In this document: in pieces, positions 1-60,902 of the stretch
How positions within the stretch are numbered: position 1 is the first letter of the stretch
Layout of the letters: each line of letters opens with the position of its first letter
Assembly (NCBI GenBank): GCA_041855735.1
Contig: JBHAEV010000154.1
Span: 1 to 60,902 of the forward strand
Direction of reading: 5' to 3'
Source of the DNA: Lachnospiraceae bacterium
GTDB lineage: Bacteria > Bacillota > Clostridia > Lachnospirales > Lachnospiraceae
DNA length: 60,902 nucleotides
Translations under genes and position numbers: made by a program
The notes under the pieces: model-generated
Databases searched by the model: none
The model's input: only the letters and a program-made list of their open reading frames with translations
What the model was told of the DNA's origin: nothing

Positions 1-22
1 ATATACGGAGCGATATGAATGG

Positions 23-418
23 ATGAAACAGCAGTTCATTGACTGGGCGTTTACCTATATCAACAGTTTCCTTTATTATGAGGATTATGATACACTGAAC
101 GATGAAACCCGGCAGATGATGCAGCAGAGCATGGCGGCATTCGGCGGCATAGCGCCAACTTACCATATCGCCCTGTTGGATAAGCCGACCATCGTTTGGG
201 ACTTTCATTCCCTGCTGCTGGGTATTCAGATGATGTTCAGCTTTATGCTGACCGACAGTGAAAACCCGATTAAGCTTTGCAGACACTGCACCAAAGCCTT
301 TGTTGCAAACAGACCAAGTGCTGTATTTTGCAGCCCGCAGTGCAAGAATAAGCATAATGTTTACAAAAGCAGAGCGAGAAAAAACAGTTCTGATAGGGAG
401 GCACAAGACAATGATTGA
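23..418 (+). CDS. hypothetical protein with C-terminal cysteine-pair (zinc-ribbon-like) motif
   Basis: 131-aa ORF. The C-terminus carries CRHC ... CSPQC cysteine pairs followed by a basic tail. Its stop overlaps the ATG at 411 of the next gene. No family recognised by eye. Confidence 0.45.
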   Translation: MKQQFIDWAFTYINSFLYYEDYDTLNDETRQMMQQSMAAFGGIAPTYHIALLDKPTIVWDFHSLLLGIQMMFSFMLTDSENPIKLCRHCTKAFVANRPSAVFCSPQCKNKHNVYKSRARKNSSDREAQDND

Positions 419-1868
419 TAGATGGATTGCTGAAGCAACCGAATGTGATTTCAAGGTCGCTCTGGAAGTTAAAAAACCGAAAAGCTGGCTAAAAAGCGTC
501 AGCGCCTTTGCAAATGGTATCGGTGGTACTCTGTTTTTTGGCATTGATGATAACCGAAATGTGGTTGGTTTGACGGACGCACAGGCAGATGCGGAGGCAA
601 TCAGTCGCCTGATTAAAGAGCGTATCTCGCCGTATCCCAACTTCATTCTTGTGCCGGAACGAGAGGATGGTAAAAATATTCTGATACTGACAGTCTCCTC
701 TGGATACTCTACGCCTTACTACTACAAAGCAGATGGTGTTATGGAGGCATATATTCGCATCGGAAATGAGAGTGTGATTGCTCCAAGTTTCGCCCTGAAT
801 CAGCTCATATTGAAAGGCATGAACCGAACCTATGACACTCTAAACTCTGAATATGATTTCAAGGACTACGCTTTTTCCAAGCTACGAGAGAGATACAGGG
901 TCTGGACCGGTAACAGCATGGAAGATAAACTTTTTGATTCCTTCGATATAAGAAACGAATACGAAAAATTGACAAATGCAGGTGCTTTGCTGGCAGATGA
1001 TTCTCCAATCAGACATTCCCGACTGTTCTGTACACGCTGGAATGGTTTGGATAAAAGCGGCGGTATGGTGGATGCTCTCGACAGTGCAGAATATTCCGGC
1101 AGCTTAATTATCCTGCTCAATGAAGGTGTCAGCTTTGTAAAACGGAACATGAAAACTCGTTGGAAGAAAACAGCAAACTCTCGTATTGAAATGCCGGACT
1201 ACTGCGAACGAAGTGTTTTTGAAGCCCTTGTCAACGCTTTGATCCATCGTGATTACCTTATTTTAGGCAGCGAAGTTCATATTGACATATATGATGACCG
1301 TCTTACAATCTATTCTCCCGGCGGCATGGCTGATGGAACACGAATACAGGAAAGAGATATATCCAATATTTCCTCCACTCGCCGCAATCCTGTTCTCGCT
1401 GATATTTTCGGACGGTTGGGTTATATGGAGCGTCAAGGAAGCGGCTTTAAGAAGATTACGGAATCTTACCATGCTGCTCATAACTATCGTAAAGAGCTGG
1501 AACCGGAGTTCTATTCCGATGTTACCTCATTCCAAGTCACATTGTATAACTTGAATTATGGTACAACAACAAACTCCGCTAATGTTACGATTGAGGATGA
1601 AAGCGTTGCGATTACCACTGACTATGTTGCGATTGAGGCTGCGATTGATGGGTTAAACGCAAGCCAGACCACAATTAAGAAAGCAAAAGCGGTCTATAAA
1701 AACATGGGAACTGGCGGTGTCTTTGGTCGTTCCGACATTTCCTTTATTACAGGAGATTCCGTTACCGCTGCCGGCAATCTTATCAGCAAACTGAAAGTCG
1801 CAAGCTTAATCGTACCAGTAAAAGGATATGGAAAAGGCAAATATCGTTTTATCGAACCGCATAAATAA
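411..1868 (+). CDS. AlbA_2/Schlafen-like DNA-binding domain protein with HATPase_c_4-like module (COG2865-type putative regulator)
   Basis: In frame 258..1868, the ATG at 411 gives MIDRWIAEATECDFKVALEVKKPKSWLKSVSAFANGIGGTLFFGIDD, typical of the divergent-AAA/AlbA_2 N-terminus. The central ALVNALIHRDY...IYSPGG block is typical of the RecG-C-like ATPase-fold module. The tail looks wHTH-like. Confidence 0.7.
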   Translation: MIDRWIAEATECDFKVALEVKKPKSWLKSVSAFANGIGGTLFFGIDDNRNVVGLTDAQADAEAISRLIKERISPYPNFILVPEREDGKNILILTVSSGYSTPYYYKADGVMEAYIRIGNESVIAPSFALNQLILKGMNRTYDTLNSEYDFKDYAFSKLRERYRVWTGNSMEDKLFDSFDIRNEYEKLTNAGALLADDSPIRHSRLFCTRWNGLDKSGGMVDALDSAEYSGSLIILLNEGVSFVKRNMKTRWKKTANSRIEMPDYCERSVFEALVNALIHRDYLILGSEVHIDIYDDRLTIYSPGGMADGTRIQERDISNISSTRRNPVLADIFGRLGYMERQGSGFKKITESYHAAHNYRKELEPEFYSDVTSFQVTLYNLNYGTTTNSANVTIEDESVAITTDYVAIEAAIDGLNASQTTIKKAKAVYKNMGTGGVFGRSDISFITGDSVTAAGNLISKLKVASLIVPVKGYGKGKYRFIEPHK

Positions 1869-1873
1869 AGTTT

Positions 1874-1909
1874 ATGCCCGTTACCAGCTACACAGCCGAT
1901 AACGGGCAT
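1874..1909 (+). terminator. hairpin between convergent genes (10-bp stem ATGCCCGTTA/TAACGGGCAT)
   Basis: Perfect 10-bp stem with a 16-nt loop, 6 nt after the stop at 1868. The T-tract is weak (TTCGATT). Confidence 0.4.
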
Positions 1910-1912
1910 TCG

Positions 1913-2052
1913 ATTAAGCATATACAAGTTCAGTCAAGATGATTTCCTCCGCACGGTTGCGGATACTGTTCATACGGCAAAGTAATGTTGGGAATGAAAT
2001 AATCGTCCACTTGACGGTATGTACCGCCCATTTCTTCAAAGATCGATTTCAT
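1913..2052 (-). pseudogene. TnpV-like transposon protein remnant (internal deletion/frameshift)
   Basis: AAAGGAG SD precedes the ATG at 2052. The reading MKSIFEEMGGTYRQVDDYFIPNITLPYEQ matches the N-terminus of TnpV proteins of clostridial conjugative transposons (from memory). That frame stops at 1930. A second frame reads RNRAEEIILTELVYA-stop, which resembles the TnpV C-terminus. The middle of the gene is missing. Confidence 0.5.
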
Positions 2053-2295
2053 AAAGTTCAGCTCCTTTTGTGTTGATTTTCAGCGGTCGTAAGGCTTTTT
2101 GACTCCTTTCTTACAACTGCTTTTCAATTTACCACAAATGAGCCGCAGTCATATGTATTAGATGGCAGAAACCACCCTTTACATATTAACTCTTGAAAGG
2201 CAATCCTAGTTTTTTCATTCTACCGATTAACCGAGCCTTGAAATTCTCAAATTCTGTCAGAGGCTTTCCGCGAGCATTCAACTTGATGTTCTTTC

Positions 2296-3090
2296 CTAAA
2301 GCTTTGACGATCGCTCCGCACAGGCAATCATCGCCTCCATGATTGCGCTTCGAAATCCTTCCTTCTCCAGCACTTTTACCGCTTCAATCGTCGTTCCCGC
2401 CGGAGATGTCACCATGTCTTTCAGCTCGCCGGGATGTTTTTTCAGTTCCAGCACCATCTTTGCCGCACCGAAAACCGACTGCGCCGCAAAGGTGTATGCC
2501 ATTTGTCGCGGCATCCCTTTCAGCACCGCGGCGTCCGCCATCGCCTCAATCATCATGAAGACATATGCAGGGGACGAACCGCTGACCGCTACCACGGCGT
2601 CCATCATGTATTCGGATACCTCCTCCACCTTGCCGAAGCTTTGGAAAATTGCCCGCGCATGCTGCAAATCACGGTCATCCACCCGTTCATTGGCACACAT
2701 TGCAGTCATTCCCTGTCCGACCAATGCGGGCGTATTCGGCATGGTTCGCACAAGGCGCACCGGACGGTCGAATAAATCTTCCAATGCGCGAAGGGTTTTT
2801 CCCGGCGCAATGGATATGATAAGCGTGGCATCGGTCACGGCATCCTTGATTTCCCGAATCACCGACGGGTAAAATTGCGGTTTCACCGAAAGAATCACAA
2901 TGTCGCATTTTCCTGCGATCCCGGCATTATCGTGGGAGGTTCGAATCCCGAATTCTTCTTTTACCTTTTCCAGAGTTGACGGATTCAAATCCGACCCGTA
3001 GATTTCATCATTCTTTACAATCTTCGCACCGATCAGTCCCCCGATCATTGCACACGCCATGTTTCCACAGCCGATGAATCCAATATTCAT
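2296..3090 (-). CDS. proC: pyrroline-5-carboxylate reductase
   Basis: N-terminal Rossmann motif MNIGFIGCGNMA, with P5CR-like sequence throughout (SPAGTTIEA near the C-terminus). SD GAGGAGA lies upstream of the ATG. Confidence 0.9.
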   Translation of the reverse strand: MNIGFIGCGNMACAMIGGLIGAKIVKNDEIYGSDLNPSTLEKVKEEFGIRTSHDNAGIAGKCDIVILSVKPQFYPSVIREIKDAVTDATLIISIAPGKTLRALEDLFDRPVRLVRTMPNTPALVGQGMTAMCANERVDDRDLQHARAIFQSFGKVEEVSEYMMDAVVAVSGSSPAYVFMMIEAMADAAVLKGMPRQMAYTFAAQSVFGAAKMVLELKKHPGELKDMVTSPAGTTIEAVKVLEKEGFRSAIMEAMIACAERSSKL

Positions 3091-3265
3091 AGTGTTTCTC
3101 CTCGTTTGCAGCTTTTTCTTGCTTGTAGATTTTTCTTATTGAAAGCTTTTTCTGTTTGCGGTTTTTTTCGTTTGTTCAATATCCGTTTTACTCATCCGCT
3201 TATACTGTCGGCAAGTCCGTTTCTCCTGACAATCCCGGCAATCGATTGTGAACATGGACGGAAAA

Positions 3266-3604
3266 CTATTCCCGCAATATCTTCTCCATCGCCCTGCCCT
3301 TTGCCAGCTCATCCACCAGCTTGTCGAGCCAGCGAACTTTCTGCATCAGCTTATCTTCCATCTCTTCCACACGGACTCCACATACCACTCCCTTGATCCG
3401 TGCAGCGTTCGGATTCATCCTCGGAGCATGTTCAAAAAACTCCCGATATGTTGCTTCTTCACTCCACTCATTTGCTCCGTATCCTGTCAGCCAGGTTATG
3501 ACCGCATCCACCTCCGCCTTGGTTCTTCCTTTTTTCTCCGCCTTTTGAACAAGCAGCGGGTAAACATCGGAAAACTTCATATCAAATACATGTAATCTTG
3601 GCAT
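3266..3604 (-). CDS. DUF2200 family protein
   Basis: 112 aa. The segment F.DVYPLLVQKAEKKGRTKAEVDAVITWLTGY matches the conserved DUF2200 core. AAGGAG SD lies 5 nt from the ATG. Confidence 0.7.
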   Translation of the reverse strand: MPRLHVFDMKFSDVYPLLVQKAEKKGRTKAEVDAVITWLTGYGANEWSEEATYREFFEHAPRMNPNAARIKGVVCGVRVEEMEDKLMQKVRWLDKLVDELAKGRAMEKILRE

Positions 3605-3761
3605 ATTTGCTCCTTATCTGTGTGTTCGGATATAGGAAGGTATATCCGACATTGTATTGATTGGACATGCCCATTATAACCATTATCGAAACGAATCACA
3701 AGCGGCGGCAAACAAGATTCCTCACGATATACAATCCGCGGACTTTCCACATCTTGCTTTG

Positions 3762-4160
3762 TCAGTCCAGGAATTCTTCCAGGTCGGCCATGATGAATTT
3801 TTTCATCGGGTAATACACTTCCTGCATTTGTTTCAGGGTTTCCCTGCCTGCGGTCATTGTCGTTTTTGTGAGTTTCTCCGGGACAATTTGCCATGTTATG
3901 CCGAAATGATCCTGACACCATCCACAGGCTTCCGCTTCGGGAACCTGCGATAAAATCTCCCAGTACCCGTCAATTTCGCTCTGATTATCACATTCTATGA
4001 CAAGAGAAAATGCCCCGGTAAAAATCTCCACATCCCCGGACGGTGTATCCGGCAGGACAGTCCGACCGGTAATACATGCCTCTTCAAATAAATCTGCATA
4101 CATGTTTACCGCATCCGCGGCGCAATCTTTAAACCATAGTGAGTATGTTAATTTTGCCAT
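3762..4160 (-). CDS. VOC-superfamily protein (PhnB / 3-demethylubiquinone methyltransferase-like domain)
   Basis: MAKLTYSLWFKDCAADAVNMYADLF... and ...CGWCQDHFGITWQIVP are typical of this family. I prefer the ATG at 4160 (SD GAGAGG) to the ATG at 4178, which overlaps the upstream stop. Confidence 0.7.
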   Translation of the reverse strand: MAKLTYSLWFKDCAADAVNMYADLFEEACITGRTVLPDTPSGDVEIFTGAFSLVIECDNQSEIDGYWEILSQVPEAEACGWCQDHFGITWQIVPEKLTKTTMTAGRETLKQMQEVYYPMKKFIMADLEEFLD

Positions 4161-4174
4161 AATTTTCCTCTCTT

Positions 4175-4420
4175 TCATGAATGATCGGTTGTAAGTCCGG
4201 AAATGATTTTTCTTACCCTTGGCTCAATTTCCCTTTGCAGATCGGGAATCTCCGGTACGGGCCGGTTTTCAAACATCTTCTCCAGCCTTGTCATATGAAT
4301 CAACCACCCTGTCATGTCACCCGCAACATTCTCAAAGGAGGGCAAAAAAATCTCCGTGAAATTCACGGTTGTTTGGCCGTTTTTATCTTCGATTCCGATC
4401 TCCACCATTGCCTTTGCCAT
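4175..4420 (-). CDS. small hypothetical protein (possibly an SRPBCC/AHSA1-like C-terminal fragment)
   Basis: 81-aa ORF whose stop overlaps the next gene (ATGA). Resemblance to the C-terminal halves of SRPBCC proteins is only weak. Confidence 0.35.
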   Translation of the reverse strand: MAKAMVEIGIEDKNGQTTVNFTEIFLPSFENVAGDMTGWLIHMTRLEKMFENRPVPEIPDLQREIEPRVRKIISGLTTDHS

Positions 4421-4530
4421 CTGTTTTGATTCGCCAAATGTTTCGGCATATCGTAAATTTTCATCCGATCAACACTGTGCAATCGTTGTTTTTGCTGTTT
4501 TTCCTATTTGTACAGTCTTTGAAACGAAAA

Positions 4531-4562
4531 GCCACAATCCTGTACCTCTACAAGATTGTGGC
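4531..4562 (-). terminator. rho-independent terminator of tuf / str operon
   Basis: On the minus strand the hairpin is GCCACAATCTTGTA-GAGG-TACAGGATTGTGGC (14-bp stem with one G-U pair), followed by TTTTCGTTTC. It lies 25 nt after the tuf stop. Confidence 0.75.
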
Positions 4563-4587
4563 AAGTATCTGTTATGACAATATGCGA

Positions 4588-5787
4588 TTACTCAATAATC
4601 TTTGCAACTCTTCCGGAACCTACGGTTCTTCCGCCTTCACGGATCGCGAAACGAAGACCCTGCTCGCAAGCGATCGGATGGATGAGTTCGATGGTCATCT
4701 CTACGTTATCGCCAGGCATGCACATCTCGGTGCCTTCCGGAAGCTGGCAAACACCCGTGATATCGGTTGTTCTGAAGTAGAACTGCGGTCTGTAGTTGTT
4801 GAAGAACGGTGTATGACGTCCACCCTCTTCCTTGGTAAGAACGTAAACCTGAGCGGTAAACTTCTTGTGGCAGGTTACGGAACCCGGCTTTGCAAGAACC
4901 TGTCCTCTCTCGATCTCGGTTCTCTGAACACCACGAAGAAGAGCACCGATGTTATCACCTGCCTGAGCGGAATCCAGAAGCTTTCTGAACATCTCGATAC
5001 CGGTAACAACCGTCTTTCTTGACTCTTCATGAATACCGAGGATTTCAACTTCCGAGTTGAGAACCAAAGTACCTCTCTCCACACGACCGGTAGCAACGGT
5101 ACCGCGACCGGTAATGGTAAATACGTCCTCGATCGGCATAAGGAACGGCTTGTCGGTATCTCTTTCCGGATTCGGAATGTAGGAGTCAACGGCCTCCATA
5201 AGCTCCAAAACCTTCTCGCCCCAGGAACCGTTCGGATCATTGAGTGCATTCAGAGCGGAACCCTGGATAACCGGAGTGTCATCGCCCGGGAACTCGTACT
5301 CGGTAAGAAGATCTCTGATCTCCATCTCAACAAGCTCAAGAAGCTCCGGATCGTCAACCGCGTCACACTTGTTCATGAATACTACAATATAAGGAACGCC
5401 TACCTGACGGGAAAGAAGAATATGCTCTCTGGTCTGAGCCATAACACCGTCGGTAGCGGCAACTACGAGAATCGCGCCGTCCATCTGCGCTGCACCGGTG
5501 ATCATGTTCTTAACGTAGTCGGCATGACCCGGACAGTCTACATGAGCGTAGTGTCTGTTCGGTGTTTCATACTCGATGTGAGATGTAGAGATGGTGATAC
5601 CTCTCTCCTTCTCTTCCGGAGCCTTATCAATCTTATCGAAATCTACGATCTTGTTTGTATCTGACGGATACTTTGTAGCAAGAACCTTAGAGATTGCTGC
5701 TGTAAGAGTTGTCTTACCATGGTCAACGTGTCCGATGGTACCAATGTTTGCATGTGGCTTACTTCTTTCAAATTTTGCCTTTGCCAT
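4588..5787 (-). CDS. tuf: elongation factor Tu
   Basis: [31 protein letters not shown]..., DCPGH and NKCD motifs. Full length 399 aa. SD AAGGAGG. Confidence 0.98.
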
Positions 5788-5841
5788 TTTAAATAATCCT
5801 CCTTAATTTGCGCTTGAAAATTTGCCGGTTAGCTGAATTTT

Positions 5842-5870
5842 ATTATAAAACAAAGTTGCACAATTATCAA
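5842..5870 (-). promoter_or_regulatory. candidate internal sigmaA promoter for tuf
   Basis: Minus strand reads TTGATA, 17 nt, TATAAT in the fusA-tuf spacer. Confidence 0.5.
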
Positions 5871-5903
5871 GCAAATTTCCGATATGCTTTGTTTGTTGTT
5901 TAA

Positions 5904-8027
5904 TTACTTTCCGTCTTTCTTGCTTGCCAGCACCTTTTCCTGTACGGACTTCGGAACCGGCTCATACTTTTCAAAGAACATGGAATAGTTGCCGCGTCCC
6001 TGTGTTCTGGAACGAAGATCCGTGGAGTATCCGAACATTTCGGAAAGCGGAACAAATGCGTTCACCTGCTTGCCGCTGGCAATGTCCTCCATACCTTCGA
6101 TGCGTCCGCGTCTGGAGTTGATATCGCCGATGACATCTCCCATGTACTCCTCCGGCATGGTAACCTCTACCTTCATAATCGGCTCCAAAAGCACCGCTCC
6201 CGCCTTTGCCATCGCTTCCTTGAATGCGAGGGATCCGGCAATGTGGAATGCCATCTCGGACGAGTCGACTTCATGATAGGAACCGTCGTATACATTTGCA
6301 TAGATGCCAAGCACCGGGAATCCGCCGAGGATACCTGCCTTGGATGCCTCTTCGATACCTTCCTTGATCGGCTCGATGTATTCCTTCGGAATCGATCCGC
6401 CGACAACGCTGGACTCGAACTTGAACAGTTCGGTGCCGTTCGCATCCATCGGTTCGAATCGAACCTTACAGTGACCGTACTGCCCGCGTCCGCCGGACTG
6501 CTTCGCGTACTTGGAATCCACTTCCACCGCCTTGGTGAAGGTTTCCTTATATGCAACCTGAGGTGCACCGACATTTGCCTCGACATTGAATTCGCGCAGA
6601 AGTCGGTCTACAATAATCTCAAGATGAAGCTCACCCATACCGGAAATAATGGTCTGACCGGTCTCCGGATTGGACTTCGCACGGAATGTCGGATCTTCTT
6701 CCGCAAGCTTTTGCAGCGCCTCGATCATCTTCTGCTGTCCGATCTTGGTCTTCGGCTCGATCGCGATATCAATAACCGGTTCCGGGAATTCCATGGACTC
6801 GAGGATCACCGCATGTTGCTCATCGCAGATGGTGTCGCCGGTCGTGGTTAACTTCAATCCCACCGCAGCCGCAATATCTCCGGAATATACCTTGTCGATT
6901 TCCATTCTCTTGTTGGCATGCATCTGCAAAATACGTCCGACTCTTTCCTTCTTGCCCTTGGTCGAGTTGTAAACGTAGGAACCGGAATTCAGACTTCCGG
7001 AATATACTCGAAAATATGCCAGTTTTCCTACGAACGGGTCGGTCATGATTTTGAATGCCAGTGCGGAGAACGGCTCCTCATCCGAAGAATGTCTTTCGAT
7101 TTCATTTCCGTTCATATCCACGCCCTGGATGGACGGAATGTCAAGCGGTGACGGCATGTATTCGATTACCGCGTTGAGAAGCTTCTGAATCCCTCTGTTG
7201 CGGTATGCACTTCCGCAGCAAACCGGAATCGCTCTGCACTCGCAGGTTGCCTTGCGAAGCGCCTTCTTCATCTCTTCAACGCTCGGTTCCTCACCCTCAA
7301 GATACATCATCATGAGCTCTTCGTCCAAATCGCAAACCTTTTCCACCAATTCGGTACGATACAGCTCCGCTTCCACCATCACATCCTCCGGGATATCTAT
7401 GATGGAAATGTCCTCACCCTTGTCGTCATTGTAGATATATGCTTTCATTTCAAACAAATCCACAAGCCCCTTAAATTCACTCTCCTTGCCGATCGGAATC
7501 TGAAGAATAATGGTATTCTTTCCGAGTCTTGTACGAATTTGCTCTACTGCTCCGAAAAAGTTCGCACCCAAAATGTCCATTTTGTTGATAAATGCCATTC
7601 GAGGTACATTGTATGTATCGGCTTGACGCCATACATTTTCCGATTGCGGCTCTACGCCGCCCTTTGCACAGAAAACACCGACGGCGCCGTCCAGTACACG
7701 CAGAGATCTCTCAACCTCAACGGTAAAGTCAACGTGTCCCGGCGTATCGATAATATTGATACGGTTTTCCGGTTCTCCCGCCTTTTTCTGATTGTTTTCC
7801 ATGATGGTCCAGTGACAGGTTGTCGCTGCGGAAGTGATGGTAATACCTCTCTCCTGCTCCTGCGCCATCCAGTCCATCGTCGCCGTACCTTCATGAGTAT
7901 CTCCCAGCTTATAATTTACACCGGTGTAAAACAGAATACGCTCGGTCAATGTCGTCTTACCTGCATCGATATGAGCCATAATTCCTATATTTCTGGTTCT
8001 CTCCAGTGGATATTCTCTTCCAGCCAA
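5904..8027 (-). CDS. fusA: elongation factor G
   Basis: [29 protein letters not shown] and NKMD motifs. 707 aa. The start codon is TTG at 8027, preceded by GGAGGAAACGCAA. Confidence 0.97.
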
Positions 8028-8043
8028 TTGCGTTTCCTCCTAC

Positions 8044-8514
8044 TTAGAATCTGTAATGAGCAAATGCCTTATTAGCCTCTGCCATTCTGTGCATCTCTTC
8101 TTTTCTCTTCACGGCTGCGCCTGTGTTGTTCGCCGCATCCATGAGCTCATTGGCAAGCCTTTCTTCCTGTGTCTTTTCGGATCTCTTGCGTGAGAACATG
8201 GTCAACCATCTGAGCGCGAGTGCCTGCCTTCTCTCCGGCTTTACCTCGATCGGAACCTGATACGTCGCTCCGCCGATTCTCTTTGCCTTAACTTCCAATA
8301 CCGGCATTACATTGTTCAATGCCGTTTCAAAAACTTCAACAGGATCTTTCTCTGTCTTTGCCTGGATGCGATTAAACGCTCCATATACAATCTTTTGTGC
8401 TACACCCTTTTTGCCGTCCAACATGATATTGTTAACCAGCTTGGTTACAATCTTGTTGTTGTACAATGGATCCGCTAATACATCTCTCTTTTGTGTATTT
8501 CCTTTACGTGGCAC
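8044..8514 (-). CDS. rpsG: 30S ribosomal protein S7
   Basis: [28 protein letters not shown]... 156 aa. GTG start at 8514 with an AAGGAGGG SD. Confidence 0.97.
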
Positions 8515-8658
8515 GTTACTTCCCTCCTTAATATAGTTGCCTTTTTTGAAAAAAGGCGATTAGATCTACGGTACTCGTAAGTTACTCTTACGCCTGTGCC
8601 GAATATATCTTCTGCAACCCACAGAATACATATGGCACCGTATTACCTGTTTTTAAAT

Positions 8659-9078
8659 TTACTTCTTAACCTTAGGTCTCTTCGCACCGTACTTGGAACG
8701 TGCTTGTTTTCTGTTTGCAACACCTGCCGTATCCAGCGTACCGCGGATGATGTGGTATCTTGTACCCGGAAGGTCCTTAACTCTACCCCCGCGAATCAGA
8801 ACCACACTATGCTCCTGCAAATTGTGTCCCTCTCCCGGAATATAGCTGGTTACCTCGATACCGTTTGACAGACGTACTCTGGCAATCTTACGAAGAGCCG
8901 AGTTCGGCTTCTTCGGTGTGGCGGTCTTTACCGCTGTACACACGCCTCTCTTTTGCGGTGCAGAAGCATCGGTCGCTTTCTTGTGCAGAGAGTTGAATCC
9001 CTTTTGAAGCGCCGGTGATGTGGACTTCTTCTCTGAAGTTGCTCTGCCCTTCTTAACTAACTGGTTAAATGTTGGCAT
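8659..9078 (-). CDS. rpsL: 30S ribosomal protein S12
   Basis: [12 protein letters not shown]...[10 protein letters not shown]... 139 aa. SD AAGGAGGA. Confidence 0.97.
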
Positions 9079-9231
9079 TCCTGTTCCTCCTTATGTTTTT
9101 TCTGTGGTTGCTTTCATTTAAGCTTTGCATGACAAAAAACATGCTTTTGCATGCCTGTCTATTATACGCGCAATGATTTTTCGTGTCAAGCTTTATTCCA
9201 TCCCGGAGCGAAACACGCGGAAGTACCGACT

Positions 9232-10338
9232 TCAATCGCAATAATTCACATCCATCATAATCTGAATGTCAAATCCTTCGCATCCGGCTCTCACATCTTC
9301 CAGTACCTGTTTGTATACCGCCTCCCGGTTTTTTTCTTCAAATCCCACAATCATATCGAATCGTATGAGTTTCTTCTCAAAATTCACATAAAAACCGTGG
9401 ATCTGAAGCACATTTTTATGTTTGTGCGCAGCCTTTCGAATCACATCCAAAATCCCGGTCGTCTTGTGATTCTCCGTCGTTTTGGCATAGATCCCCACGC
9501 CGGTCATGAGGACTTTCTCCTTTTCATACACCCGATCCGTAATCTCTCTGGTTATCTCGTCAATCTCCACCGCCGTCAGGTCGGCATCCACCTCAATATG
9601 CGCCGTTCCCATGATGGTGTCCGGACCGTAGTCCGTGAAAATCAAATCATAGACCGCTTCTACGCCTTCTACACCGAGTATGCATTCCCGCACGCTCTTT
9701 GATTTTTCCGGTGCGATTCTCTTTCCGAGAATCAGACTCAGCGTGTCCGTCAGCATCCCGTATCCGCTCTTTATCAGCAAAAGAGAAATCAGCAATGCCA
9801 AATAGGCTTCGATACTGATATGAAAATACAGGAATATCAATGCAGCCACCAAAGTCGCCGAAGAAATCAACGCATCGAATCCCGCATCAATTCCGGTTAC
9901 GATCAGGGAATTGGAATTTACCCGCTCTCCGACCTTTTTGATGTAAATACTCATGATGATTTTCGTGATAACCGCCACCAGAATGATCAACAGAGATACG
10001 GTATTGTATTTCGGCACTTCCGGCCGGATGATTTTTTTCACGGACTCCACCACCGACGCAACTCCGGCATACAGCACCAGAACGGCAATCACGATCGCGG
10101 AAATATACTCATATCTGCCGTGGCCGTACGGATGTTCCTCATCCGGTTCCTTGCCGGCAAGCTTGGCACCCGCAATGGTGATCAATGCGGAAAGGATATC
10201 GCTTAAATTATTCACGGCATCCAGAACTATGGCAATGGAATTGGACAAAAACCCGACCGCCATTTTAAATATCACCAACAAAGTATTGATTCCGATGCCC
10301 ATCATACCGGTACGCACAATGATTTTATTTCGATCCAT
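9232..10338 (-). CDS. cation diffusion facilitator family transporter
   Basis: Six N-terminal TM helices, the HPYGHGRYE motif and a C-terminal cytoplasmic domain. 368 aa. Confidence 0.85.
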   Translation of the reverse strand: MDRNKIIVRTGMMGIGINTLLVIFKMAVGFLSNSIAIVLDAVNNLSDILSALITIAGAKLAGKEPDEEHPYGHGRYEYISAIVIAVLVLYAGVASVVESVKKIIRPEVPKYNTVSLLIILVAVITKIIMSIYIKKVGERVNSNSLIVTGIDAGFDALISSATLVAALIFLYFHISIEAYLALLISLLLIKSGYGMLTDTLSLILGKRIAPEKSKSVRECILGVEGVEAVYDLIFTDYGPDTIMGTAHIEVDADLTAVEIDEITREITDRVYEKEKVLMTGVGIYAKTTENHKTTGILDVIRKAAHKHKNVLQIHGFYVNFEKKLIRFDMIVGFEEKNREAVYKQVLEDVRAGCEGFDIQIMMDVNYCD

Positions 10339-10464
10339 ACCAATTTCCTCTTTCTTCTTGTCGAACTCTTGAGAGATGTATTATAATGCAAAGAGGATAT
10401 AAAATCCAGTGTTTCCGACGTGTTTTACACGAAATCACACAATACGGCAAATCGGAGGACTATT

Positions 10465-11268
10465 ATGGACATTATGATCACCGGCAAATATGCATCCTTT
10501 ACCTGCACCACCACCGGCGCGGAACTTCTCTCATACAAGGACGTTCGGGGAAAAGAATATTTATGGCAAAAAGACCCTGCATTTTGGGCAAAAACTTCGC
10601 CGATTCTCTTTCCGCATATCGGACCCGAGTGCGATCAGCTCGTCATTGACGGCAGTTCCTACCATATGCCGAGGCACGGAATCGTCAAGGACCGGCCGTT
10701 TCAAATCTTGAAAAAGGGGGAAAACACCGTTACATTGTACACGGAAAGCGACGAGGAAACCTTGAAGATGTACCCCTTTGATTTTCAATTCAATGTCAGC
10801 TTCACTCTTCGCAACGAGGAACTGGAAGTCGTGTATACCGTCATCAATCAATCCAAAGTTTCGATGCCGTTCGAAATCGGAGGTCATCCCGCTTTCTTTT
10901 GCCCGATGCAGCCGGGCGAAACATTTTCCGATTACAAGCTGATGTTTTCGGATTTTGATAAGGACGATGTTCTTTTGAATTATCCGATGTTTGACCATGA
11001 TGCCATTCTGTTCGAACATTTTGACTCGCACATTGTCAGGCTCATCAGCACCAAAACCGGTCACGGTCTGGAGTTCCAATTTCCGGACTACGAATCCGTC
11101 GCATTCTGGACACCGATCGGAAAAGAAGCGCCGTTTCTTTGCATTGAGCCCTGGAACGGACTCACGATGGATCAGATTCATGAAACAAATTTTCTGAAAA
11201 AAACCTATATCCAGACTCTGGGGCCGCTTCAAAAAAGAGAGTACCGTTTCTGGTTTAAACCGATTTAA
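10465..11268 (+). CDS. aldose 1-epimerase family protein (LacX-like)
   Basis: The ATG at 10465 is preceded by a GGAGG SD (6-nt spacer). The sequence ...LFPHIGP...HG...GGHPAF... is consistent with the mutarotase fold. Confidence 0.7.
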   Translation: MDIMITGKYASFTCTTTGAELLSYKDVRGKEYLWQKDPAFWAKTSPILFPHIGPECDQLVIDGSSYHMPRHGIVKDRPFQILKKGENTVTLYTESDEETLKMYPFDFQFNVSFTLRNEELEVVYTVINQSKVSMPFEIGGHPAFFCPMQPGETFSDYKLMFSDFDKDDVLLNYPMFDHDAILFEHFDSHIVRLISTKTGHGLEFQFPDYESVAFWTPIGKEAPFLCIEPWNGLTMDQIHETNFLKKTYIQTLGPLQKREYRFWFKPI

Positions 11269-11297
11269 TCGGAATGGATCTTCCTTTATTCTTGTTG

Positions 11298-11331
11298 CAA
11301 ACACCCCGGGCAGTGTCGCCCGGGGTGTTTG
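11298..11331. terminator. bidirectional terminator hairpin between convergent genes
   Basis: Perfect 14-bp stem CAAACACCCCGGGC / GCCCGGGGTGTTTG with a 6-nt loop. Confidence 0.75.
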
Positions 11332-11400
11332 CGTATTCGCCAAAACCTGCACACGATCCGTCTCCTGTCCGGTGACGAATTATCCGGTTTTCTTTCATTG

Positions 11401-11949
11401 TCATGTATTGTGATACTTTCTTGCATATGCCAGAATCCCGGCAACCGTTTTGGAATCCGTCATCTCCCCTTTGTAGATCAATTCCAGCAGATCTTCTACC
11501 GTCCAGCTCTCCACATGGATGACTTCGTCCGCATCCAGATGCTGTACGGAAGGCTGCAGATTTCTTGCGACAAAGATATCAATGGCTTCATTACAGAATG
11601 CCACGGTCGTATTGACCCGAATCAGGAACTCCAGATCATCCGGGGATTCCACTTTTTTTCCGGTTTCTTCCTCCAGCTCACGGAAGGCGCAAATCCTTCT
11701 CGGCTCCTCAATATCATCCACTTTGCCTGCCGGCAGTTCCAAAGTAAAACGATCCAGTGCATTGCGATATTGCCGGACCATCAAAAGCCGTCCGTCATCA
11801 TCCACGGCAACCACTGCCGCCGCACCGTCATGGTGAATAAAATCCCATTTCGTTTCATTGCCGTTGGCAATCACATGATCCTGATAAATCTTAATTACTT
11901 TCCCCGTGTAAACCAGTTCCCTTTTCAGTCTTTTTACCGGAATGTCCAT
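11401..11949 (-). CDS. NUDIX hydrolase (ADP-ribose pyrophosphatase-like)
   Basis: Nudix box GKVDDIEEPRRICAFRELEEETG. I prefer the ATG at 11949 (SD GGAGG, 5-nt spacer) to the upstream GTG at 11967. Confidence 0.8.
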   Translation of the reverse strand: MDIPVKRLKRELVYTGKVIKIYQDHVIANGNETKWDFIHHDGAAAVVAVDDDGRLLMVRQYRNALDRFTLELPAGKVDDIEEPRRICAFRELEEETGKKVESPDDLEFLIRVNTTVAFCNEAIDIFVARNLQPSVQHLDADEVIHVESWTVEDLLELIYKGEMTDSKTVAGILAYARKYHNT

Positions 11950-11993
11950 CTCTTCCTCCTTCAACACGACACCGGTATTCCCGATGTTCTCAC

Positions 11994-13202
11994 CTATTCT
12001 GCAGATGCGCTTCCGCGAACGGCATCCTGATACTCCAGATATGCCAGCAACAGATTCAGACTCGATACCTCTGCATTCACCTTTGCCCGATTGTATTCCA
12101 GCGCACTTTCATTATAGCGAATCCGGGACAACATGCCAAGACGGTATTTCGATTCGGCGGCATTGGCCTTCATCTCACCCGCCTGCAGTGCCGTCTTTTT
12201 GGATTCATAGTCCAGCAGTGCCGTTTTCATGTTTTGATACTTCTTGGTCACATCATTTCGGACATTGCCCTCCATCTGTGCCTCGGAAGCATCTGCCGCT
12301 TCTTTTTTGGTAAAGTTTCGAGATGTCTTCGCCCGTCTGTGTGAAATCAAAGTATAATTGTTTCCGATGGCGGATTTGATGTCCGCTTCCAGATCGACGG
12401 CTTGGATGACATCTCCGTTTACAAAATCTTCCACACGGATATCCATGATTTCGGGTTGTGCATTGACATCCCAGCCGAGCATGGTAATCAAGGTTCTTCG
12501 CATGCTCTCCGCATTCGATCGAAGCGTTTCCAAATCCGCCTTGTTCTTTGCCAGCTCGGAATTGGCGCGGATCGCATCCTGCAAAATGGATGTGCCCACA
12601 TCCACGCCGGTCTTTGAAATCGCAAGCATCTCCTCTCTGATCGCAATTCCCGACTGCAGCAAATCCATCTGTTTTCTGAGGCTCAAATAATTGACCATCA
12701 TGCTTTTCACCGCATGAATGACCTGCCGCTCGCTGTTTCGAAGGCTTTCATTCCCGATGCTGACCTCCCTGCCGAGACTGACTTTCGAACGGTTCAGACT
12801 CTTTACCGTCTGATCCAATGCCTTTTCCTGTGCCGTATATACCCCGAAACTCTCGATATCACCGGCACTCTTTGCATTCTCCGCCAATTCGGAAAGACTT
12901 CTCTGACCGGCTTCCAATTCGGAAATATTCATCGTAATTTCATCGATGTTTGCCCGATAGTCCTTCCACGCGCTTACGACACCCGGATTGAAAAAGTGTA
13001 CCAGAGCATCAATCTCCGCATACTCCAGGCGATTGTCCATATATCTTTGATAGTCCTCTTCGCTGACGCCCATCTTCTGTGCCGGCGTCCGGTTTTGTCC
13101 CATCGGGCCGTCCACAGCGGATGCGGCGGCGACAAACACCGTGCCATTGCTCATCAGCAGCACACAAAGTCCCGCTGCCAGACATTGTTTGATCTTTTTC
13201 AT
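11994..13202 (-). CDS. TolC-like (outer membrane efflux protein family) secreted protein, paralog 1
   Basis: Signal peptide MKKIKQCLAAGLCVLLMSNGTVFVAAASA. Two long coiled-coil OEP-like repeats. The C-terminal ...LNLLLAYLEYQDAVRG is typical of TolC/OprM family ends. Likely start is the ATG at 13202. Confidence 0.7.
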   Translation of the reverse strand: MKKIKQCLAAGLCVLLMSNGTVFVAAASAVDGPMGQNRTPAQKMGVSEEDYQRYMDNRLEYAEIDALVHFFNPGVVSAWKDYRANIDEITMNISELEAGQRSLSELAENAKSAGDIESFGVYTAQEKALDQTVKSLNRSKVSLGREVSIGNESLRNSERQVIHAVKSMMVNYLSLRKQMDLLQSGIAIREEMLAISKTGVDVGTSILQDAIRANSELAKNKADLETLRSNAESMRRTLITMLGWDVNAQPEIMDIRVEDFVNGDVIQAVDLEADIKSAIGNNYTLISHRRAKTSRNFTKKEAADASEAQMEGNVRNDVTKKYQNMKTALLDYESKKTALQAGEMKANAAESKYRLGMLSRIRYNESALEYNRAKVNAEVSSLNLLLAYLEYQDAVRGSASAE

Positions 13203-13223
13203 ATTCACACCGCGCTTTCCGTA

Positions 13224-14420
13224 TTATTCCGTCTTTGCCAGACCGGCAACTGTCCACTCATAATTATTGATTGCAATTCGAAGTGCGAGTTCCGACTGTT
13301 GCAAAGAAATCTTTGCCATGTCATTTGCAATCCTTGCCGATTGCATCTCATAGGTGCTGACCATACCGAGTCTGTGCTTGCCGGAAATATTGGCAAAATT
13401 CACAGCCTGCAATTCGGAATTGTTTTTTGCATGCGTGAAAGCTTCCTGCGCGGCTTTCACACTTTGATAAGCGGTAAGTACCGCATTGGCAATGCCCGCT
13501 TTATTGCTTGCGATGGTATTGTTCAGGCTGTCCTTTTGACTTTGCGATTTGGCATTGGCGAGTTTTTTTTCATTCGCCTTGAGCACATAGTTGTTCTCAA
13601 TCGCCCGTTTGGTATCTTCTTCCACGGAAAAGGACTGTATTTTCTCATCCGGATTGAAATCCGGCAATGCCGTAAATTCCGGATGCGAATCATAGGACCA
13701 GCCGCACATGATCATCAGTTTCTGACGAATGTTTTCCGTTTCCGCCGAAGAACTCAGTACCTCTTTTTGCGCATTCAAAAGACCTTCGTTTGCGTTGAGC
13801 ACATCCAGATTTGTCGCAACACCCGCGCGATATCTGGCATTCGCATTCTGCACATCCAAATCGGCTTTTTCCTCGGAAAGCTTTGCCGCATCCTCGCTCA
13901 ATCTTGCATTTTCCAGATTGATGCGATTGGTCTGTGCAATCTGCACCAGACTCATCTTTGCCTGCTCAAAATTATAATAATTGACATCATAATCTTCCAA
14001 TGAAGTATCCGCCGACTTCCTCAAATTGTCGACCGTCGCCAGAGAGTTTGCCTTGCCGAGCAACGCCTGCGCATAGGTCGGGGAGTCGATGTCCGGTTCC
14101 ACCAGATTTGCCATGATTTCATCCGCCGTCTTATTGTAGCGCTCGCTTGCCGTAGCATTGGTTCTGCCGTACTTTTTCCGAAAATCCATCAGCTCGATAT
14201 TGTTTTTCAGAACCGTTGCATTGTATTCTTCAATCAAACCCTGAATCTCCGTGTATTCCAGGGTATTGTCCCGAAGTTTGTCCCATTCTTCCTGCGTTCT
14301 TGCAAAACCCGGCGCCGCAAAAACCGTATTTGCAAAAACAAGGCTCCCCGCCAAAGTCATTGCCGTCAGCCCGGCAATCACTCTCTTCACATTTCTGTTC
14401 CCAATCCTTACCGTCATCAT
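13224..14420 (-). CDS. TolC-like (outer membrane efflux protein family) secreted protein, paralog 2
   Basis: I prefer the ATG at 14420 (SD AAAGGAAG). Signal peptide ...AGLTAMTLAGSLVFANTVFA-AP. Same two-repeat coiled-coil layout as the downstream paralog. Confidence 0.7.
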   Translation of the reverse strand: MMTVRIGNRNVKRVIAGLTAMTLAGSLVFANTVFAAPGFARTQEEWDKLRDNTLEYTEIQGLIEEYNATVLKNNIELMDFRKKYGRTNATASERYNKTADEIMANLVEPDIDSPTYAQALLGKANSLATVDNLRKSADTSLEDYDVNYYNFEQAKMSLVQIAQTNRINLENARLSEDAAKLSEEKADLDVQNANARYRAGVATNLDVLNANEGLLNAQKEVLSSSAETENIRQKLMIMCGWSYDSHPEFTALPDFNPDEKIQSFSVEEDTKRAIENNYVLKANEKKLANAKSQSQKDSLNNTIASNKAGIANAVLTAYQSVKAAQEAFTHAKNNSELQAVNFANISGKHRLGMVSTYEMQSARIANDMAKISLQQSELALRIAINNYEWTVAGLAKTE

Positions 14421-14452
14421 CTTCACTTCCTTTCCGTTTGCGAAAACGTCCT

Positions 14453-14568
14453 GCCCGAATTTCACTCCTTTTCGTTTTTTGAAATCGCTTCCGCCCGAAC
14501 TTCACTCCTTGTCGGTCTGTGAAATTGCTTCGGGCTGTGAAATCGCTTCCGCCCGAATTTCACTCCTT
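14453..14568 (-). repeat. intercistronic direct/inverted repeat array (3 copies of GCCCGAAYTTCACTCCTT, two extended to 30 nt)
   Basis: Positions 14481-14510 and 14539-14568 are identical 30-mers except for one base. A third 18-nt copy is at 14453-14470. An inverted partial copy is at 14518-14535. Confidence 0.85.
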
Positions 14569-14599
14569 TTTTGCCTGCGAAATATCTTTTGCTCGAACC

Positions 14600-16858
14600 C
14601 TACTTCGGGTTTCGAAAAAACCGGATATTTATTTTAAACACATCGCCTTCCACATCAATCGAAATCTCACCGCCCTGCGCTTCGGTCAGATTCTTCGCAA
14701 TCGCAAGTCCCAGTCCCGAACCCGGAGTATTTCTGGACGTATCCGCTCTTGCAAAACGCTCCAGCAGTTCTTCGGGATTCGATGTGATCTCAATATCGGA
14801 GATATTGGTCAATGTGACATCGACATAGTCCGCGGTTTCCGAAAAAACGATATATGCCCTGCTGCCTTTGAGTGCATATTTTGTAATGTTCACCAGCAAG
14901 TTTTCAAAAATCCGGTATGTCTTTTTGGCATCCAGACTCAGTACACATTTGCCGCCCGGCAATTGCCAGCGAAAATCAATACCCGCCTCTTCGATTTTTT
15001 CATTGTATTCCAGCCTCAATCCCTTTAACAGTCCGACGATGTCCACATCCGCCTTCTCCAGCTTCAATTTCCCCGTACTTGCCAGACTCATTTCAAACAA
15101 ATCATCGATCAAAGACTTAAAGCGCATGGACTTGGCATCCAGGATTTCGATATACTTTCTTCTTTCCTTTGCATCGATGTTTTCATCCTTCAGCAAATTG
15201 ATATACATGATAATGGCAGTCAGCGGTGTTTTTAAATCATGCGACATATTGGTAATCAATTCGGACTTGGATCTCTGACTCTCTCTCTCCTTGTCCACCG
15301 CTTTGATAAATCCGTCATTGATCAGCCTCAATCGCTCATCAAACGGCTCGAACTCGCCGAGGTTTTCATTCACATACACTTTTTTCTTCGGATTGGCTTC
15401 CACCGCCGATTTCTCCTCAAAGAAAAGCTCACCCTTCGCCAATGTGTCCATCCATTTGAGAATTTTCCGAAAATGTTCCTTCTTTCGATTGTAATAATTT
15501 GCAACAATCGCCAGAATAAAGAGCGAATAAATCAGCAATCCGAAAAAATTATGAACACGGAATATCGCCATCAACAACAGCACCAGAAAATTCAAACCGA
15601 TCCATTTTCCGAATTGACGAAATGCGCTGTCGTTCCAGTTTACCTCGATATCGGTTCGAATCACAAATCGATAAATTTCGCCCAGCTTCGTCAAAAACAT
15701 TCCCGTCAAAGTGCGCTCCAGAAAATACCGTTTCGGTCCCAGATGAAAAACGGCACAAAGACTTATGGTCACCCATAAAGTTACTCCCAGCAGGCTCGTC
15801 CACGTCAGAACATTCAGCAAAAAAATCATGGCTTCGGACAGAATCTTGAAAATTCCCGCTCGAAACAGAAAATCACTCAGATTGTTGTCCAAAGTTGTCA
15901 AAATCAGATTCTTCGGGAAAACGGATCCCGAAAAAGCCAATGCGGCAATCGTTGCGAGTACAAGAACCTCCAACGGCACATTCGTCTTGTCCTGCCGGTC
16001 CGAGTAGTCTTTGAGAAAGGACAATCCCACCCCGAGTATGACCGTGAAAATAACCGCGATATAGAGAAGATTGAAAAAATAGGTGCTTCGGTCGGTATAT
16101 ATCACACTGTCCGGGCCGAACATCTGCCCGGAATTGAAATAATACACAAACTCCAGATTCGTCGGCGGTTTAAAGCGTAATTCGAATTCATGTTTGATAT
16201 CTCTCTTGCTGCTCGACAGATAGGCAAGATAGTCGCCCAACGGATCAAATCGGTGATATTTTTCCAAAGACTTTCTCAGTGTTTCTTCCGTCTCACCTGT
16301 GATATTTCCGTTCAATTTCAACTCTTTTACCGTCATTTTCCCGGCATTGTCAAAAACCAGCACCAGCTTGGACAAAGCCTCCGTTTCCGTAAAATCCAGG
16401 CCCTTCTCCCGGACAATCACTTCGTCCGTTTCGGAAGAAATCACCTCATAAGACAGAACATTCCTGTATTTGTCAAAACTTCGCTTCCATCCGTTGCTGC
16501 GAACAAAAAACTCTTCAATCATATCCAAATACAGTTCGTATTCGTCCTCATATTGCTTTAAAACATTTTCGTCCACCTTGACATCCACATAGGCTTCGAT
16601 ATTGGTCAGAAGCTTTCCTTCTTCCTGCTCCCGGACCTGCTTGGTCAATGTCATCGTGGAATTCATCAGTACCGATGCCAGCTCTTCTGCCTGCCTTTGC
16701 TCCAGCTGCGCCTGATTTTCCGGTTTGCTTTGATACTCTCTGCTCATCCGATCGAGGGTCGGATAAGACAATGTAAAAAACAGCGCAAAAGCAAGAATTG
16801 CCGCCACGGCAATACCTAAGAATATCTTATATTTGCTTTTCAATCTTATATCCAACAC
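14600..16858 (-). CDS. sensor histidine kinase (large extracytoplasmic domain plus multi-TM block)
   Basis: H-box NMSHDLKTPLTAI and HATPase G-boxes (...GSGLGLAIAK...). One N-terminal TM helix, about 240 aa of extracytoplasmic sequence, then about 6 TM helices. The start is a non-ATG codon (GTG 16858 or TTG 16855) overlapping the regulator gene. Confidence 0.85.
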   Translation of the reverse strand: MLDIRLKSKYKIFLGIAVAAILAFALFFTLSYPTLDRMSREYQSKPENQAQLEQRQAEELASVLMNSTMTLTKQVREQEEGKLLTNIEAYVDVKVDENVLKQYEDEYELYLDMIEEFFVRSNGWKRSFDKYRNVLSYEVISSETDEVIVREKGLDFTETEALSKLVLVFDNAGKMTVKELKLNGNITGETEETLRKSLEKYHRFDPLGDYLAYLSSSKRDIKHEFELRFKPPTNLEFVYYFNSGQMFGPDSVIYTDRSTYFFNLLYIAVIFTVILGVGLSFLKDYSDRQDKTNVPLEVLVLATIAALAFSGSVFPKNLILTTLDNNLSDFLFRAGIFKILSEAMIFLLNVLTWTSLLGVTLWVTISLCAVFHLGPKRYFLERTLTGMFLTKLGEIYRFVIRTDIEVNWNDSAFRQFGKWIGLNFLVLLLMAIFRVHNFFGLLIYSLFILAIVANYYNRKKEHFRKILKWMDTLAKGELFFEEKSAVEANPKKKVYVNENLGEFEPFDERLRLINDGFIKAVDKERESQRSKSELITNMSHDLKTPLTAIIMYINLLKDENIDAKERRKYIEILDAKSMRFKSLIDDLFEMSLASTGKLKLEKADVDIVGLLKGLRLEYNEKIEEAGIDFRWQLPGGKCVLSLDAKKTYRIFENLLVNITKYALKGSRAYIVFSETADYVDVTLTNISDIEITSNPEELLERFARADTSRNTPGSGLGLAIAKNLTEAQGGEISIDVEGDVFKINIRFFRNPK

Positions 16859-17549
16859 CCCATACCACCTTCAGATATTTCGGATTCTTCGGATCTGCCT
16901 CAATCTTTTCCCGGATATTGCGGATATGTACCATCACCGTATCGGTATTGATCGCCATCTCCTGCCATACACGTTCATAAATCTCCTCCGCCGAGAAAAC
17001 CCTGCCCGGATTTTCCATGAGCAAAAGCAGAATTTTAAATTCCATCGGCGTGAGCTTAACCAATCGGTCATCCACCCTGCACTCCACCATTTCTTCGTTC
17101 AGCATAAGCCCGCCGACCGTATAAATCTTTTGCCCTCTGGATTCCGCCTGTGAGGATCCGGCTTCCAGTTTTTCTTTAAATCGTTGATAACGCTTCAGCT
17201 GCGCTCCCACTCTTGCCAGCAGTTCCATCGGGGTAAACGGCTTTGTGACATAGTCGTCCGCTCCCATGTTCAACCCCATGATTTTGTCAATCTCTTCCGA
17301 CTTCGCCGAAAGAAATATAATCGGAAAATCGTGTTTTTCACGAAGTTTCACGGTCAATGTGATCCCATCCATCCTCGGCATCATCACGTCCAGAATCGCC
17401 AGATCCACTTCCTGCTCCCGCAAAACTTCGAGGGCCTTGATTCCGTCTTCAGCCTGAAACACTTCATAGCCTCTCCCTTTTAACAGAATCGCCACGCCTT
17501 CCCGGATTTCCGTATCATCTTCGACCAAAAGGATTCTTCCTTCTTCCAT
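16827..17549 (-). CDS. OmpR-family response regulator
   Basis: The ATG at 17549 follows an AAGGAGG SD. Receiver domain ILLVEDDTEIRE...DLAILDVMMPRMDG...ADDYVTKPF. The wHTH ends VWGVGYKI. Confidence 0.9.
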   Translation of the reverse strand: MEEGRILLVEDDTEIREGVAILLKGRGYEVFQAEDGIKALEVLREQEVDLAILDVMMPRMDGITLTVKLREKHDFPIIFLSAKSEEIDKIMGLNMGADDYVTKPFTPMELLARVGAQLKRYQRFKEKLEAGSSQAESRGQKIYTVGGLMLNEEMVECRVDDRLVKLTPMEFKILLLLMENPGRVFSAEEIYERVWQEMAINTDTVMVHIRNIREKIEADPKNPKYLKVVWGVGYKIEKQI

Positions 17550-17685
17550 CTTGCCTCCTTGCTGCTGTCTTCTCATTTGAATGCTTCGGTTTTGTTCATT
17601 GTACCAGATAAAAATAAAACTGAATCTTAAAATTAAAAAAGATTTTCTAAATCTTGCAGATTCTCCCACCAACAAAAAATGTCGC

Positions 17686-17713
17686 AAAAAGCGCCGGTCA
17701 TACAGACCCGCGC
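17686..17713 (-). terminator. rho-independent terminator after the DUF1905 gene
   Basis: Minus strand reads GCGCGGGTC-TGTAT-GACCGGCGC (one mismatch) followed by TTTTTGCG. Confidence 0.6.
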
Positions 17714-17720
17714 AAATGTT

Positions 17721-18005
17721 TCAAACAATCGGAGTGATCACAACATGAATCCGGTCACCCACGCCCTTGCCCATTAATGTTTGAATGTCTTTTCTTACAC
17801 CGATAATATAGCAGATGGAACCGTCTTCATTCTTAACGCCCATATTCACAATGCTTCCATCGTACGGAATTTCGTTGAATTTTGCATGAACTTTCAATCT
17901 CCCCTTACCGAACTCTTCACGAATGTCAAAGGGGATTCTGATAAACGAACCGCCTTTCTCCTTTACCGGCTCAATCACCGCATCAAATTCGTATGTTTCC
18001 TTCAT
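17721..18005 (-). CDS. DUF1905 domain protein
   Basis: 94 aa. ...GGSFIRIPFDIREEFGKGRLKVHAKFNEIPYDGSIVNMG... is typical of DUF1905. The start overlaps the upstream stop (ATGA). Confidence 0.7.
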   Translation of the reverse strand: MKETYEFDAVIEPVKEKGGSFIRIPFDIREEFGKGRLKVHAKFNEIPYDGSIVNMGVKNEDGSICYIIGVRKDIQTLMGKGVGDRIHVVITPIV

Positions 18006-18349
18006 TCGTCTTTCTCCGATCTTTTACACCATAACGCGATTCTTCGGATCAGTTCACACGGCAAATCCTCGCTGTACGGAATTTGAATCGCACCCTTGCT
18101 GTATTTATAGCCTTCCCTGTCCAGTTCTTCGGAAAAGTGAACCACGGCATCCGGTCCCGGATACAATCCGATATGCTTTTTATTCCCCGCAAAATGGATG
18201 ATATTGCGACCTTTCCAATACGTCGGCATCCCCCATGCGATTTTTTCCGAGGCATCCGGCAATGCTTCCCGCAGGCACTGCCGTACGGCGATCAGATGTT
18301 TTCGGATTTCCGGCTCAAAATCCGAAATGTATTCGTCAATGGTTTTCAT
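18002..18349 (-). CDS. DUF1801 (YdhG-like) domain protein
   Basis: MKTIDEYISDFEPEIRKHLIAVRQCLREALPDASEKIAWGMPTYW... The ATG at 18349 overlaps the upstream stop (ATGA). Confidence 0.7.
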   Translation of the reverse strand: MKTIDEYISDFEPEIRKHLIAVRQCLREALPDASEKIAWGMPTYWKGRNIIHFAGNKKHIGLYPGPDAVVHFSEELDREGYKYSKGAIQIPYSEDLPCELIRRIALWCKRSEKDE

Positions 18350-18708
18350 ACTTCCCTCACTGCATAATAGCATCCGTTCGGTGTTGCGAAATTGAAATGG
18401 CGAAACGGCACATCTGTGATCGGATTGACAATCTTCGTCGCCTTGGATATTTTTTCATGCAAACTTTCCAGATTTTCACAATCGAAAAGAATACTCGGCT
18501 GCATGTCCACGACTTCCGGAGAATTCTCCCGGATAAATTGCTTGTCGTACACCGTAAATGTACAGGTGCTCTCTTTGTGGGACTTCATATCAAATGTCGC
18601 ATAACCCATAATCTCCGACTCGTTCTGAATCAAAAATCCGACGGCTGCCCAGAATTCCTTCTCCGCCTGCACATCATCCACATATAACATAATTCCGAAA
18701 TTTTTCAT
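18346..18708 (-). CDS. VOC/glyoxalase-family protein
   Basis: 120 aa with a beta-alpha-beta-beta-beta-type pattern (MLYVDDVQAEKEFW...). SD GGAGGGAG. Confidence 0.65.
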   Translation of the reverse strand: MKNFGIMLYVDDVQAEKEFWAAVGFLIQNESEIMGYATFDMKSHKESTCTFTVYDKQFIRENSPEVVDMQPSILFDCENLESLHEKISKATKIVNPITDVPFRHFNFATPNGCYYAVREV

Positions 18709-18794
18709 ATTTTCCGACTCCCTCCCGCTTGCATGACCGACTCATTTTGCATAACCGGTTTCACTTTGCCCGATTTACTCTGCATCGATTTACT

Positions 18795-19244
18795 TCAGAA
18801 TGTTACCGTCTCGGATATAAATCCTTCGATATCCGTGTTTACCTGCCATGTCATGCCGAATTGATCCACCACGATTCCATACCCCGGGCTCCAAGGTACT
18901 TCCTTGAAATCATGGTCGATGCTCTTTGCATCCACGCTCAGTTTGTCGAATATCTTCCTGGCTTCTTCCACATTCTCACATTGCAGACATGCGGACATAT
19001 TCGTTCCCTGTACATAATCATACTGTGGGGAATTGTCGGAAATCTGAAGACGGATATCCCCGATTCTCAGCTGCGCATTCAGCACATAATTTTTCAACGC
19101 TTCGGCGGTGTTCAAGATCGCCTGACCGTATGTGGTACAGCTTATGATTTCGGCATCAAAAGCATCCTTGTAAAAATCAACGGCCGCAAGTCCGTTCCCG
19201 TTTGTTACCAGATATATCTCAATCGCTTTCATTTCCCGTTTCAT
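18795..19244 (-). CDS. VOC-superfamily protein (PhnB-like)
   Basis: MKAIEIYLVTNGNGLAAVDFYKDAF...FGMTWQVN resembles the PhnB/3-demethylubiquinone methyltransferase domain. The start is ambiguous (19298, 19244 or 19232). Confidence 0.65.
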   Translation of the reverse strand: MKREMKAIEIYLVTNGNGLAAVDFYKDAFDAEIISCTTYGQAILNTAEALKNYVLNAQLRIGDIRLQISDNSPQYDYVQGTNMSACLQCENVEEARKIFDKLSVDAKSIDHDFKEVPWSPGYGIVVDQFGMTWQVNTDIEGFISETVTF

Positions 19245-19328
19245 CCAATCCTCTTCAATGAGGATTGAATTTTCCTTTCTCCCGACTTCTTCGGGCATCC
19301 ATTCTTATTCCTACCTGCTTTGACTCTC

Positions 19329-19373
19329 AAAAAATCCAATCCGAAGAAGATTTCTCTTCCCTCTTCGGATTGG
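19329..19373 (-). terminator. rho-independent terminator, copy A of a duplicated hairpin
   Basis: 12-bp stem CCAATCCGAAGA/TCTTCGGATTGG, followed on the minus strand by ATTTTTTGAG. Confidence 0.7.
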
Positions 19374-19441
19374 CTCCATTCTAACACACAAACTAAAACT
19401 ATGCAATTATATTTTACGCAATAGGAAGCATCCATTACATG

Positions 19442-19807
19442 TTATGCAAGCGCATCCACGCGCTCCACAATCTGCATATTGTTTTCCTTTTCCGGATCAT
19501 ACTTACCCCGCAGCATTTTATCGGTTTCGCTTCTATGACTGGCAGTATCCCAGGTGTTTCTGGTCAGATGCCCGCCAGCCAGAGGGCTGTACGGAATCAG
19601 AGAAACATTGTACTGTTTGCAAACCGGAATCAATTCTCTCTCATCCTCCCGATACAGCAGATTGTAGTGATTCTGCATTGTGGAAAACATGGTAAGATTG
19701 TTTTGCTGTGCAATCATCTGCATATTGTGGAATTGAAATCCGTACATTGCCGATGCGCCGATTGCACGAACCTTTCCGGATTTTACAAGCTTGTCCAGCG
19801 CCTCCTT
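19442..19807 (-). pseudogene. aldo/keto reductase internal fragment
   Basis: The open frame reads KEALDKLVKSGKVRAIGASAMYGFQF...LIPYSPLAGGHLT...VERVDALA. This is the central third of an AKR. It lacks an N-terminus (an in-frame TGA at 19808-19810 lies immediately upstream) and the last ~80 aa. Confidence 0.7.
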
Positions 19808-19856
19808 TCAAAATGCTCCGTTTTTGAAAAACATATTATTCCGGGATCAAAAATCA

Positions 19857-19901
19857 CAAAAATCCAATCCGAAGAAGGTTTCACTCCCCTCTTCGGATTG
19901 G
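19857..19901 (-). terminator. rho-independent terminator of the tct operon, copy B of the duplicated hairpin
   Basis: Same 12-bp stem as 19336-19373, followed on the minus strand by ATTTTTGTGATTTTTG. It starts 7 nt after the tctC stop. Confidence 0.75.
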
Positions 19902-19907
19902 ATATAC

Positions 19908-20951
19908 TTACTTCAAAGAATCCGCAATCGCTTTAATGTCTTCGTACATCTTAGCTTCATTCTTTGCGGAGTCTTCCGGATTCAGATAATACGGCATCAT
20001 CTCCACTTTTTCAATCGCCGCTACCGCTTCCGGATCTTCCACCATGGTTTTTACCAGATTGTCATAGAACGCGATGGCATCCGCCGATGTTCCCTTCGGG
20101 AAATAGAAGGAGAAGTCACAGTCCGGATACACCAAATCAATGCCCTGCTCCTTTAAAGTCGGGATGTCCGCAATCAATTCATATCTGGTTTCCGTCGGAA
20201 CACCGATGCAGAGGAACTGCCCCGCTTCAATGTAATCCTTGGTATTGATATAGGCACCCGGCATCAAATCCACCTGACCTGCCAAAAGCGCCGTGATTTT
20301 ATCGGCATTGGAACCCACATCCACCAGGTCAAGATCGATGCCCGCCTGCTTTTCAAAGGCAAGAAGTTCATAATAGGTGTATGCTCCCACCTCGGTACAT
20401 GCCTTTAACTGTCCCGGTGCCGCCTTTGCCGCCTCGATAAACGCATTCAGGTCGGAATACTTTGTCGGATTGACATAGAGTCCCTGCGCCGGATCCTTCG
20501 CAAAGGTCGGTCCCAGATCAAATGCCTCATAATTAAAATCCGTAACTCCGGCAATATTGGCAACATTTACCAGAGTATGCCCGTAAAGGAAGGTATGTCC
20601 GTCCGGTTCCGCTGCCAGAACCTGCTGGGATGCCACGGAACCTGCCGCTCCGCCGGCATTCACCACGATGAAATCATGGCCGGTCATACGCTTTGCATAT
20701 TCCGCAAACACTCTCGCCGAGAGATCCGTATTTCCGCCCGCTCCCGCAGGTACCACGATGGATACGGTCGTGCTCGGCTCCCATGCACCCGCCGCAACGG
20801 TGGAGCCGGATGCGCCGGATCCTGCGGTGGTTTCTCCCGAAGCGGTGGTTTCTCCCGAAGCCGCCGTCGTCGTACTGCTTGTGGATGTTCCCGAGCAGGC
20901 TGCCAAAACGGTGCTTGCCGCAAGAGCAAGTGCTAACATTCTTTTTTTCAT
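19908..20951 (-). CDS. tctC: tripartite tricarboxylate transporter substrate-binding lipoprotein (TctC/Bug family)
   Basis: Lipobox LAAC, a Ser/Thr/Gly-rich linker with a duplicated ASGETT unit, then a Bug-family-like body. It is adjacent to tctA and tctB. Confidence 0.85.
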   Translation of the reverse strand: MKKRMLALALAASTVLAACSGTSTSSTTTAASGETTASGETTAGSGASGSTVAAGAWEPSTTVSIVVPAGAGGNTDLSARVFAEYAKRMTGHDFIVVNAGGAAGSVASQQVLAAEPDGHTFLYGHTLVNVANIAGVTDFNYEAFDLGPTFAKDPAQGLYVNPTKYSDLNAFIEAAKAAPGQLKACTEVGAYTYYELLAFEKQAGIDLDLVDVGSNADKITALLAGQVDLMPGAYINTKDYIEAGQFLCIGVPTETRYELIADIPTLKEQGIDLVYPDCDFSFYFPKGTSADAIAFYDNLVKTMVEDPEAVAAIEKVEMMPYYLNPEDSAKNEAKMYEDIKAIADSLK

Positions 20952-20971
20952 AATTTTTTTCTCCTTTTGTT

Positions 20972-22486
20972 CTATTGTGATTGCAAAATCTTTGCATTGC
21001 TTCTTGCCAATTTGATCTCCTTATAGGCCGTCCAGATGACAATTGCCACGGAAATTACGAAAAATGCGGTAAATATCGGTCTGGTAAAGAAGGCGCCGAA
21101 TGTCTTGTAGGTCATCAAACCTCTTCGGAAATAGGTCTCAAACATCTCTCCGACCAGAAAGCACAGCACAAAAGGTGTGGTAGGAAGTTTCAATTTGTTA
21201 TAGATGTATCCGATTGCGCCGAACAATATGATGGACTGCACGTCAAATATGCGGTTATTGGTTGCATATGCGCCGACACAGCACAACACCACGATGAGAG
21301 GCATCAATATATGCTTCGGAACCTTCAAAAGCTGAACGAAAATTCTGACTCCGCCGAGCTCCACGATGAGCATGATCAAAGAACACACCATACAGGCGGC
21401 AAAAATTCCGTACACCACATCCGCATTCTTTACAAAAAGCAGCGGACCGGCGGACAATCCGTGTATGAGGAATCCTCCGAGCATCATTGCGGTAACGCCG
21501 TCGCCAGGAATACCGAGTACCAGCAGAGGAATCATCGCACCTCCGATGGTGGCATTGTTTGCCGTTTCCGTCGCCACAATTCCGTCCGGACATCCTTTTC
21601 CGAATTCATCCGGATACTTGGACATATTCTTGGCGGTGACATAGGCAAGCATGCCCGAGGTGGAACCTCCTATACCGGGCAGAATGCCGATGCCCGTACC
21701 GATGAGTGCGGACCGGATCGCATTGGGTATCTGCGCCGTAAACTCTTTCAAACTGAAACCGAAGCCCTTGATCGGTTTTAATTTTATGGTTTCCACCTTG
21801 CCGGAGCTGATGCTTTCCGCAGTGATCAGAATTTCCGAGACGGCGAAGATTCCGATCAGAGTCGGCAGTGTGTCGTATCCCGCCAGCAAATCATTGTTTC
21901 CGAAGGTAAATCTTGCAATTCCGTCGATCGGAGCCATACCGACAAAGGTAAACATCAGACCCAGCATACCCGCCAAAAGACCTTTCAGCATGTTTCCGGA
22001 GGACAGAATCGCCACCATGGTCAGCGCAAACAGACAGATGCCAAAGTTTTCCGCCGGTGAAAATTTCAGTGCGATACCCGCTAAAAGCGGGGCACAGAAT
22101 GTCAGAATGATAAAGGAGAAAACCGAACCCAAAAACGAAAACACGACTCCCAGACCCAGTGCTTTTCCCGCTTCTCCCTTTTTTGCCATAGGATGTCCGT
22201 CAAAGCAGGTTGCGACGGAGGATGCGGTTCCCGGCATGTTCAACAAAATTGCGGAGATCAGACCTCCCGATATGCCTCCGATGTATACCGCCACCAGAAC
22301 ATTCATCCCCAGCATCGGGGTCAGGCTGAAAGTCAGCGGCAGAAACAGCGCCACCGCCATTGCGGCGGAAAGACCGGGTATGGAGCCGAAAATAATACCC
22401 ACCACAACGCCGGCCAACATAAGTAGTAATGACTGCGGCGTCAGAATCGCCAGATACGCCCTGCCCAAATTTCCAAGTGCTTGCAT
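20972..22486 (-). CDS. tctA: tripartite tricarboxylate transporter large permease (TctA family)
   Basis: 504-aa polytopic membrane protein. The N-terminus ...GVVVGIIFGSIPGLSAAMAVALFLPLTF is typical of TctA. Confidence 0.9.
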   Translation of the reverse strand: MQALGNLGRAYLAILTPQSLLLMLAGVVVGIIFGSIPGLSAAMAVALFLPLTFSLTPMLGMNVLVAVYIGGISGGLISAILLNMPGTASSVATCFDGHPMAKKGEAGKALGLGVVFSFLGSVFSFIILTFCAPLLAGIALKFSPAENFGICLFALTMVAILSSGNMLKGLLAGMLGLMFTFVGMAPIDGIARFTFGNNDLLAGYDTLPTLIGIFAVSEILITAESISSGKVETIKLKPIKGFGFSLKEFTAQIPNAIRSALIGTGIGILPGIGGSTSGMLAYVTAKNMSKYPDEFGKGCPDGIVATETANNATIGGAMIPLLVLGIPGDGVTAMMLGGFLIHGLSAGPLLFVKNADVVYGIFAACMVCSLIMLIVELGGVRIFVQLLKVPKHILMPLIVVLCCVGAYATNNRIFDVQSIILFGAIGYIYNKLKLPTTPFVLCFLVGEMFETYFRRGLMTYKTFGAFFTRPIFTAFFVISVAIVIWTAYKEIKLARSNAKILQSQ

Positions 22487-22498
22487 CGTTTCCCCTCC

Positions 22499-22993
22499 TT
22501 ATAAATCGATGGTAAAAATGCCCGAAGGCAACAGAATCTTGAATCCGTATCGGAATAAAAAGAATACGCAGAACGTAAAAATCAGAGTGATGACCATTAA
22601 AACCGCGATATCCTTCCTGCCTCTCTTATCGCCCGGCGCCAGAATGTACATCTGTACCGGCAGGTATACAATCGTTGATATGAGAAATCCGACAGGCTGC
22701 AATACAAAGGTATATACAAGAATACTTAAAAAGCTGAGCAAAACTCTCTTATAATCCGTATCATCCTTGCTTCCGTCCAAAATTTCCAAACGTTTCTTTA
22801 AATTTCGGATGCTGAGAATAAGAAGCAGCGCCGCAATCACCAATGTAAAAACGGCGATCACCAAAGGCATAAAATCCGGTCCGATCTCCATGACCGCGGA
22901 CTTCGGCAAAGCCTTTGCCGCAATGATCATAAGTATGGATACCAGGATAAAGAATCCCGCCACAATAATGTCACCATATTTTTTCAGAAACAT
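22499..22993 (-). CDS. tctB: tripartite tricarboxylate transporter small permease (TctB family)
   Basis: 164 aa with 4 TM helices, immediately upstream of tctA. Confidence 0.75.
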   Translation of the reverse strand: MFLKKYGDIIVAGFFILVSILMIIAAKALPKSAVMEIGPDFMPLVIAVFTLVIAALLLILSIRNLKKRLEILDGSKDDTDYKRVLLSFLSILVYTFVLQPVGFLISTIVYLPVQMYILAPGDKRGRKDIAVLMVITLIFTFCVFFLFRYGFKILLPSGIFTIDL

Positions 22994-23001
22994 CTTTCCT
23001 C

Positions 23002-24339
23002 CTATCTGACCAATGCCGGTTTTTTGGAATCAAATTTCCAGTCCGGAATCAAAAACCGCATGGCCATTGCATCATTTCTATCATGTGTGGGCAGAGCATT
23101 GTACAAAGCGTTCGCCTCCATCACCCGGTCCATATTCAGATGAACACCGAGCCCGTGTCCCTTCGGCACCTCCAGATATCCGTTTCGGATAACGGGAGTG
23201 TCATCCAGAAGATTTTGACCGTCCTGCCATATCCAGTGCGTATCCAGCGCCGTCGGACTGCCCGGTGCCGCCGCCGCGGTATGGGCAAATGCCGTCAATG
23301 TAATGTCAAAATGATTGTTGGAATGGCTACCCCAGGTAAGTCCCCAGTCATTTAAGATCTGAGCCATTCTCACGCTGCCCTCAAATCCCCAAAAATGCGG
23401 ATCCGCCAGAACGATATCCACCGCTTTGAGTGCGGCACTGTGATAAAACTGTTTCCAGTCCGTCGCGATCATATTCGTTGCCACCGGAATGCTGACTTTG
23501 TTTTTAAACTCCGCCATAATCTCTCTGCCCGAATATCCCGCTTCCGGGCCGCATGGGTCTTCCACATAGGTCAGAATCCCTTCCATGGGCTTGCAAATCT
23601 CGATGGCCTCTTTCAAGCTCCACGCTCCGTTCGGGTCTATGTTGATGCGTCCGTTCGGAAATGCTTTTTTCAAAGCCCGAACCGCTTCCATTTCCCGATA
23701 CCCTTCCAAAACTCCGCCCTTCAGCTTGAAGTTCTGAAAACCGTATTTGTCCTGCAGCACCAATGCCTCTTCCACAATGCGTTCCGCGCTTAAGATCTCC
23801 TCTCTTCGCAGTCGAAACCAGGCATCTTCGCTGTAACTCTCATCCATATAGGGCAAATCCGCCTTTTTTTTGTCGCTGATGTAGAAAAGATAGCCCAGAG
23901 TTTCGATTTTGTCCCTCTGTTTCCCGTTGCCGAGAAGTTCGCACATCGGCAGCTCCATGTACTGCCCCAGCAAATCCAGCAGAGCGCATTCAATCGCCCA
24001 TTCCGCTTTTACCACAAACTTCAGTTTGCTGATATCCAGACTTTGTATGCCCTCTCCGTCGTCCTCATCGGATCTTGCCGCCGCCTTGTGAATGGCGTCG
24101 AGGATTCCCTTATACCTTCCGATTTCCTGTCCGAGAACGAGCGGAATGCAGGACCGGAGCGCCTCACAAGTATAATCTCCTCCATGTATCTCTCCGATAC
24201 CGGTATGCCCCGCATTGTCTTTCAGGACAATCAGATTTCTTGTGAAAAACGGCTCATGCGCACCGCTTAAGGTCATCAGCATACTGTCTCTTCCTGCCAC
24301 CGGAATCACTTGCATATCCGTCACAATGGGTGTTCTCAC
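23002..24339 (-). CDS. gudD: glucarate dehydratase (enolase superfamily), paralog 1
   Basis: 445 aa. The FKLKGGVL (KxK) and [11 protein letters not shown] motifs and a GudD-like N-terminus (PIVTDMQVIPVAGRDSMLMTLSGAH) are present. Confidence 0.85.
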   Translation of the reverse strand: MRTPIVTDMQVIPVAGRDSMLMTLSGAHEPFFTRNLIVLKDNAGHTGIGEIHGGDYTCEALRSCIPLVLGQEIGRYKGILDAIHKAAARSDEDDGEGIQSLDISKLKFVVKAEWAIECALLDLLGQYMELPMCELLGNGKQRDKIETLGYLFYISDKKKADLPYMDESYSEDAWFRLRREEILSAERIVEEALVLQDKYGFQNFKLKGGVLEGYREMEAVRALKKAFPNGRINIDPNGAWSLKEAIEICKPMEGILTYVEDPCGPEAGYSGREIMAEFKNKVSIPVATNMIATDWKQFYHSAALKAVDIVLADPHFWGFEGSVRMAQILNDWGLTWGSHSNNHFDITLTAFAHTAAAAPGSPTALDTHWIWQDGQNLLDDTPVIRNGYLEVPKGHGLGVHLNMDRVMEANALYNALPTHDRNDAMAMRFLIPDWKFDSKKPALVR

Positions 24340-24444
24340 GCTATCCCTCCTTTGTTTTCCACCGCATAATCCTTCAGATTTCTTTTACATTACCCGCAAT
24401 CTTTGCTATAATGTCTTTATGTGTAGTTTATATCTTAACAATCC

Positions 24445-24491
24445 TTTTTTCTAATATTTAATACTGATACTTTCAATCGTTTTTTCTAATA
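24445..24491. promoter_or_regulatory. direct repeat TTTTTTCTAATA x2 in the gudD / LysR divergent promoter region
   Basis: 12-nt exact repeat at 24445-24456 and 24480-24491 (35-nt period). It shares the CTAATA core with the palindrome at 27844-27858. Confidence 0.35.
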
Positions 24492-24509
24492 GTTCACCGG
24501 GAGGTCATC

Positions 24510-25427
24510 TTGGATATCAAAAACCTGAATTATATTATTACCATAGCGAATAAAAAAAACATGACCCGGGCAGCGGAGGAACTCTATGTTTCCCAGTCCT
24601 CCCTCAGCCAGTTTCTGTCAAAACTGGAGCAGGAGCTGGGTACCCCTCTGTTTTTTCGTGCAAAAGGTGAGCTTACCCTTACACCGGCGGGAGAACTCTA
24701 TGTCGATGCCGCCAATCAGGTGATCGCCATACAAAAGCAGCTTTATCGCAATATTTCCTCCATCCATAAGAGGGGACATATCAATGTCGGCACGACCTCC
24801 ATGTTCGGATTGAAGATCCTTTCCGAAATCTTGCCGGAATTCAATAAGATCTATCCGGAGTATCTGATCGAGGTTTCCGAGCTCAGCCTGCCGGCATGCA
24901 AAAAACTGTTGGTGGAGGAAAACATCGATCTTGCGATTATGGCGGCAGCCTCCCTCACGCCTTTCGAAGAATATTCCACCATATTAAGAGAAGAGGAGGT
25001 TCTACTTGCCCTTCCGAAAGAACATGATTTTGTCAAAGAAAATCCGAGCCGAAGCATCTTTGCCGAAGACGTGGTCGAAAAACTCTCCAAAGAACCGTTT
25101 ATCCGTTCAAAAAGGGGTTCTTCCATTCGGGCGGTGGTGGATGAGCTGTTTGACCAATATGACTTCAATCCGGCGATCCTTTTGGAAAGCAACAGCATCT
25201 CCACCACAAGAGATATGATTGCAAAAGGAGCGGGGATGGCCTTTTTGGCGGAATCCTGCGCCATCAACGAAAACAAGATCCACTATTACAGCATCAAGCC
25301 GAAATTGATTCGTAAAAATGTTGTCACCAGGAGAAGAAACTGGGTGATGAACGAGGCGGAATGCCTGCTGCATACGATGATTGCGGAATACTTTCATAAC
25401 CATACGGACGAAACATTCCGGGCATAG
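24510..25427 (+). CDS. LysR-family transcriptional regulator
   Basis: TTG start preceded by a GGGAGG SD. HTH NMTRAAEELYVSQSSLSQFLSKLE, followed by a substrate-binding domain. Confidence 0.85.
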   Translation: MDIKNLNYIITIANKKNMTRAAEELYVSQSSLSQFLSKLEQELGTPLFFRAKGELTLTPAGELYVDAANQVIAIQKQLYRNISSIHKRGHINVGTTSMFGLKILSEILPEFNKIYPEYLIEVSELSLPACKKLLVEENIDLAIMAAASLTPFEEYSTILREEEVLLALPKEHDFVKENPSRSIFAEDVVEKLSKEPFIRSKRGSSIRAVVDELFDQYDFNPAILLESNSISTTRDMIAKGAGMAFLAESCAINENKIHYYSIKPKLIRKNVVTRRRNWVMNEAECLLHTMIAEYFHNHTDETFRA

Positions 25428-25450
25428 GCTCCTGTCTGTTTTACCGAAAC

Positions 25451-25495
25451 AAAGGATGCAAAGAACCGGGATATCCCCGATTCTTTGCATCCTTT
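25451..25495. terminator. long hairpin between convergent LysR and AEC genes
   Basis: AAAGGATGCAAAGAA...TTCTTTGCATCCTTT forms a 15-bp stem plus an extended GC stem. It overlaps the AEC stop codon. Confidence 0.6.
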
Positions 25496-26402
25496 ACAAA
25501 AACAGCATCAATACCGGCGCCGTGATCAAGGAAAGTATCGTGGACGTAACCACAAGCCTCGAGGCGAACTCGTCATCCGCACCGTATTTGCTTGCCAGCA
25601 GTGCCGTCGTCGATCCCGCCGGCATCCCCGTCAGAATCACGGCAACTCCCGTTATCAGATCTTCCATCCCGAAAGCCTTGTAAACGAACAATATCGAAAT
25701 CGGCAGCAGCACCAATCGAATGACGGAAAAATAGATAATTGCCCCTTCCAAAAGTTTCTTGTGTTCCACTTCCACCAGCATGCTTCCTATGACAATCATG
25801 GACAGGGGAGAAGTGACACCTCCTACCTTGGATATGGAAATCTCCAAAAAATGAGGCAGCAAAATTTCGAAAAGCCTTCTTAGAATCCCAAGATAAATCG
25901 CAATAATCGCCGGATTCAGCAGAATATTTTTGATTTTGGTTTTCATATCAGCTTTTGTGAAAACACTGATCCCTGCCGTCCACATCATAATCCGATTCGG
26001 AATGATGTGGATGGATGCATACAAAAGTCCCGTAGCGCCGTAAACCGACTCGATCAGAGGCAGGCCTAAAAATCCGGAATTATTGACCAGAGTGGCATAT
26101 TTCAAAATGCTTGCTTTTTCCGCCCGGTATCTTCGAAACAATACATTTCCGAGCAGCAGACTCAGCGCGGACACGAATAGGGACAGTAAAAATACTATCC
26201 CCGTCGTCTTTAAGGTATGCACATTAAATTCCTCGTTAAAGGAAGAGAATACCATACAAGGCAGACTGATTTTAATGATAAAATCGATCCACTTCAACCT
26301 TGTATTATCGTCAATCATTCCCACTTTTCTCATATATATCCCGATCCCGAGATATACGAACAGAACCAGCTGGGAATCCAACATGTTCAAAAAATTTTCC
26401 AT
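25494..26402 (-). CDS. AEC (auxin efflux carrier) family permease
   Basis: 302 aa with about 10 TM helices and an AEC-like N-terminus. The start lies 1 nt after the stop of the upstream gudD paralog. Confidence 0.8.
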   Translation of the reverse strand: MENFLNMLDSQLVLFVYLGIGIYMRKVGMIDDNTRLKWIDFIIKISLPCMVFSSFNEEFNVHTLKTTGIVFLLSLFVSALSLLLGNVLFRRYRAEKASILKYATLVNNSGFLGLPLIESVYGATGLLYASIHIIPNRIMMWTAGISVFTKADMKTKIKNILLNPAIIAIYLGILRRLFEILLPHFLEISISKVGGVTSPLSMIVIGSMLVEVEHKKLLEGAIIYFSVIRLVLLPISILFVYKAFGMEDLITGVAVILTGMPAGSTTALLASKYGADDEFASRLVVTSTILSLITAPVLMLFL

Positions 26403-26403
26403 T

Positions 26404-27735
26404 TCATCTCACTAGACAAGGTTTCTTCGGGTCAAACTTCCAACCCGGAATCAGGTATTGCATTCCGATCGCATCATCTCGTCCACCCAGACATTTATCC
26501 AGATACAATTGATGTGCCTTCTTCACCTGATCCATATCAATTTCGATGCCGAGTCCCGGTTTTTTCGGTATCTCGACGCATCCGTCCACAATCTGCAACG
26601 GCTCTTTTGTCAGTCTTTCCAGTCCCTCCTGCCAGATCCAGTGGGTATCCAGGGCATTATACTCTCCCGGCACCGCCGCTCCGACATGGGTAAACATCGC
26701 AAGCGAGATATCGAAATGATTGTTGGAATGGCTTCCCCATGTCAGTCCCCAGTCCTTACAAAGCTGGCCGATCCTCACGGAGCCTGCCATCGTCCAAAAA
26801 TGCGGGTCCGCCAAAATAATATCCACGGATTGCAGTTCCAGAGCATGGGAAACCTCTCTCCAATCCGTCGCGATCATATTGGTCGCCGTCTTAAATCCGG
26901 TTCTTCTTCGGAACTCGGACATGATTTCTCTGCCGGAATACACGCCCTCTCCGCCGCAAGGATCCTCGCAATAGGTAAGGATGCCCTGCATGCCCTTTAC
27001 ATATTCCACAGCCTCCTCCAACAGCCAGCCTCCATTGGGATCCAGGTCGATCCTGGCATCGGGAAACTCCGCCTTCAATGCCCTGATCACTTCCATCTCC
27101 TCGTTTCCGGCCAGCACGCCGCCCTTGAGTTTAAAGTCTTCAAAACCGTATTTTTCCTTTACCGCTCTGGCATGTTCCACAATCTTTTCCTTGGTCAACG
27201 CTTCTTCATGCCTTAAGCGATACCATGCGCAGTCGGAATCTTCTTCCGAATCGTAATCCAGATCCGTCTTCTTCCTGTCTCCCACGAAGAACAGATATCC
27301 GAGCATCCGGACTTTATCTCTCTGTTTTCCGTCACCAAGTAGCTCACAAACCGGAACATCCAGATATTTTCCGAGCAAATCCAGGCATGGCGCCTCGATT
27401 GCCGTAAGCACATGCACCCCCGTTCTTAAATCAAAGGTTTGATTACCCCGTACATCATCTTTGCAGGTTCTGTCCAGATGCTGTTTCACTCTGCCGAGCA
27501 TACTCTTATATTCGGAGATTTTCGTCCCTACCACCAGATGCGCCACATCCTCCAGCGCCTTCCTGATTTTTTCTCCGCCCGGAACTTCTCCCACTCCGAG
27601 CTCCCCGTTATCTGCACTCAGTATCACAATATTCCTTGTGAAGTACGGTGCATGTGCGCCGCTCAGATTCAATTCCATACAGTCTTTTCCCGCCACGGGA
27701 TAAACTTCCATTTTTGTAATAACCGGTACGCTCAT
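26404..27735 (-). CDS. glucarate dehydratase family protein, paralog 2
   Basis: I prefer the ATG at 27735 (SD GAGGAGGA). It has the same FKLKGGVL and [11 protein letters not shown] motifs as paralog 1. Confidence 0.85.
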
Positions 27736-27834
27736 TTTCATCCTCCTCATATCATTCGGTGTTTTTTGTTGAAAATCCAAGGCTTTTTTCCTTGTCCGTT
27801 TTTTTCGAATTCTGAAAATACTATAACAGTTTTA

Positions 27835-27861
27835 TAAATCTTAATCTAATACTTAGATTTA
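27835..27861. promoter_or_regulatory. palindrome TAAATCT-N13-AGATTTA containing ATCTAA-TAC-TTAGAT (LysR T-N11-A-like box)
   Basis: Perfect inverted repeat in the 234-bp garD to gudD-paralog spacer. Confidence 0.35.
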
Positions 27862-27969
27862 ATAGTGCGTATCGGTTTCGCTTATAATCGAAGGATCGCA
27901 CGGATTTACGAAGGAATTTACCGCTTTGCGGTGCAAATCCGGCGGGGAAACGCTTTAATCCGCGTTTCC

Positions 27970-29490
27970 CTAAGTAATCGGCGCCGGATTGAAAATCGCC
28001 ATAAAATTATATAATTTATATTTTTCCGCAAATGTTTTCTTTTCACCCGATGCCACCGCCAGAATTTCACTGAAAATCTGTTTTCCGATGTCGGAAATAT
28101 CTGCCTCGCCCTTTGCCACCGGACCGGCATTGATATCAATCAAATCGAACCACTGATCTTTCATATCATCTCTGGAGCAAACCTTGATCACCGGCGCGAT
28201 CGCCAAATTGTACGGCGTGCCCCTGCCCGTCATAAATACCTGCAGGCCGATTCCGGACGCCACCTGACAAGGCCCGCAGACGATGTCCGACGCGGGTGTG
28301 GCGGCATAGATCAGTCCTTTTTTTGTCGGCATTTCCGCAGGAGAGAGCACTTCCACCACCGGAGAAGTCCCGGACTTTGCAATCGAGCCCATCGCCTTTT
28401 CCACGATATTGGCAAGACCGCCTTTTTTATTACCGGGTGTCGGATTGGCGCTTCTGTCCACCTCCCCCTCCTCCAGATAATGATCGTACCAGCTCATTTG
28501 TGCGCTGAGCTTGTCCAGAACTTCCTTGCTGACACATCGTTCTCCGATCAGGTGCACGCCGTCTCTCACTTCGGTAACTTCCGAGAACAAAACCGTGGCG
28601 CCGCCCTTTACCAGCATATCGGCGGCATATCCCGCGCTCGGATTGGCGCTGACTCCGGAAAAAGCGTCGGAACCGCCGCATTGCATGCCGATCAATAATC
28701 TGGACAATGGCAATTCCACTCTCTTTCTTCGATTCAGTGCGGCAAGCTTTTTCTCTGCCATGGTCAGTATGGCATCCATCATTGCCTCAAATCCCCTGCA
28801 TTCCTGCAGGATGATCACATTATCTTCGTGATTGTCCTTTTCATCCAACAGCATGTCCATCGTGAGTTTCTCGCAGCCCAGACCGACTGCCATGATTTCT
28901 CCGCCGAAATTCGGATGTTTGACGATATTTCTAAGTGCCCGGATCGGGATATGCGCTTCTCTCGAATGGATGGCCACACCGCAGCCATAGGCATGGTTGA
29001 CGGCAACCACCTCGTCCACATTCGGATACTTGGGCAGCAGCTCTTTTTTGATTCTCTCCACCGCCACATCGAGAACGCCGGAAACGCATTGCACCGTTGT
29101 GTGGATTCCCAGAATATTTCTGGTCCCCGCATACTCACATCCCTTAGTTTCATAGCCGAACCATGTTTGCCGGATGGGATCCGGCAGGCTTTCCCGGTTC
29201 ACGATTCTGGTTCCGAAGGTCATATTATGAATATCCGGAGGATTCGGCAAATCCAGCATGAATTCATTGATCCACGAACCTTTTTTGATGTCTTCCTTCG
29301 CATAACCCAGGATGACCCCGTAACGAATTACAGGGTCATCCTTATGGATATCGCAAAGGGCTATTTTATGTGCCTGAGGTATCTCTTGCATCGCGACGAA
29401 ATCCACGGAAATTTTCGTTCCCGCCTCTATTTTTTCCACCGCAATCGCCACATTATCCTCATCCTTTATCTTTACCAAAAGTCTCGGCAT
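27970..29490 (-). CDS. garD: galactarate dehydratase / altronate dehydratase family (UxaA/GarD)
   Basis: SAF-domain N-terminus (VKIKDEDNVAIAV...HKIAL). The segments ...MQCGGSDAFSG..., GNKKGGLANIVEKAMGSIAKSG and the C-terminal FNPAPIT are as in GarD. An alternative ATG at 29532 overlaps the upstream stop. Confidence 0.88.
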   Translation of the reverse strand: MPRLLVKIKDEDNVAIAVEKIEAGTKISVDFVAMQEIPQAHKIALCDIHKDDPVIRYGVILGYAKEDIKKGSWINEFMLDLPNPPDIHNMTFGTRIVNRESLPDPIRQTWFGYETKGCEYAGTRNILGIHTTVQCVSGVLDVAVERIKKELLPKYPNVDEVVAVNHAYGCGVAIHSREAHIPIRALRNIVKHPNFGGEIMAVGLGCEKLTMDMLLDEKDNHEDNVIILQECRGFEAMMDAILTMAEKKLAALNRRKRVELPLSRLLIGMQCGGSDAFSGVSANPSAGYAADMLVKGGATVLFSEVTEVRDGVHLIGERCVSKEVLDKLSAQMSWYDHYLEEGEVDRSANPTPGNKKGGLANIVEKAMGSIAKSGTSPVVEVLSPAEMPTKKGLIYAATPASDIVCGPCQVASGIGLQVFMTGRGTPYNLAIAPVIKVCSRDDMKDQWFDLIDINAGPVAKGEADISDIGKQIFSEILAVASGEKKTFAEKYKLYNFMAIFNPAPIT

Positions 29491-29528
29491 TTTTTCCCTC
29501 TCTAAACGATTCGAATTTCGATCCGCCG

Positions 29529-30428
29529 TCATATCAGATCCGCCTCTTTCATGGTTCTTCGATATCCGTCCAGTGCGGCGCCTTCTTTGGTCGGAAGGCT
29601 CGGTTTGTACGGCAGTCCGACATCCAATCCCCGAAGATTTGCCATATCCTTGGATGCCACCGGAAAACTGCCGGCATCCATGGACAGCCTGACCGGATTC
29701 AGTTTGAACTGCGCTTCCAAAGAACCTGCCAAATCCCCCGCCACATACTTATTGTAAATATCCGTGATCAGCTCCGGCATGAAATTTCCCGCAGTACAAA
29801 CTCCCCCGACCGCTCCGTGACAAAGCGAAGCATAGAGCAGAGTGTCCTTTCCTCCGAACACTTTGAATTCCAGATGACGGGTTCTTCGGATAAACTCCGC
29901 CGTCTGCGTAATATCTCCGCTGGTATCCTTCATTCCGACAATATTTGCACAGTCGTTCGCGAGTTTTTCCACCAGACCGGAAGACAGGGTATAACCCGTT
30001 CTGCCGGGATTGTTGTATAAAAGAACCGGAACATCCGATACTGCTTTTGCAATTGTCTGAAAATGCAGATATAATTCTTCTTCGGTCGGCTTTAAAAACA
30101 TCGGCTGCAATACGGAAATACCGGATACGCCGTTTTCTCTTGCCATTTTGGCAAGACGCACGCATTTTTTGGTGCTGACTGCACCGATTCCGAAATACAC
30201 GGGCACTCTGGAGTTTGCGGCAGAGAGTATGATTTTCAATCCTCTCTCCATCTCATCCTCTTCCACCATGTAGAACTCGCCATTGCTTCCGAATGCGAGA
30301 ATACCCGAAACACCTCCCTCGATGCAGTAATTCACCTGTTTTCTGAGTTTCTCCTCATCAATCCTTTCATTTTCATCGATCGGCGTGATGATGGGAACAA
30401 TAACACCTTTCATAAAATCCGTATTCAT
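29529..30428 (-). CDS. DapA/DHDPS-family class I aldolase or dehydratase (candidate 5-dehydro-4-deoxyglucarate-acting enzyme)
   Basis: YNNPGRTG and Schiff-base Lys context IVGMKDTSGD. 299 aa. SD AGGAGAAG. Confidence 0.8.
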   Translation of the reverse strand: MNTDFMKGVIVPIITPIDENERIDEEKLRKQVNYCIEGGVSGILAFGSNGEFYMVEEDEMERGLKIILSAANSRVPVYFGIGAVSTKKCVRLAKMARENGVSGISVLQPMFLKPTEEELYLHFQTIAKAVSDVPVLLYNNPGRTGYTLSSGLVEKLANDCANIVGMKDTSGDITQTAEFIRRTRHLEFKVFGGKDTLLYASLCHGAVGGVCTAGNFMPELITDIYNKYVAGDLAGSLEAQFKLNPVRLSMDAGSFPVASKDMANLRGLDVGLPYKPSLPTKEGAALDGYRRTMKEADLI

Positions 30429-30437
30429 ACTCTTCTC

Positions 30438-31325
30438 CTACTGCTTTACGATGCTTGTTCCGGATATTTTCTCATAGTATTTTACGATTGCACAGTGGTC
30501 GTCTTTTTCATTTCCGTCCGCCTTCAGGTTTTGCATCACTTCCATAAGCTGTGCGGTGAGAGGAGACGGAGAGCTAACCGCATGCGCCGCATTCAGAGCA
30601 TTGTTCAGATCCTTGATGTGAAGCTCGATTCGAAAGCCCGGCTTATAATTCCCGTCCAGCATCATCGGCGCTTTTGCATCCATCACGGTGGAACCCGCCA
30701 GACCACCCCGGATCGCCTTATAGACCAGTTCCGGATCGGTTCCCGCTTTCTTTGCAAAGGTCAATGCCTCCGCCACCGCCGCAATGTTGACAGCCACCAC
30801 CATCTGATTGGCAAGTTTTGCTACATTTCCGGAACCCAGATCTCCGACATACACCACGGAACCTGCCATAACCATGAGCATATCATAATACTTGTCGAAC
30901 AATTCTTTCCTGCCTCCGCACATTACGGACAGGGTGCCGTCGATCGCCTTCGGCTCTCCGCCGGAAACCGGGCAGTCCATCATATCAATGCCGTGTTTTG
31001 CAAGTTCCGCGCCGATCGCCTTGGATTCGGTAGGATCGATGGAGCTCATATCAATCACGCATGTTCCTTCCTTTGCACCCTCTACGACTCCGCCCTCTCC
31101 GAGCACTGCCGCTCTTACATGCGGAGAATTCGGAACCATTGTGATCACCGTATCGCATTTTTCCCCCACTTCCCTGGAGCTTACCGCCGCAACCGCGCCC
31201 ATCTCCACAAGCTCCGCAACGGAATTTGCATTGAAATCAAACACCACCAGTTCATGCCCTGCTTTTACCAGATTCTTTGCCATTGGCTTTCCCATAATTC
31301 CGAGACCGATAAATCCTATTTTCAT
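30438..31325 (-). CDS. garR: 2-hydroxy-3-oxopropionate (tartronate semialdehyde) reductase-like, 3-hydroxyisobutyrate dehydrogenase family
   Basis: The ATG at 31325 gives MKIGFIGLGIMGKPMAKNL. HIBADH-family sequence throughout. Confidence 0.8.
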   Translation of the reverse strand: MKIGFIGLGIMGKPMAKNLVKAGHELVVFDFNANSVAELVEMGAVAAVSSREVGEKCDTVITMVPNSPHVRAAVLGEGGVVEGAKEGTCVIDMSSIDPTESKAIGAELAKHGIDMMDCPVSGGEPKAIDGTLSVMCGGRKELFDKYYDMLMVMAGSVVYVGDLGSGNVAKLANQMVVAVNIAAVAEALTFAKKAGTDPELVYKAIRGGLAGSTVMDAKAPMMLDGNYKPGFRIELHIKDLNNALNAAHAVSSPSPLTAQLMEVMQNLKADGNEKDDHCAIVKYYEKISGTSIVKQ

Positions 31326-31357
31326 ACATATACCGCCTTTCAATTTTTATTGGCTCG

Positions 31358-31399
31358 ATTATAAAAAAAATAATCCATTTTATCAATGGAATTAATTCC
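31358..31399 (-). promoter_or_regulatory. sigmaA-type promoter (TTGATA-17-TATAAT) with adjacent 12-nt palindrome GGAATTAATTCC
   Basis: On the minus strand the -35 is at 31381-31386 and the -10 at 31358-31363. The perfect palindrome at 31388-31399 lies immediately upstream of the -35. The whole element is about 35 nt upstream of the garR ATG. Confidence 0.5.
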
Positions 31400-31425
31400 C
31401 AAAAAGAACTCCACAATCTATAAAA

Positions 31426-31463
31426 ACAGCATAAGATTTCATTTTTTTGAAATCCTATGCTGT
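31426..31463 (-). terminator. strong rho-independent terminator after the PrpR-like gene
   Basis: 15-bp stem ACAGCATAGGATTTC / GAAATCTTATGCTGT (one mismatch), followed by TTTTTATAG on the minus strand. Confidence 0.85.
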
Positions 31464-31495
31464 CTTTCGTTTCAATTTCATTCATCCCTGACAGT

Positions 31496-33322
31496 TCAAT
31501 CCGATACAATGCCGAACTTCTTTATATTTCTCCAAAGCGTCGCCTTGCTGATGCCGAGCTCTTTTGCCGTCTTTTCCCGGTTAAACCGGTTTCTTATCAA
31601 AGCATCCCGTATCAGTCCCGCCTTGGCGGAATGCGTTGCACTTCGCACCTTCGGTCCCTCTTCGCTTCTTCTTTCGGGATACAGTTCCTGCAATACGGCA
31701 TGGACGTCAATCTCATCAATATTTCTCTTGGGCGAAGCCAGCAATACTCTCTCCAAAAACGCATAGAGGGAGAGGGTATTTCCCTCCCAGTCGTAATCCA
31801 TGATCGCTTTTTTTCCGCCCTTGGTCAGACGATGATAACGAAAGTATTTTTCATTGATATGGGCGATCCTCTTTTCCACCATATCTTCCAGATCTTCCCG
31901 CCTCTCCCGAAGCTTCGGCAGGCGCAAAACCAGAGCATTTAACAGATAGTACAAACGATCCCGTATCCAATTCGTTTGATAAAGATCCTCCAAAGCGTAT
32001 CCGGAAGAAAGGATGAAACGAAAGTGAAGTCCGCGGCACTCCGGTGCCGTACCGGTCATCCATTCCACCAGAATGTCCTGTTTTTCCTTTGACAGATTCT
32101 CGATTTCTCCAATATGAATCGTACCCTTTTTGCCGCTCCTTATCCTTTCGCACTTTTCAAAAAAGCTTTGCATATCGCTTTCCAAATGCCCTGAAGATAT
32201 ACTGAAAAAGCTGTACTCCTGCAAGGGACTTGCATTATGAATGGCACAGGCGATGTCATAGCTTTCCGTTCCCACCGGAGCTTCGAGATAAATCGGATAA
32301 TCGGAAATCGCATATCTCCCGGCAAGTCCCAAAAAGGCTTTCATCGACCTCGACTTTGCGGAAATATCCGAGAAATGAACACGGCCCCGGATTACCTCGC
32401 CCGCCGTCTGTGCATCCGTTTTTTCCCGACGAATGCAGGATAGAATATAGCCTTGCTTCATATCCGCTTCATTTAATTTCGCCAGGGTGATATTGAATAA
32501 TTGATTCCTGTATTTTATCAGATAAAATCGGGTGTCCTCCGCACCTGCGGCAAAATCTTCCAGTTCCCGCTTTGAAATCTCCCGAAAGATCTCTTTGATA
32601 TGCTTTCCAATATAACGTGCGGAATCTCTGTCCAGCCATACATCCATGGTTTTATTCAGGAGTTCGATTCTGCCGAAGCTGTCCAGACGCATCACACCGT
32701 GGAAAGAATAATCCATAATTTTTTCCATACCGGAATACTCCTTCTGCGTTTGGATCGCCGCCCACATGCTTTCCGCCATGTCAAAGGCTGCCCTTAAGGA
32801 GTCCTCCGTAATAAACAGAAACAGAGATTGAATGCCGAAGCAACTCGCCTTGGATACCGCAACATCGCCCCCGAGGATGATATCCGCCCCGTCTTTTGCC
32901 GCACGCTCCGCCATCTCATGGAAATCCTCATAGCTGCCTGCAAAATACACCTTCATCCTGATGTGATGCGCGGCTTCTGCATAGGACATGTCGGGAAACA
33001 TATTTTTCGTTCCGATTATCGCAATTTTCGGTTCTTCCTTGCCGACGATTTTTTTTGCACGATGAATCAAGGTATCCAATTCCCTCGGCGTCATGGCAAT
33101 TTCCACAACGGGAACATTGGTGTACTGCCGAATCAGAAGAGCCTGCAGGCCTCTGGAAATAATAATGGTGCTCCCTTTCGCGATGCAATCTCTGGCTTTG
33201 GATACCGCATTCCCGGTACTGATGACCTCCATGGTATCAATATGATATTGTTTTTCCTGCAAGATATTATGTGCATGATAGAGCATATCCTTTCTGGATA
33301 CCAGCAGCGCTATATTTCCCAT
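31496..33322 (-). CDS. PrpR-N / PAS / degenerate sigma54-interaction (AAA+) / Fis-HTH regulator
   Basis: PrpR-type N-terminal domain (ALLVSRKDMLYHAHNIL...IIISRGLQA...). A PAS-like middle region. The AAA+ core has the Walker A position reading APVGTESYD and lacks GAFTGA, but retains ...RDRLYYLLNALVLRLPKLRERREDLEDMV. C-terminal HTH KTAKELGISKATLWRNIKK. Confidence 0.75.
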   Translation of the reverse strand: MGNIALLVSRKDMLYHAHNILQEKQYHIDTMEVISTGNAVSKARDCIAKGSTIIISRGLQALLIRQYTNVPVVEIAMTPRELDTLIHRAKKIVGKEEPKIAIIGTKNMFPDMSYAEAAHHIRMKVYFAGSYEDFHEMAERAAKDGADIILGGDVAVSKASCFGIQSLFLFITEDSLRAAFDMAESMWAAIQTQKEYSGMEKIMDYSFHGVMRLDSFGRIELLNKTMDVWLDRDSARYIGKHIKEIFREISKRELEDFAAGAEDTRFYLIKYRNQLFNITLAKLNEADMKQGYILSCIRREKTDAQTAGEVIRGRVHFSDISAKSRSMKAFLGLAGRYAISDYPIYLEAPVGTESYDIACAIHNASPLQEYSFFSISSGHLESDMQSFFEKCERIRSGKKGTIHIGEIENLSKEKQDILVEWMTGTAPECRGLHFRFILSSGYALEDLYQTNWIRDRLYYLLNALVLRLPKLRERREDLEDMVEKRIAHINEKYFRYHRLTKGGKKAIMDYDWEGNTLSLYAFLERVLLASPKRNIDEIDVHAVLQELYPERRSEEGPKVRSATHSAKAGLIRDALIRNRFNREKTAKELGISKATLWRNIKKFGIVSD

Positions 33323-34554
33323 TATTTGATCACCCCGAAACCGACGATAAAGTGGATTGTGTCTTCTTTGTAGGAAACATTCAATGTTCCGCCCAGTTTT
33401 TCACAGATTTGTTTTGCTATGGCAAGCCCTATGCCGTAACCCTTTTTGCTGCTGTTGTGGGACGTATCCTCTCGATAAAATCTCTCAAAGAATTTATTGT
33501 AGTCAACTCCCTTTCCCTCTGCATAGGTATTGGAGACAACCATCTGCATTTTTTTACCGGATTTTGACAATTTCAGGTCAACCCTTCCCCCTTCATCACA
33601 GTATTTGGAAGCATTGTCCAAAAGAATGTCGACAAGTTCCACCATGGATTTTTCTTCTCCCTTGATATAAATTCCGTTTTCCACCTCGGAATGAAAATCC
33701 TTCCCCTTGCCTTTTATCACCTGCTCGAAATTATCACATGCCTCCGTTACGATGGATGAAATCCCCACTTCATTTAATGTGATTTCTCCCTTTTCCTCCA
33801 ATCTCACCAGACTCACCAGCTCCGCAACCAGCCGATTCATTCTTTCGATCTGCCGGATATTGCTCTCCACCCATTTGTTCGATCCGTGCATCATTTCCAG
33901 CATATCCGTATTGGCCTGGATCACGGCAAGCGGAGTTTTCAGCTCATGACTGGCATTGGTGATAAATCGCTTTTGTTTTTCCTGCGCCTCCTCATAAGGA
34001 CGGACGATTTTTCTGGAATATGCCACAATCAAAAAGAAATAAAACAGCATGATAATGATGCCCACCATGAGCATATAACCGGTCAGGCTGGACACCAATT
34101 CGATTCGGGAGCTGATATCCACAATCACAAACAGATATCGTCCCTCCACTTCCTCATACCTGTATGCATACGTCAATCCATGGTGTTCCATATTCCCTTC
34201 ACTTTTCGTCCCCCATACCGCCAAGGCGATGTCCTCAATAACGGAGCTGTTCAAAAAAGTGGTATTGGTAACTTCAAATTGGATTCCGTCTTCCAATTCC
34301 TCCAGCCACCCGATTAAATACCTCGTATTGTACAGAATTCTTGCGAGTTCTTCATCCTCTTTTCGGATGTCATTGTCGATAATCGATACATCGATCACAC
34401 CCTTTCGCCGGATGATTTCCTCTATGATTCGATTCCCCAGGCTTTCAATATTGGAACGCGTCATGATAATTACAAAGGACTGTACCAAAACGATCGCAAA
34501 AAACAAAGCCGATAGGGATACCGAAATAAACTGCCATCTCAACTTTCTTACCAT
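33322..34554 (-). CDS. sensor histidine kinase
   Basis: Two TM helices flank an extracytoplasmic loop of about 130 aa. H-box NASHELKTPLAVI and G-box GYGIGLAIAKQI. The stop TAA shares one base with the ATG of the next gene (TAATG). Confidence 0.85.
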   Translation of the reverse strand: MVRKLRWQFISVSLSALFFAIVLVQSFVIIMTRSNIESLGNRIIEEIIRRKGVIDVSIIDNDIRKEDEELARILYNTRYLIGWLEELEDGIQFEVTNTTFLNSSVIEDIALAVWGTKSEGNMEHHGLTYAYRYEEVEGRYLFVIVDISSRIELVSSLTGYMLMVGIIIMLFYFFLIVAYSRKIVRPYEEAQEKQKRFITNASHELKTPLAVIQANTDMLEMMHGSNKWVESNIRQIERMNRLVAELVSLVRLEEKGEITLNEVGISSIVTEACDNFEQVIKGKGKDFHSEVENGIYIKGEEKSMVELVDILLDNASKYCDEGGRVDLKLSKSGKKMQMVVSNTYAEGKGVDYNKFFERFYREDTSHNSSKKGYGIGLAIAKQICEKLGGTLNVSYKEDTIHFIVGFGVIK

Positions 34555-34557
34555 ATT

Positions 34558-35214
34558 CTACTCTCCCACTCTGTATGTTCCCTCTTTTTCCACAATACAG
34601 ATATCGGAACCGATGGACAGCAATTTGCTGTTCAAAAAACGGATGTATACCGCCAGGGTATCACTGTCCGCATTCCGGTTCCAGATTTTATCAAGTATTT
34701 CCTGATGCCCGAGTTCTCTGTTTTTATTTAAAATCAAAAGCTTCATCAACTGGTTTTCTCTCGCGGACAAGCTCACGGAATTGGTGCTGATTAAAACCGA
34801 CTCCTCAATATTAAAAACCGTATTGCCGATTTCCAGTTTTTTCGGGCTGTACTCTTCCTTTCTCCTGGTCATGGAGCGAACTCTTGCCAAAAGTTCCTTC
34901 ATTGCAAACGGCTTGGTCAGATAATCATCCGCTCCCAGGTTCAAACCCTGCACTTTGTCATCCAACTCCGATTTCGCCGTCAATAAAAGAATCGGCGATA
35001 TCACATCATTTTGCCGCATTTGTTCCAAAGCTTCCAGTCCGTTCATCACAGGCATCATAATATCCATAATGATCGCATCGTAATTTCCGCTGAGCGCTTT
35101 CTCAAACCCCAGCATTCCGTTTTCCGCACTCTCCACTTCATAGCCTGCCGCCGTCAAATACTCCGCCACCACTTCTCTCAAATCATTTTCATCTTCGATT
35201 ACCAATAATCTCAT
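34558..35214 (-). CDS. OmpR-family response regulator
   Basis: MRLLVIEDENDLRE...DAIIMDIMMPVMNG...GADDYLTKPF plus a wHTH. SD AGGAG. Confidence 0.9.
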   Translation of the reverse strand: MRLLVIEDENDLREVVAEYLTAAGYEVESAENGMLGFEKALSGNYDAIIMDIMMPVMNGLEALEQMRQNDVISPILLLTAKSELDDKVQGLNLGADDYLTKPFAMKELLARVRSMTRRKEEYSPKKLEIGNTVFNIEESVLISTNSVSLSARENQLMKLLILNKNRELGHQEILDKIWNRNADSDTLAVYIRFLNSKLLSIGSDICIVEKEGTYRVGE

Positions 35215-35222
35215 AAATACTC

Positions 35223-35813
35223 CTATTCCTTATTTGCAATATCACGAATCGCCTGCAAAGAAATATCGCAGGCCGCCAGTTCATCGGCGCATCTTTTCAA
35301 TTCTTTACTGATAATTTCCGACATTTTTATTGACTTTTTGTACTTAATCTCATGCTCCAATGCCGCCCATGTGTCCATGGCAATCGTTCTCAGCTGGATT
35401 TCTATAAAATACTTTCCCTTTTCATTGCCCTCGATATCAAAGTGCTTGCTCTCCACCTCGATAATCATGTGATAGGAACGATACCCGTTCTCCTTCGACT
35501 GCTTGATATAGTCCTTTTCTTCCGAAACGCTGACATCCGGCAAAGACTTGATGTACTCCACGCACTTATATACATCTTCTCTGAACAGGCACACAATCCG
35601 GATTCCGATGCTGTCCTTAATTTTTTTCAGTGCCGAATGCGCATTCACAGGATAGTTTTTTCTGCGGCATTTTTCTTCCATGCTTGTTTCTGATTTCACT
35701 CTTGCACTGATGTGTTCGAATAAATTCTCCTCCCGTAAAATGGATAGGCGATTCAAAAAATCCTCTTTGATTTGTTCCAAAATCTCTGCATAATCTCCAT
35801 ATATGCTGCTCAT
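35223..35813 (-). CDS. small alarmone synthetase (RelQ/RelP-type GTP pyrophosphokinase)
   Basis: 196 aa. RelA/SpoT synthetase motifs SIGIRIVCLF, YRSYHMII and EIQLRTIAMDTWAALEHEIKYK. Confidence 0.8.
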   Translation of the reverse strand: MSSIYGDYAEILEQIKEDFLNRLSILREENLFEHISARVKSETSMEEKCRRKNYPVNAHSALKKIKDSIGIRIVCLFREDVYKCVEYIKSLPDVSVSEEKDYIKQSKENGYRSYHMIIEVESKHFDIEGNEKGKYFIEIQLRTIAMDTWAALEHEIKYKKSIKMSEIISKELKRCADELAACDISLQAIRDIANKE

Positions 35814-36028
35814 CCGTCATTCTTCCTTTGCATCTGTTTGTATCCGTTTCGATTGAAAATCATGTCATCACACTTTGCAATTTGCCGACATTGTCGACGA
35901 ACTTCCGATTCGATTGTATGATATCAACCTCGCAAAGTCAATCTACTTGTCGATGAACTTCCGACAGCGGTTCTGCCGGATATTCGTATGACAAAGTTGT
36001 GATGACCAGGGAATCATTATGCAAAATA

Positions 36029-36111
36029 CTACTGGACAATTTTTCGGTTTTTACAAAAATTGTCCAGTAGGAATGGACAAAATCGCTGATATGCATTAAA
36101 ATGTCCAGTAG
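36029..36111. promoter_or_regulatory. perfect 16-nt inverted repeat CTACTGGACAATTTTT / AAAAATTGTCCAGTAG plus a third half-site
   Basis: The arms are at 36029-36044 and 36055-36070. A third half-site AAAATGTCCAGTAG is at 36098-36111. All lie in the divergent region between the SAS operon and the AAA ATPase gene. Confidence 0.5.
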
Positions 36112-36141
36112 AATCAGAGTCAATGGAAGGAGACGTGTGAG

Positions 36142-37323
36142 ATGATTAAACGCGAAAAGTATATCGAGCCTATCCGCGAATTCTACGACGGGGATCTGAT
36201 CAAGGTCATTACCGGTATTCGCCGATGTGGCAAATCTGTTATCCTGAAACAAATTTTGAAAGAGATAAAGGAACGGTCAGACAATATCATTTTCCTTGAT
36301 TTTGAGGATACCGCTGTCTTGAATGCCCTTCCTGACGAAATGGCATTGTTGAACTATATTGACCATCATCGAAAAGAATCTCTATGCTACGTATTTCTCG
36401 ATGAGGTTCAGCGCGTCGTGGGATGGGCCGGAGCGTGCAGAACACTCCGGATCAGAAACTGCTCCGTTTTCATCAGCGGTTCAAACTCCAAGCTTTTATC
36501 CCGGGAGTTCACAAAAGAGCTTTCCGGCAGATACGTGCCTTTCCGGATCAGGCCATTTGTGTACAGAGAACTGGCTGAATACGGGAATGAACTTGGCAGG
36601 GAAATCACACTCACTGATTATATTATCTGGGGTGGTTTCCCGAAACGAATCGAATACAGCGGCGAGAGCGGTCAGCGAATCTATCTGAATGAGCTGAATG
36701 AAACCATTATTTTGAACGATATCATCAACCGATATAAAATCCGAAAAACCGAAGTCTTCAAACGGCTTGCCAACTTTGTATTCCTGTCAAACGGAAGAAT
36801 TCTGTCCGCCAGATCCGTGGAGAAATATATGAAAGGGACAGGCCTGCCATGCTCCATAACTACGATCACCAAGTATATCGGATATCTGGAAGAGGCCTAT
36901 GCGATTGGAACGGTAAAGAAATATTCTGCCCAGTCCAAACGTGAATTGGAATACTATCTCAAGGTATACGATGAGGACGTCGCTTTAAATTCCATTCGGG
37001 TCATGAACAGCCGATACGATCTTACTCATAACTTTGAGAATGTGGTTTATAACGAGCTTATCTATATGGGGTACAATCTCCGTGTGTATCACGACGGCTC
37101 ACAGGAAATTGATTTCGTTGCCAACAAGAAGAATAAGCAATACTATATTCAGGTTGCCTATTCTGTGGCTGAGGAGAAGGCGTATGAGCGAGAGTTCGGT
37201 GCATTTGCCAAACTGGATAACTCCTGTCAGAAGATCATAATCACAAATGACGATATCGATTTCAGTACCAGCACTGTACGTCATATCCGGTTTCGGAATT
37301 TCGTGCAGATGGATGAGCTGTGA
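36142..37323 (+). CDS. AAA+ ATPase with DUF4143 (COG1373 family)
   Basis: Walker A GIRRCGKSVIL, Walker B VFLDEVQ, and a C-terminal DUF4143-like region. SD GGAAGGAGA. Confidence 0.8.
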   Translation: MIKREKYIEPIREFYDGDLIKVITGIRRCGKSVILKQILKEIKERSDNIIFLDFEDTAVLNALPDEMALLNYIDHHRKESLCYVFLDEVQRVVGWAGACRTLRIRNCSVFISGSNSKLLSREFTKELSGRYVPFRIRPFVYRELAEYGNELGREITLTDYIIWGGFPKRIEYSGESGQRIYLNELNETIILNDIINRYKIRKTEVFKRLANFVFLSNGRILSARSVEKYMKGTGLPCSITTITKYIGYLEEAYAIGTVKKYSAQSKRELEYYLKVYDEDVALNSIRVMNSRYDLTHNFENVVYNELIYMGYNLRVYHDGSQEIDFVANKKNKQYYIQVAYSVAEEKAYEREFGAFAKLDNSCQKIIITNDDIDFSTSTVRHIRFRNFVQMDEL

Positions 37324-37378
37324 TGAAGAAGGCTGCCATGCCCGGCCCCCTCTTTGGTGGCACCGGGCAGTTGCCCCG

Positions 37379-37726
37379 TCACAGGACTTTCGACGAATCC
37401 GAAACTTCCTTCAAGGCCTCATTCTGCACCAGTTTTGCGATTTTGCTTTCCAGTACGGAAATCTTAATGCTCATGCTGAATATCTTTACAATCAACACGA
37501 AAATAATGACCAAAAACAATAAATTTGCCGGCGACTGCATCCCCGTGATATCCGTCATTCTGTAAACCAGACCCGGAAACAGAGCAAGCACAATCAATAC
37601 CAGAGAAAACAGCACCCAAAACACCGCGTCGTCAATCTGCATTCTCGCTTTTCGAATGCGATGAATCACGGTCAGGCTTGTGAGTATGGAGAACACGATC
37701 AGCAGAATTTTTAATATCATCGACAT
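37379..37726 (-). CDS. DUF2304 family membrane protein
   Basis: 115 aa with 3 TM helices followed by an amphipathic tail. The motif ...IHRIRKARMQIDDAVFWVLFSL... matches DUF2304. It sits in the usual position beside a GT2. Confidence 0.7.
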   Translation of the reverse strand: MSMILKILLIVFSILTSLTVIHRIRKARMQIDDAVFWVLFSLVLIVLALFPGLVYRMTDITGMQSPANLLFLVIIFVLIVKIFSMSIKISVLESKIAKLVQNEALKEVSDSSKVL

Positions 37727-37733
37727 AAATCAC

Positions 37734-38429
37734 CTATCTCTTTCTGAAATTCTGTATAAACAAAATCGACACCAGCATCCGCAGCATGTACTTCATCGCA
37801 TTCACCGGAGTCAGATAGCTGACGCCGGCTTCTCTCTCGTCCATAATCGCCGGAATCTCCGCCACTTTTGCCCCCTGCTTCACGAGATAACTCATGGTAT
37901 CCGGCTCCGGACCGTAATTCAATTTCAGTGCAAACTCCTCGATGGCATGTCGGTTGTACATCCGCATCCCGGAGGTCGGATCTTTAATACCGACTCCCGT
38001 TGTCAGCCGGATTGCCAGCTCGATCAGCGTCGACCCGAACATTCGCAGCGAAACCGGCTTTTTTCTCCCGACAAATCGTGATGCGATGACAATGTCAAAT
38101 CCTTCCATCATCTTCTTTCGCATCGGGTCAATATACTCCGCCCGATGCTGTCCGTCTCCGTCAAACTGCACCGCATAATCATACCCGTTTTGCAGCGCAT
38201 ACCGCATTCCCGCCTGGAATGCGCCGGCAAGTCCGAGATTCACCGGCAAGTCCAGCAGAAAAAATCGGTTTTCTTTTGCAATCTTCGCCGTATTGTCCGT
38301 CGATCCGTCATTCACAATGATGTAATCCAAATCCGGATGATCCGTCATCAGTTTTTTGACAACCTTTTCTATGTTCGCCTCCTCATTGTAGGCGGGTATA
38401 ATGACCAAAGTATCCGCTTTTCTTCTCAT
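37734..38429 (-). CDS. family 2 glycosyltransferase (polyprenyl-phosphate glycosyltransferase-like)
   Basis: VIIPAYNEEANI...VNDGSTDNT...DGDGQH motifs. The ATG at 38429 overlaps the upstream stop (ATGA). Confidence 0.85.
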   Translation of the reverse strand: MRRKADTLVIIPAYNEEANIEKVVKKLMTDHPDLDYIIVNDGSTDNTAKIAKENRFFLLDLPVNLGLAGAFQAGMRYALQNGYDYAVQFDGDGQHRAEYIDPMRKKMMEGFDIVIASRFVGRKKPVSLRMFGSTLIELAIRLTTGVGIKDPTSGMRMYNRHAIEEFALKLNYGPEPDTMSYLVKQGAKVAEIPAIMDEREAGVSYLTPVNAMKYMLRMLVSILFIQNFRKR

Positions 38430-39328
38430 CTTTCCCAATACCTCTTATTCATCGAAAAGAATCTGCAAACCGCTCTCGGCAATCTCTTATGGTTTTTTCC
38501 GAGCTGATATCCCAGATACTTGCATCCGCTGACATAAATCAGCCGAATCGCCTGATCGATGCGACGCATTCGAAGCAGATGTTTTAAATTCCCCATCACC
38601 ATGGCCTTGCCTTCGCTCTCGCTCTTCATTTTTCCGAAAACTTTCGGAAAATCCGCCTGATTGGATCCGATGTCAAAGTTTCGAGTCAGCTGCTGCCATC
38701 CGCTGTAATTATGAGAATGAATCACCACGGCTTTTGACGCATAAAAAACGGCATGGCCGGAGTGAATGACCGCATGGGCATATATCATATCCTCATTCAA
38801 GATCAGATTCTCATGAAATCCGCCCAGTTTCTCAAAAACATCCCGCCTGAAACAGGCGCAGACATTGGACGCAAAATACAGCTTGATTCCCAAACGCTTG
38901 GCATCCGCCGAAGTTTTTCTATCATCGACATTCGGATAATTGTGACTTCTCGTGTATTTCTCGATCGGATTCGCATCCTCTCTCGGAATTTGTCTCCCAT
39001 AGCTGATCGCCACCATTTCGTCCTGAAACGGTTTGAGCAGTTCCTCAATCAAGAATCGGTTTTTCGGCACGGCATCCTGTGTCATACAGATGAAATATTC
39101 CGATGATGTACAAGAAATCGCCCGGTTTCTGGTTGCTCCGTGGTCGAATTCCTCTTTCCTGATGAATATGACCTCCACGTTCTTCGGCATGGCCGCATTC
39201 AGAAACTCCTCACCGGTGTTGATGATCACGATTTTCTTCGGAACAATGGTTTGTTCATTCAGACGCCGGATCAGTTCCGACAAGGAAGAATCCGGTTTAT
39301 AACTCGGAATGATGATGTCAACGTTCAT
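38426..39328 (-). CDS. family 2 glycosyltransferase (rhamnosyltransferase-like)
   Basis: MNVDIIIPSYKPD... with a GT-A fold pattern. First gene after the consensus promoter at 39407-39435. Confidence 0.8.
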   Translation of the reverse strand: MNVDIIIPSYKPDSSLSELIRRLNEQTIVPKKIVIINTGEEFLNAAMPKNVEVIFIRKEEFDHGATRNRAISCTSSEYFICMTQDAVPKNRFLIEELLKPFQDEMVAISYGRQIPREDANPIEKYTRSHNYPNVDDRKTSADAKRLGIKLYFASNVCACFRRDVFEKLGGFHENLILNEDMIYAHAVIHSGHAVFYASKAVVIHSHNYSGWQQLTRNFDIGSNQADFPKVFGKMKSESEGKAMVMGNLKHLLRMRRIDQAIRLIYVSGCKYLGYQLGKNHKRLPRAVCRFFSMNKRYWER

Positions 39329-39406
39329 GTTCCCTCCCGCTTGCAGACTTTTATCCCTTTTTACAGAATCCGATTTTGACCGATTATGCCATGTCTGCCT
39401 GAAAAA

Positions 39407-39435
39407 ATTATAAACGGCATACGATATTGTGTCAA
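39407..39435 (-). promoter_or_regulatory. consensus sigmaA promoter TTGACA-17-TATAAT
   Basis: On the minus strand the -35 is at 39430-39435 and the -10 at 39407-39412, about 80 nt upstream of the GT2 ATG at 39328. Confidence 0.65.
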
Positions 39436-39448
39436 ATCAAAAGCACCA

Positions 39449-39485
39449 CGTTTCATCCGTCGGGCAAAACATTCCGTTTCATCCG
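39449..39485. promoter_or_regulatory. direct repeat CGGATGAAACG x2 (26-nt period) just upstream of the -35
   Basis: Exact 11-mers at 39449-39459 and 39475-39485 (the sequence given is the minus-strand reading). Confidence 0.4.
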
Positions 39486-39554
39486 CATACGGAAAAAGCC
39501 GCATTCCCCCTTTTCAGCAAGGAAATGCAGCCTTCTCTTTCATCAATTCCAATC

Positions 39555-39596
39555 AAAAAACAAAGCCTCTTATTCCGTAAAATTACTTCGGAATAA
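39555..39596 (-). terminator. terminator hairpin overlapping the stop of the 30-aa ORF
   Basis: Minus strand reads TTATTCCG-AAGTAATTTTA-CGGAATAA followed by GAGGCTTTGTTTTTTGA. Confidence 0.55.
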
Positions 39597-39675
39597 TCTC
39601 CGCTATTTTAACCGCTGTTTCAATCAACAGCTTCAAAATGCCGATCACGGCTGAAAATATAGCATACCAACTCAT
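39583..39675 (-). CDS. candidate 30-aa hydrophobic/amphipathic peptide MSWYAIFSAVIGILKLLIETAVKIAEIIPK
   Basis: SD AAGGAGA lies 8 nt upstream of the ATG at 39675. A terminator hairpin overlaps the stop. The ORF sits alone in a 700-bp AT-rich gap. Confidence 0.4.
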   Translation of the reverse strand: MSWYAIFSAVIGILKLLIETAVKIAEIIPK

Positions 39676-40035
39676 ACTCAAACTCTCCTTGTGTTCTGTA
39701 GTAGTAGTTTTTTTGACCCTCTCCAAGGTCCTTTTGCCATGAATCCGACCCTTCCATTTCGACCGCGATCCATAAGCTTTGTTCGGATTTTGAAATGCAA
39801 TTCGCCAAAAATCTACAATTTTTATCGATAACTGTATTTTATGCATCGAACTGTCTATCAAAATCTGTAAGTAAATATATCATCTTTGTAAAAATTTGTC
39901 TATACTGTAAACGATATCATAGATAAAATATCCATTTTTATTAAAAATGAACAGATGTCTATTTATTTTTTCAACATTTTGACAAAATTAATATCCCAAG
40001 CGGATTTTTTTCGGCATTCGATACCAAAATTTTCG

Positions 40036-41331
40036 TTACCTATTCCGACCCGCTCCGCATTTCTCTGCTCTCCCGAACCCGAACACATATCGCCCCACAA
40101 ACATCATCATCATCACAAACATCACCAGTACATAGCTGAGCGCGGCACCGAACAATCCGCCTCGTCGAACCATATGCATGCACACAAAATACGCCATAAC
40201 CGTGCCGATGAGATAAATCACAAAGATACTTCCCTTTCGTTTGAGAATCACCAGCGCATAATAAATCAAATTCAGTATCGCATAAAATCCTCCGCCGAGA
40301 ATAACCAAAACCAGCGGAATCCGCAGGGATCTCAACACCTCGACCGCCGATTCCCCGAGCAGCACCTCCAGTACCGGAATCCCGAACAGATATGCCGCTC
40401 CCATTCCGAGTGCGGTAAGGGCGGCAATCATCGCCGATATCTTCAGCACCAGGGAGCGAAACTCCCGGATTCTGCCCTGTTCAAAGTCCAGGGACAGCTT
40501 GGTCAATACCGGACGAATGATAAATCCCGCCATCAAATTGATGATGGATGTCGGTATGAATATTATGCTGAAATAGGCATTGGCTTCCTCTCCCAAAAAA
40601 TCATTTACGGCAAACTTCGCCGCCGCAAAGATGTAAAGATCCAAAAAGGAGGAGATAAAAAGCCATTTTGCGGAATGAAACAAGGCCGAAACGGACTGTG
40701 CGACGGATCGCGAAACCTCCCGCACGGCATGTCCGGCAGAAGCATCCGGCACATCTGAAAAGTCCTTGTAATTTCGCAGCAAATATCCGGCAAATCCGGC
40801 CGCCAATGCCAAAGGCAAAGTCAATGACGAAATCAACAGACTTTTTGTCACCGTTAAAACAACAATGAACACTCCCAAAGAAAACACGGTTCGCACCAAA
40901 AGGCTCTGCCCGGTTTTGTAGAGTTTTCCCCGCCTTTGAAATTCCGACTCCATACAGTCGATCACTCCGTCCCCGACCTTGTACGCAATGATCGCCAGAT
41001 AGACCGTAAACCGGTAGGAATCATCGGCAAACATCAAAGAGTACAGAACTCCGCAGAGCATTGCCAAAGCGGATGTCAGAATCCGAAAACGCAGATACTC
41101 GAAAAAGGAATGCTCAAATCCGGTGTCCGTCACCTGGATGGGTCGCATTCCGAAATAAGCGATGATATATAATTGCTGACCGAGGGTGGAAAAGGCGAAG
41201 AAAAAGATCCCGCCCATCACATCCCCGACGATTCGGGTCACAACAATCCCCAGAACCATACTGGAAATCGCATAGACCATACTTCCGATCATATTCCAGA
41301 TGAGATTTTTTTTATTGAATTCATTTCCCAT
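40036..41331 (-). CDS. polysaccharide flippase-like MOP/Wzx-family membrane protein
   Basis: 431 aa, about 12 TM helices, located in the glycan locus. The start overlaps the ATP-grasp gene by 11 nt. Confidence 0.7.
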   Translation of the reverse strand: MGNEFNKKNLIWNMIGSMVYAISSMVLGIVVTRIVGDVMGGIFFFAFSTLGQQLYIIAYFGMRPIQVTDTGFEHSFFEYLRFRILTSALAMLCGVLYSLMFADDSYRFTVYLAIIAYKVGDGVIDCMESEFQRRGKLYKTGQSLLVRTVFSLGVFIVVLTVTKSLLISSLTLPLALAAGFAGYLLRNYKDFSDVPDASAGHAVREVSRSVAQSVSALFHSAKWLFISSFLDLYIFAAAKFAVNDFLGEEANAYFSIIFIPTSIINLMAGFIIRPVLTKLSLDFEQGRIREFRSLVLKISAMIAALTALGMGAAYLFGIPVLEVLLGESAVEVLRSLRIPLVLVILGGGFYAILNLIYYALVILKRKGSIFVIYLIGTVMAYFVCMHMVRRGGLFGAALSYVLVMFVMMMMFVGRYVFGFGRAEKCGAGRNR

Positions 41332-42382
41332 AATTTCGTTTCACACAATCCGGATCCGACATGTTTTCGGTTTCCATTTCCACAATCTGAATGTCTTTGG
41401 CAAAGGTCATTCCGCATTTTGCGCGAAAGCAGCCGTCCTCCGCCTTTTCCCCTCTTGCCCACGCCAGTATGGCTCTCGGCAAATTTACACCTGCCATATG
41501 GGAAAACGGATATCCGCCTCCGAATCTGGCATTCATATCGATGATATAGTATTTTTTGTCCGACAGGATGACATCCATATCCAGATTTCCGATGTGCTTC
41601 AAATTCTCTGCCACCAAATGGCCGATCTTCTCCAAATCGCCGTTTTCCACAATTTTCGCAATATCCGTTTCTCCGGCACGCATGGCGATTTTTTCCCGCA
41701 CAATCGTCGTCACATAATTTCCGTCCAAATCATTGATGACATCCAGCCCGAACTCCCTACCCCTTATCTTTTCCTGAATCAGCACGCAATGCTCCCGATC
41801 CGATTCGGCTTCAAACCGCAAATAGGATTTCTCGATATCCCGCTTCGCCTTGCGATACAACACCCTCAGCTCCTCCGGACTTTTTGCATCATACATCGCC
41901 AGAGAACCCATGCCCCAGCGCGGCTTTACCAAAACCTCCGCTCCCGAAAGCATTCTCTCTTGAATCCCGATATCATCCGCATCGATCGTTGTTTCCGGTA
42001 CCGGAAGTCCGATTTTATACAAAAACTCCTGCATTTTCCATTTGTCATTGCAGATCGAAATGGCCGCTTCACCGGATACCGCGAGCTTCACTCCGATTTT
42101 TTCGAACTCTTCTCTGTGCTTTGCCAAAACCGGCAAATCGGCATCAAAAAGAGAAATCAGCAACGAAACCTTCTCCTTTCTGCATACATCCAGCAAAAAT
42201 AAGATATACTCCCCGTCTTTCGCATAAATCATCGGCGTCTGATAGCATACATCCGCCCTTATCATGGCTGTGGTCCGGATATCCGAATTGCAGGCGATGA
42301 CTTTTCCACCGTCTTTCAATTCTTTCTTGAAATAATCCACAAGATAACCCCTTCTGCCCACAGAAGTCAGACAAACATTCAT
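41321..42382 (-). CDS. ATP-grasp domain protein
   Basis: ATP-grasp pattern: ...VLVKPRWGMGS..., ...VLIQEKIRGREFGLDV..., ...DMDVILSDKKYYIIDMNARFGGGYP. I prefer the ATG at 42382 to the GTG at 42409. Confidence 0.8.
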   Translation of the reverse strand: MNVCLTSVGRRGYLVDYFKKELKDGGKVIACNSDIRTTAMIRADVCYQTPMIYAKDGEYILFLLDVCRKEKVSLLISLFDADLPVLAKHREEFEKIGVKLAVSGEAAISICNDKWKMQEFLYKIGLPVPETTIDADDIGIQERMLSGAEVLVKPRWGMGSLAMYDAKSPEELRVLYRKAKRDIEKSYLRFEAESDREHCVLIQEKIRGREFGLDVINDLDGNYVTTIVREKIAMRAGETDIAKIVENGDLEKIGHLVAENLKHIGNLDMDVILSDKKYYIIDMNARFGGGYPFSHMAGVNLPRAILAWARGEKAEDGCFRAKCGMTFAKDIQIVEMETENMSDPDCVKRNYGK

Positions 42383-42397
42383 TTCTTTCCCGATTCC

Positions 42398-42521
42398 TCT
42401 CTTTTTCACTTTTCCGAAATGGCCGTCGCACCCGCTTTTTCCTTCCGGGTCGGTGCGTCACTTCCGCTTTTTCACGTTCCGGGCCGGAATATCGCATCCG
42501 CCTTTTCACCTTCCGAGCCGG
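42398..42521 (-). repeat. intercistronic tandem repeat, about 4 copies with a 32-34-nt period
   Basis: The plus-strand units contain GCTTTTTC(A)C(G)TTCCGGGYCGG. Anchor positions are 42401, 42434, 42466 and 42500. The last copy overlaps the DegT stop. Confidence 0.8.
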
Positions 42522-43618
42522 CACATCACATCCGCAATTTCGTCGATGACCTCCCGCTCCAAATCCGGATAAATCGGCAATGTAATCACCTGTCTGGAAA
42601 CCTTCCTTGCGATCGGCGTAAGGTTTGCGTCATAGTCCTGTTTATAACAATCCAGCTCATTGATGCAGGGATAAAAATACTTTCTGGCTATGATATTCCT
42701 TTTGCAAAGTGCCGCAAACAGATCATCTCTGGTAAAACCGCTCTTCTCTTCCAAAATCCGTACCGGCATATAGGCATAATTATAGCGAATATCTTCCCGA
42801 TAATCATTCATCACAATCCCCGGCACAATGCTCAGCTTCTCCTTGTAATATCGGGTCAATGCTTCTCTTTTTTCCCGATTTTCCTCGACATGGCGCAGAT
42901 TGCAAAGTCCCATAACCGCCTGAAATTCATTCATTTTTGCATTTCCGCCCACATACAGCGTGGTTTCCTGATCGGCAATCCCGAAGTTCTTGAGATAGTC
43001 CAAATGCCGGCGCAAGGTCCGGTTCGATGTCGTAACCGCACCGCCTTCAATCGTATTGTACACCTTGGTCGCATGGAAGCTGAACATGGAAGCATCGCCG
43101 AAATTTCCCACTCCGATTCCCTTATACGTTTCCCCGAAAGTATGCGCCGCATCGTAAATCACCTTCAGATTGTGCTTCCTTGCAATTCGATCAATCTCCT
43201 CCACATCACACAGATTTCCGTACACATGAACAGGGAGGATGGCTGTGGTTTTGTCCGTAATCAGACTCTCGATTTTTGCGGGATCCATGGTATAATCACT
43301 TTCTCTGATATCGCAAAACACCGGTTTTAAATTGTTGCGGACAATGGCATGGGTTGTCGACACGAAGCTGAACGGCGTGGTAATCACTTCTCCGCAAAGT
43401 TCCATCCCCTGAATCAACATCTCCAGTCCGAGATGTCCGTTCGCAAACAGCACCAGCTCCTTGACATCCAGAAAGCCGGTAAGTTCTTCTTCCAATTTTC
43501 GATGATTCTCTCCCATGTTGGTCAGCCATGCACTGTCCCAGACCGGCTTTAACATTTCCACATATTCTTCCATCGGCGGCAAGGTTGATTTTGTCACCAA
43601 AACAGGTTTTTTTCTCAT
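42506..43618 (-). CDS. DegT/DnrJ/EryC1/StrS-family sugar aminotransferase
   Basis: 370 aa with the family pattern ...GDASMFSFHATKVYNTIEGG... (PLP Lys context). Confidence 0.9.
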   Translation of the reverse strand: MRKKPVLVTKSTLPPMEEYVEMLKPVWDSAWLTNMGENHRKLEEELTGFLDVKELVLFANGHLGLEMLIQGMELCGEVITTPFSFVSTTHAIVRNNLKPVFCDIRESDYTMDPAKIESLITDKTTAILPVHVYGNLCDVEEIDRIARKHNLKVIYDAAHTFGETYKGIGVGNFGDASMFSFHATKVYNTIEGGAVTTSNRTLRRHLDYLKNFGIADQETTLYVGGNAKMNEFQAVMGLCNLRHVEENREKREALTRYYKEKLSIVPGIVMNDYREDIRYNYAYMPVRILEEKSGFTRDDLFAALCKRNIIARKYFYPCINELDCYKQDYDANLTPIARKVSRQVITLPIYPDLEREVIDEIADVMCRLGR

Positions 43619-43648
43619 TTTCCACTTCCTTTTGCTCCGGTACGCCCA

Positions 43649-45085
43649 CTACTTTGCCCTGTTTCGCACCAGATTGATCAATGTTTGTAAACTCGCATTC
43701 CGCGTAAGCATTGCCGACACGACATACCATACTCCGCCCGATATGATTTGCAAAAGCAGACTGATGCCGCCTTTTTGCATCATACCCGATACGAAGTAAA
43801 CCACCGCCCCCATGATCAGAGATATGGCAACGGTCGGCAACAAATCTCTCCACTGTTCCAAAATACTGTAGTTCAGAAATTTACGATTCGGGGCCGCATT
43901 CACAAAGGTGCAGAGGAAATCGGCAAAAGCCTTGAGTGCAATCATCCAAATCGCTCCTCCCGTCATACCGAGCAGCAGCACAATGACTCCGATCAGCTTT
44001 TTGACAATCTCCAGCTTTAAAAACACATCACTTCTTCCGATGGCATTCAATGCCTGTAAGTTTGCGATATGAATCGGCCAAAAGGAATAGGCAATGCACA
44101 TCAGTCTTAAAAATATCACGCTCCCGCTCCATTTTTCCCCCAATAACACAAAGACCAGATTGTCGGCAATCCCGAATAATCCCGCCATCATCGGAAGCAC
44201 CAGAAACGAGCTCATGGTGATGGAATTACGAAGAAGCTCCTTGACCTTTTTTTTGTCATCCTGAAAGCCGGACATCACCGGCAGCATCACGGACTGAATG
44301 GCGGCACCGATATTGGTCACCAGCAATTTCGGAAACTGCTCTCCCCTGTTGTAATTTCCCAAAGTGTCGTCGGAATAAATCTTTCCCATTGTCAGCCCCT
44401 GAATATTGGTAAAGATCGTATCCATCAAGGATGCCAGAAGCAATTTCCATCCGAAACCGAACAGGGATTTCAGCCTTTCAAAGTCCAAAATTTTCTTCGG
44501 CACCCATCTCACGGTCAGAAAGAGCATGAACATCAGGGAAAAATAATAGAAAATCTGCTGATACACCAAAGCCCATACCCCGAAACCTCGCAAAGCCATC
44601 AAAATGCTGATTCCGCCGGAAATGACGGCGGCAATCAATGTGGAGACAAACAGTTTTCGAAATGCCATACTCCGCGCGATCATGGCATTTTGTACCGAAA
44701 TGACCGCTCCCGGAAAAACCACAATCCCCATTACCCGCAACACATCCGTCAGGATCTCCATCCGGTAAAAGGAGGCAAGAAGGGGCGCAAGGAAGAAAAT
44801 CACGACATACACCATTGCGGAAGTGAAAAGACTCAAAAAGAATACCGAGGAAAAATCTCTCTCATCCGTATTTTTCTTCTGAATCAAAGCCGTTCCGAAG
44901 CCGCTTTGCACCAATACATTGGCGATTGTAATAAAAATCATGATCAATGCAAGAATGCCGTATTCCTTCGGGGACAAAAGCCTTGCCAGAATAATCGACA
45001 CAACGAACTGAACCCCCTGTGAGCCGCCGTTTTCCAGCACCTTCCAAAACAGGCCGGACACAATGGATTTTTGATTGCTTTCCAT
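43649..45085 (-). CDS. Wzx/PST-family polysaccharide flippase
   Basis: 478 aa, about 14 TM helices. The N-terminus ...GLFWKVLENGGSQGVQFVVSIILARLLSPKEYG is typical of PST flippases. Confidence 0.8.
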   Translation of the reverse strand: MESNQKSIVSGLFWKVLENGGSQGVQFVVSIILARLLSPKEYGILALIMIFITIANVLVQSGFGTALIQKKNTDERDFSSVFFLSLFTSAMVYVVIFFLAPLLASFYRMEILTDVLRVMGIVVFPGAVISVQNAMIARSMAFRKLFVSTLIAAVISGGISILMALRGFGVWALVYQQIFYYFSLMFMLFLTVRWVPKKILDFERLKSLFGFGWKLLLASLMDTIFTNIQGLTMGKIYSDDTLGNYNRGEQFPKLLVTNIGAAIQSVMLPVMSGFQDDKKKVKELLRNSITMSSFLVLPMMAGLFGIADNLVFVLLGEKWSGSVIFLRLMCIAYSFWPIHIANLQALNAIGRSDVFLKLEIVKKLIGVIVLLLGMTGGAIWMIALKAFADFLCTFVNAAPNRKFLNYSILEQWRDLLPTVAISLIMGAVVYFVSGMMQKGGISLLLQIISGGVWYVVSAMLTRNASLQTLINLVRNRAK

Positions 45086-45099
45086 GAACTACTCCTATG

Positions 45100-46236
45100 T
45101 TAAATGCTGAATAACTGCCCCAATGTCATCATAAACCGGCTCTTAAAAAAACGATTCCGAAAAATGCAAAGAATCTTTCCGAGCCGGCTGCGACCTTGCA
45201 GGCTTAAAAATTCCTTCAATATTCGATACCTTCGCTCCAAGGTCTTTTCCGTTTTTTTTGCCGGCTTTCGACTCTCATCCGCTTTGTCAATCGCATTTGC
45301 CGAATTGGCTCCTCGTATCGCATTCGCCGAATCTGTTTTTTGAATCGCATTTGCTTCCAGAATCTTTTCGATCCGTCCCGAAAACTTCAATATGCTTTCT
45401 GCCTGTGCAAACATTTCCCGGTAATGGTTTTGAATCGCCTCGTTTTCTTCCGCTGTGCGACACAACTTTCCCCGCACCGCCTGAAGAAATCCGGTTTTTT
45501 TTGCTCCCAGAGAATTGAATCCGTGCTGGCGGTACAAGGTCAGGTTTTCGTCCAAAAACTCGATTTCACCGTATACCCTCGCCAGAAGTGCCAGATACCA
45601 GTCATGCATCGGGGCATTCAAAGGCTCGAAGAAAATCCCCAGAAGAGCCGCATTCATCATCAGAGAATTTCCGGTTACGTCATTCTCCACCAGCAATTCA
45701 CACAGACGCTTCCCGCCGATTCCATGCCCCATCATTCTTTGCATACTCGGATGAATGGTTTGCAGATTTTCATCCACCACTTCCAGATCGCTGTAGACAA
45801 GAAGCGGCGTTGCTTTGCCGAATCGTTCTTCCATACGCCGCATCCGCTTTTGAAGTTTCTCCAGTTTATCCGCTTTCCACACATCATCCTGATCGGCAAA
45901 GATGATGTAATCCGGCTGTTTTTCGCCTGAAAAAACATTCTGCAAATCCCTTGCAGCTCTGTCCGGATTCTGCATATTTCCGATCGCATCTTTGAGGCGA
46001 CGCAGCATAAGAAAAAAGTTTCCCTTAGCACTGCCTGTAGGAAACTCATTTTGCATGCATATTATTTTTTCGGGATATTTATCTGCATAGGTACCGGCAA
46101 TGGTGAATGTTTGATCCGAGGAACCGTCGTCCTGGATGATCAGCCGGAATTCCTGCACCGTTTGGCGCAAAATCGATTCGATTTGTTCCCCGATATGCCT
46201 TTCCCCATTGTAGCTTGCCATTAATATTGTAATCAT
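45100..46236 (-). CDS. family 2 glycosyltransferase with repeat-containing C-terminal extension
   Basis: MITILMASYNGERHIGEQIESILRQT...IQDDGSSDQT. The C-terminal part carries SANAI 9-aa repeats. Confidence 0.8.
   Translation of the reverse strand: MITILMASYNGERHIGEQIESILRQTVQEFRLIIQDDGSSDQTFTIAGTYADKYPEKIICMQNEFPTGSAKGNFFLMLRRLKDAIGNMQNPDRAARDLQNVFSGEKQPDYIIFADQDDVWKADKLEKLQKRMRRMEERFGKATPLLVYSDLEVVDENLQTIHPSMQRMMGHGIGGKRLCELLVENDVTGNSLMMNAALLGIFFEPLNAPMHDWYLALLARVYGEIEFLDENLTLYRQHGFNSLGAKKTGFLQAVRGKLCRTAEENEAIQNHYREMFAQAESILKFSGRIEKILEANAIQKTDSANAIRGANSANAIDKADESRKPAKKTEKTLERRYRILKEFLSLQGRSRLGKILCIFRNRFFKSRFMMTLGQLFSI
45289..45360 (-). repeat. 27-nt in-frame tandem repeat (about 2.7 copies) inside the GT2 gene
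   Basis: ATCGCATT(T/C)GC(C)... recurs at 45290, 45317 and 45344. It encodes ANAIQKTDSANAIRGANSANAIDKA. Confidence 0.8.
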
Positions 46237-46323
46237 TTTCCGACTCTTTTGCCCTTCTCAAATCCGTCCTGAAACCGCCGCCCCGATATTTCGCCGGTCA
46301 TCGCCATGCTTTCGCATCGGCTC

Positions 46324-47241
46324 TTATCTCTTCCATGCCGCATACAACAGATCCTCCCACTCCACAATCTTATAAAACAAGCGGGAAAACAGTCGCCCGA
46401 AGAAACCGACTTTTTGATATTTTTTAAAGTAAAACAACGAAGATTTCGCCCGAAGCCGCTGCCGCTGCGCCATGGTCTTGTACGTCTTTTTGATGGTTAC
46501 GGAATGTCTGTGGATATAATGCCCTTTCAGATACAGGGCGCTCTTGTATCCGAATGCCTTTAATTTCTGTCCGAGAATGCTCTCTTCCATGTACAAAAAC
46601 ACTTCCTTGTCATATCCTCCGACCTCCAGAATCTTATACACGTCGCAGACATAGAGCGCACCGACCAATGCATCCACGGCAACACAATCCCGTCCCGCGA
46701 ACCGCTCTCTCGGGTAGTGCAGATATTTTTGGAAAATGCGTCTTGAAACCGGACCGGATTCCATCAACTCATGAATCCATGAACGAATCGGAAAGGCAGT
46801 GGCACCGTGCAGGGCATGTTCCCTTGTTCCCGGTGTATTCACGGGATCCGACAGCTTGTACTTCGGATCGACCATCACCGGCGCAATCATCGCCAGATCC
46901 GGATGCCGGATTAATTTTTTTACAAGGCAGGAAACCAGTCCATCCGCGATTTCGGTGTCCGGATTCAACACAAGCGCATGCTGCGCTCCCATCTTTGCCG
47001 CGGTAATCAGACCGATATTATTCCCCACCCCGTATCCGTAATTAAACTCATTCTGCACCAGAATACAACGATCCAGATGCTTTGCCACAAAGTATTTCAA
47101 ACGTATTCCGGAATCGTCCGTGGACGCATTGTCCACCACAATCAGCCATTCCAAACTCCGATAATTCATCAATCGATTCAGTTGCTTCAAAGTAGTGTCG
47201 GCATCATTATAATTTAAAATGATTGCTACGGTTTTCATCAC
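46324..47241 (-). CDS. family 2 glycosyltransferase
   Basis: VAIILNYNDADTT...VVDNASTDDS motifs. 305 aa. Confidence 0.8.
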   Translation of the reverse strand: MMKTVAIILNYNDADTTLKQLNRLMNYRSLEWLIVVDNASTDDSGIRLKYFVAKHLDRCILVQNEFNYGYGVGNNIGLITAAKMGAQHALVLNPDTEIADGLVSCLVKKLIRHPDLAMIAPVMVDPKYKLSDPVNTPGTREHALHGATAFPIRSWIHELMESGPVSRRIFQKYLHYPRERFAGRDCVAVDALVGALYVCDVYKILEVGGYDKEVFLYMEESILGQKLKAFGYKSALYLKGHYIHRHSVTIKKTYKTMAQRQRLRAKSSLFYFKKYQKVGFFGRLFSRLFYKIVEWEDLLYAAWKR

Positions 47242-48224
47242 GGCTCCTCACTTCCTGATTTATCCGCCCTCTGCCTTTGCATATACCATTGCGAAATCCT
47301 TCTTCTGGCATTCGGGCAAACCACGGTCAGCAAATTCATACAATGATACAAAAACATCCATGCTTCCATACCGCACTCCGGTTCGTCTTTGTACCAAAAT
47401 GTCAATGCCTTGTATTTCTCATATTCCCTGCGAAACGGATTGAAGTTCCCTCTTCGCCAGGGGCGTTCATCCCCGGCAAAATGAATGATAACCGGTTTCT
47501 TTTTCGCGATGCGGTAGCTCTTTTTCGGAATCAGCGAATACACCGCATCGGATTTCACCAGTTCCTCATAACTCCAGTATTTGTAATTGCTGAAGAAATT
47601 GTACTTCGGAGGCAGTATGCGTATCTCCCAGCGAAGCGCCCCGTTGATGGCATCCTGATCCCCGAACATTGCATATTCATTAATGCTTTCATGATAAGCC
47701 AGGATTCTTTCGGTAAAATGCTTCTCTCTCCAGGATTTCAAATCCACCAGAAGCACACCCGAATTAAAATACGGCGCATCGATGTCAAGTCCCGCACGGA
47801 TTTTCGTCATATCGTCAATCGTCGGCTCCATCACCGCGCCGATGCTCTTGCCTCTGAGATCAAAGTGATACAGCTTTGAAAGATCTCCCGTAACCACGGT
47901 ATCGCAGTCCAGATACAGCACCCTCTCCACGTTTTTCGGCAACAGACGATCCATAAAAATCCTGCCCATGATGCTGATGTCAAACTTCCCGGTGTCAACG
48001 GAATAGTCAAATTGATCCCGTATATCTTCCAGATTCCGAAAGATGAGCTCGCGATCGTACATATTCGCCAAATCCTCCAATATCGCTCTGGACTCCTCGG
48101 TAATCCCGGTGGAGAAAACATAGATCACGATCTCACTTGCCTTCGTATGATTCGATAATACGGAAACAAGGCTTGTCGCCAGATGCTTCACATAGTTTTC
48201 ATTGGACACATAGAGTAGGTTCAT
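47238..48224 (-). CDS. family 8 glycosyltransferase
   Basis: The ATG at 48224 follows a GGAGG SD. MNLLYVSNENYVKHL... and the LYLDCDTVV (DxD) motif are typical of GT8. Confidence 0.8.
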   Translation of the reverse strand: MNLLYVSNENYVKHLATSLVSVLSNHTKASEIVIYVFSTGITEESRAILEDLANMYDRELIFRNLEDIRDQFDYSVDTGKFDISIMGRIFMDRLLPKNVERVLYLDCDTVVTGDLSKLYHFDLRGKSIGAVMEPTIDDMTKIRAGLDIDAPYFNSGVLLVDLKSWREKHFTERILAYHESINEYAMFGDQDAINGALRWEIRILPPKYNFFSNYKYWSYEELVKSDAVYSLIPKKSYRIAKKKPVIIHFAGDERPWRRGNFNPFRREYEKYKALTFWYKDEPECGMEAWMFLYHCMNLLTVVCPNARRRISQWYMQRQRADKSGSEEP

Positions 48225-48244
48225 CCGCACCTCCTTCCGCATTT

Positions 48245-49921
48245 TTAATCCCGATGAGAGAACAATCGGTTCACCGCGGAGAAAATGCCGCGAATCGACG
48301 CTCTGGTAATATTCGAAGAAATGCCCACGCCATAGGTCGTTCTGCCGGTTTTTACATCCATCAGGTGAATGTAGGATGCCGCCTTCGCATTCGAACCGGT
48401 CGTCAGCGCATGCTCATTGTAATCCAGAACCTTAATTTCGATGCCGAGTTCCGCCTCCAGTCCGGCACGCACCGCATCAATCGGTCCGTTTCCGACGCCT
48501 TCAAAGCTCTTCTCCACACCGTCATCCCGGTAATTCACCTTAACCAATGTCGCGAATTCGCCGTCCTCATCTTCCGTTTCGGTAATCATGCACTTTGCAA
48601 AATGAATCGGTTCCTTTCTCTCGATATATGCTGCGGAGAATTCTTTGTAAATCTGCTCCGGAGACACCTCTCCCTGAATCTCGGAAATCTTTTGAATGAT
48701 GTCCGCGAACTCCTTGTGCATGCCTTTCGGAAGCTTGAAGCCGTAGAAGGTATCGAGAATAAATGCAACTCCGCCCTTGCCGGACTGAGAATTGATGCGC
48801 ACCACCGGCTCGTATTTCCGTCCGATATCGCTCGGATCGATCGGAAGATACGGCACTTCCCAAAACGGATTTTTTCTGGAAATCATCATTTGAATTCCCT
48901 TGTTGATGGCATCCTGATGGGAACCGGAGAACGCGGTGAATACCAGCTGTCCGGCATACGGGTGACGCGGTCCGATGCTCATCTTCGTACATCTTTCATA
49001 CACTTCCGCAATCTCTTTTACATCTTCAATGTTTAACTGCGGATCGATGCCGTGGGAGAACATATTGTAGGCAAGGGTCAGAATGTCCACATTACCGGTT
49101 CTCTCCCCGTTTCCGAAAAGAGTTCCCTCCACCCTGTCGGCACCGGCAAGCAATGCAAATTCCGCCGCCGCAATGCCCGTACCTCTGTCATTGTGCGGAT
49201 GGACACTCAAAATAATGCTGTCCCTGTCTTCAAAATGCGTATGCATCCATTCAATTTGATCCGCATACACATTCGGAGTCGTCATCTCCACGGTTGCCGG
49301 CAAATTGATAATGATCTTTTTGTCCTTTGTGGCACCCCATGTTTTTTGCACCGCCGTACAGACATCCAGAGCAAAATCCAGCTCCGTACCGGTAAAACTC
49401 TCCGGTGAATACTCCAAAATGATCTCACCGTCATGTTCCGGCAAACAGGCCTTTACCATCTCCACGCCTTCCACGGCGATTTTCTTGATATCCTCTTTGG
49501 ATTTGTTGAAGACCACATCCCTTTGCAATGCGGATGTGGAGTTGTAAATATGAACCACGGATTTTTTGATGCCGCGAATCGCCTCAAAGGTACGTTTGAT
49601 CAGATGCTCACGGCATTGCACCAGTACCTGCACCTGCACATCGTCGGGAATCAGCTTTCTCTCCACCAGCTGACGCAGGAAATCGAATTCAATCTGGGAG
49701 GCAGCCGGAAATCCGATTTCGATTTCCTTGAATCCAAGCTTCACCAAAAGATTGAACATCTCGACTTTTTCTTCCACCACCATCGGCTCAATCAATGCCT
49801 GATTTCCGTCTCTCAAATCCACAGAACACCAAATCGGCGCGTGCATAATTTCCTTGCACGGCCATGTTCTTTCCGGAAAATCCACAACCGGAACTCTTTT
49901 GTATCTGCTTAAATTCTTCAT
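48245..49921 (-). CDS. leuA: 2-isopropylmalate synthase (long LeuA type)
   Basis: ...WCSVDLRDGNQAL..., HPHNDRGTG, and a C-terminal regulatory domain. 558 aa. Confidence 0.9.
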   Translation of the reverse strand: MKNLSRYKRVPVVDFPERTWPCKEIMHAPIWCSVDLRDGNQALIEPMVVEEKVEMFNLLVKLGFKEIEIGFPAASQIEFDFLRQLVERKLIPDDVQVQVLVQCREHLIKRTFEAIRGIKKSVVHIYNSTSALQRDVVFNKSKEDIKKIAVEGVEMVKACLPEHDGEIILEYSPESFTGTELDFALDVCTAVQKTWGATKDKKIIINLPATVEMTTPNVYADQIEWMHTHFEDRDSIILSVHPHNDRGTGIAAAEFALLAGADRVEGTLFGNGERTGNVDILTLAYNMFSHGIDPQLNIEDVKEIAEVYERCTKMSIGPRHPYAGQLVFTAFSGSHQDAINKGIQMMISRKNPFWEVPYLPIDPSDIGRKYEPVVRINSQSGKGGVAFILDTFYGFKLPKGMHKEFADIIQKISEIQGEVSPEQIYKEFSAAYIERKEPIHFAKCMITETEDEDGEFATLVKVNYRDDGVEKSFEGVGNGPIDAVRAGLEAELGIEIKVLDYNEHALTTGSNAKAASYIHLMDVKTGRTTYGVGISSNITRASIRGIFSAVNRLFSHRD

Positions 49922-49947
49922 CAGATCTCTCCTCCCTTTTCAACAGA

Positions 49948-51306
49948 CTAGTTTACAACCAATCCCTCTTTTTTCATCACCGAAATGACTTCCTCCACAC
50001 AGGCTTCGCAGGTTTGCATATCTCCCGCTTCCACCATCACTCTGACCAGTGGCTCGGTTCCGCTGGCACGCACCAGAATTCTTCCGTCCGTACCCAGTCT
50101 TTCGCCGACGGCATTCACCGCAGCCAAAACCGCCGTATTGGACTGCGCCGTTTCCTTATCGGTCACTCTGACATTTTTCAACACTTGCGGGTATACCTTG
50201 AATCCGGACACCAGCTTGGACAGTACCTCTTTCTTTTCGATCATAACCCCCATCACTTTGAGAGATGTCAGGATTCCGTCGCCTGTGGTGGCATGCTTCG
50301 AAAAAATAATATGCCCGGATTGCTCTCCGCCCAGACAGTGTCCGTTGGTTTGCATGTTTTCGTACACAAACCGGTCTCCCACCGCCGTCTTTTCATAGGA
50401 AATGCCCTCCTTGTCAAAGGCCTTATACAGTCCGAAGTTTGACATCACCGTGGTTACCACGGTATTGTTGCACAAACTGCCGTTTTCTTTCATAAATAAA
50501 CCGCAAAGATAGAGAATGGCATCTCCATCCACCACATCCCCCTTCTCATCCACCGCAATGCAGCGATCCGCATCTCCGTCAAATGCAAAACCGATGTCAC
50601 AGCCTTCCTTTTTCACAAAATCGCATAATTTTTCGATATGGGTGGAACCGCAGTCCAGATTGATGTTTATGCCGTTCGGATTGCTGTTGATCACATAGGT
50701 ATCCGCTCCCAGAGCATCAAATACATTCTTGGCAATTGCGGATGCCGAACCGTTGGAGCAGTCCAATGCCACTTTCATCCTCTTGAAGGATCGGGTCGGA
50801 ATGGAAATCAGATATCCGATGTAGCGATTTCTGCCGGCACTGAAATCCTGGGTTCTTCCGATTTCATCGCGCCTTGCCAGCGGAATTTCGGGCGTCAGTC
50901 CGTCCAGATATTCCTCAATCTTTGCACTGACCTCGTCTTCCAGCTTCTCACCGCTTCCGTTGATCACCTTGATTCCATTGTCGTAGAAAGGATTGTGACT
51001 GGCACTGATCATAATTCCGCAGTCAAAATCTTCCGTTCTTACCACATAGGACACACTCGGCGTTGTCGTCACATGCAGCAGATACACATCCGCTCCGGAA
51101 GCCGTAAGCCCGGCTGCCAGAGAATACTCGAACATATAGCTTGACCGGCGTGTGTCCTTTCCGATAACCACCCGACATTTATTGTCCTGCTTCGGATTCT
51201 GCCCGTAGTACCATCCGAGAAATCTTCCCACCTTATATGCGTGCTCCACCGTCAAATCCACATTTGCTTCTCCGCGAAATCCGTCCGTTCCGAAATACTT
51301 TCCCAT
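49948..51306 (-). CDS. glmM: phosphoglucosamine mutase
   Basis: The ATG at 51306 (SD AAGGAG) gives MGKYFGTDGFRGEAN. Active-site motif SASHNP. Confidence 0.92.
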   Translation of the reverse strand: MGKYFGTDGFRGEANVDLTVEHAYKVGRFLGWYYGQNPKQDNKCRVVIGKDTRRSSYMFEYSLAAGLTASGADVYLLHVTTTPSVSYVVRTEDFDCGIMISASHNPFYDNGIKVINGSGEKLEDEVSAKIEEYLDGLTPEIPLARRDEIGRTQDFSAGRNRYIGYLISIPTRSFKRMKVALDCSNGSASAIAKNVFDALGADTYVINSNPNGININLDCGSTHIEKLCDFVKKEGCDIGFAFDGDADRCIAVDEKGDVVDGDAILYLCGLFMKENGSLCNNTVVTTVMSNFGLYKAFDKEGISYEKTAVGDRFVYENMQTNGHCLGGEQSGHIIFSKHATTGDGILTSLKVMGVMIEKKEVLSKLVSGFKVYPQVLKNVRVTDKETAQSNTAVLAAVNAVGERLGTDGRILVRASGTEPLVRVMVEAGDMQTCEACVEEVISVMKKEGLVVN

Positions 51307-51381
51307 GTACACTCCTTTCCTTTGCCGTATGATCGACTCCGTCGAGAGTATGTTTCTCGAAATAAAGCCGATGCTATCGGC

Positions 51382-52233
51382 TTATTCTTCGTTTTTATCA
51401 AGTTCTTCCAAATATCTTTTTAAAGCATCCTGCCAGTCCGGCATTCTGTTGATTCCGATCGTATCCAGCTTGGATTTGTCCATTCTGGAATTGTTCGGCC
51501 GCTTTGCCTTTACCGGAAATTGATCGGAACTTACCGGTGTCACTTCCACCGCAAGTTTGGCTTGCGCAAAAATCTCTTTTGCAAACTCATACCAGGAGCA
51601 ATATCCCTCATTGGTGGCATGGTACCTGCCGTAGTGTTCGGTCACGATCAGGTCCGCCAGCAATACCGATAAATCCGGTGTGTATGTCGGCGATCCGACC
51701 TGGTCGTTCACCACGCTGACCGCGCCTCTTTCTCTGCCGAGCTTCAGCATCGTTTTGATGAAATTGTTGCCGTGCAGACCGAATACCCAGGAGATCCTTA
51801 CAATGAAAAACTTCTTCAGTTCTTCCACCGCCAACTCGCCCTCATACTTCATCTGTCCGTAAACATTCAAAGGCGCTCTTTCATCATCCGGCTCCCAAGG
51901 TCTTTCTCCCTTGCCGTCAAAGACATAATCCGTGGAAATATACATCAATGTGATGTCCGAATCCTTTGCCGCGGCGGCAATATTCTTTGTACCCTGTGCG
52001 TTGATCCGTCGTACCAGCTCCGGTTCGTCCTCCGCCCTGTCGACTGCCGTATGCGCCGCACAGTGGATAATGGCATCCGGTTTTTCCCGGCTGATGACCG
52101 CTCTGCAGGCATCTTCATTCGTAATATCCATCTCCTCGATATCCACTCCGACATACTCGATGCCCCTTTTGCCAAGTTCCGCACACAAATCGCGACCCAG
52201 CTGTCCTTTGGCACCCGTTACCATGATTTTCAT
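51382..52233 (-). CDS. rfbD: dTDP-4-dehydrorhamnose reductase
   Basis: MKIMVTGAKGQLG... RmlD-like sequence throughout. The ATG at 52233 has a GGGAGA SD. Confidence 0.9.
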   Translation of the reverse strand: MKIMVTGAKGQLGRDLCAELGKRGIEYVGVDIEEMDITNEDACRAVISREKPDAIIHCAAHTAVDRAEDEPELVRRINAQGTKNIAAAAKDSDITLMYISTDYVFDGKGERPWEPDDERAPLNVYGQMKYEGELAVEELKKFFIVRISWVFGLHGNNFIKTMLKLGRERGAVSVVNDQVGSPTYTPDLSVLLADLIVTEHYGRYHATNEGYCSWYEFAKEIFAQAKLAVEVTPVSSDQFPVKAKRPNNSRMDKSKLDTIGINRMPDWQDALKRYLEELDKNEE

Positions 52234-52334
52234 TCTCAATCTCCCATCCTTTGGCCTAAAACCTCACCTTGTCCGATCCGTACCGAATCCGTTTCTCTGA
52301 AACCGTCCCCTTTGAAACTTCCCGGAGATTTTGC

Positions 52335-53360
52335 TCAATCCAGCCGGTGTTTGTACATACTGTCGAAATACCTGGTGTACTCGCCGCTGATGATATTCTT
52401 CCACCATTCTTCATTCTCCAAATACCATTCAATGGTCTTCTTGATGCCGGTATCAAAATTGTATTCCGGCTTCCATCCAAGTTCCGTTTCGATCTTGGTC
52501 GGGTCGATCGCATATCGCATATCATGCCCCGGACGATCGGTTACAAACTTGATCAGACTCTCCGGTTTGTTCAGCGCCTTCAGTATGGTCTTAACCACCT
52601 CCAGATTCGTACGTTCATTGTGACCGCCGATGTTGTAGACTTCACCGACTCTGCCCTTCTTTAAAATCAAATCGATCGCCTTGCAATGGTCGGTCACATA
52701 GAGCCAGTCTCGTACATTCTCGCCTTTGCCGTACACCGGAAGCTCCTCGTTTGCAAGCGCTCTGCTGATAATCAGCGGAATCAGCTTCTCCGGAAAATGG
52801 AAAGGACCGTAGTTGTTGGAACATCTGGATATGGTCACGGGCAATCCGTAGGTTCTGTGATACGCCTGTACGAACAGATCGGCGCTTGCTTTTGCCGACG
52901 AATACGGACTGGAGGTATGAAGCGGAGTCTCCTCCGTAAAGAACAAGTCCGGTCTGTCCAAAGGCAAATCCCCGTACACCTCGTCCGTGCTGACCTGATG
53001 GTATCTCGTAATGCCGTATTTTACACAGGCATCGAGCAGTGTGGTCGCGCCGATGACATTCGTCCGTACAAAAACTTCCGGATCGGTGATGGAGCGATCC
53101 ACATGGCTCTCCGCCGCAAAATTCACCACAACATCCGGCTTTTCCTCTTCAAACAATTTAAAAATAAAATCCCGATCGGCAATATCTCCCCTTACAAACT
53201 TATAATTCGGCGCATCCTCCACGGACTTTAATGTTTCCAGATTGCCGGCATAGGTCAGCAGATCCAGATTGACAATCCGGTCGTTCGGATATGCATTCAC
53301 CATATATTGCACAAAATTCCCTCCGATAAAACCGGCTCCGCCTGTAACAATGATTTTCAT
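52335..53360 (-). CDS. rfbB: dTDP-glucose 4,6-dehydratase
   Basis: The ATG at 53360 gives MKIIVTGGAGFIGGNF. Catalytic YSSAKASAD motif. Confidence 0.93.
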   Translation of the reverse strand: MKIIVTGGAGFIGGNFVQYMVNAYPNDRIVNLDLLTYAGNLETLKSVEDAPNYKFVRGDIADRDFIFKLFEEEKPDVVVNFAAESHVDRSITDPEVFVRTNVIGATTLLDACVKYGITRYHQVSTDEVYGDLPLDRPDLFFTEETPLHTSSPYSSAKASADLFVQAYHRTYGLPVTISRCSNNYGPFHFPEKLIPLIISRALANEELPVYGKGENVRDWLYVTDHCKAIDLILKKGRVGEVYNIGGHNERTNLEVVKTILKALNKPESLIKFVTDRPGHDMRYAIDPTKIETELGWKPEYNFDTGIKKTIEWYLENEEWWKNIISGEYTRYFDSMYKHRLD

Positions 53361-53376
53361 ATTCTCTTTCCTTCCC

Positions 53377-53874
53377 TTATGCAAATAATTCTCTGATCTT
53401 ACTTGCATCCACCAGGTTCAAATATTTGGATGCCGCAATTTTGCCTTCGAAGATATAGCTCGGCACCGCATCAAATGCCAGCTCTCCCCAGACTTTTTGA
53501 TTGTTCGCAATGACTTTGTCCGCGTATTTGTTATTTGTAAGCAACTCGACCACATCGGCTTTGAGTGCACCGCATTCCTTTGCCAAATCCGCAAGCAATT
53601 CGATGTCGTCGATTCGAACCTTGTCTTCGAAATGTGCCGCATATACCAGATCTTTAAACTTCCCTGTCTGAAGTTCCTTTTCCTGAAGATATATCATGGT
53701 CTGCGCCGCCAGATCCGAATGCACCTCGGCAAATTCCGGTCTCGGATGCGCTTCGCATGGGTACCAGACGACTTCCACATCTTTTTGTTCGCGCAACACA
53801 TCCTCAAACTCTTTTAGCCCCTTATAGCAATAAGGACAGGTAAAGTCGAAATACACCTCTATTTTCTTGCTCAT
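53377..53874 (-). CDS. DsbA/thioredoxin-fold family protein
   Basis: VYFDFTCPYCY (CPYC redox motif). 165 aa. Confidence 0.7.
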   Translation of the reverse strand: MSKKIEVYFDFTCPYCYKGLKEFEDVLREQKDVEVVWYPCEAHPRPEFAEVHSDLAAQTMIYLQEKELQTGKFKDLVYAAHFEDKVRIDDIELLADLAKECGALKADVVELLTNNKYADKVIANNQKVWGELAFDAVPSYIFEGKIAASKYLNLVDASKIRELFA

Positions 53875-54069
53875 ATATCCTCCTCAGACTAGATAATCTT
53901 ATACAAATGTGTTATCATTGTAGCATTAATGGGGCCATGTTTCAAGACTTTGCAAATTACCGAAAAGCGGTGCAAAGCCAAAAGAAAGATCGACTCCGAA
54001 AAGCGATCGGCTTTTTAAAAGCCGCATCCTTTTGCAGATCGTTCGCCCCGAAATATCAGAGGAGAGATT

Positions 54070-55161
54070 ATGAGGAAAATTATTTTAACCGGCGACAGAC
54101 CCACCGGCAAGTTGCATCTTGGTCACTATGTCGGAAGTCTGCATCGCAGAGTGCAGATGCAGGATTCCGGAGAATTCGATGAAATTTTTATTATGATCGC
54201 CGATGCGCAGGCGCTCACGGACAATTTTGACAATCCGGAGAAGATCCGTCAAAGCATTGTGGAAGTTGCGCTGGATTATCTCAGCGCCGGAATCGATCCG
54301 AAAAAAACCACCATTTTTATTCAATCCGAGATTTCCGAGCTGACCGAGCTGACATTCTACTATATGGATCTTGTCACGGTGTCCCGATTGTATCGCAATC
54401 CGACCGTTAAGGCGGAAATCGGACTTCGAAACTTCGAAACCAGCATTCCGGTCGGATTTTTGACCTATCCGATTTCCCAGGCCGCGGATATCACCGCATT
54501 CAAGGCGACCTTGGTGCCGGTCGGCGATGACCAGTTGCCGATGATCGAGCAGACCAGAGAAATCGTCCGCAAATTCAATTCCACCTATGCCGAAGTTCTG
54601 GTGGAACCGGATGCCTCGATTCCGGAGGACAGTGCCAGCCGAAGACTTCCGGGTACGGACGGAAAGTCAAAGATGAGCAAATCTCTGGGCAATTGCATCT
54701 ACCTCTCCGACAATTCCAAGGATGTGTGGGAAAAGGTTCGCAGCATGTACACCGACCCGAATCACATTCAGGTCAGCGACCCGGGACAGGTGGAAGGCAA
54801 TGCCGTATTTACATATCTGGATGCCTTTTGCGAGCCGCATCATTTTGAAAAATTCCTGCCGGAATACAAGGATTTGGACGAACTGAAAGCCCATTATACC
54901 AAAGGGGGACTGGGCGACATGAAAGTGAAGAAATTCCTCTATGCCATTTTGGAGGAGGTCATGGAACCGATCCGCCAAAGAAGAGCCGAATACGAAAAAG
55001 ATATTCCGGGAGTATTCCGCATTCTGAAAGAGGGCACCGAAATTGCCAGAGCCAAAGCCGCTCAAACACTTCGGGAGGTAAAGCAGGCCATGAAGATCAA
55101 CTATTTCGAGGATGAAGAATTGATTCGTTCTCTGTCCGAGAAATATCAAAAAAACGAATAG
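54070..55161 (+). CDS. trpS: tryptophan--tRNA ligase (long, type-2-like form)
   Basis: [18 protein letters not shown] (HIGH-like) and KMSKS motifs. 363 aa. SD GAGGAGAG. Confidence 0.9.
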
Positions 55162-55171
55162 AGAGGGATGT

Positions 55172-55651
55172 ATGGAAAAAATAGCCAGCTTTACCGTAAA
55201 TCATCTGACATTGCTGCCCGGAATCTATGTGTCCCGAAAGGACTTTTTGGGTGCGGAATGTGTGACGACCTTTGACATCCGAATGACCGCTCCGAACCGG
55301 GAACCGGTGATGAATACTGCCCAGATGCATGCCATCGAACACCTCGGTGCGACCTATCTTCGCAATCATAAACAATTCGGATCAAAAATCATCTACTTCG
55401 GACCGATGGGATGCCGTACCGGTTTCTATCTGCTGCTTCACGGCGATTATAAGTCCGGGGACATTGTGGATCTGGTGTATGCCATGTTTTCCTTTATCCG
55501 TAATTTTGAAGGGGATATTCCGGGAGCCGTGCCGAGAGACTGCGGCAATTGCCACGATATGAATCTGCCGATGGCAAAGTACATCGCCGAAAAATTTATA
55601 ACGGATACTCTGGAGCGGATGGACGAAAGCCGATTGGTGTATCCGGATTGA
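55172..55651 (+). CDS. luxS: S-ribosylhomocysteine lyase
   Basis: HAIEH metal motif, conserved GCRTGFY and ...CGN... motifs. 159 aa. Confidence 0.92.
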   Translation: MEKIASFTVNHLTLLPGIYVSRKDFLGAECVTTFDIRMTAPNREPVMNTAQMHAIEHLGATYLRNHKQFGSKIIYFGPMGCRTGFYLLLHGDYKSGDIVDLVYAMFSFIRNFEGDIPGAVPRDCGNCHDMNLPMAKYIAEKFITDTLERMDESRLVYPD

Positions 55652-55682
55652 TTCTCATTAATTTTATGAAAGGATATTTACT

Positions 55683-56573
55683 ATGAAAGGAATTGTGCTT
55701 GCCGGAGGCAGCGGCACCCGATTGTATCCGCTGACCATGGTGACCTCCAAACAACTTTTACCGATTTATGATAAACCGATGATTTATTACCCGATTTCCG
55801 TACTCATGCAGGCAGGCATTCGTGAAATCCTGATCATCTCCACCCCGGAAGACACCCCGAGATTTAGGGAGCTGCTCGGAAACGGAAGCCAGTTCGGTCT
55901 GGAGCTGAGCTATGCCGTTCAGCCAAAGCCCGAAGGACTGGCACAGGCTTTCATCATCGGTGCGGATTTTGTCGGCGACGACCCGGTTGCCATGATTCTC
56001 GGCGACAATATCTTCCAGGGACAGGGATTGTCCGAACATCTTTTGGATGCGGCGAAGAAACAGGTCGGCGCAACCGTATTCGGATACTATGTGGACGATC
56101 CGGAGCGTTTCGGCATCGTGGAATTCAACAGCGAAGGAAGGGCGATTTCCATCGAGGAAAAGCCGGAAAAACCGAAGAGCAATTACTGCGTGACCGGTTT
56201 GTACTTCTACGACAACCGCGTTGTGGAATATGCCAGAAATCTGAAGCCGTCCAAACGAGGAGAACTGGAGATCACGGATCTGAACCGCATCTACCTGGAT
56301 GCTGGCGAATTGGACGTGAAAGTTCTGGGGCAGGGCTTTACATGGCTTGACACCGGTACCCATGAAAGTCTGGTCGAAGCCACCAATTTCGTTTACACAT
56401 TGGAAACCCATCAGCACCGCAAGATTGCCTGTCTGGAAGAGATCGCCTATGTCAACGGCTGGATCACGAAAGAGGATGTGGAAAAGTCCATCGAAGTGTT
56501 TAAAAAGAACCAGTACGGGAAATACCTCAAGGATGTACTGGACGGAAAGTATCTGGACAAGATAAAAAAATAA
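55683..56573 (+). CDS. rfbA: glucose-1-phosphate thymidylyltransferase
   Basis: [18 protein letters not shown]...[16 protein letters not shown]. 296 aa. Confidence 0.93.
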
Positions 56574-56770
56574 TACAATGGAAACTTCTTTTTTGGTGCG
56601 GTCCATCGCAGATAAAAGCAGTGGTCGATAACCATATTGGAAAATATATCCCTGCAGAACTTATGAACCCGACTATAAACGGCTGATGATCGAAGCCTCG
56701 ATTGCAAAGTCCCCCCCTCATGCTTGCAGAGCAAAAAAAGGGGGGAATCAAGCAATCGGAAGGATATGCT

Positions 56771-57694
56771 CTACACCATCGTCAGTCGATTCAACAAATC
56801 TGAAACTATACCCGGATCCTCCATCAGCGATATTCCAAAACATTTCTTCCCTGCATCCTTTATGGATGCTCCAATATGATAAGCTGTTTTTCTATCCAGG
56901 ATAAGGAACCTGTCATGGAACACATGCGTCCTTTTGACCGTCAAAGTCGGGTACTGCGCATTAAAGGTAGCCTCATCCTTTTTTGTGAGCTGTGCACTCG
57001 CATATGTATAAATCTTCACAGCTGTGCCTTTATTCTTCTTCAACAAAATGTTCAAAGTGTCAATGTCAACATAGCCGTCAATCAAGATAATCTCATTCTG
57101 CGCTTTTTTTATGATATCTGTGATCAGACGAAAAGCATCATATATCTGACCATCAAAGAATACCTTTTGTTTTGCTTCCGCACGATCTTCAATATACCGG
57201 AAAACTTTGTCAAATTTCTCATCTGTGCTTCTCTGATACTCCAGCTGCTTCAATTCTATGTTGCTGACTTTCTCAAACAGCAGCGTATTATTAGCGATAA
57301 ACCTTCGAATTTCAACAAATGTATTCATTATCCGAATTGATACCTGAATCGCCACATCGCTCCTAAGAACCCCGGAAAGCATTGCGATTCCTTGCTCTGT
57401 AAACATGTATGGTCTATATCTTCTGCCGCCTCTCCCATTTGAGGTTGCAATCTGTGACCTCAAAGCATCAAATTCATCTTTTGTAAGCTGGAATCTGAAA
57501 TTCTCCGGAAAACGTTCTATATTTCTGTTTACAGCTTGATTTAAGGCCTTTGTTTCAACTTGGTAAAGCATCGCAAGATCTCTATCGAGCATAACTTGTT
57601 GCCCACGAACCACATATATTAGACTCCGAATATCCTTGATATCTGCCATTACAGGAATACTCTCTGTCGATTGCATCCGCTCATTTTTCGCCAT
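56771..57694 (-). CDS. ORF6N (KilA-N-type) DNA-binding domain protein with conserved C-terminal HDRFLILD...HIGASIKDAGKK domain
   Basis: The N-terminus IYVVRGQQVMLDRDLAMLYQVETKALNQAVNRNIERFPENFRFQLT...RSQIATSNGRGGRRYRPYMFTEQGIAMLS is the ORF6N signature. I prefer the ATG at 57694 (SD GGAGGTG, 5-nt spacer). An in-frame upstream ATG at 57751 exists. Confidence 0.75.
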   Translation of the reverse strand: MAKNERMQSTESIPVMADIKDIRSLIYVVRGQQVMLDRDLAMLYQVETKALNQAVNRNIERFPENFRFQLTKDEFDALRSQIATSNGRGGRRYRPYMFTEQGIAMLSGVLRSDVAIQVSIRIMNTFVEIRRFIANNTLLFEKVSNIELKQLEYQRSTDEKFDKVFRYIEDRAEAKQKVFFDGQIYDAFRLITDIIKKAQNEIILIDGYVDIDTLNILLKKNKGTAVKIYTYASAQLTKKDEATFNAQYPTLTVKRTHVFHDRFLILDRKTAYHIGASIKDAGKKCFGISLMEDPGIVSDLLNRLTMV

Positions 57695-57707
57695 TTGCAC
57701 CTCCACG

Positions 57708-57734
57708 TTTGAGGTCACAAATTGTGACTTCAAA
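57708..57734. promoter_or_regulatory. 27-nt palindrome TTTGAGGTCACAAATTGTGACTTCAAA just upstream of the ORF6N SD
   Basis: Near-perfect dyad centred on GTCACAA-A-TTGTGAC. A related copy lies inside the CDS at 57438-57464. Confidence 0.6.
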
Positions 57735-57811
57735 TAATTTCTAAAGTTCATTTTTCTCTATATGAATAATTGTATCTATCAACAATGCCCAGATCAAGAT
57801 TATTCCTAATC

Positions 57812-57842
57812 CGGTCAATACCAAATTCCGTGGTATTGACCG
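57812..57842 (-). terminator. perfect 11-bp hairpin between the GTPase-like gene and the ORF6N gene
   Basis: CGGTCAATACC-N9-GGTATTGACCG, 43 nt after the stop at 57885. There is no clear T-tract. Confidence 0.4.
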
Positions 57843-57884
57843 ATTCATATGGTTACAAAGTCCGGGTTGTACGCAAGATTGAGA

Positions 57885-60020
57885 CTATATGATAATAAAT
57901 GATTTGTTAACCATATCCGTCATTAACTGATTTAATTCAGCAACGAGGATTCTTGCAAAATTCGTACTTCCAAAAAACAAGCAAAAATATTCTTGCAACT
58001 TTCTCATAGCGCCATCATAGCCAGGAGTGCCATTATAAATATTTATAAGTTCCCGCCTCAATTCCGGATTACCAAATGACAGGTTATAAGCAACCCTATC
58101 CATCAGCGAAGCAAATCTTGAAACATCATTGAAGAACTCTTTATAGAATTCATATAGTCGCTGCAACGCAATATTCCTTTCTCCCAAAGCCGGATTAAGC
58201 CCAACCATAATCCCATTGCTTCCAAGAAGAGCTTTTGCTAACTCTGTAAGTCCATCATCGTTAAGGTTGTTTGCTGTGAACTTCACTGCACTCTTTTCAT
58301 CAAACTTGGTAAATGAATCAAAGGTATTGGATAATATTCTCTTGAGAAGCCCTTTCATATTTATAGAAAAGTTTCCAAACTCCGATGCTCTTGTTGTATG
58401 TCCTAATCCAATAGCAAGATTATTCCAATAACAAGCTACACTTCTGCCATGTATTCTAGGTGTTCTATCACTGATGACATAACCGTTTACTATGTTTTTA
58501 TCCTTAGAAAGGATATGCTTCATGGCATCAATTTCAGGTTTCATCATATCGGGATCAATTTCAACCTGTATAGCCGGTTTATCCGGATCAATAGCGGTAA
58601 CAAAAATCGGACTTTTTACTCCAGCCGGCAAACTACTGCTTAAAGTTTTCATTGAATAATCAACTATTTTCTCGAACAAACCTTCCGGTTCAAAATTCCG
58701 CTTTCTATTGTCGCCTGCCAACGCTTTTAAAACATAGCTGTCCTTCAGGTATCTCATTGAAATCCAATCCACTTCTTCTTTTGGAAGATCTTCAGCATAC
58801 AATTCTACCATCTTTTCGATCTCTGTTAACACACTTTGTATGTTCTTTGAGTAGCTGTCTTCATCAATGTACAATTTCCCTGCATTATGCTTATTGATAA
58901 GGTTCTCTACCATCCTATCCGCCTTTGAAAAAAGAACATACACAGGAATATTTAAATTTCTTTTATTCAGTTCATCCTTCTTTTCTGCAAGTGCTTTACA
59001 ACAGTCTTTTAATATATCGTCTCGCTCATCAAGACTCATTAAAAATAGAATCGTGTCTGCTTTACAATTTAGCGCTGCTTCCAATGAGTCTTTTGTTGTT
59101 TCTGCATCCGTTCCTTTCTGAGTAAGTCCCATTGTATCTCTAATACAAAACCTGAAAGGAAGCTCCGGCGAGTTAGTTTTTGCAATTTCAATTAGTTCTT
59201 GACGAGGTCTACACGATATTGAAATATGCTCAATTACCAAACTATAAGGTGCAAGTGGATCAAATATAGTCTTTAAAACATGACCGCCATCGCCACTATC
59301 ACCTAGATCATATTTCAGTATTTTCTGTCCAAGTATTTCATCCCCAAGCTTATCTACTAAATCTTTCTCTACGATCTCTCCGATCTTATTTAGCCATTTA
59401 ACATAATCGGATTTAATATCATCCGGCGTTTCCTCAAACATCTCCTCCAAAATCAACTCTCTTATCTCCTGAAGCTTCACCTTCTTACTCTTGAGGGTAA
59501 TTTTTCGTTCCTTTACTTTATCCTCAAATCCATGATTCAAAATATAGTTAAGAACAGGATCCAGTGCATTCAAAAGATCATTTAAGGAAATCGCACATTT
59601 TATGTTTTTAAGATGATAATGTGCCTCTTCTGGTTCAAGAATTTGCTCAAATACTTTATTATCAAATGCAGCGAGTATCTCTTTTGCATCACAATCATAC
59701 TTTCCAATTAAATCCGTTAGGACGGAAAGAATCGCTATGTGGATGTCTTTACCTGAATAATCCTTCTTGAAAATCTGGATTGCAAAAGCTCCGGCATTTT
59801 CAATCCTCTCATCAAAGCAAAATTCACATGGTATAATTGTAGTTTGGCTCTTATCTCCAATTCCAATTTGCATAAACGGAATGAGTCTGTGATTTAATAA
59901 TAGATAAATTAGCGTACTTTTTCCCGAGCCTGATGGTGCAACAACCACAAGTTGTGGTGCTGAACTCTTTCTCATAAGAGCAGATTCTGCTGTAATACCA
60001 TTGTTTTGTTTTATTTTCAT
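57885..60020 (-). CDS. orphan 711-aa P-loop GTPase-like protein (dynamin/TRAFAC-like motifs, function unknown)
   Basis: Strong SD AAAGGAGA. G1 is APSGSGKST (aa 28-36). A switch-I-like DKSQTTIIP lies around aa 56-64. G3 is DTMG (aa 295-298). G4 is SKAD (aa 365-368). The gene is AT-rich. Confidence 0.75.
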   Translation of the reverse strand: MKIKQNNGITAESALMRKSSAPQLVVVAPSGSGKSTLIYLLLNHRLIPFMQIGIGDKSQTTIIPCEFCFDERIENAGAFAIQIFKKDYSGKDIHIAILSVLTDLIGKYDCDAKEILAAFDNKVFEQILEPEEAHYHLKNIKCAISLNDLLNALDPVLNYILNHGFEDKVKERKITLKSKKVKLQEIRELILEEMFEETPDDIKSDYVKWLNKIGEIVEKDLVDKLGDEILGQKILKYDLGDSGDGGHVLKTIFDPLAPYSLVIEHISISCRPRQELIEIAKTNSPELPFRFCIRDTMGLTQKGTDAETTKDSLEAALNCKADTILFLMSLDERDDILKDCCKALAEKKDELNKRNLNIPVYVLFSKADRMVENLINKHNAGKLYIDEDSYSKNIQSVLTEIEKMVELYAEDLPKEEVDWISMRYLKDSYVLKALAGDNRKRNFEPEGLFEKIVDYSMKTLSSSLPAGVKSPIFVTAIDPDKPAIQVEIDPDMMKPEIDAMKHILSKDKNIVNGYVISDRTPRIHGRSVACYWNNLAIGLGHTTRASEFGNFSINMKGLLKRILSNTFDSFTKFDEKSAVKFTANNLNDDGLTELAKALLGSNGIMVGLNPALGERNIALQRLYEFYKEFFNDVSRFASLMDRVAYNLSFGNPELRRELINIYNGTPGYDGAMRKLQEYFCLFFGSTNFARILVAELNQLMTDMVNKSFIII

Positions 60021-60037
60021 TTTCTATCTCCTTTTCG

Positions 60038-60073
60038 ATATTTTTTCTTCTATTTCTATATTTTTTCTTCTAT
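60038..60073. repeat. direct repeat ATATTTTTTCTTCTAT x2 (20-nt period) immediately upstream of the GTPase-like gene SD
   Basis: Exact 16-mers at 60038-60053 and 60058-60073. Confidence 0.85.
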
Positions 60074-60103
60074 AATTTACAAGCTTTCATAATTGTTCAG
60101 ACA

Positions 60104-60183
60104 TAAAAATACCCCCTTGTTAAATGATTTTCAGCAAACCAATCCAACAAGAGGGTACAAAAAAACTGTGCTTTCATGCACAG
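60104..60183 (-). terminator. two tandem minus-strand rho-independent terminators
   Basis: Terminator 1 is CTGTGC-ATGAAA-GCACAG followed by TTTTTTTG (60159-60183). Terminator 2 is CCCTCTTGTT-N24-AACAAGGGGG followed by TATTTTTAT (60104-60155). Confidence 0.7.
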
Positions 60184-60310
60184 CAACATTCGTATCTCAC
60201 GTCCGTCGCTCACATATTTTAACGGAATTCGTTAAAATAATATAAGGATCTGACTTTCAACTCATCGCCCCGATGGAACGCATCTCGTTGGTCAGTTTTC
60301 TGTATTCTTC
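60159..60310 (-). ncRNA. candidate ~150-nt structured small RNA (unassigned family)
   Basis: It is bounded by the promoter at 60317-60345 and the terminators at 60104-60183. It contains the hairpins CTGACCAAC...GTTGAAAGTCAG and TATTTTAACG-N5-CGTTAAAATA (60215-60239). I see no ORF with a credible SD. Confidence 0.25.
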
Positions 60311-60316
60311 TGTTAT

Positions 60317-60345
60317 ACGATATCAAAGATTCATCCTTATGTCAA
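60317..60345 (-). promoter_or_regulatory. candidate sigmaA promoter TTGACA-17-TATCGT with A/T-rich UP-like tract
   Basis: On the minus strand the -35 is at 60340-60345 and the -10 at 60317-60322. It is preceded by AAAATAAAAAATAAAAAAAGAAAA. Confidence 0.4.
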
Positions 60346-60642
60346 TATCATTTTCTTTTTTTATTTTTTATTTTATACCACCTATACCTAGGGTTTAACA
60401 CTATATTGTTTCATAGTTGATTTCATATTGGTTTATCGAAAGGGGCATCAAATTATCCTAATACGACAGCCCCTTTCACTTGTCAAACTAATCACTGTGT
60501 GAACCCGTATGGGAGAGCTTTTCTTTGCGAATGAAGTGCCACGACATCATCCGAAAGGGAGGTTTTCAAACCCTCGCTTCATTTCCGGTTTGTAATCCTT
60601 TTTGAACTGCGAGGTGACTATTACAAGATAACATATAGTGTG

Positions 60643-60902
60643 CTACAACTTTAGTTCTACAATCCCTTTTTGCTTTTCGCTTTCCTTTAAATCAATCAAT
60701 CGCTGATTGGAGCTTCCTCTGAACTTCAGACCGATATCATACAATTCTCCGATAAACTCTCCGTCCACCAAAACATCGATGTAGGAAAGCATTTCCCTTG
60801 TCACCTCACAGTTGGCTCTCGCACCGGTTTGAAAATCCGCCGGATAGGTATAACCCGTGTAACACCAAATGTTTTTCTGCGGACAGGCTGCCTTCACCTT
60901 TC
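60643..60902 (-). CDS. nrdG: anaerobic ribonucleoside-triphosphate reductase activating protein, C-terminal part (5' end outside the window)
   Basis: ...NIWCYTGYTY...YIDVLVDGEFI...LKFRGSSNQRLIDL is the conserved NrdG C-terminus. The ORF runs off the window edge. Confidence 0.8.
   Translation of the reverse strand, partial: KVKAACPQKNIWCYTGYTYPADFQTGARANCEVTREMLSYIDVLVDGEFIGELYDIGLKFRGSSNQRLIDLKESEKQKGIVELKL

Follow-up and report, generated by a model that had tools for sequence, protein, structure and literature searches.

A covarying leader RNA linked to an unnamed family of predicted dynamin-like GTPases in a horizontally acquired islet of a Lachnospiraceae bacterium

Bacterial dynamin-like proteins (DLPs) such as SynDLP, IniA, DynA and LeoA are large GTPases with helical domains, and LeoA forms part of the Eleos defence system (LeoA/LeoBC). 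A role in phage resistance has been reported for B. subtilis DynA. The attenuation, riboswitch and T-box leaders of Bacillota combine a promoter, a sensor-like domain, an intrinsic terminator and a hairpin that masks the Shine-Dalgarno (SD) sequence, and attenuators and riboswitches employ mutually exclusive helices. In type I and type III toxin-antitoxin systems, RNA complementarity adjoins the ribosome-binding site. Finally, the candidate defence family PDC-S05 consists of single genes found in variable contexts, and one representative lowered the plating of phages T7 and T5 approximately 1000-fold in a published assay. Here we describe an islet in which a PDC-S05 gene lies next to a previously undescribed module, composed of an unannotated family of large GTPases with a dynamin-like predicted fold and an uncatalogued structured RNA.

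The window, i.e., the whole stretch of 60,902 nucleotides analysed, harbours a low-GC insert of 4,069 bp (56574..60642) between the stop codons of the convergent genes rfbA and nrdG, the products of which match NTP_transferase and Fer4_12/radical-SAM activase domains, respectively. The GC content of the islet is 0.373 vs 0.470 in the remainder of the window. Since 263 windows of the same size outside the islet show a mean of 0.470 with a standard deviation of 0.015 (0/263 below 0.43), the islet lies about 6.5 standard deviations low. GC3 follows the same trend, with 0.316 in the GTPase gene and 0.422 in the ORF6N gene, compared to 0.57-0.63 in rfbA, trpS and luxS. In relatives with an RfbA that is 92% identical the site is empty: alignment to these islet-free genomes stops at 56573 and restarts at 60672, and a 55-bp spacer connects rfbA and nrdG instead. 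An assembly with 99.7% identity contains the islet and both of its genes. The islet thus is a horizontally acquired 4.07-kb insertion. The original prediction had proposed such an acquisition for an AT-rich island at about 56.7-60.6 kb flanked by rfbA and nrdG, with two minus-strand genes that each have an SD of their own, and the analysis bears out each of these points. The two frames, both on the minus strand, cover 56771-57751 (internal start, 57694) and 57885-60020 (711 aa), and the SDs are GGAGGTG at 57704-57698 and AGGAG at 60032-60028.

The ORF6N (KilA-N-type) gene occupies positions 56771..57694 of the minus strand and is preceded by the SD GGAGGTG (57698..57704, minus strand). Its open frame extends to 57751, yet the internal ATG at 57694 is the likely true start, because the gene call in another assembly (L051) yields the same 307 aa, and the aligned part of the PADLOC profile starts close to this residue. 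The predicted ORF6N identity agrees with a Pfam ORF6N match at E=2e-36. The PADLOC model PDLC04869 (PDC-S05) aligns at E=6.6e-128 from residue 28 to residue 323, covering positions 4-300 of a 306-position profile, and three more models of this family give E values between 1e-38 and 1e-57. By these full-length profile matches, the gene is a member of the catalogued candidate defence family PDC-S05, and as such ordinary and already known. The defence role that had been suggested for the islet is therefore well placed for this gene at the level of family membership, given the protection conferred by one PDC-S05 representative; the latter was described with a Virulence_RhuM domain and may belong to another sub-family. 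The C-terminal half of the ORF6N protein contains the motif HDRFLILD-x7-GAS, i.e., HxR(x4)D...GAS at residue 260, where an arginine replaces the lysine of the phospholipase D (HKD) nuclease motif HxK(x)4D(x)6G(S/G)xN. The PADLOC DrmC model matches the protein at E=0.0033 and Pfam PLDc does not at E<=1; accordingly, a PLD-like character is weakly indicated. A weak Rfam match to sucC RNA (E=0.13) falls inside the ORF6N coding region and was counted as chance.

The two genes are adjacent, co-oriented and contained in the same inserted interval, and both are present in the 99.7%-identical assembly, as would be expected for the single cassette of the original prediction, in which they would possibly form a two-component defence or addiction system. 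However, an ORF6N homologue is found in none of about 50 other GTPase loci, and the GTPase family was not found at the ORF6N loci examined, where ORF6N is a lone gene; each family thus occurs alone in many unrelated contexts. Moreover, the genes possess separate SDs, are divided by a hairpin, differ in GC3, and only the GTPase gene follows a leader of its own. We consider a two-component system very improbable and the cassette claim unsupported: the islet holds two modules of one gene each that are independent of one another, namely the ORF6N gene (module 1) and the GTPase gene with its leader RNA (module 2). The intervening hairpin (57812..57842, minus strand; 57812-57823 pairing with 57831-57842) lies 43 nt past the GTPase stop codon. 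It is perfect, as had been noted, with a 7-nt loop and a stem that comprises 12 rather than 11 bp. The hairpin lacks a U-tract, was not flagged by the terminator scan, and hence is not a canonical intrinsic terminator; judging from its sequence and position, it may form a transcript-end or stabiliser hairpin.

The GTPase gene of module 2 (57885..60020, minus strand; SD AGGAG at 60028..60032, minus strand) encodes a protein of 711 aa that displays the motifs of TRAFAC-class GTPases (G1 GxxxxGK[ST], G2 Thr, G3 DxxG and G4 [NT]KxD): G1 reads [AG]PSGSGKST, G2 TT60-61, G3 DTMG295-298 and G4 [ST]KAD365-368. The residues K34, T60/T61, D295-G298, K366 and D368 are invariant among 15 sequences with identities down to 37%, and one relative has a precomputed PF01926 match. 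In terms of its motifs the protein is a bona fide GTPase. An AlphaFold2 (AF2) model (pLDDT 86, pTM 0.87) reveals a G domain at about residues 20-85 and 263-420, interrupted by a helical insert of about 170 aa, and an all-helical C-terminal domain (421-711). The best Foldseek matches are SynDLP (7.5e-6) and IniA (1.3e-4), and giant-virus dynamins appear in BFVD too; these dynamin-type matches range from E 7.5e-6 to 1e-3 with a probability of about 1, at a global TM of only ~0.24. Thus, the modelled fold best resembles bacterial DLPs, and the initial call of a GTPase-like protein, made from the sequence, is supported by motifs and fold alike.

The likeness to bacterial DLPs extends to the size and helical domains of the protein and to the accessory character of its gene, which sometimes lies beside defence genes. 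Yet, the 711-aa protein differs from DLPs by the ~170-aa helical insert within its G domain and by the lack of a paddle or hydrophobic segment: the KD19 maximum is 1.43 and coincides with the P-loop strand. Its C-terminal 291 aa, modelled alone with AF2, yielded no significant Foldseek match (best, the MxA stalk at E=0.16) and no Pfam match, which leaves the search for an effector domain in this region without a candidate. Unlike the DLP genes, the 711-aa gene uniquely lies behind a dedicated structured leader RNA, and unlike Eleos, the locus has no LeoB/C-type partner or tandem DLP. Secondary Foldseek matches at E~1e-2 include IRG/GM4951, GBP, GIMAP, Mx and G-alpha, the last of which also carries a helical domain inserted into the G domain. 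There is no sequence-level relationship to these eukaryotic immunity GTPases, and the fold matches are too weak to permit a claim of membership.

The original prediction found no named system for the 711-aa protein, and neither did we. The Pfam Dynamin_N profile scores 13.5 bits, below its cut-off of 27 (E=0.076, not significant), Pfam and NCBIfam contain no significant match, and PHROGs as well as sequence and profile searches of the PDB return P-loop-level matches only. PADLOC, which we assume to include Eleos/LeoA models, gives 0 matches at E<=1 across its curated defence families. In a collection of 5.8e9 proteins 97 clusters match the protein, and in another of 1.84e9 there are 130 matching representatives, none of them named. 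These ~100-130 sequence clusters all come from Bacillota; gut Lachnospiraceae contribute many of them and cultured type strains some. Going by sequence, the protein is a member of a small family that has no name and is confined to Bacillota. A phage origin was considered and dropped, as IMG/VR viral contigs hold no relative of the GTPase.

The neighbourhoods of the GTPase gene are partly defence-like and often surface-polysaccharide loci; neighbours include type I restriction-modification (R-M), AbiJ-kinase, TIR, ParE/Phd, MADS, PemK and Schlafen-AlbA_2 genes, IS elements and a tmRNA gene. Nevertheless, no conserved protein partner emerged from the ORF6N gene, from a 69-aa upstream ORF or from 133 flanking ORFs at 28 GTPase loci, among which none recurs. 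The 69-aa ORF is intact only at sister loci L002-L007, decayed at L012 and absent from the window, where a 20-bp x2 tandem repeat (60033..60073) in the spacer marks the site of this optional ORF.

The sole constant partner of the GTPase gene is its leader RNA. The non-coding DNA upstream of the gene spans 622 bp and is hairpin-rich, as the original prediction had it; the additional description as repeat-rich is overstated, for repeats are modest and limited to the tandem repeat just mentioned. About 240-260 of the 622 bp represent a conserved promoter and a structured leader, which had been overlooked within the “non-coding” DNA. In nhmmer searches the leader is located immediately upstream of the GTPase gene at every locus with upstream sequence, and it precedes the gene in essentially all family members examined. 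The covariance model R1 detects one match per GTPase locus, 43 in 626 kb, with E values from 1e-21 to 4e-9, and none elsewhere; in the 60.9-kb window its sole match, the leader core, covers 60176..60302 of the minus strand (81.2 bits, E=4.7e-14). An RNA-only pattern run against metagenomes produced 13 matches, 11 of which have the GTPase gene downstream and one of which is cut by the end of its contig; the remaining one (L044), seemingly a leader motif without the gene, is a chance match within a high-GC acyl-CoA synthetase ORF. Hence, no genuine copy was found elsewhere, and the leader RNA is exclusively linked to the GTPase family. A search of Rfam 15 assigned the leader to no known family, neither at E<=1 in the window nor, using gathering scores, in 10 divergent loci. 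The idea that the leader is coding or specifies a leader peptide was rejected, since stop codons crowd its reading frames both in the window and at another locus (L001).

The leader begins behind a near-consensus sigma-A promoter (60317..60345, minus strand; TTGACA, 17 nt, TG-n-TATCGT); no other site in the region is as promoter-like. Across loci, boxes resembling TTGACA/TATAAT are kept at the corresponding position, and a consensus scan independently picked this promoter and the terminator T1. All following elements are on the minus strand. The leader 5' strand S1 (GAAAACUGA, 60292..60300) is used by two mutually exclusive helices, P1-outer and a long-range helix with the loop of the hairpin H2. 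In the P1-P2 arm (60250..60295), a long covarying P1 encloses a small P2 and the internal loop CRAGA/UGAG, which is invariant; 98-100% of cells pair in P1 and P2, and a single position shows as many as six pair types. The P3 hairpin (60207..60248) differs in sequence between clades and is retained as a hairpin, and its outer helix is 89-92% paired with 2 compensatory pairs. A conserved segment of the GUAUGCGGC type (60205..60215; it reads AUGUGAGCGAC in the window) can pair with P3, on its 5' side, or alternatively with the 5' arm of T1, and is a putative antiterminator for this reason; the latter register is 88% paired, shows no double changes and is thus compatible only. The intrinsic terminator T1 (60159..60184; GCUGUGC/GCACAG followed by U7), identified by the terminator scan, has 6 pairs with 100% of cells paired and compensatory changes in 4 of them.

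H2 (60111..60156) pairs an anti-SD arm, ACCCUCUUGUU, with an SD-like arm, AACAAGGGGGU, and is followed by a U-run; 99% of the cells of its 10 pairs are paired, 3 pairs are compensatory, and G·U:A·C amounts to 26:0. In distant clades, the SD that H2 sequesters and the ATG behind it are those of the GTPase gene itself. In the clade of the window it masks not the GTPase SD, but that of a 5-codon mini-ORF (MSEQL*, 60087..60104) about 80 nt upstream, the start of which follows the sequestered SD, and translational control therefore would be indirect there. The H2 loop contains the 3' partner of the long-range helix (60134..60142), where 8 of the 9 pairs with the leader 5' strand form in the window. 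Across loci this 9-bp helix has 95% of cells paired, 7 pairs changed on both sides and G·U:A·C = 37:5. Accordingly, P1-outer and the S1/H2-loop helix covary while they share the same 5' strand.

Taken as a whole, the leader structure has 97% of cells paired vs 26-49% in slid registers, with 14 compensatory pairs and a score attained by 0/500 shuffles, and over a set of 40 distinct sequences, pairing in the core amounts to 91.8% vs 19-46% when slid. The covariation test overall hence spans 92-97% vs 19-49%, with 10-14 pairs showing double changes, and G·U is far more frequent than A·C in all helices. The copy in the window folds at -75.9 kcal/mol (z=-7.0). The leader is a conserved structured RNA supported by covariation, which is unusually clean and includes two mutually exclusive helices. 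The core was found by column scans and the covariance model; RNAalifold on the raw MAFFT alignment missed it. As a side observation, the CRAGA/UGAG loop might be read as a k-turn, in that tandem G·A pairs are possible, but the bulge would be of 2 nt and not 3.

The complementarity between the leader 5' strand and the H2 loop also amounts to a covarying inverted repeat of 9-11 bp, the two copies of which lie between promoter and gene and flank ~190 bp that include a terminator. This layout is reminiscent of an invertible DNA switch that flips the terminator segment, as in phase variation of C. difficile cwpV. However, 47/47 copies are oriented like the gene, the repeats are short and lack a linked recombinase, and the excess of G·U (37) over A·C (5) mismatches on the transcribed strand indicates selection at the level of RNA rather than DNA. 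An invertible switch was rejected on the asymmetry and the uniform orientation, and its probability is close to nil.

The leader instead has the hallmarks of a riboswitch or attenuator, namely a covarying domain and a platform of T1 and H2 with alternative pairing, and it shares with the leaders of Bacillota the architecture outlined above, including mutually exclusive helices that both show covariation. It differs from these by two putative serial locks and by a pseudoknot between the 5' end and the loop of the hairpin at the ribosome-binding site. We propose that a strong constitutive promoter drives a structured leader of about 200 nt and then the gene for the dynamin-like GTPase. The first lock would be T1, located directly after the folded two-arm core (P1/P2, P3), and due to this position most transcripts would end as an RNA of about 150 nt. 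As a second lock, H2 would pair its anti-SD with the SD for downstream translation. The 5' strand could alternate between the core (P1) and the H2 loop, and the GUAUGCGGC segment between the core (P3) and the 5' arm of the terminator; with these alternative pairings, the leader looks like a conformational switch. A cue would then free both transcription and translation of the GTPase.

Such an arrangement implies that the leader probably keeps the GTPase gene switched off, and that the GTPase probably is harmful or costly if made constitutively. Most likely, the leader restrains a harmful effector until a cue arrives, and by analogy to dynamin-like, IRG and GBP proteins, the GTPase would most likely be a conflict effector (anti-phage or of the abortive-infection type) that undergoes GTP-dependent self-assembly. 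We infer this defence function in spite of the 0 matches to PADLOC's defence models. In summary, we rather favour a reading in which the islet combines two unrelated, self-contained modules, and the leader gates a dynamin-like GTPase conflict effector that is off by default.

A metabolic role may be envisaged instead, with the leader as a small-molecule riboswitch and the GTPase as a niche physiological protein, involved in, e.g., membrane maintenance or stress, and not in conflict. The two covarying arms, the invariant unpaired CRAGA/UGAG, the terminator, the SD-sequestering hairpin and the alternative pairings indeed are aptamer-like, and bacterial DLPs, DynA and IniA among them, function in the repair of membranes. 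Yet, riboswitches usually serve several gene families of one pathway, and most metabolite riboswitches are found with more than one gene family, whereas this RNA was found with a single one; an Rfam match is lacking; and the gene is sporadic, low in GC, missing from close relatives and in several genomes placed beside R-M, TA, TIR and IS genes. We therefore regard a riboswitch without a conflict role as improbable.

The proposed default-off effector module also invites comparison with toxin-antitoxin loci. Similar to ToxIN or hok/sok, one transcript carries a non-coding RNA and a terminator directly ahead of a gene that is probably harmful, and, as in type I and III antitoxins, RNA complementarity lies next to the ribosome-binding site. 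The ~150-nt terminated leader, as an abundant small RNA, might act in trans, either through S1 on the H2 loop of rare read-through mRNAs (type I-like) or by binding the GTPase (type III-like), and the protein would be freed when host transcription collapses in the course of infection. This accords with a near-consensus promoter, behind which lie a stable structured RNA and a terminator that looks efficient, with the strong covariation of the 9-bp complementarity between the RNA 5' strand and the loop beside the ribosome-binding site, and with the strict co-inheritance of RNA and protein family; in ToxIN, too, a terminator separates RNA and toxin gene. However, each read-through mRNA carries this 5' strand in cis, and intramolecular pairing therefore explains the covariation without any action in trans. 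Moreover, a search for ToxI-like repeats found no tandem-repeat array in the leader, and the product is a 711-aa GTPase, not an endoribonuclease as in ToxIN or a small membrane toxin as in hok/sok-like systems, the complementary RNA of which is antisense and not on the same strand and transcript. An antitoxin acting in trans appears rather unlikely to us.

A broader variant of the RNA-gated effector, put forward tentatively and with some doubt, assigns to the constitutively made and mostly terminated RNA the role of a sensor and/or antitoxin for the GTPase. A phage-linked cue, for example a shut-off of transcription, the decay of RNA or a phage factor that binds the RNA, would bring about either read-through with exposure of the ribosome-binding site or the protein's release from the RNA, resulting in a same-strand, single-promoter abortive-infection system. 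If true, this RNA-gated immune module would have no described counterpart as a same-strand, single-promoter RNA-protein system.

Should the RNA be a switch, it would constitute a new orphan class of regulatory RNAs with a tractable read-out, i.e., termination and translation of one gene. Should the GTPase be a conflict effector, it would extend the link of dynamin-, IRG- and GBP-like GTPases to immunity in bacteria and add RNA-level gating to the restraints on toxic defence effectors. These hypotheses are directly testable, since several carriers of the module are cultivable, including Hungatella hathewayi WAL-18680, Sporofaciens musculi WCA-9-b2, Roseburia porci, Clostridium nigeriense, Paenibacillus agri and Desulfosporosinus hippei DSM 8344.

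The interval between rfbA and nrdG (window 56574-60642, from the rfbA stop codon to the nrdG stop codon) has a GC content of 0.373 over 4,069 bp, below all 263 windows of equal size taken from the rest of the contig (mean 0.470 ± 0.015, none below 0.43). GC3 amounts to 0.316 and 0.422 in the two island genes versus 0.57-0.63 in rfbA, trpS and luxS. Homologues of the window's RfbA in other assemblies are either near-identical or 92% identical. A contig of the first kind (L051; 99.7% identity to the window over 5.9 kb) carries both island genes, and its ORF6N gene call is 307 aa long. In a related species, four contigs (L053-L056; RfbA 92%, DNA 76% identical) retain the gene order luxS-rfbA-nrdG-nrdD-amylase, but their rfbA-nrdG gap spans only 55 bp and contains one bidirectional terminator hairpin. 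Homology to these island-free relatives breaks off precisely with the rfbA stop codon (56573), to restart within nrdG (60672). The island is an insertion of acquired DNA, as the original prediction had proposed, and the two minus-strand open reading frames, the AT-richness, both Shine-Dalgarno (SD) sequences and the upstream non-coding stretch of about 620 bp were all found as it described them.

The stretch of roughly 300 bp that separates the leader promoter from the nrdG stop codon (60346-60642) is common to no other locus. It holds a GC-rich stem of 9 bp enclosing a 22-nt loop (GAAAGGGGC at 60477-60469, GCCCCTTTC at 60446-60438) and a second, 8-bp stem around 60590-60530, which may represent a displaced nrdG terminator or insertion scars.

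The original prediction treated the two genes as one cassette; this part is not supported. The ORF6N gene is absent from the approximately 50 other loci in which relatives of the 711-aa protein occur, and among 133 flanking ORFs from 28 loci the GTPase gene has no shared protein neighbour. Thus, the island comprises two modules, not one. The intergenic hairpin at 57812-57842 is perfect, as claimed, but its stem measures 12 bp (with a 7-nt loop) rather than 11 bp; no U-tract is present, and the terminator scan did not report it. The core of the prediction, i.e., acquired DNA with a KilA-N-type gene and an orphan GTPase, possibly serving defence, largely holds. The island juxtaposes a catalogued candidate defence gene and an RNA-plus-GTPase cassette that is separate from it and undescribed. 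It is this cassette that is novel, the known kinds that it recalls being the attenuator-type leader and, probably, the dynamin-like GTPase.

The ORF6N gene (56771-57694, minus strand) encodes a 307-aa protein, whose KilA-N-type assignment is borne out by Pfam ORF6N (2e-36), and which matches over its full length the PADLOC candidate single-gene family PDC-S05 (PDLC04869, 6.6e-128). In E. coli, one PDC-S05 representative lowered the plating of T7 and T5 by a factor of about 1000 (bioRxiv 10.1101/2024.09.26.614923). The family is very large, with 81-85% identity across genera including Hornefia and Stomatobaculum, and the gene occurs solitarily in unrelated contexts, once in a WYL/PLD-helicase/Fic island and once within a surface-polysaccharide locus. 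The C-terminal half contains HDRFLILD-x7-GAS; since its DrmC match is weak (0.0033), a “PLD-like” nature is a lead rather than a finding. Directly upstream of the ORF6N SD lies a 28-nt palindromic element (…GTCACAAATTGTGAC…, 57708-57735), a second, 86%-complementary copy of which occurs within the coding region (57437-57464), at a distance of 243 nt. The palindrome could serve the KilA-N/ORF6N DNA-binding domain as an autoregulatory operator, or else form a 5'-UTR hairpin. A weak resemblance to the Rfam sucC RNA motif within the coding region (56931-56989, minus strand) scored 22.8 bits, where the gathering score is 50 (E=0.13), and was dismissed as chance.

The 711-aa protein (57885-60020, minus strand) was correctly perceived as an orphan GTPase. 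The motifs G1 ([AG]xSGSGKST), G2 (TT60-61), G3 (DTMG) and G4 ([ST]KAD) are invariant or nearly so among 15 relatives down to 37% identity, and the same alignment reveals conserved C-terminal motifs, HGRSV and YGNFSINMKG. A word-indexed search retrieved 97 clusters of relatives, and an exhaustive profile search, run over 1.84 billion representatives, yielded only 130 proteins, nearly all of 650-750 aa and none of them named. Genome matches all fall into the Bacillota, including Lachnospiraceae, Hungatella, Roseburia, Clostridium, Paenibacillus and Desulfosporosinus, except for one MAG labelled Bacteroides; viral contigs contained no relatives.

The AlphaFold2 model is confident (pLDDT 86, pTM 0.87) and predicts a G domain split by a helical insert of about 170 residues, with a C-terminal domain made up entirely of helices behind it. 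In Foldseek, two bacterial dynamin-like proteins rank first, SynDLP (7.5e-6) and IniA (1.3e-4); IRG, G-alpha, mitofusin and GIMAP proteins come next, along with giant-virus dynamins in BFVD. Global TM-scores reach only about 0.24. Pfam Dynamin_N stays below threshold, and the C-terminal domain modelled alone gave no significant fold match (best, the MxA stalk, E=0.16). The GTPase probably descends from dynamin-like large GTPases and works alike, as a candidate rather than an established member of that group. The protein contains neither a hydrophobic segment nor a recognisable effector domain. PADLOC returned no match, and an Eleos/LeoA identity was rejected on these zero hits, the library being assumed to include such models.

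When the sequence upstream of the gene was aligned between the window and three relatives, one at 40% protein identity, a conserved non-coding block of about 220 nt emerged. In every locus with upstream sequence, nhmmer placed this block immediately 5' of the gene (34 hits, E 1e-65 to 5e-5). A covariance model of the core matched exactly once per GTPase locus (43 matches in 626 kb, E 1e-21 to 4e-9) and nowhere in the rest of the window, the island-free loci or the ORF6N-only loci. A metagenome scan with a pattern of the RNA core only found 13 places, 11 of which are followed by a GTPase homologue and one of which is cut by the contig end; the single match without a GTPase lies inside a high-GC coding region and was attributed to chance. 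The leader is not coding and matches no Rfam family. Taken together, these searches show that the leader RNA is exclusive to the GTPase gene family.

On the minus strand of the window, the region's strongest promoter candidate (TTGACA, 17 nt, TG-n-TATCGT; 60345-60317) is followed by the 5' strand S1 (60300-60292), the P1/P2 arm with an invariant internal loop CRAGA/UGAG (60295-60250), the P3 hairpin (60248-60207), the intrinsic terminator T1 identified by the terminator scan (60184-60166 plus U7) and the hairpin H2 (60156-60111), where an anti-SD pairs with an SD-like AAGGGGG, succeeded by a U-run and ATG. In most clades this SD and this ATG belong to the GTPase gene itself. Those of the window's clade open a mini-ORF of 3-5 codons instead, and the GTPase's own SD follows about 80 nt further on. 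The window leader folds at -75.9 kcal/mol (z = -7.0).

In 27 full leaders, 97% of the alignment cells in P1, P2, outer P3, T1 and H2 are paired, versus 26-49% with slid partners; both partners have changed in 14 pairs, and none of 500 shuffles reached the covariation score. A model-based alignment of 40 distinct cores agrees (91.8% of cells paired versus 19-46% slid; double changes in 10 of 16 pairs). Moreover, S1 and the H2 loop form a 9-bp long-range helix with 95% pairing, double changes in seven pairs and up to six pair types. Four S1 nucleotides of this helix double as the 5' strand of outer P1, and since both helices covary, two mutually exclusive structures are under selection, the hallmark of a conformational switch. 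A DNA-inversion switch was rejected because G·U mismatches prevail over A·C (long-range helix 37:5, H2 26:0, T1 13:0) and 47 of 47 copies share one orientation. The conserved GUAUGCGGC segment can either close P3 or pair with T1 on its 5' arm (88% paired), the latter being a putative antiterminator whose register lacks double changes. ToxI-like repeat arrays are absent from the leader; the short RNA might also act in trans, or bind the GTPase protein.

In sum, a strong predicted promoter feeds a structured RNA ending in a terminator, a second hairpin is predicted to mask a ribosome-binding site, and the alternative pairings covary. The default state would be off: most transcripts would stop at T1, and read-through transcripts would be kept untranslated by H2, until some cue remodels P1/P3, resulting in read-through and unmasking. 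Such a tight double lock suggests a costly or toxic GTPase. The gene is sporadic, low in GC, insertion-polymorphic and found repeatedly beside restriction-modification (R-M), toxin-antitoxin, TIR, AbiJ-kinase, MADS and IS genes; it also lies next to a tmRNA gene. We therefore infer that the GTPase is most likely a conflict effector (anti-phage or abortive-infection-type) acting via GTP-dependent assembly. Many neighbourhoods are simply variable polysaccharide loci.

Defence-type genes lie near several cassettes: an AbiJ_NTD3-protein kinase fusion within a type I R-M operon in L002/L003 (L002:13909-15174), and in L004-L006 a TIR-domain protein, accompanied by DUF2971 and ParE/Phd (L004:15465-16394). 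In Desulfosporosinus hippei DSM 8344 a tmRNA gene (L014:5062-5413; Rfam RF00023, 112.7 bits) is located about 350 nt upstream of the leader; ssrA is a classic integration site of genomic islands, and hence this position fits cassette mobility. An Intestinibacillus MAG harbours an IS110-family transposase (426 aa; L019:4322-5602) lodged after the end of H2 and before the GTPase start codon, which widens the leader-GTPase gap to 1.8 kb and destroys the SD/ATG junction. One Lachnospiraceae sub-clade has a 69-aa ORF without Pfam match between leader and GTPase (L002:7773-7982, L004:7771-7980, L007:5750-5956). The ORF is decayed in L012 (remnant 5844-5960) and absent from L008-L011 and the window, where a 20-bp x2 tandem repeat (60033-60073) takes its place; evidently, it is dispensable. 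In a Butyrivibrio MAG, the GTPase stop codon is followed after about 150 nt by the orphan sRNA motif gut-2 RNA (L023:7374-7421; Rfam RF02990, 53.9 bits), which was not seen in the window or the other nine loci scanned. Finally, both island gene families recur in or next to surface-polysaccharide/dTDP-rhamnose loci (among them L058-L060 and several GTPase loci): rfbA itself flanks the island (55683-56573), Epimerase, GLF, GtrA and RfbC surround the ORF6N gene in Stomatobaculum, and three to four GTPase cassettes adjoin Epimerase/GDP_Man_Dehyd/RmlD genes, a recurrence that may only mirror insertion hot spots.

Follow-up and report, generated by a model that had tools for sequence, protein, structure and literature searches.

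Large dynamin-like GTPases of a family that had no name so far, as judged from sequence and predicted structure, appear to be scattered through anti-phage defence islands and mobile elements in Firmicutes; one member is encoded in the DNA studied here. The window, the whole 60,902-nt stretch of Lachnospiraceae DNA that was analysed, carries this 711-aa protein gene on the minus strand (57885..60020, including the stop codon), preceded by a structured RNA leader of approximately 290 nt (60021-60345) that is conserved across the clades of the family. The locus is best read as a horizontally mobile module that is complete in itself, with a single gene, the GTPase, and its dedicated structured 5' leader, and there is an about even chance that it represents a new type of single-gene conflict or defence GTPase that is held off by its own leader. 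All features described below lie on the minus (-) strand.

The GTPase and its predicted fold

The coding sequence was delimited from the ORF list, homologs, an alignment and an AlphaFold (AF2) model, and it begins with an ATG placed 7 nt downstream of a good Shine-Dalgarno (SD) sequence, AAAGGAG (SD and start codon together, 60018..60034). The open reading frame singled out in a preliminary description of this DNA proved to be a real 711-aa gene, and an alignment of 28 family sequences, spanning 36-79% identity, forms the basis for the conservation statements given here (alignment A1). Invariant residues include G33, K34, T60, T61, D295, T296, M297, G298, Q301, K366 and D368, as well as S421 and R423 in an S-x-R motif following the last core strand.

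The G1 motif or P-loop, APSGSGKST (aa 28-36; 59913..59939), containing the invariant G33 and K34, follows strand 23-27 of the model and corresponds to the Walker A pattern GxxxxGK[ST] of TRAFAC GTPases. The putative switch I threonines of G2, T60 and T61 (59838..59843), are located in a flexible loop (pLDDT <50 at 54-58) directly before strand 65-70. The G3 or Walker B motif, DTMG (aa 295-298; 59127..59138), within the sequence FCIRDTMG, presents an invariant DxxG at the C-terminal end of strand 290-295 and is followed by the invariant Q301. The guanine-specificity motif G4 is SKAD in the window protein (aa 365-368; 58917..58928) and [S/T]K[A/V/P]D in the family, with TKAD as the consensus, and it is situated at the end of strand 360-365. 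Finally, S421-M-R423 (58752..58760), next to strand 417-419, is probably the G5 equivalent. The positions given for the P-loop, DTMG and SKAD in the preliminary description were exact, and their invariance in the alignment excludes chance.

The AF2 model of the full protein (pLDDT 88.5, pTM 0.88) was compared with the PDB using Foldseek, and ranks 1-5 were occupied by the bacterial dynamin-like proteins SynDLP (9em9_A, E 9.3e-6; 7zw6_A, 1e-5) and IniA (6j72, 2.8e-4), with a probability of 1.0. The remaining PDB matches listed comprise IRG, G-alpha, GIMAP, EF and Ras/Rab proteins; all matches with E < ~0.25 are GTPases or GTPase-containing assemblies, and a giant-virus dynamin-family protein ranked first in the BFVD viral library. 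Searches of the protein with Pfam, NCBIfam and PADLOC profiles yielded nothing above threshold. The best relevant Pfam signal, Dynamin_N (13.5 bits, E 0.076, cutoff 27), covers the G3-G4 stretch only (aa 279-356), family members match MMR_HSR1 and Ras weakly, and sequence-only PDB searches, by single sequence or by profile, returned matches at the level of the P-loop only. Motifs and model together support the assignment of this soluble protein to the TRAFAC class of GTPases, with a predicted fold nearest to that of bacterial dynamin-like proteins. This agrees with the initial view that the protein represents either a new TRAFAC/dynamin-like family or a far-diverged member of one already known; the alternative outcome then considered, that homologs would fall in an annotated family, was not encountered in Pfam, NCBIfam or PADLOC, and the named homologs are all "hypothetical" or generically "GTPase domain-containing".

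The term "dynamin-like" should be limited to the G domain, because global TM-scores against dynamin-like proteins are low (0.21-0.32), Dynamin_N stays below threshold, no stalk is matched significantly and no hydrophobic paddle is present. In a search for a hydrophobic membrane-binding segment or paddle none was found, the maximal Kyte-Doolittle 19-residue mean (1.43) corresponding to the beta1/P-loop core; amphipathic binding is possible.

In the model, the largest helical domain sits inside the G domain as an insertion. This acidic segment (pI 4.9) of approximately 175 aa (aa 86-262; 59235..59765; helices 91-231 by DSSP) is placed between the beta2/beta3 hairpin and the G3 strand, and a Pfam search of it gave no match. 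The insertion described earlier is thus real, but its extent, given as ~230 residues (aa 65-290), has to be reduced to the helical part, since strands 65-70, 78-85 and 263-270 and helix 274-283 are predicted to belong to an extended G-domain sheet. The G domain itself reaches approximately aa 463, which shortens the ~340-aa C-terminal half that had been left unassigned to aa 464-711, a region with no significant PDB match.

This C-terminal domain (57888..58631) consists of a small alpha/beta part and a five-helix bundle, and its 248 residues are modelled well in isolation (pLDDT 85, pTM 0.83). A Foldseek search of it against the PDB gave nothing significant (best E 0.17), and no Pfam match was obtained; the comparison of the five-helix bundle with the MxA stalk (3ljb) was not significant either (E 0.24, probability 0.11). 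In the preliminary description no motif was recognised in aa 370-711; the C-terminal domain does contain a strongly conserved motif that had escaped attention, HGRSV...GLGHTT.A..YGNFSINMK (aa 525-556; 58353..58448). Its family form, H(G)RSV..Y...L..G.G..T.A..YGNFxINMK, comprises 13 positions that are invariant in the alignment (S527, V528, Y531, G538, G540, T543, G549, N550, F551, I553, N554, M555 and K556), and it is retained by P0129, a member of a distant subfamily. The motif lies partly on a flexible loop, with low pLDDT at aa 546-550.

The structured RNA leader

The DNA upstream of the gene is conserved between protein clades that share only ~40% identity. A promoter scan identified a sigma-70 promoter at 60317..60345 (TTGACA, 17 nt, TG-n-TATCGT), and of 32 loci, at least 28 have a near-consensus -35 element, a 17-nt spacer and a -10 element whose distance to the RNA core is constant. 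The 5' domain of the leader (60241..60303), delineated by covariation counts, RNAalifold and a covariance model termed R1, comprises a 5' tail (60292-60303), helix P1 (60287-60295 with 60250-60261) and hairpin P2 (60266-60281), together with a conserved internal loop, AAGAU/UGAG; RNAalifold applied to clade B by itself returned the same helices. It is followed by P3 (60209..60246 in the minimum free energy (MFE) fold of the window leader), a long variable hairpin present in every clade with differing sequence, and by an intrinsic terminator, T1 (60159..60184; GCUGUGC-loop-GCACAG and U7), detected by both a terminator scan and RNAalifold.

A second, long terminator-like hairpin, H2 (60111..60156), supported by RNAalifold and pair counts, precedes another U-run. 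Its 3' arm constitutes an SD sequence (AAGGGGG), and its loop (60132-60142) base-pairs with the leader's 5' tail. This pairing and P1 share four nucleotides and hence compete for them. Comparison of 32 leaders showed that the ATG following H2 differs in its role between clades. In clade B it is the start codon of the GTPase, whereas in the clade of the window it opens a five-codon mini-ORF, MSEQL* (60087..60104), and H2 no longer masks the SD of the GTPase; in that clade, H2 can act only by termination. The only repeat near the leader is a window-specific duplication of 2 x 20 nt (60033-60073) downstream of H2, and tandem direct repeats of the ToxI type are absent from the conserved leader.

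Several statistics support these structures. Folding z-scores of the leader are -5.9 and -5.4. Taking P1, P2, T1 and H2 together, 90.4% of alignment cells are paired, compared with 81.7% in shuffles (0/500 reaching the observed value) and 31-45% in slid controls, and compensatory changes occur in 19 of 31 pairs; T1 alone has 97% of cells paired, with four of its six pairs compensatory, and H2 has 96%. For the pairing between 5' tail and H2 loop, the corresponding values are 92.8% against 77.5% in shuffles (0/500), with compensatory changes in 6 of 9 pairs. The mean energy of cognate tail-loop duplexes is -13.8 kcal/mol for clade B and -8.0 for clade A, compared with approximately -4 for cross-clade combinations; the duplex of the window is the weakest of the set (-6.9 kcal/mol, z -1.3). 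In MFE folds the A-rich 5' tail pairs with the U-run after T1 by generic A/U complementarity, a predicted alternative to the tail-loop pairing.

Covariance model R1 recovered all held-out leaders and scored the window leader at 56 bits, the window sequence being included in the model. No match to Rfam 15 reached its gathering score anywhere in the window, and a search of 56500-60902 at E up to 1 returned only an unrelated sub-threshold sucC match inside a neighbouring gene. In a motif-first scan of metagenomes for the leader, a GTPase of the family lay downstream in all 13 evaluable matches; in the loci recovered, the leader is found exclusively with this GTPase family.

Two further RNA candidates were rejected. 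An antiterminator pairing of GUAUGCGG with the 5' arm and loop of T1 lacks covariation support, its positions being mostly invariant or changed on one side and the segment lying partly in P3. The leaders of the distant subfamily (L055-L058) were also considered as homologs of the main leader; R1 gives local matches to them at E 0.75-2 only, and two of them contain a P2-like hairpin with a similar loop.

Distribution and genomic neighbourhood

Homologs of the GTPase form 97 clusters, and an exhaustive profile search recovered 130 representatives among 1.84 billion proteins. A survey of 185,579 species genomes yielded approximately 30 loci, which belong to Bacillota except for one MAG labelled Bacteroides, and one homolog is carried by a plasmid. 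The family is common in gut Lachnospiraceae metagenomes. No family match was obtained by tblastn in phage records (n=50,697), leaving a phage origin unsupported, and IMG/VR lacks the leader pattern. One locus contains a frameshifted gene (L024) and another an insertion parting the gene from its leader (L022), so the gene can evidently be lost or uncoupled from the leader.

The GTPase gene has a GC content of 0.37, compared with ~0.47 in its surroundings. The neighbourhood survey of homologs that had been suggested at the outset covered 34 non-redundant loci and revealed a standalone gene in variable, defence-rich surroundings: all-against-all clustering of 520 neighbour ORFs identified no conserved partner gene, and at least 11 of the 34 loci have defence genes within 5 kb (about one third, a raw count from partial annotation), as do all four distant-subfamily loci (raw count). 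PADLOC places PDC-S05 near the GTPase gene in the window, and only there are the two adjacent. Other loci contain a type I restriction-modification (R-M) system with AbiJ-kinase or with Mrr, and AAA_15/AAA_21 ATPases occur together with an integrase; further defence neighbours are DndFGH, HamB (Hachiman), DUF499, a type IIG-like R-M gene and a MADS-like ATPase. In the distant subfamily the neighbours include type III-like R-M, LlaJI, BREX and CBASS genes, and prophage-like elements enclose loci. Association with mobile elements alone could yield such defence-rich neighbourhoods.

Small upstream ORFs were examined as potential partners. A 69-aa ORF with no Pfam match lies directly upstream in one sublineage only (L002/L003, L005-L008 and L010) and is a degenerate remnant in L015; it is regarded as optional. 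The small upstream "ORFs" of L026 and L034, which share a common peptide string, are read-through of the conserved RNA leader and not genes.

A link to biological conflict is also provided by the distant homolog P0164, in which a GT4-conflict domain (PF20706, 3e-65) is fused at the N-terminus of the GTPase; this domain is a predicted effector on NTPase switches in counter-invader systems (PMC8195603).

Possible function and comparison with known systems

In the proposed mechanism, most transcripts would by default end at terminator T1 or at H2, and H2 would also hide the ribosome-binding site. Pairing of the transcript 5' end with the H2 loop may lock this OFF state, in a way that resembles the long-range locking of type I toxin mRNAs, until a signal, proposed to be infection-related, acts on the conserved P1/P2 domain and permits read-through and translation. 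The GTPase would then bind GTP and self-associate via its G domain as dynamin-family proteins do, while the helical and C-terminal domains might act against the invader or the infected cell, in the manner of an anti-phage or abortive-infection-type protein. Both the trigger of the leader and the effector activity of the GTPase are entirely inferred. In an extended and unlikely version, the leader would go beyond switching the gene off and serve the GTPase as its sensor or its ribonucleoprotein partner, either as a new class of riboswitch or attenuator for an infection-derived signal or as an abundant GTPase-binding small RNA; the sensor might respond to a nucleotide messenger, to RNA or protein of a phage, or to a change in RNA polymerase or RNase activity.

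The same architecture could instead belong to an addiction module akin to type I or type III systems, with an RNA antitoxin acting in trans on a protein toxin and the maintenance of mobile elements as the primary role, an explanation that is improbable to a similar degree. Through its 5' end, a T1-terminated RNA of ~150 nt would pair with the H2 loop in the less abundant read-through mRNAs, or it would bind the GTPase, and loss of this short-lived RNA would free a toxic GTPase, which could itself serve abortive infection. Such an abundant short RNA is predicted because a near-consensus promoter leads straight into a strong terminator at every locus; the covarying complementarity of 5' tail and H2 loop, the order of promoter, RNA, terminator and gene as in type III ToxIN, and the occurrence of the gene on a plasmid and beside integrases, IS elements and prophage modules point in the same direction. 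However, the conserved leader lacks tandem antitoxin repeats, the protein is a GTPase and neither an endoRNase nor a small membrane peptide, and RNA and mRNA come from a common promoter on the same strand, which requires differential decay as an assumption; the frameshift in L024 and the insertion in L022 also argue against addiction.

Less probable still is a housekeeping or stress GTPase, such as a DynA-like membrane repair protein or a ribosome or division factor, under an ordinary riboswitch or protein-dependent attenuator. The leader does have the classic Firmicutes arrangement in which a terminator follows an aptamer-like domain, and membrane maintenance is the best-known role of bacterial dynamin-like proteins such as DynA (PMC8844932 and PMC12998192). 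Against it stand the extremely patchy distribution, the low GC content relative to the flanks, the absence of a conserved neighbourhood, the defence and mobile-element contexts, the lack of a hydrophobic membrane-binding segment and the fusion of a relative to GT4-conflict. An ABC-, SMC/Rad50-type or other P-loop ATPase with a coiled-coil insertion and fortuitous DxxG and [S/T]KxD motifs, which could explain the ABC-like Walker A of the family (GPSGSGKST), the weak AAA_22, AAA_29, ABC_tran and DUF87 matches confined to it, and the long helical stretch separating Walker A from Walker B, a layout typical of SMC/Rad50, is already largely refuted and very improbable, because DTMG, Q301 and [S/T]KxD are invariant family-wide, neither an ABC signature motif nor an hhhhDE Walker B is seen in the protein, the weak family matches include MMR_HSR1 and Ras, and the ABC or AAA fold that had earlier been named as a contrary outcome is not borne out by the model, for which SynDLP and IniA lead the Foldseek ranking and ABC, SMC and AAA proteins are missing from the 50 PDB matches listed (dozens of them GTPases) and from the top of the viral-library matches.

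Large GTPases, dynamin-like and others (Mx, GBP and IRG), are central to eukaryotic cell-autonomous immunity, and few bacterial cases are known (DynA and Eleos). The defence GTPase proposed here would add a compact, single-gene, Firmicutes-specific member with a new domain architecture, that is, a helical domain within the G domain and a C-terminal domain without detectable relatives. Its leader offers a tractable regulatory puzzle, with two terminator-type hairpins, a covarying pairing of 5' end and loop, and no Rfam match. Regulation this strict, by an RNA devoted to one gene, suggests a product that endangers the cell, and study of the leader could reveal RNA-level triggering of a bacterial immune gene. 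If the leader were indeed a sensor or ribonucleoprotein partner, a structured RNA and a dynamin-like GTPase would form an unrecognised two-component immune module in Bacillota.

Compared with known systems, the family shares G1-G4, an extended G-domain sheet and accompanying helical domains with the bacterial dynamin-like proteins SynDLP, IniA, BDLP and DynA. The main helical domain, however, lies within the G domain here and flanks it there, the C-terminal domain has no significant stalk or neck match, there is no hydrophobic paddle, and the protein is not a Dynamin_N member. To our knowledge, the RNA leader has no counterpart. Eleos, which is mostly proteobacterial, is a multi-gene system, whereas the present gene stands alone. 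Eleos (formerly "Dynamins"), or LeoA/LeoBC, comprises phage-protective dynamin-like GTPases of defence islands (Millman et al. 2022, bioRxiv 10.1101/2022.05.11.491447), and DynA has been tied to phage defence (PMC8844932). No PADLOC model matched the protein at E up to 1, and PADLOC-DB 2.0.0 is presumed to hold LeoA/LeoBC. The NTPase-switch conflict systems described by Kaur, Burroughs, Iyer and Aravind (PMC8195603), which couple a GTPase or STAND switch to a variable effector such as GT4, show the same layout of GT4 and GTPase as P0164 and a patchy, mobile distribution like that of the present family; the GTPases treated there are AP-GTPase, AIG/GIMAP and septin-like, the present family not being among them. 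The window protein differs from these systems in having no recognisable effector domain.

At the RNA level, two groups of systems invite comparison. Type III ToxIN loci are arranged in the order promoter, non-coding RNA, intrinsic terminator and potentially harmful gene, and the type I toxin mRNAs hok, tisB and aapA1 are controlled by long-range 5'-3' locks. By analogy, the present locus resembles them in its gene order, in an SD buried in a hairpin and in the long-range pairing of the 5' end, and it differs from them in lacking tandem RNA repeats and an antisense gene and in encoding a 711-aa GTPase in place of an RNase or small membrane peptide. Similarities to Firmicutes riboswitches and attenuators include a conserved 5' domain of several helices whose junction and loop nucleotides are invariant, an intrinsic terminator, SD sequestration and a highly significant folding energy. 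Unlike these regulators, the present leader combines two tandem terminator-like hairpins with a covarying pairing of 5' end and hairpin loop, and it precedes a single gene family in the loci recovered.

The GTPase and its predicted fold

The GTPase, 711 aa in length, is encoded by an open reading frame (ORF) on the minus strand (57885..60020), which opens with ATG and is preceded by AAAGGAG at a distance of 7 nt. Among 5.8 billion clustered proteins, 97 clusters (about 714 aa) matched the GTPase at 36-79% identity, none of them with a functional name. Precomputed Pfam domains in these clusters were limited to a faint MMR_HSR1 in one member and an unrelated PF02687 entry on one protein of 565 aa covering only 54% of the query. 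The GTP-binding motifs placed in the preliminary description were located at the same residues in the translation, and in a protein alignment of 28 diverse members (A1) the residues G33, K34, T60, T61, D295-T-M-G298, Q301, K366, D368, S421, and R423 are invariant. Since these comprise the G1, G2, G3, G4, and G5-like residues, the matches are family-defining rather than fortuitous.

Searches of Pfam, NCBIfam, and PADLOC with the GTPase gave no match above threshold; placement of the homologs in a well-annotated family, which the preliminary description had named as a refuting outcome, was thus not found. The relevant sub-threshold signals consisted of P-loop-level matches and Dynamin_N, which in the Pfam comparison suggested there scored 13.5 bits against a cutoff of 27 bits; by sequence, the protein lies outside Dynamin_N. 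When the PDB was searched by sequence and by profile, the P-loop was the sole matching part, and no hydrophobic segment was found in the GTPase.

An AlphaFold2 model, built from A1, is confident and forms a single body (pLDDT 88.5, pTM 0.88). Within this model, beta1 (residues 23-27) leads into the P-loop and alpha1 (up to about residue 41), a flexible switch I (pLDDT <50 at residues 54-58), and two strands (65-70 and 78-85), after which an insertion that is helical throughout occupies residues ~86-262. A strand (263-270) and a helix (274-283) then precede the strand with DTMG at its end (290-295), followed by a helix, a strand, and a helix (306-317, 323-329, and 334-353), the strand with SKAD at its end (360-365), helices up to residue 408, the strand preceding S-M-R (417-419), helices up to about residue 463, and a separate C-terminal domain (464-711). 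The helical insertion anticipated from the sequence is therefore present, its extent in the model being narrower than the residues 65-290 originally assigned to it.

Bacterial dynamin-like proteins occupy the top ranks of the Foldseek/PDB comparison, namely SynDLP (9.3e-6 and 1.0e-5) and IniA (2.8e-4), with probability 1.0, followed by an IRG-like GTPase, G-alpha, GIMAP, elongation factors, and Ras/Rab, and a giant-virus dynamin-family protein ranks first in the viral library. Global TM-scores against dynamin-like proteins are low, at 0.21-0.32, owing to the different arrangement of domains. Four of the five listed features of the TRAFAC class are present, and the fifth depends on the direction in which the strand following switch I runs. 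An ABC-type or otherwise unrelated ATPase fold, which had been named as the competing possibility, is rejected, as GTPases stand at the top of the Foldseek/PDB matches listed and no ABC, SMC, or AAA proteins occur among them; the original proposal of a TRAFAC/dynamin-like protein is thus supported.

Folded alone, the C-terminal 248 aa reached a pLDDT of 85; nothing significant was found against the PDB (best E 0.17, MxA stalk E 0.24), and Pfam gave no match. The C-terminal half had been described as devoid of recognizable motifs, but this domain contains the most conserved non-G motif of the family, HGRSV...GLGHTT.A..YGNFSINMK, situated partly on a flexible loop. The protein is a TRAFAC GTPase in which a dynamin-like G domain is combined with two domains without detectable relatives.

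The leader RNA

When 700 nt upstream of the GTPase gene were compared across all loci, nucleotide conservation was observed even between protein clades that are about 40% identical, and an alignment of 32 non-redundant leaders (A4) revealed one common architecture. On the minus strand of the window, it comprises a promoter with a -35 element TTGACA (60340-60345) and a -10 element (60317-60322), a 5' tail (60292-60303), helix P1 (60287-60295 with 60250-60261), the P2 hairpin (60266-60281), a predicted long variable hairpin P3 (60209-60246), the intrinsic terminator T1 (60159-60184), and the H2 hairpin (60111-60156). At least 28 of the 32 loci share a near-consensus promoter, whose spacing from the RNA core is constant; the internal loop within P1, AAGAU/UGAG, does not vary, and a conserved linker of the GUAUGCGGC type lies 3' of P3. 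The 3' arm of H2 constitutes a Shine-Dalgarno (SD) sequence, which is followed by a U-run and an ATG.

In clade B, this ATG is the start codon of the GTPase. In clade A, to which the window belongs, it is retained in all 10 leaders and opens a mini-ORF of 2-5 codons (MSG*, MDG*, MS*, MSEQL*; MSEQL* at 60087-60104 on the minus strand of the window), while the GTPase has its own SD sequence 60-300 nt beyond. The mini-ORF may be a vestige left by an insertion that parted leader and gene; alternatively, it functions as a leader peptide or as a site of ribosome loading. No further sigma-70-like promoter was found from H2 to the GTPase start codon of the window. Between the mini-ORF and the GTPase SD sequence lies a 20-nt tandem duplication peculiar to the window (60033-60073; two copies, perfect-to-95%), the coding strand of which is A-rich. 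In one sublineage of clade A, a conserved 69-aa ORF (MVYELMDRLVLGKKYQLQEIYDLIEDYC...) separates the leader from the GTPase and stops about 20 nt short of the GTPase start (L005-L008, 7771-7980; L002, 7773-7982; L003, 5490-5699; L010, 9750-9959); it is a degenerate remnant in L015, is missing from the window, L001, and L011-L014, and has no match in Pfam. An optional accessory or regulatory role is conceivable for its product.

The helices are supported by several lines of evidence. RNAalifold recovered T1 and H2 from the full alignment and, independently, P1, P2, and T1 from clade B alone. Across P1, P2, T1, and H2, 90.4% of pairs are formed, compared with 81.7% in shuffled alignments (0/500) and 31-45% in slid controls, with compensatory changes in 19 of 31 pairs. 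A long-range pairing between the H2 loop and the first nucleotides of the transcript, scored on a structure-blind MAFFT alignment, reached 92.8% paired versus 77.5% (0/500) and 26-50% when slid, with six of nine pairs compensatory and a covariation score of 0.50 versus 0.22. An alignment-free check was consistent with this: the mean energy of cognate tail-loop duplexes is -13.8 kcal/mol for clade B and -8.0 kcal/mol for clade A, as against about -4 kcal/mol for cross-clade pairs, the window's own duplex being the weakest (-6.9 kcal/mol, z -1.3). Because the same four nucleotides serve both the outer part of P1 and the tail-loop pairing, the two are mutually exclusive, which indicates a possible switch. 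Whole leaders fold much more stably than their shuffles (z -5.9 in the window, -5.4 in L009). Though their sequences differ, the two most divergent loci (L033 and L040; ~30% protein identity) retain P1, P2, T1, an SD hairpin, and complementarity between tail and loop.

The leader has no family match in Rfam 15. A metagenome scan with the leader pattern alone, independent of protein information, yielded 14 loci, and a family GTPase lay about 200 nt downstream in all 13 with enough sequence; the pattern occurred at no locus of a viral collection. A covariance model of the leader 5' domain (R1), which includes the window sequence, detected one copy in the window and recovered all held-out leaders (E <=2e-6). 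It also located the apparently missing leader of an Intestinibacillus MAG (L022; 8012-8075) 1.9 kb upstream of the GTPase gene, which is thus uncoupled from its leader; the intervening 426-aa ORF (8322-9602) recurs in L037 and is therefore probably an IS element. The distant subfamily has simpler leaders, to which R1 gave no match; two of them contain a P2-like hairpin with a similar loop that is only suggestive of kinship.

Distribution, genomic setting and distant relatives

An exhaustive HMM search of 1.84 billion representatives returned 130 family proteins (E <=1e-3), and a scan of one genome per species found 30 loci in 185,579 species. The carriers are Lachnospiraceae, other Clostridia, Paenibacillus, Lysinibacillus, Desulfosporosinus, and one MAG labelled Bacteroides. 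Cultivable carriers of the family include Clostridium butyricum, Hungatella hathewayi WAL-18680, Roseburia porci, Paenibacillus agri, and Lachnospiraceae A4. One homolog, annotated as hypothetical, is borne on a plasmid of Paenibacillus peoriae, whereas none of 50,697 phage records contained a member. In the window, the gene resides in a low-GC islet (~56650-60640; GC 0.37-0.42 versus ~0.47 around it) that holds only PDC-S05 and the GTPase. The islet is flanked on one side by trpS (54070-55161), luxS (55172-55651), and rmlA (55683-56573) and on the other by an nrdG-like 3' end (60643-60897), all named from their translations, and this position between housekeeping genes looks like a small integration hotspot.

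The neighborhood survey proposed in the preliminary description, in which 520 neighboring ORFs from 38 loci (34 non-redundant) were clustered, revealed no conserved partner gene; the GTPase gene is standalone, flanked by long intergenic gaps. Among the partly annotated neighbors, known defence genes were recognized at a distance of no more than 5 kb in at least 11 of these 34 loci, an apparent enrichment that is qualitative. Individual loci combine type I R-M with AbiJ-kinase, type I R-M with Mrr, or AAA_15/AAA_21 ATPases with an integrase and IS66, and others have type I methyltransferases, DndFGH, HamB, DUF499, a type IIG-like R-M, or a MADS-like ATPase. The neighbor in the window, directly downstream (56771-57751, minus strand), matches PDC-S05, a PADLOC candidate single-gene defence system (6.6e-128). 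At the N-terminus is an ORF6N/KilA-N-like domain (Pfam 2.1e-36), the C-terminal part is weakly DrmC/PLD-like, and the gene has its own promoter-like site within a 133-nt gap; since it adjoins the GTPase only in the window, it is a neighbor in a small defence islet, not a partner.

The distant subfamily typified by P0129 is also standalone, adjacent to type III-like R-M, LlaJI, BREX, and CBASS genes, and also occurs inside prophage-like modules. Two of its loci (L055 and L058; ~10500-18000) share a downstream mobile-element module containing small sigma-70 region-4 proteins, a DUF2800 PD-(D/E)XK protein, an Enc34-like ssDNA-binding protein, a family A DNA polymerase, and a VapE-like primase/helicase, which suggests that phage-like elements of one family carry the GTPase as cargo at a constant position. 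In another distant relative, P0164 (1003 aa, truncated by the contig end), the glycosyltransferase domain PF20706 'GT4-conflict' (3e-65) is fused N-terminally to the GTPase. In counter-invader systems, GT4-conflict is joined to NTPase switches and is predicted to act as an effector, according to a description that makes no mention of this GTPase family (PMC8195603); the fusion provides a Rosetta-stone link to such systems. Apparently disrupted copies were also encountered: in one Lachnospiraceae genome (L024), the GTPase is split into ORFs of 81 and 617 aa (9953-10198 and 10271-12124), an apparent frameshift or pseudogene, and two metagenome loci (L046 and L053), where the query match starts only at residues 123 and 293, may be disrupted as well.

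Proposed mechanism and comparison with known systems

The protein is a TRAFAC GTPase that looks guanine-specific and whose G domain is dynamin-like, its gene is standalone, mobile, and situated in defence-rich contexts, and its dedicated, covarying leader combines two terminator-type hairpins, SD sequestration, and a strong promoter. In the proposed mechanism, the default state would be OFF, with T1 or H2 ending most transcripts as species of about 150 and 215 nt, respectively, full-length mRNA being rare, and the closed state stabilized when the 5' end pairs with the H2 loop, and read-through would be permitted once a signal acts on the conserved P1/P2 domain. The GTPase might then act through GTP-dependent self-association and its novel domains. 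Repression that is dedicated and multilayered suggests a product harmful to the cell, which would fit an abortive-infection-type or conflict effector. An addiction module, in which the RNA serves as antitoxin and the GTPase as toxin, is a rival that overlaps with this explanation. A further rival is a housekeeping GTPase controlled by an ordinary riboswitch, against which the patchy, mobile distribution speaks.

Tests of membership in Dynamin_N, Eleos, the ABC ATPases, type III toxin-antitoxin systems, and any Rfam family were all negative. What is new at the locus is a large-GTPase family with a new domain arrangement, together with an RNA leader that has no Rfam match and of which literature searches yielded no description. 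The nearest known proteins are the bacterial dynamin-like proteins, the nearest known systems are DynA and Eleos, and the nearest architectural logic is that of conflict systems composed of an NTPase switch and an effector.
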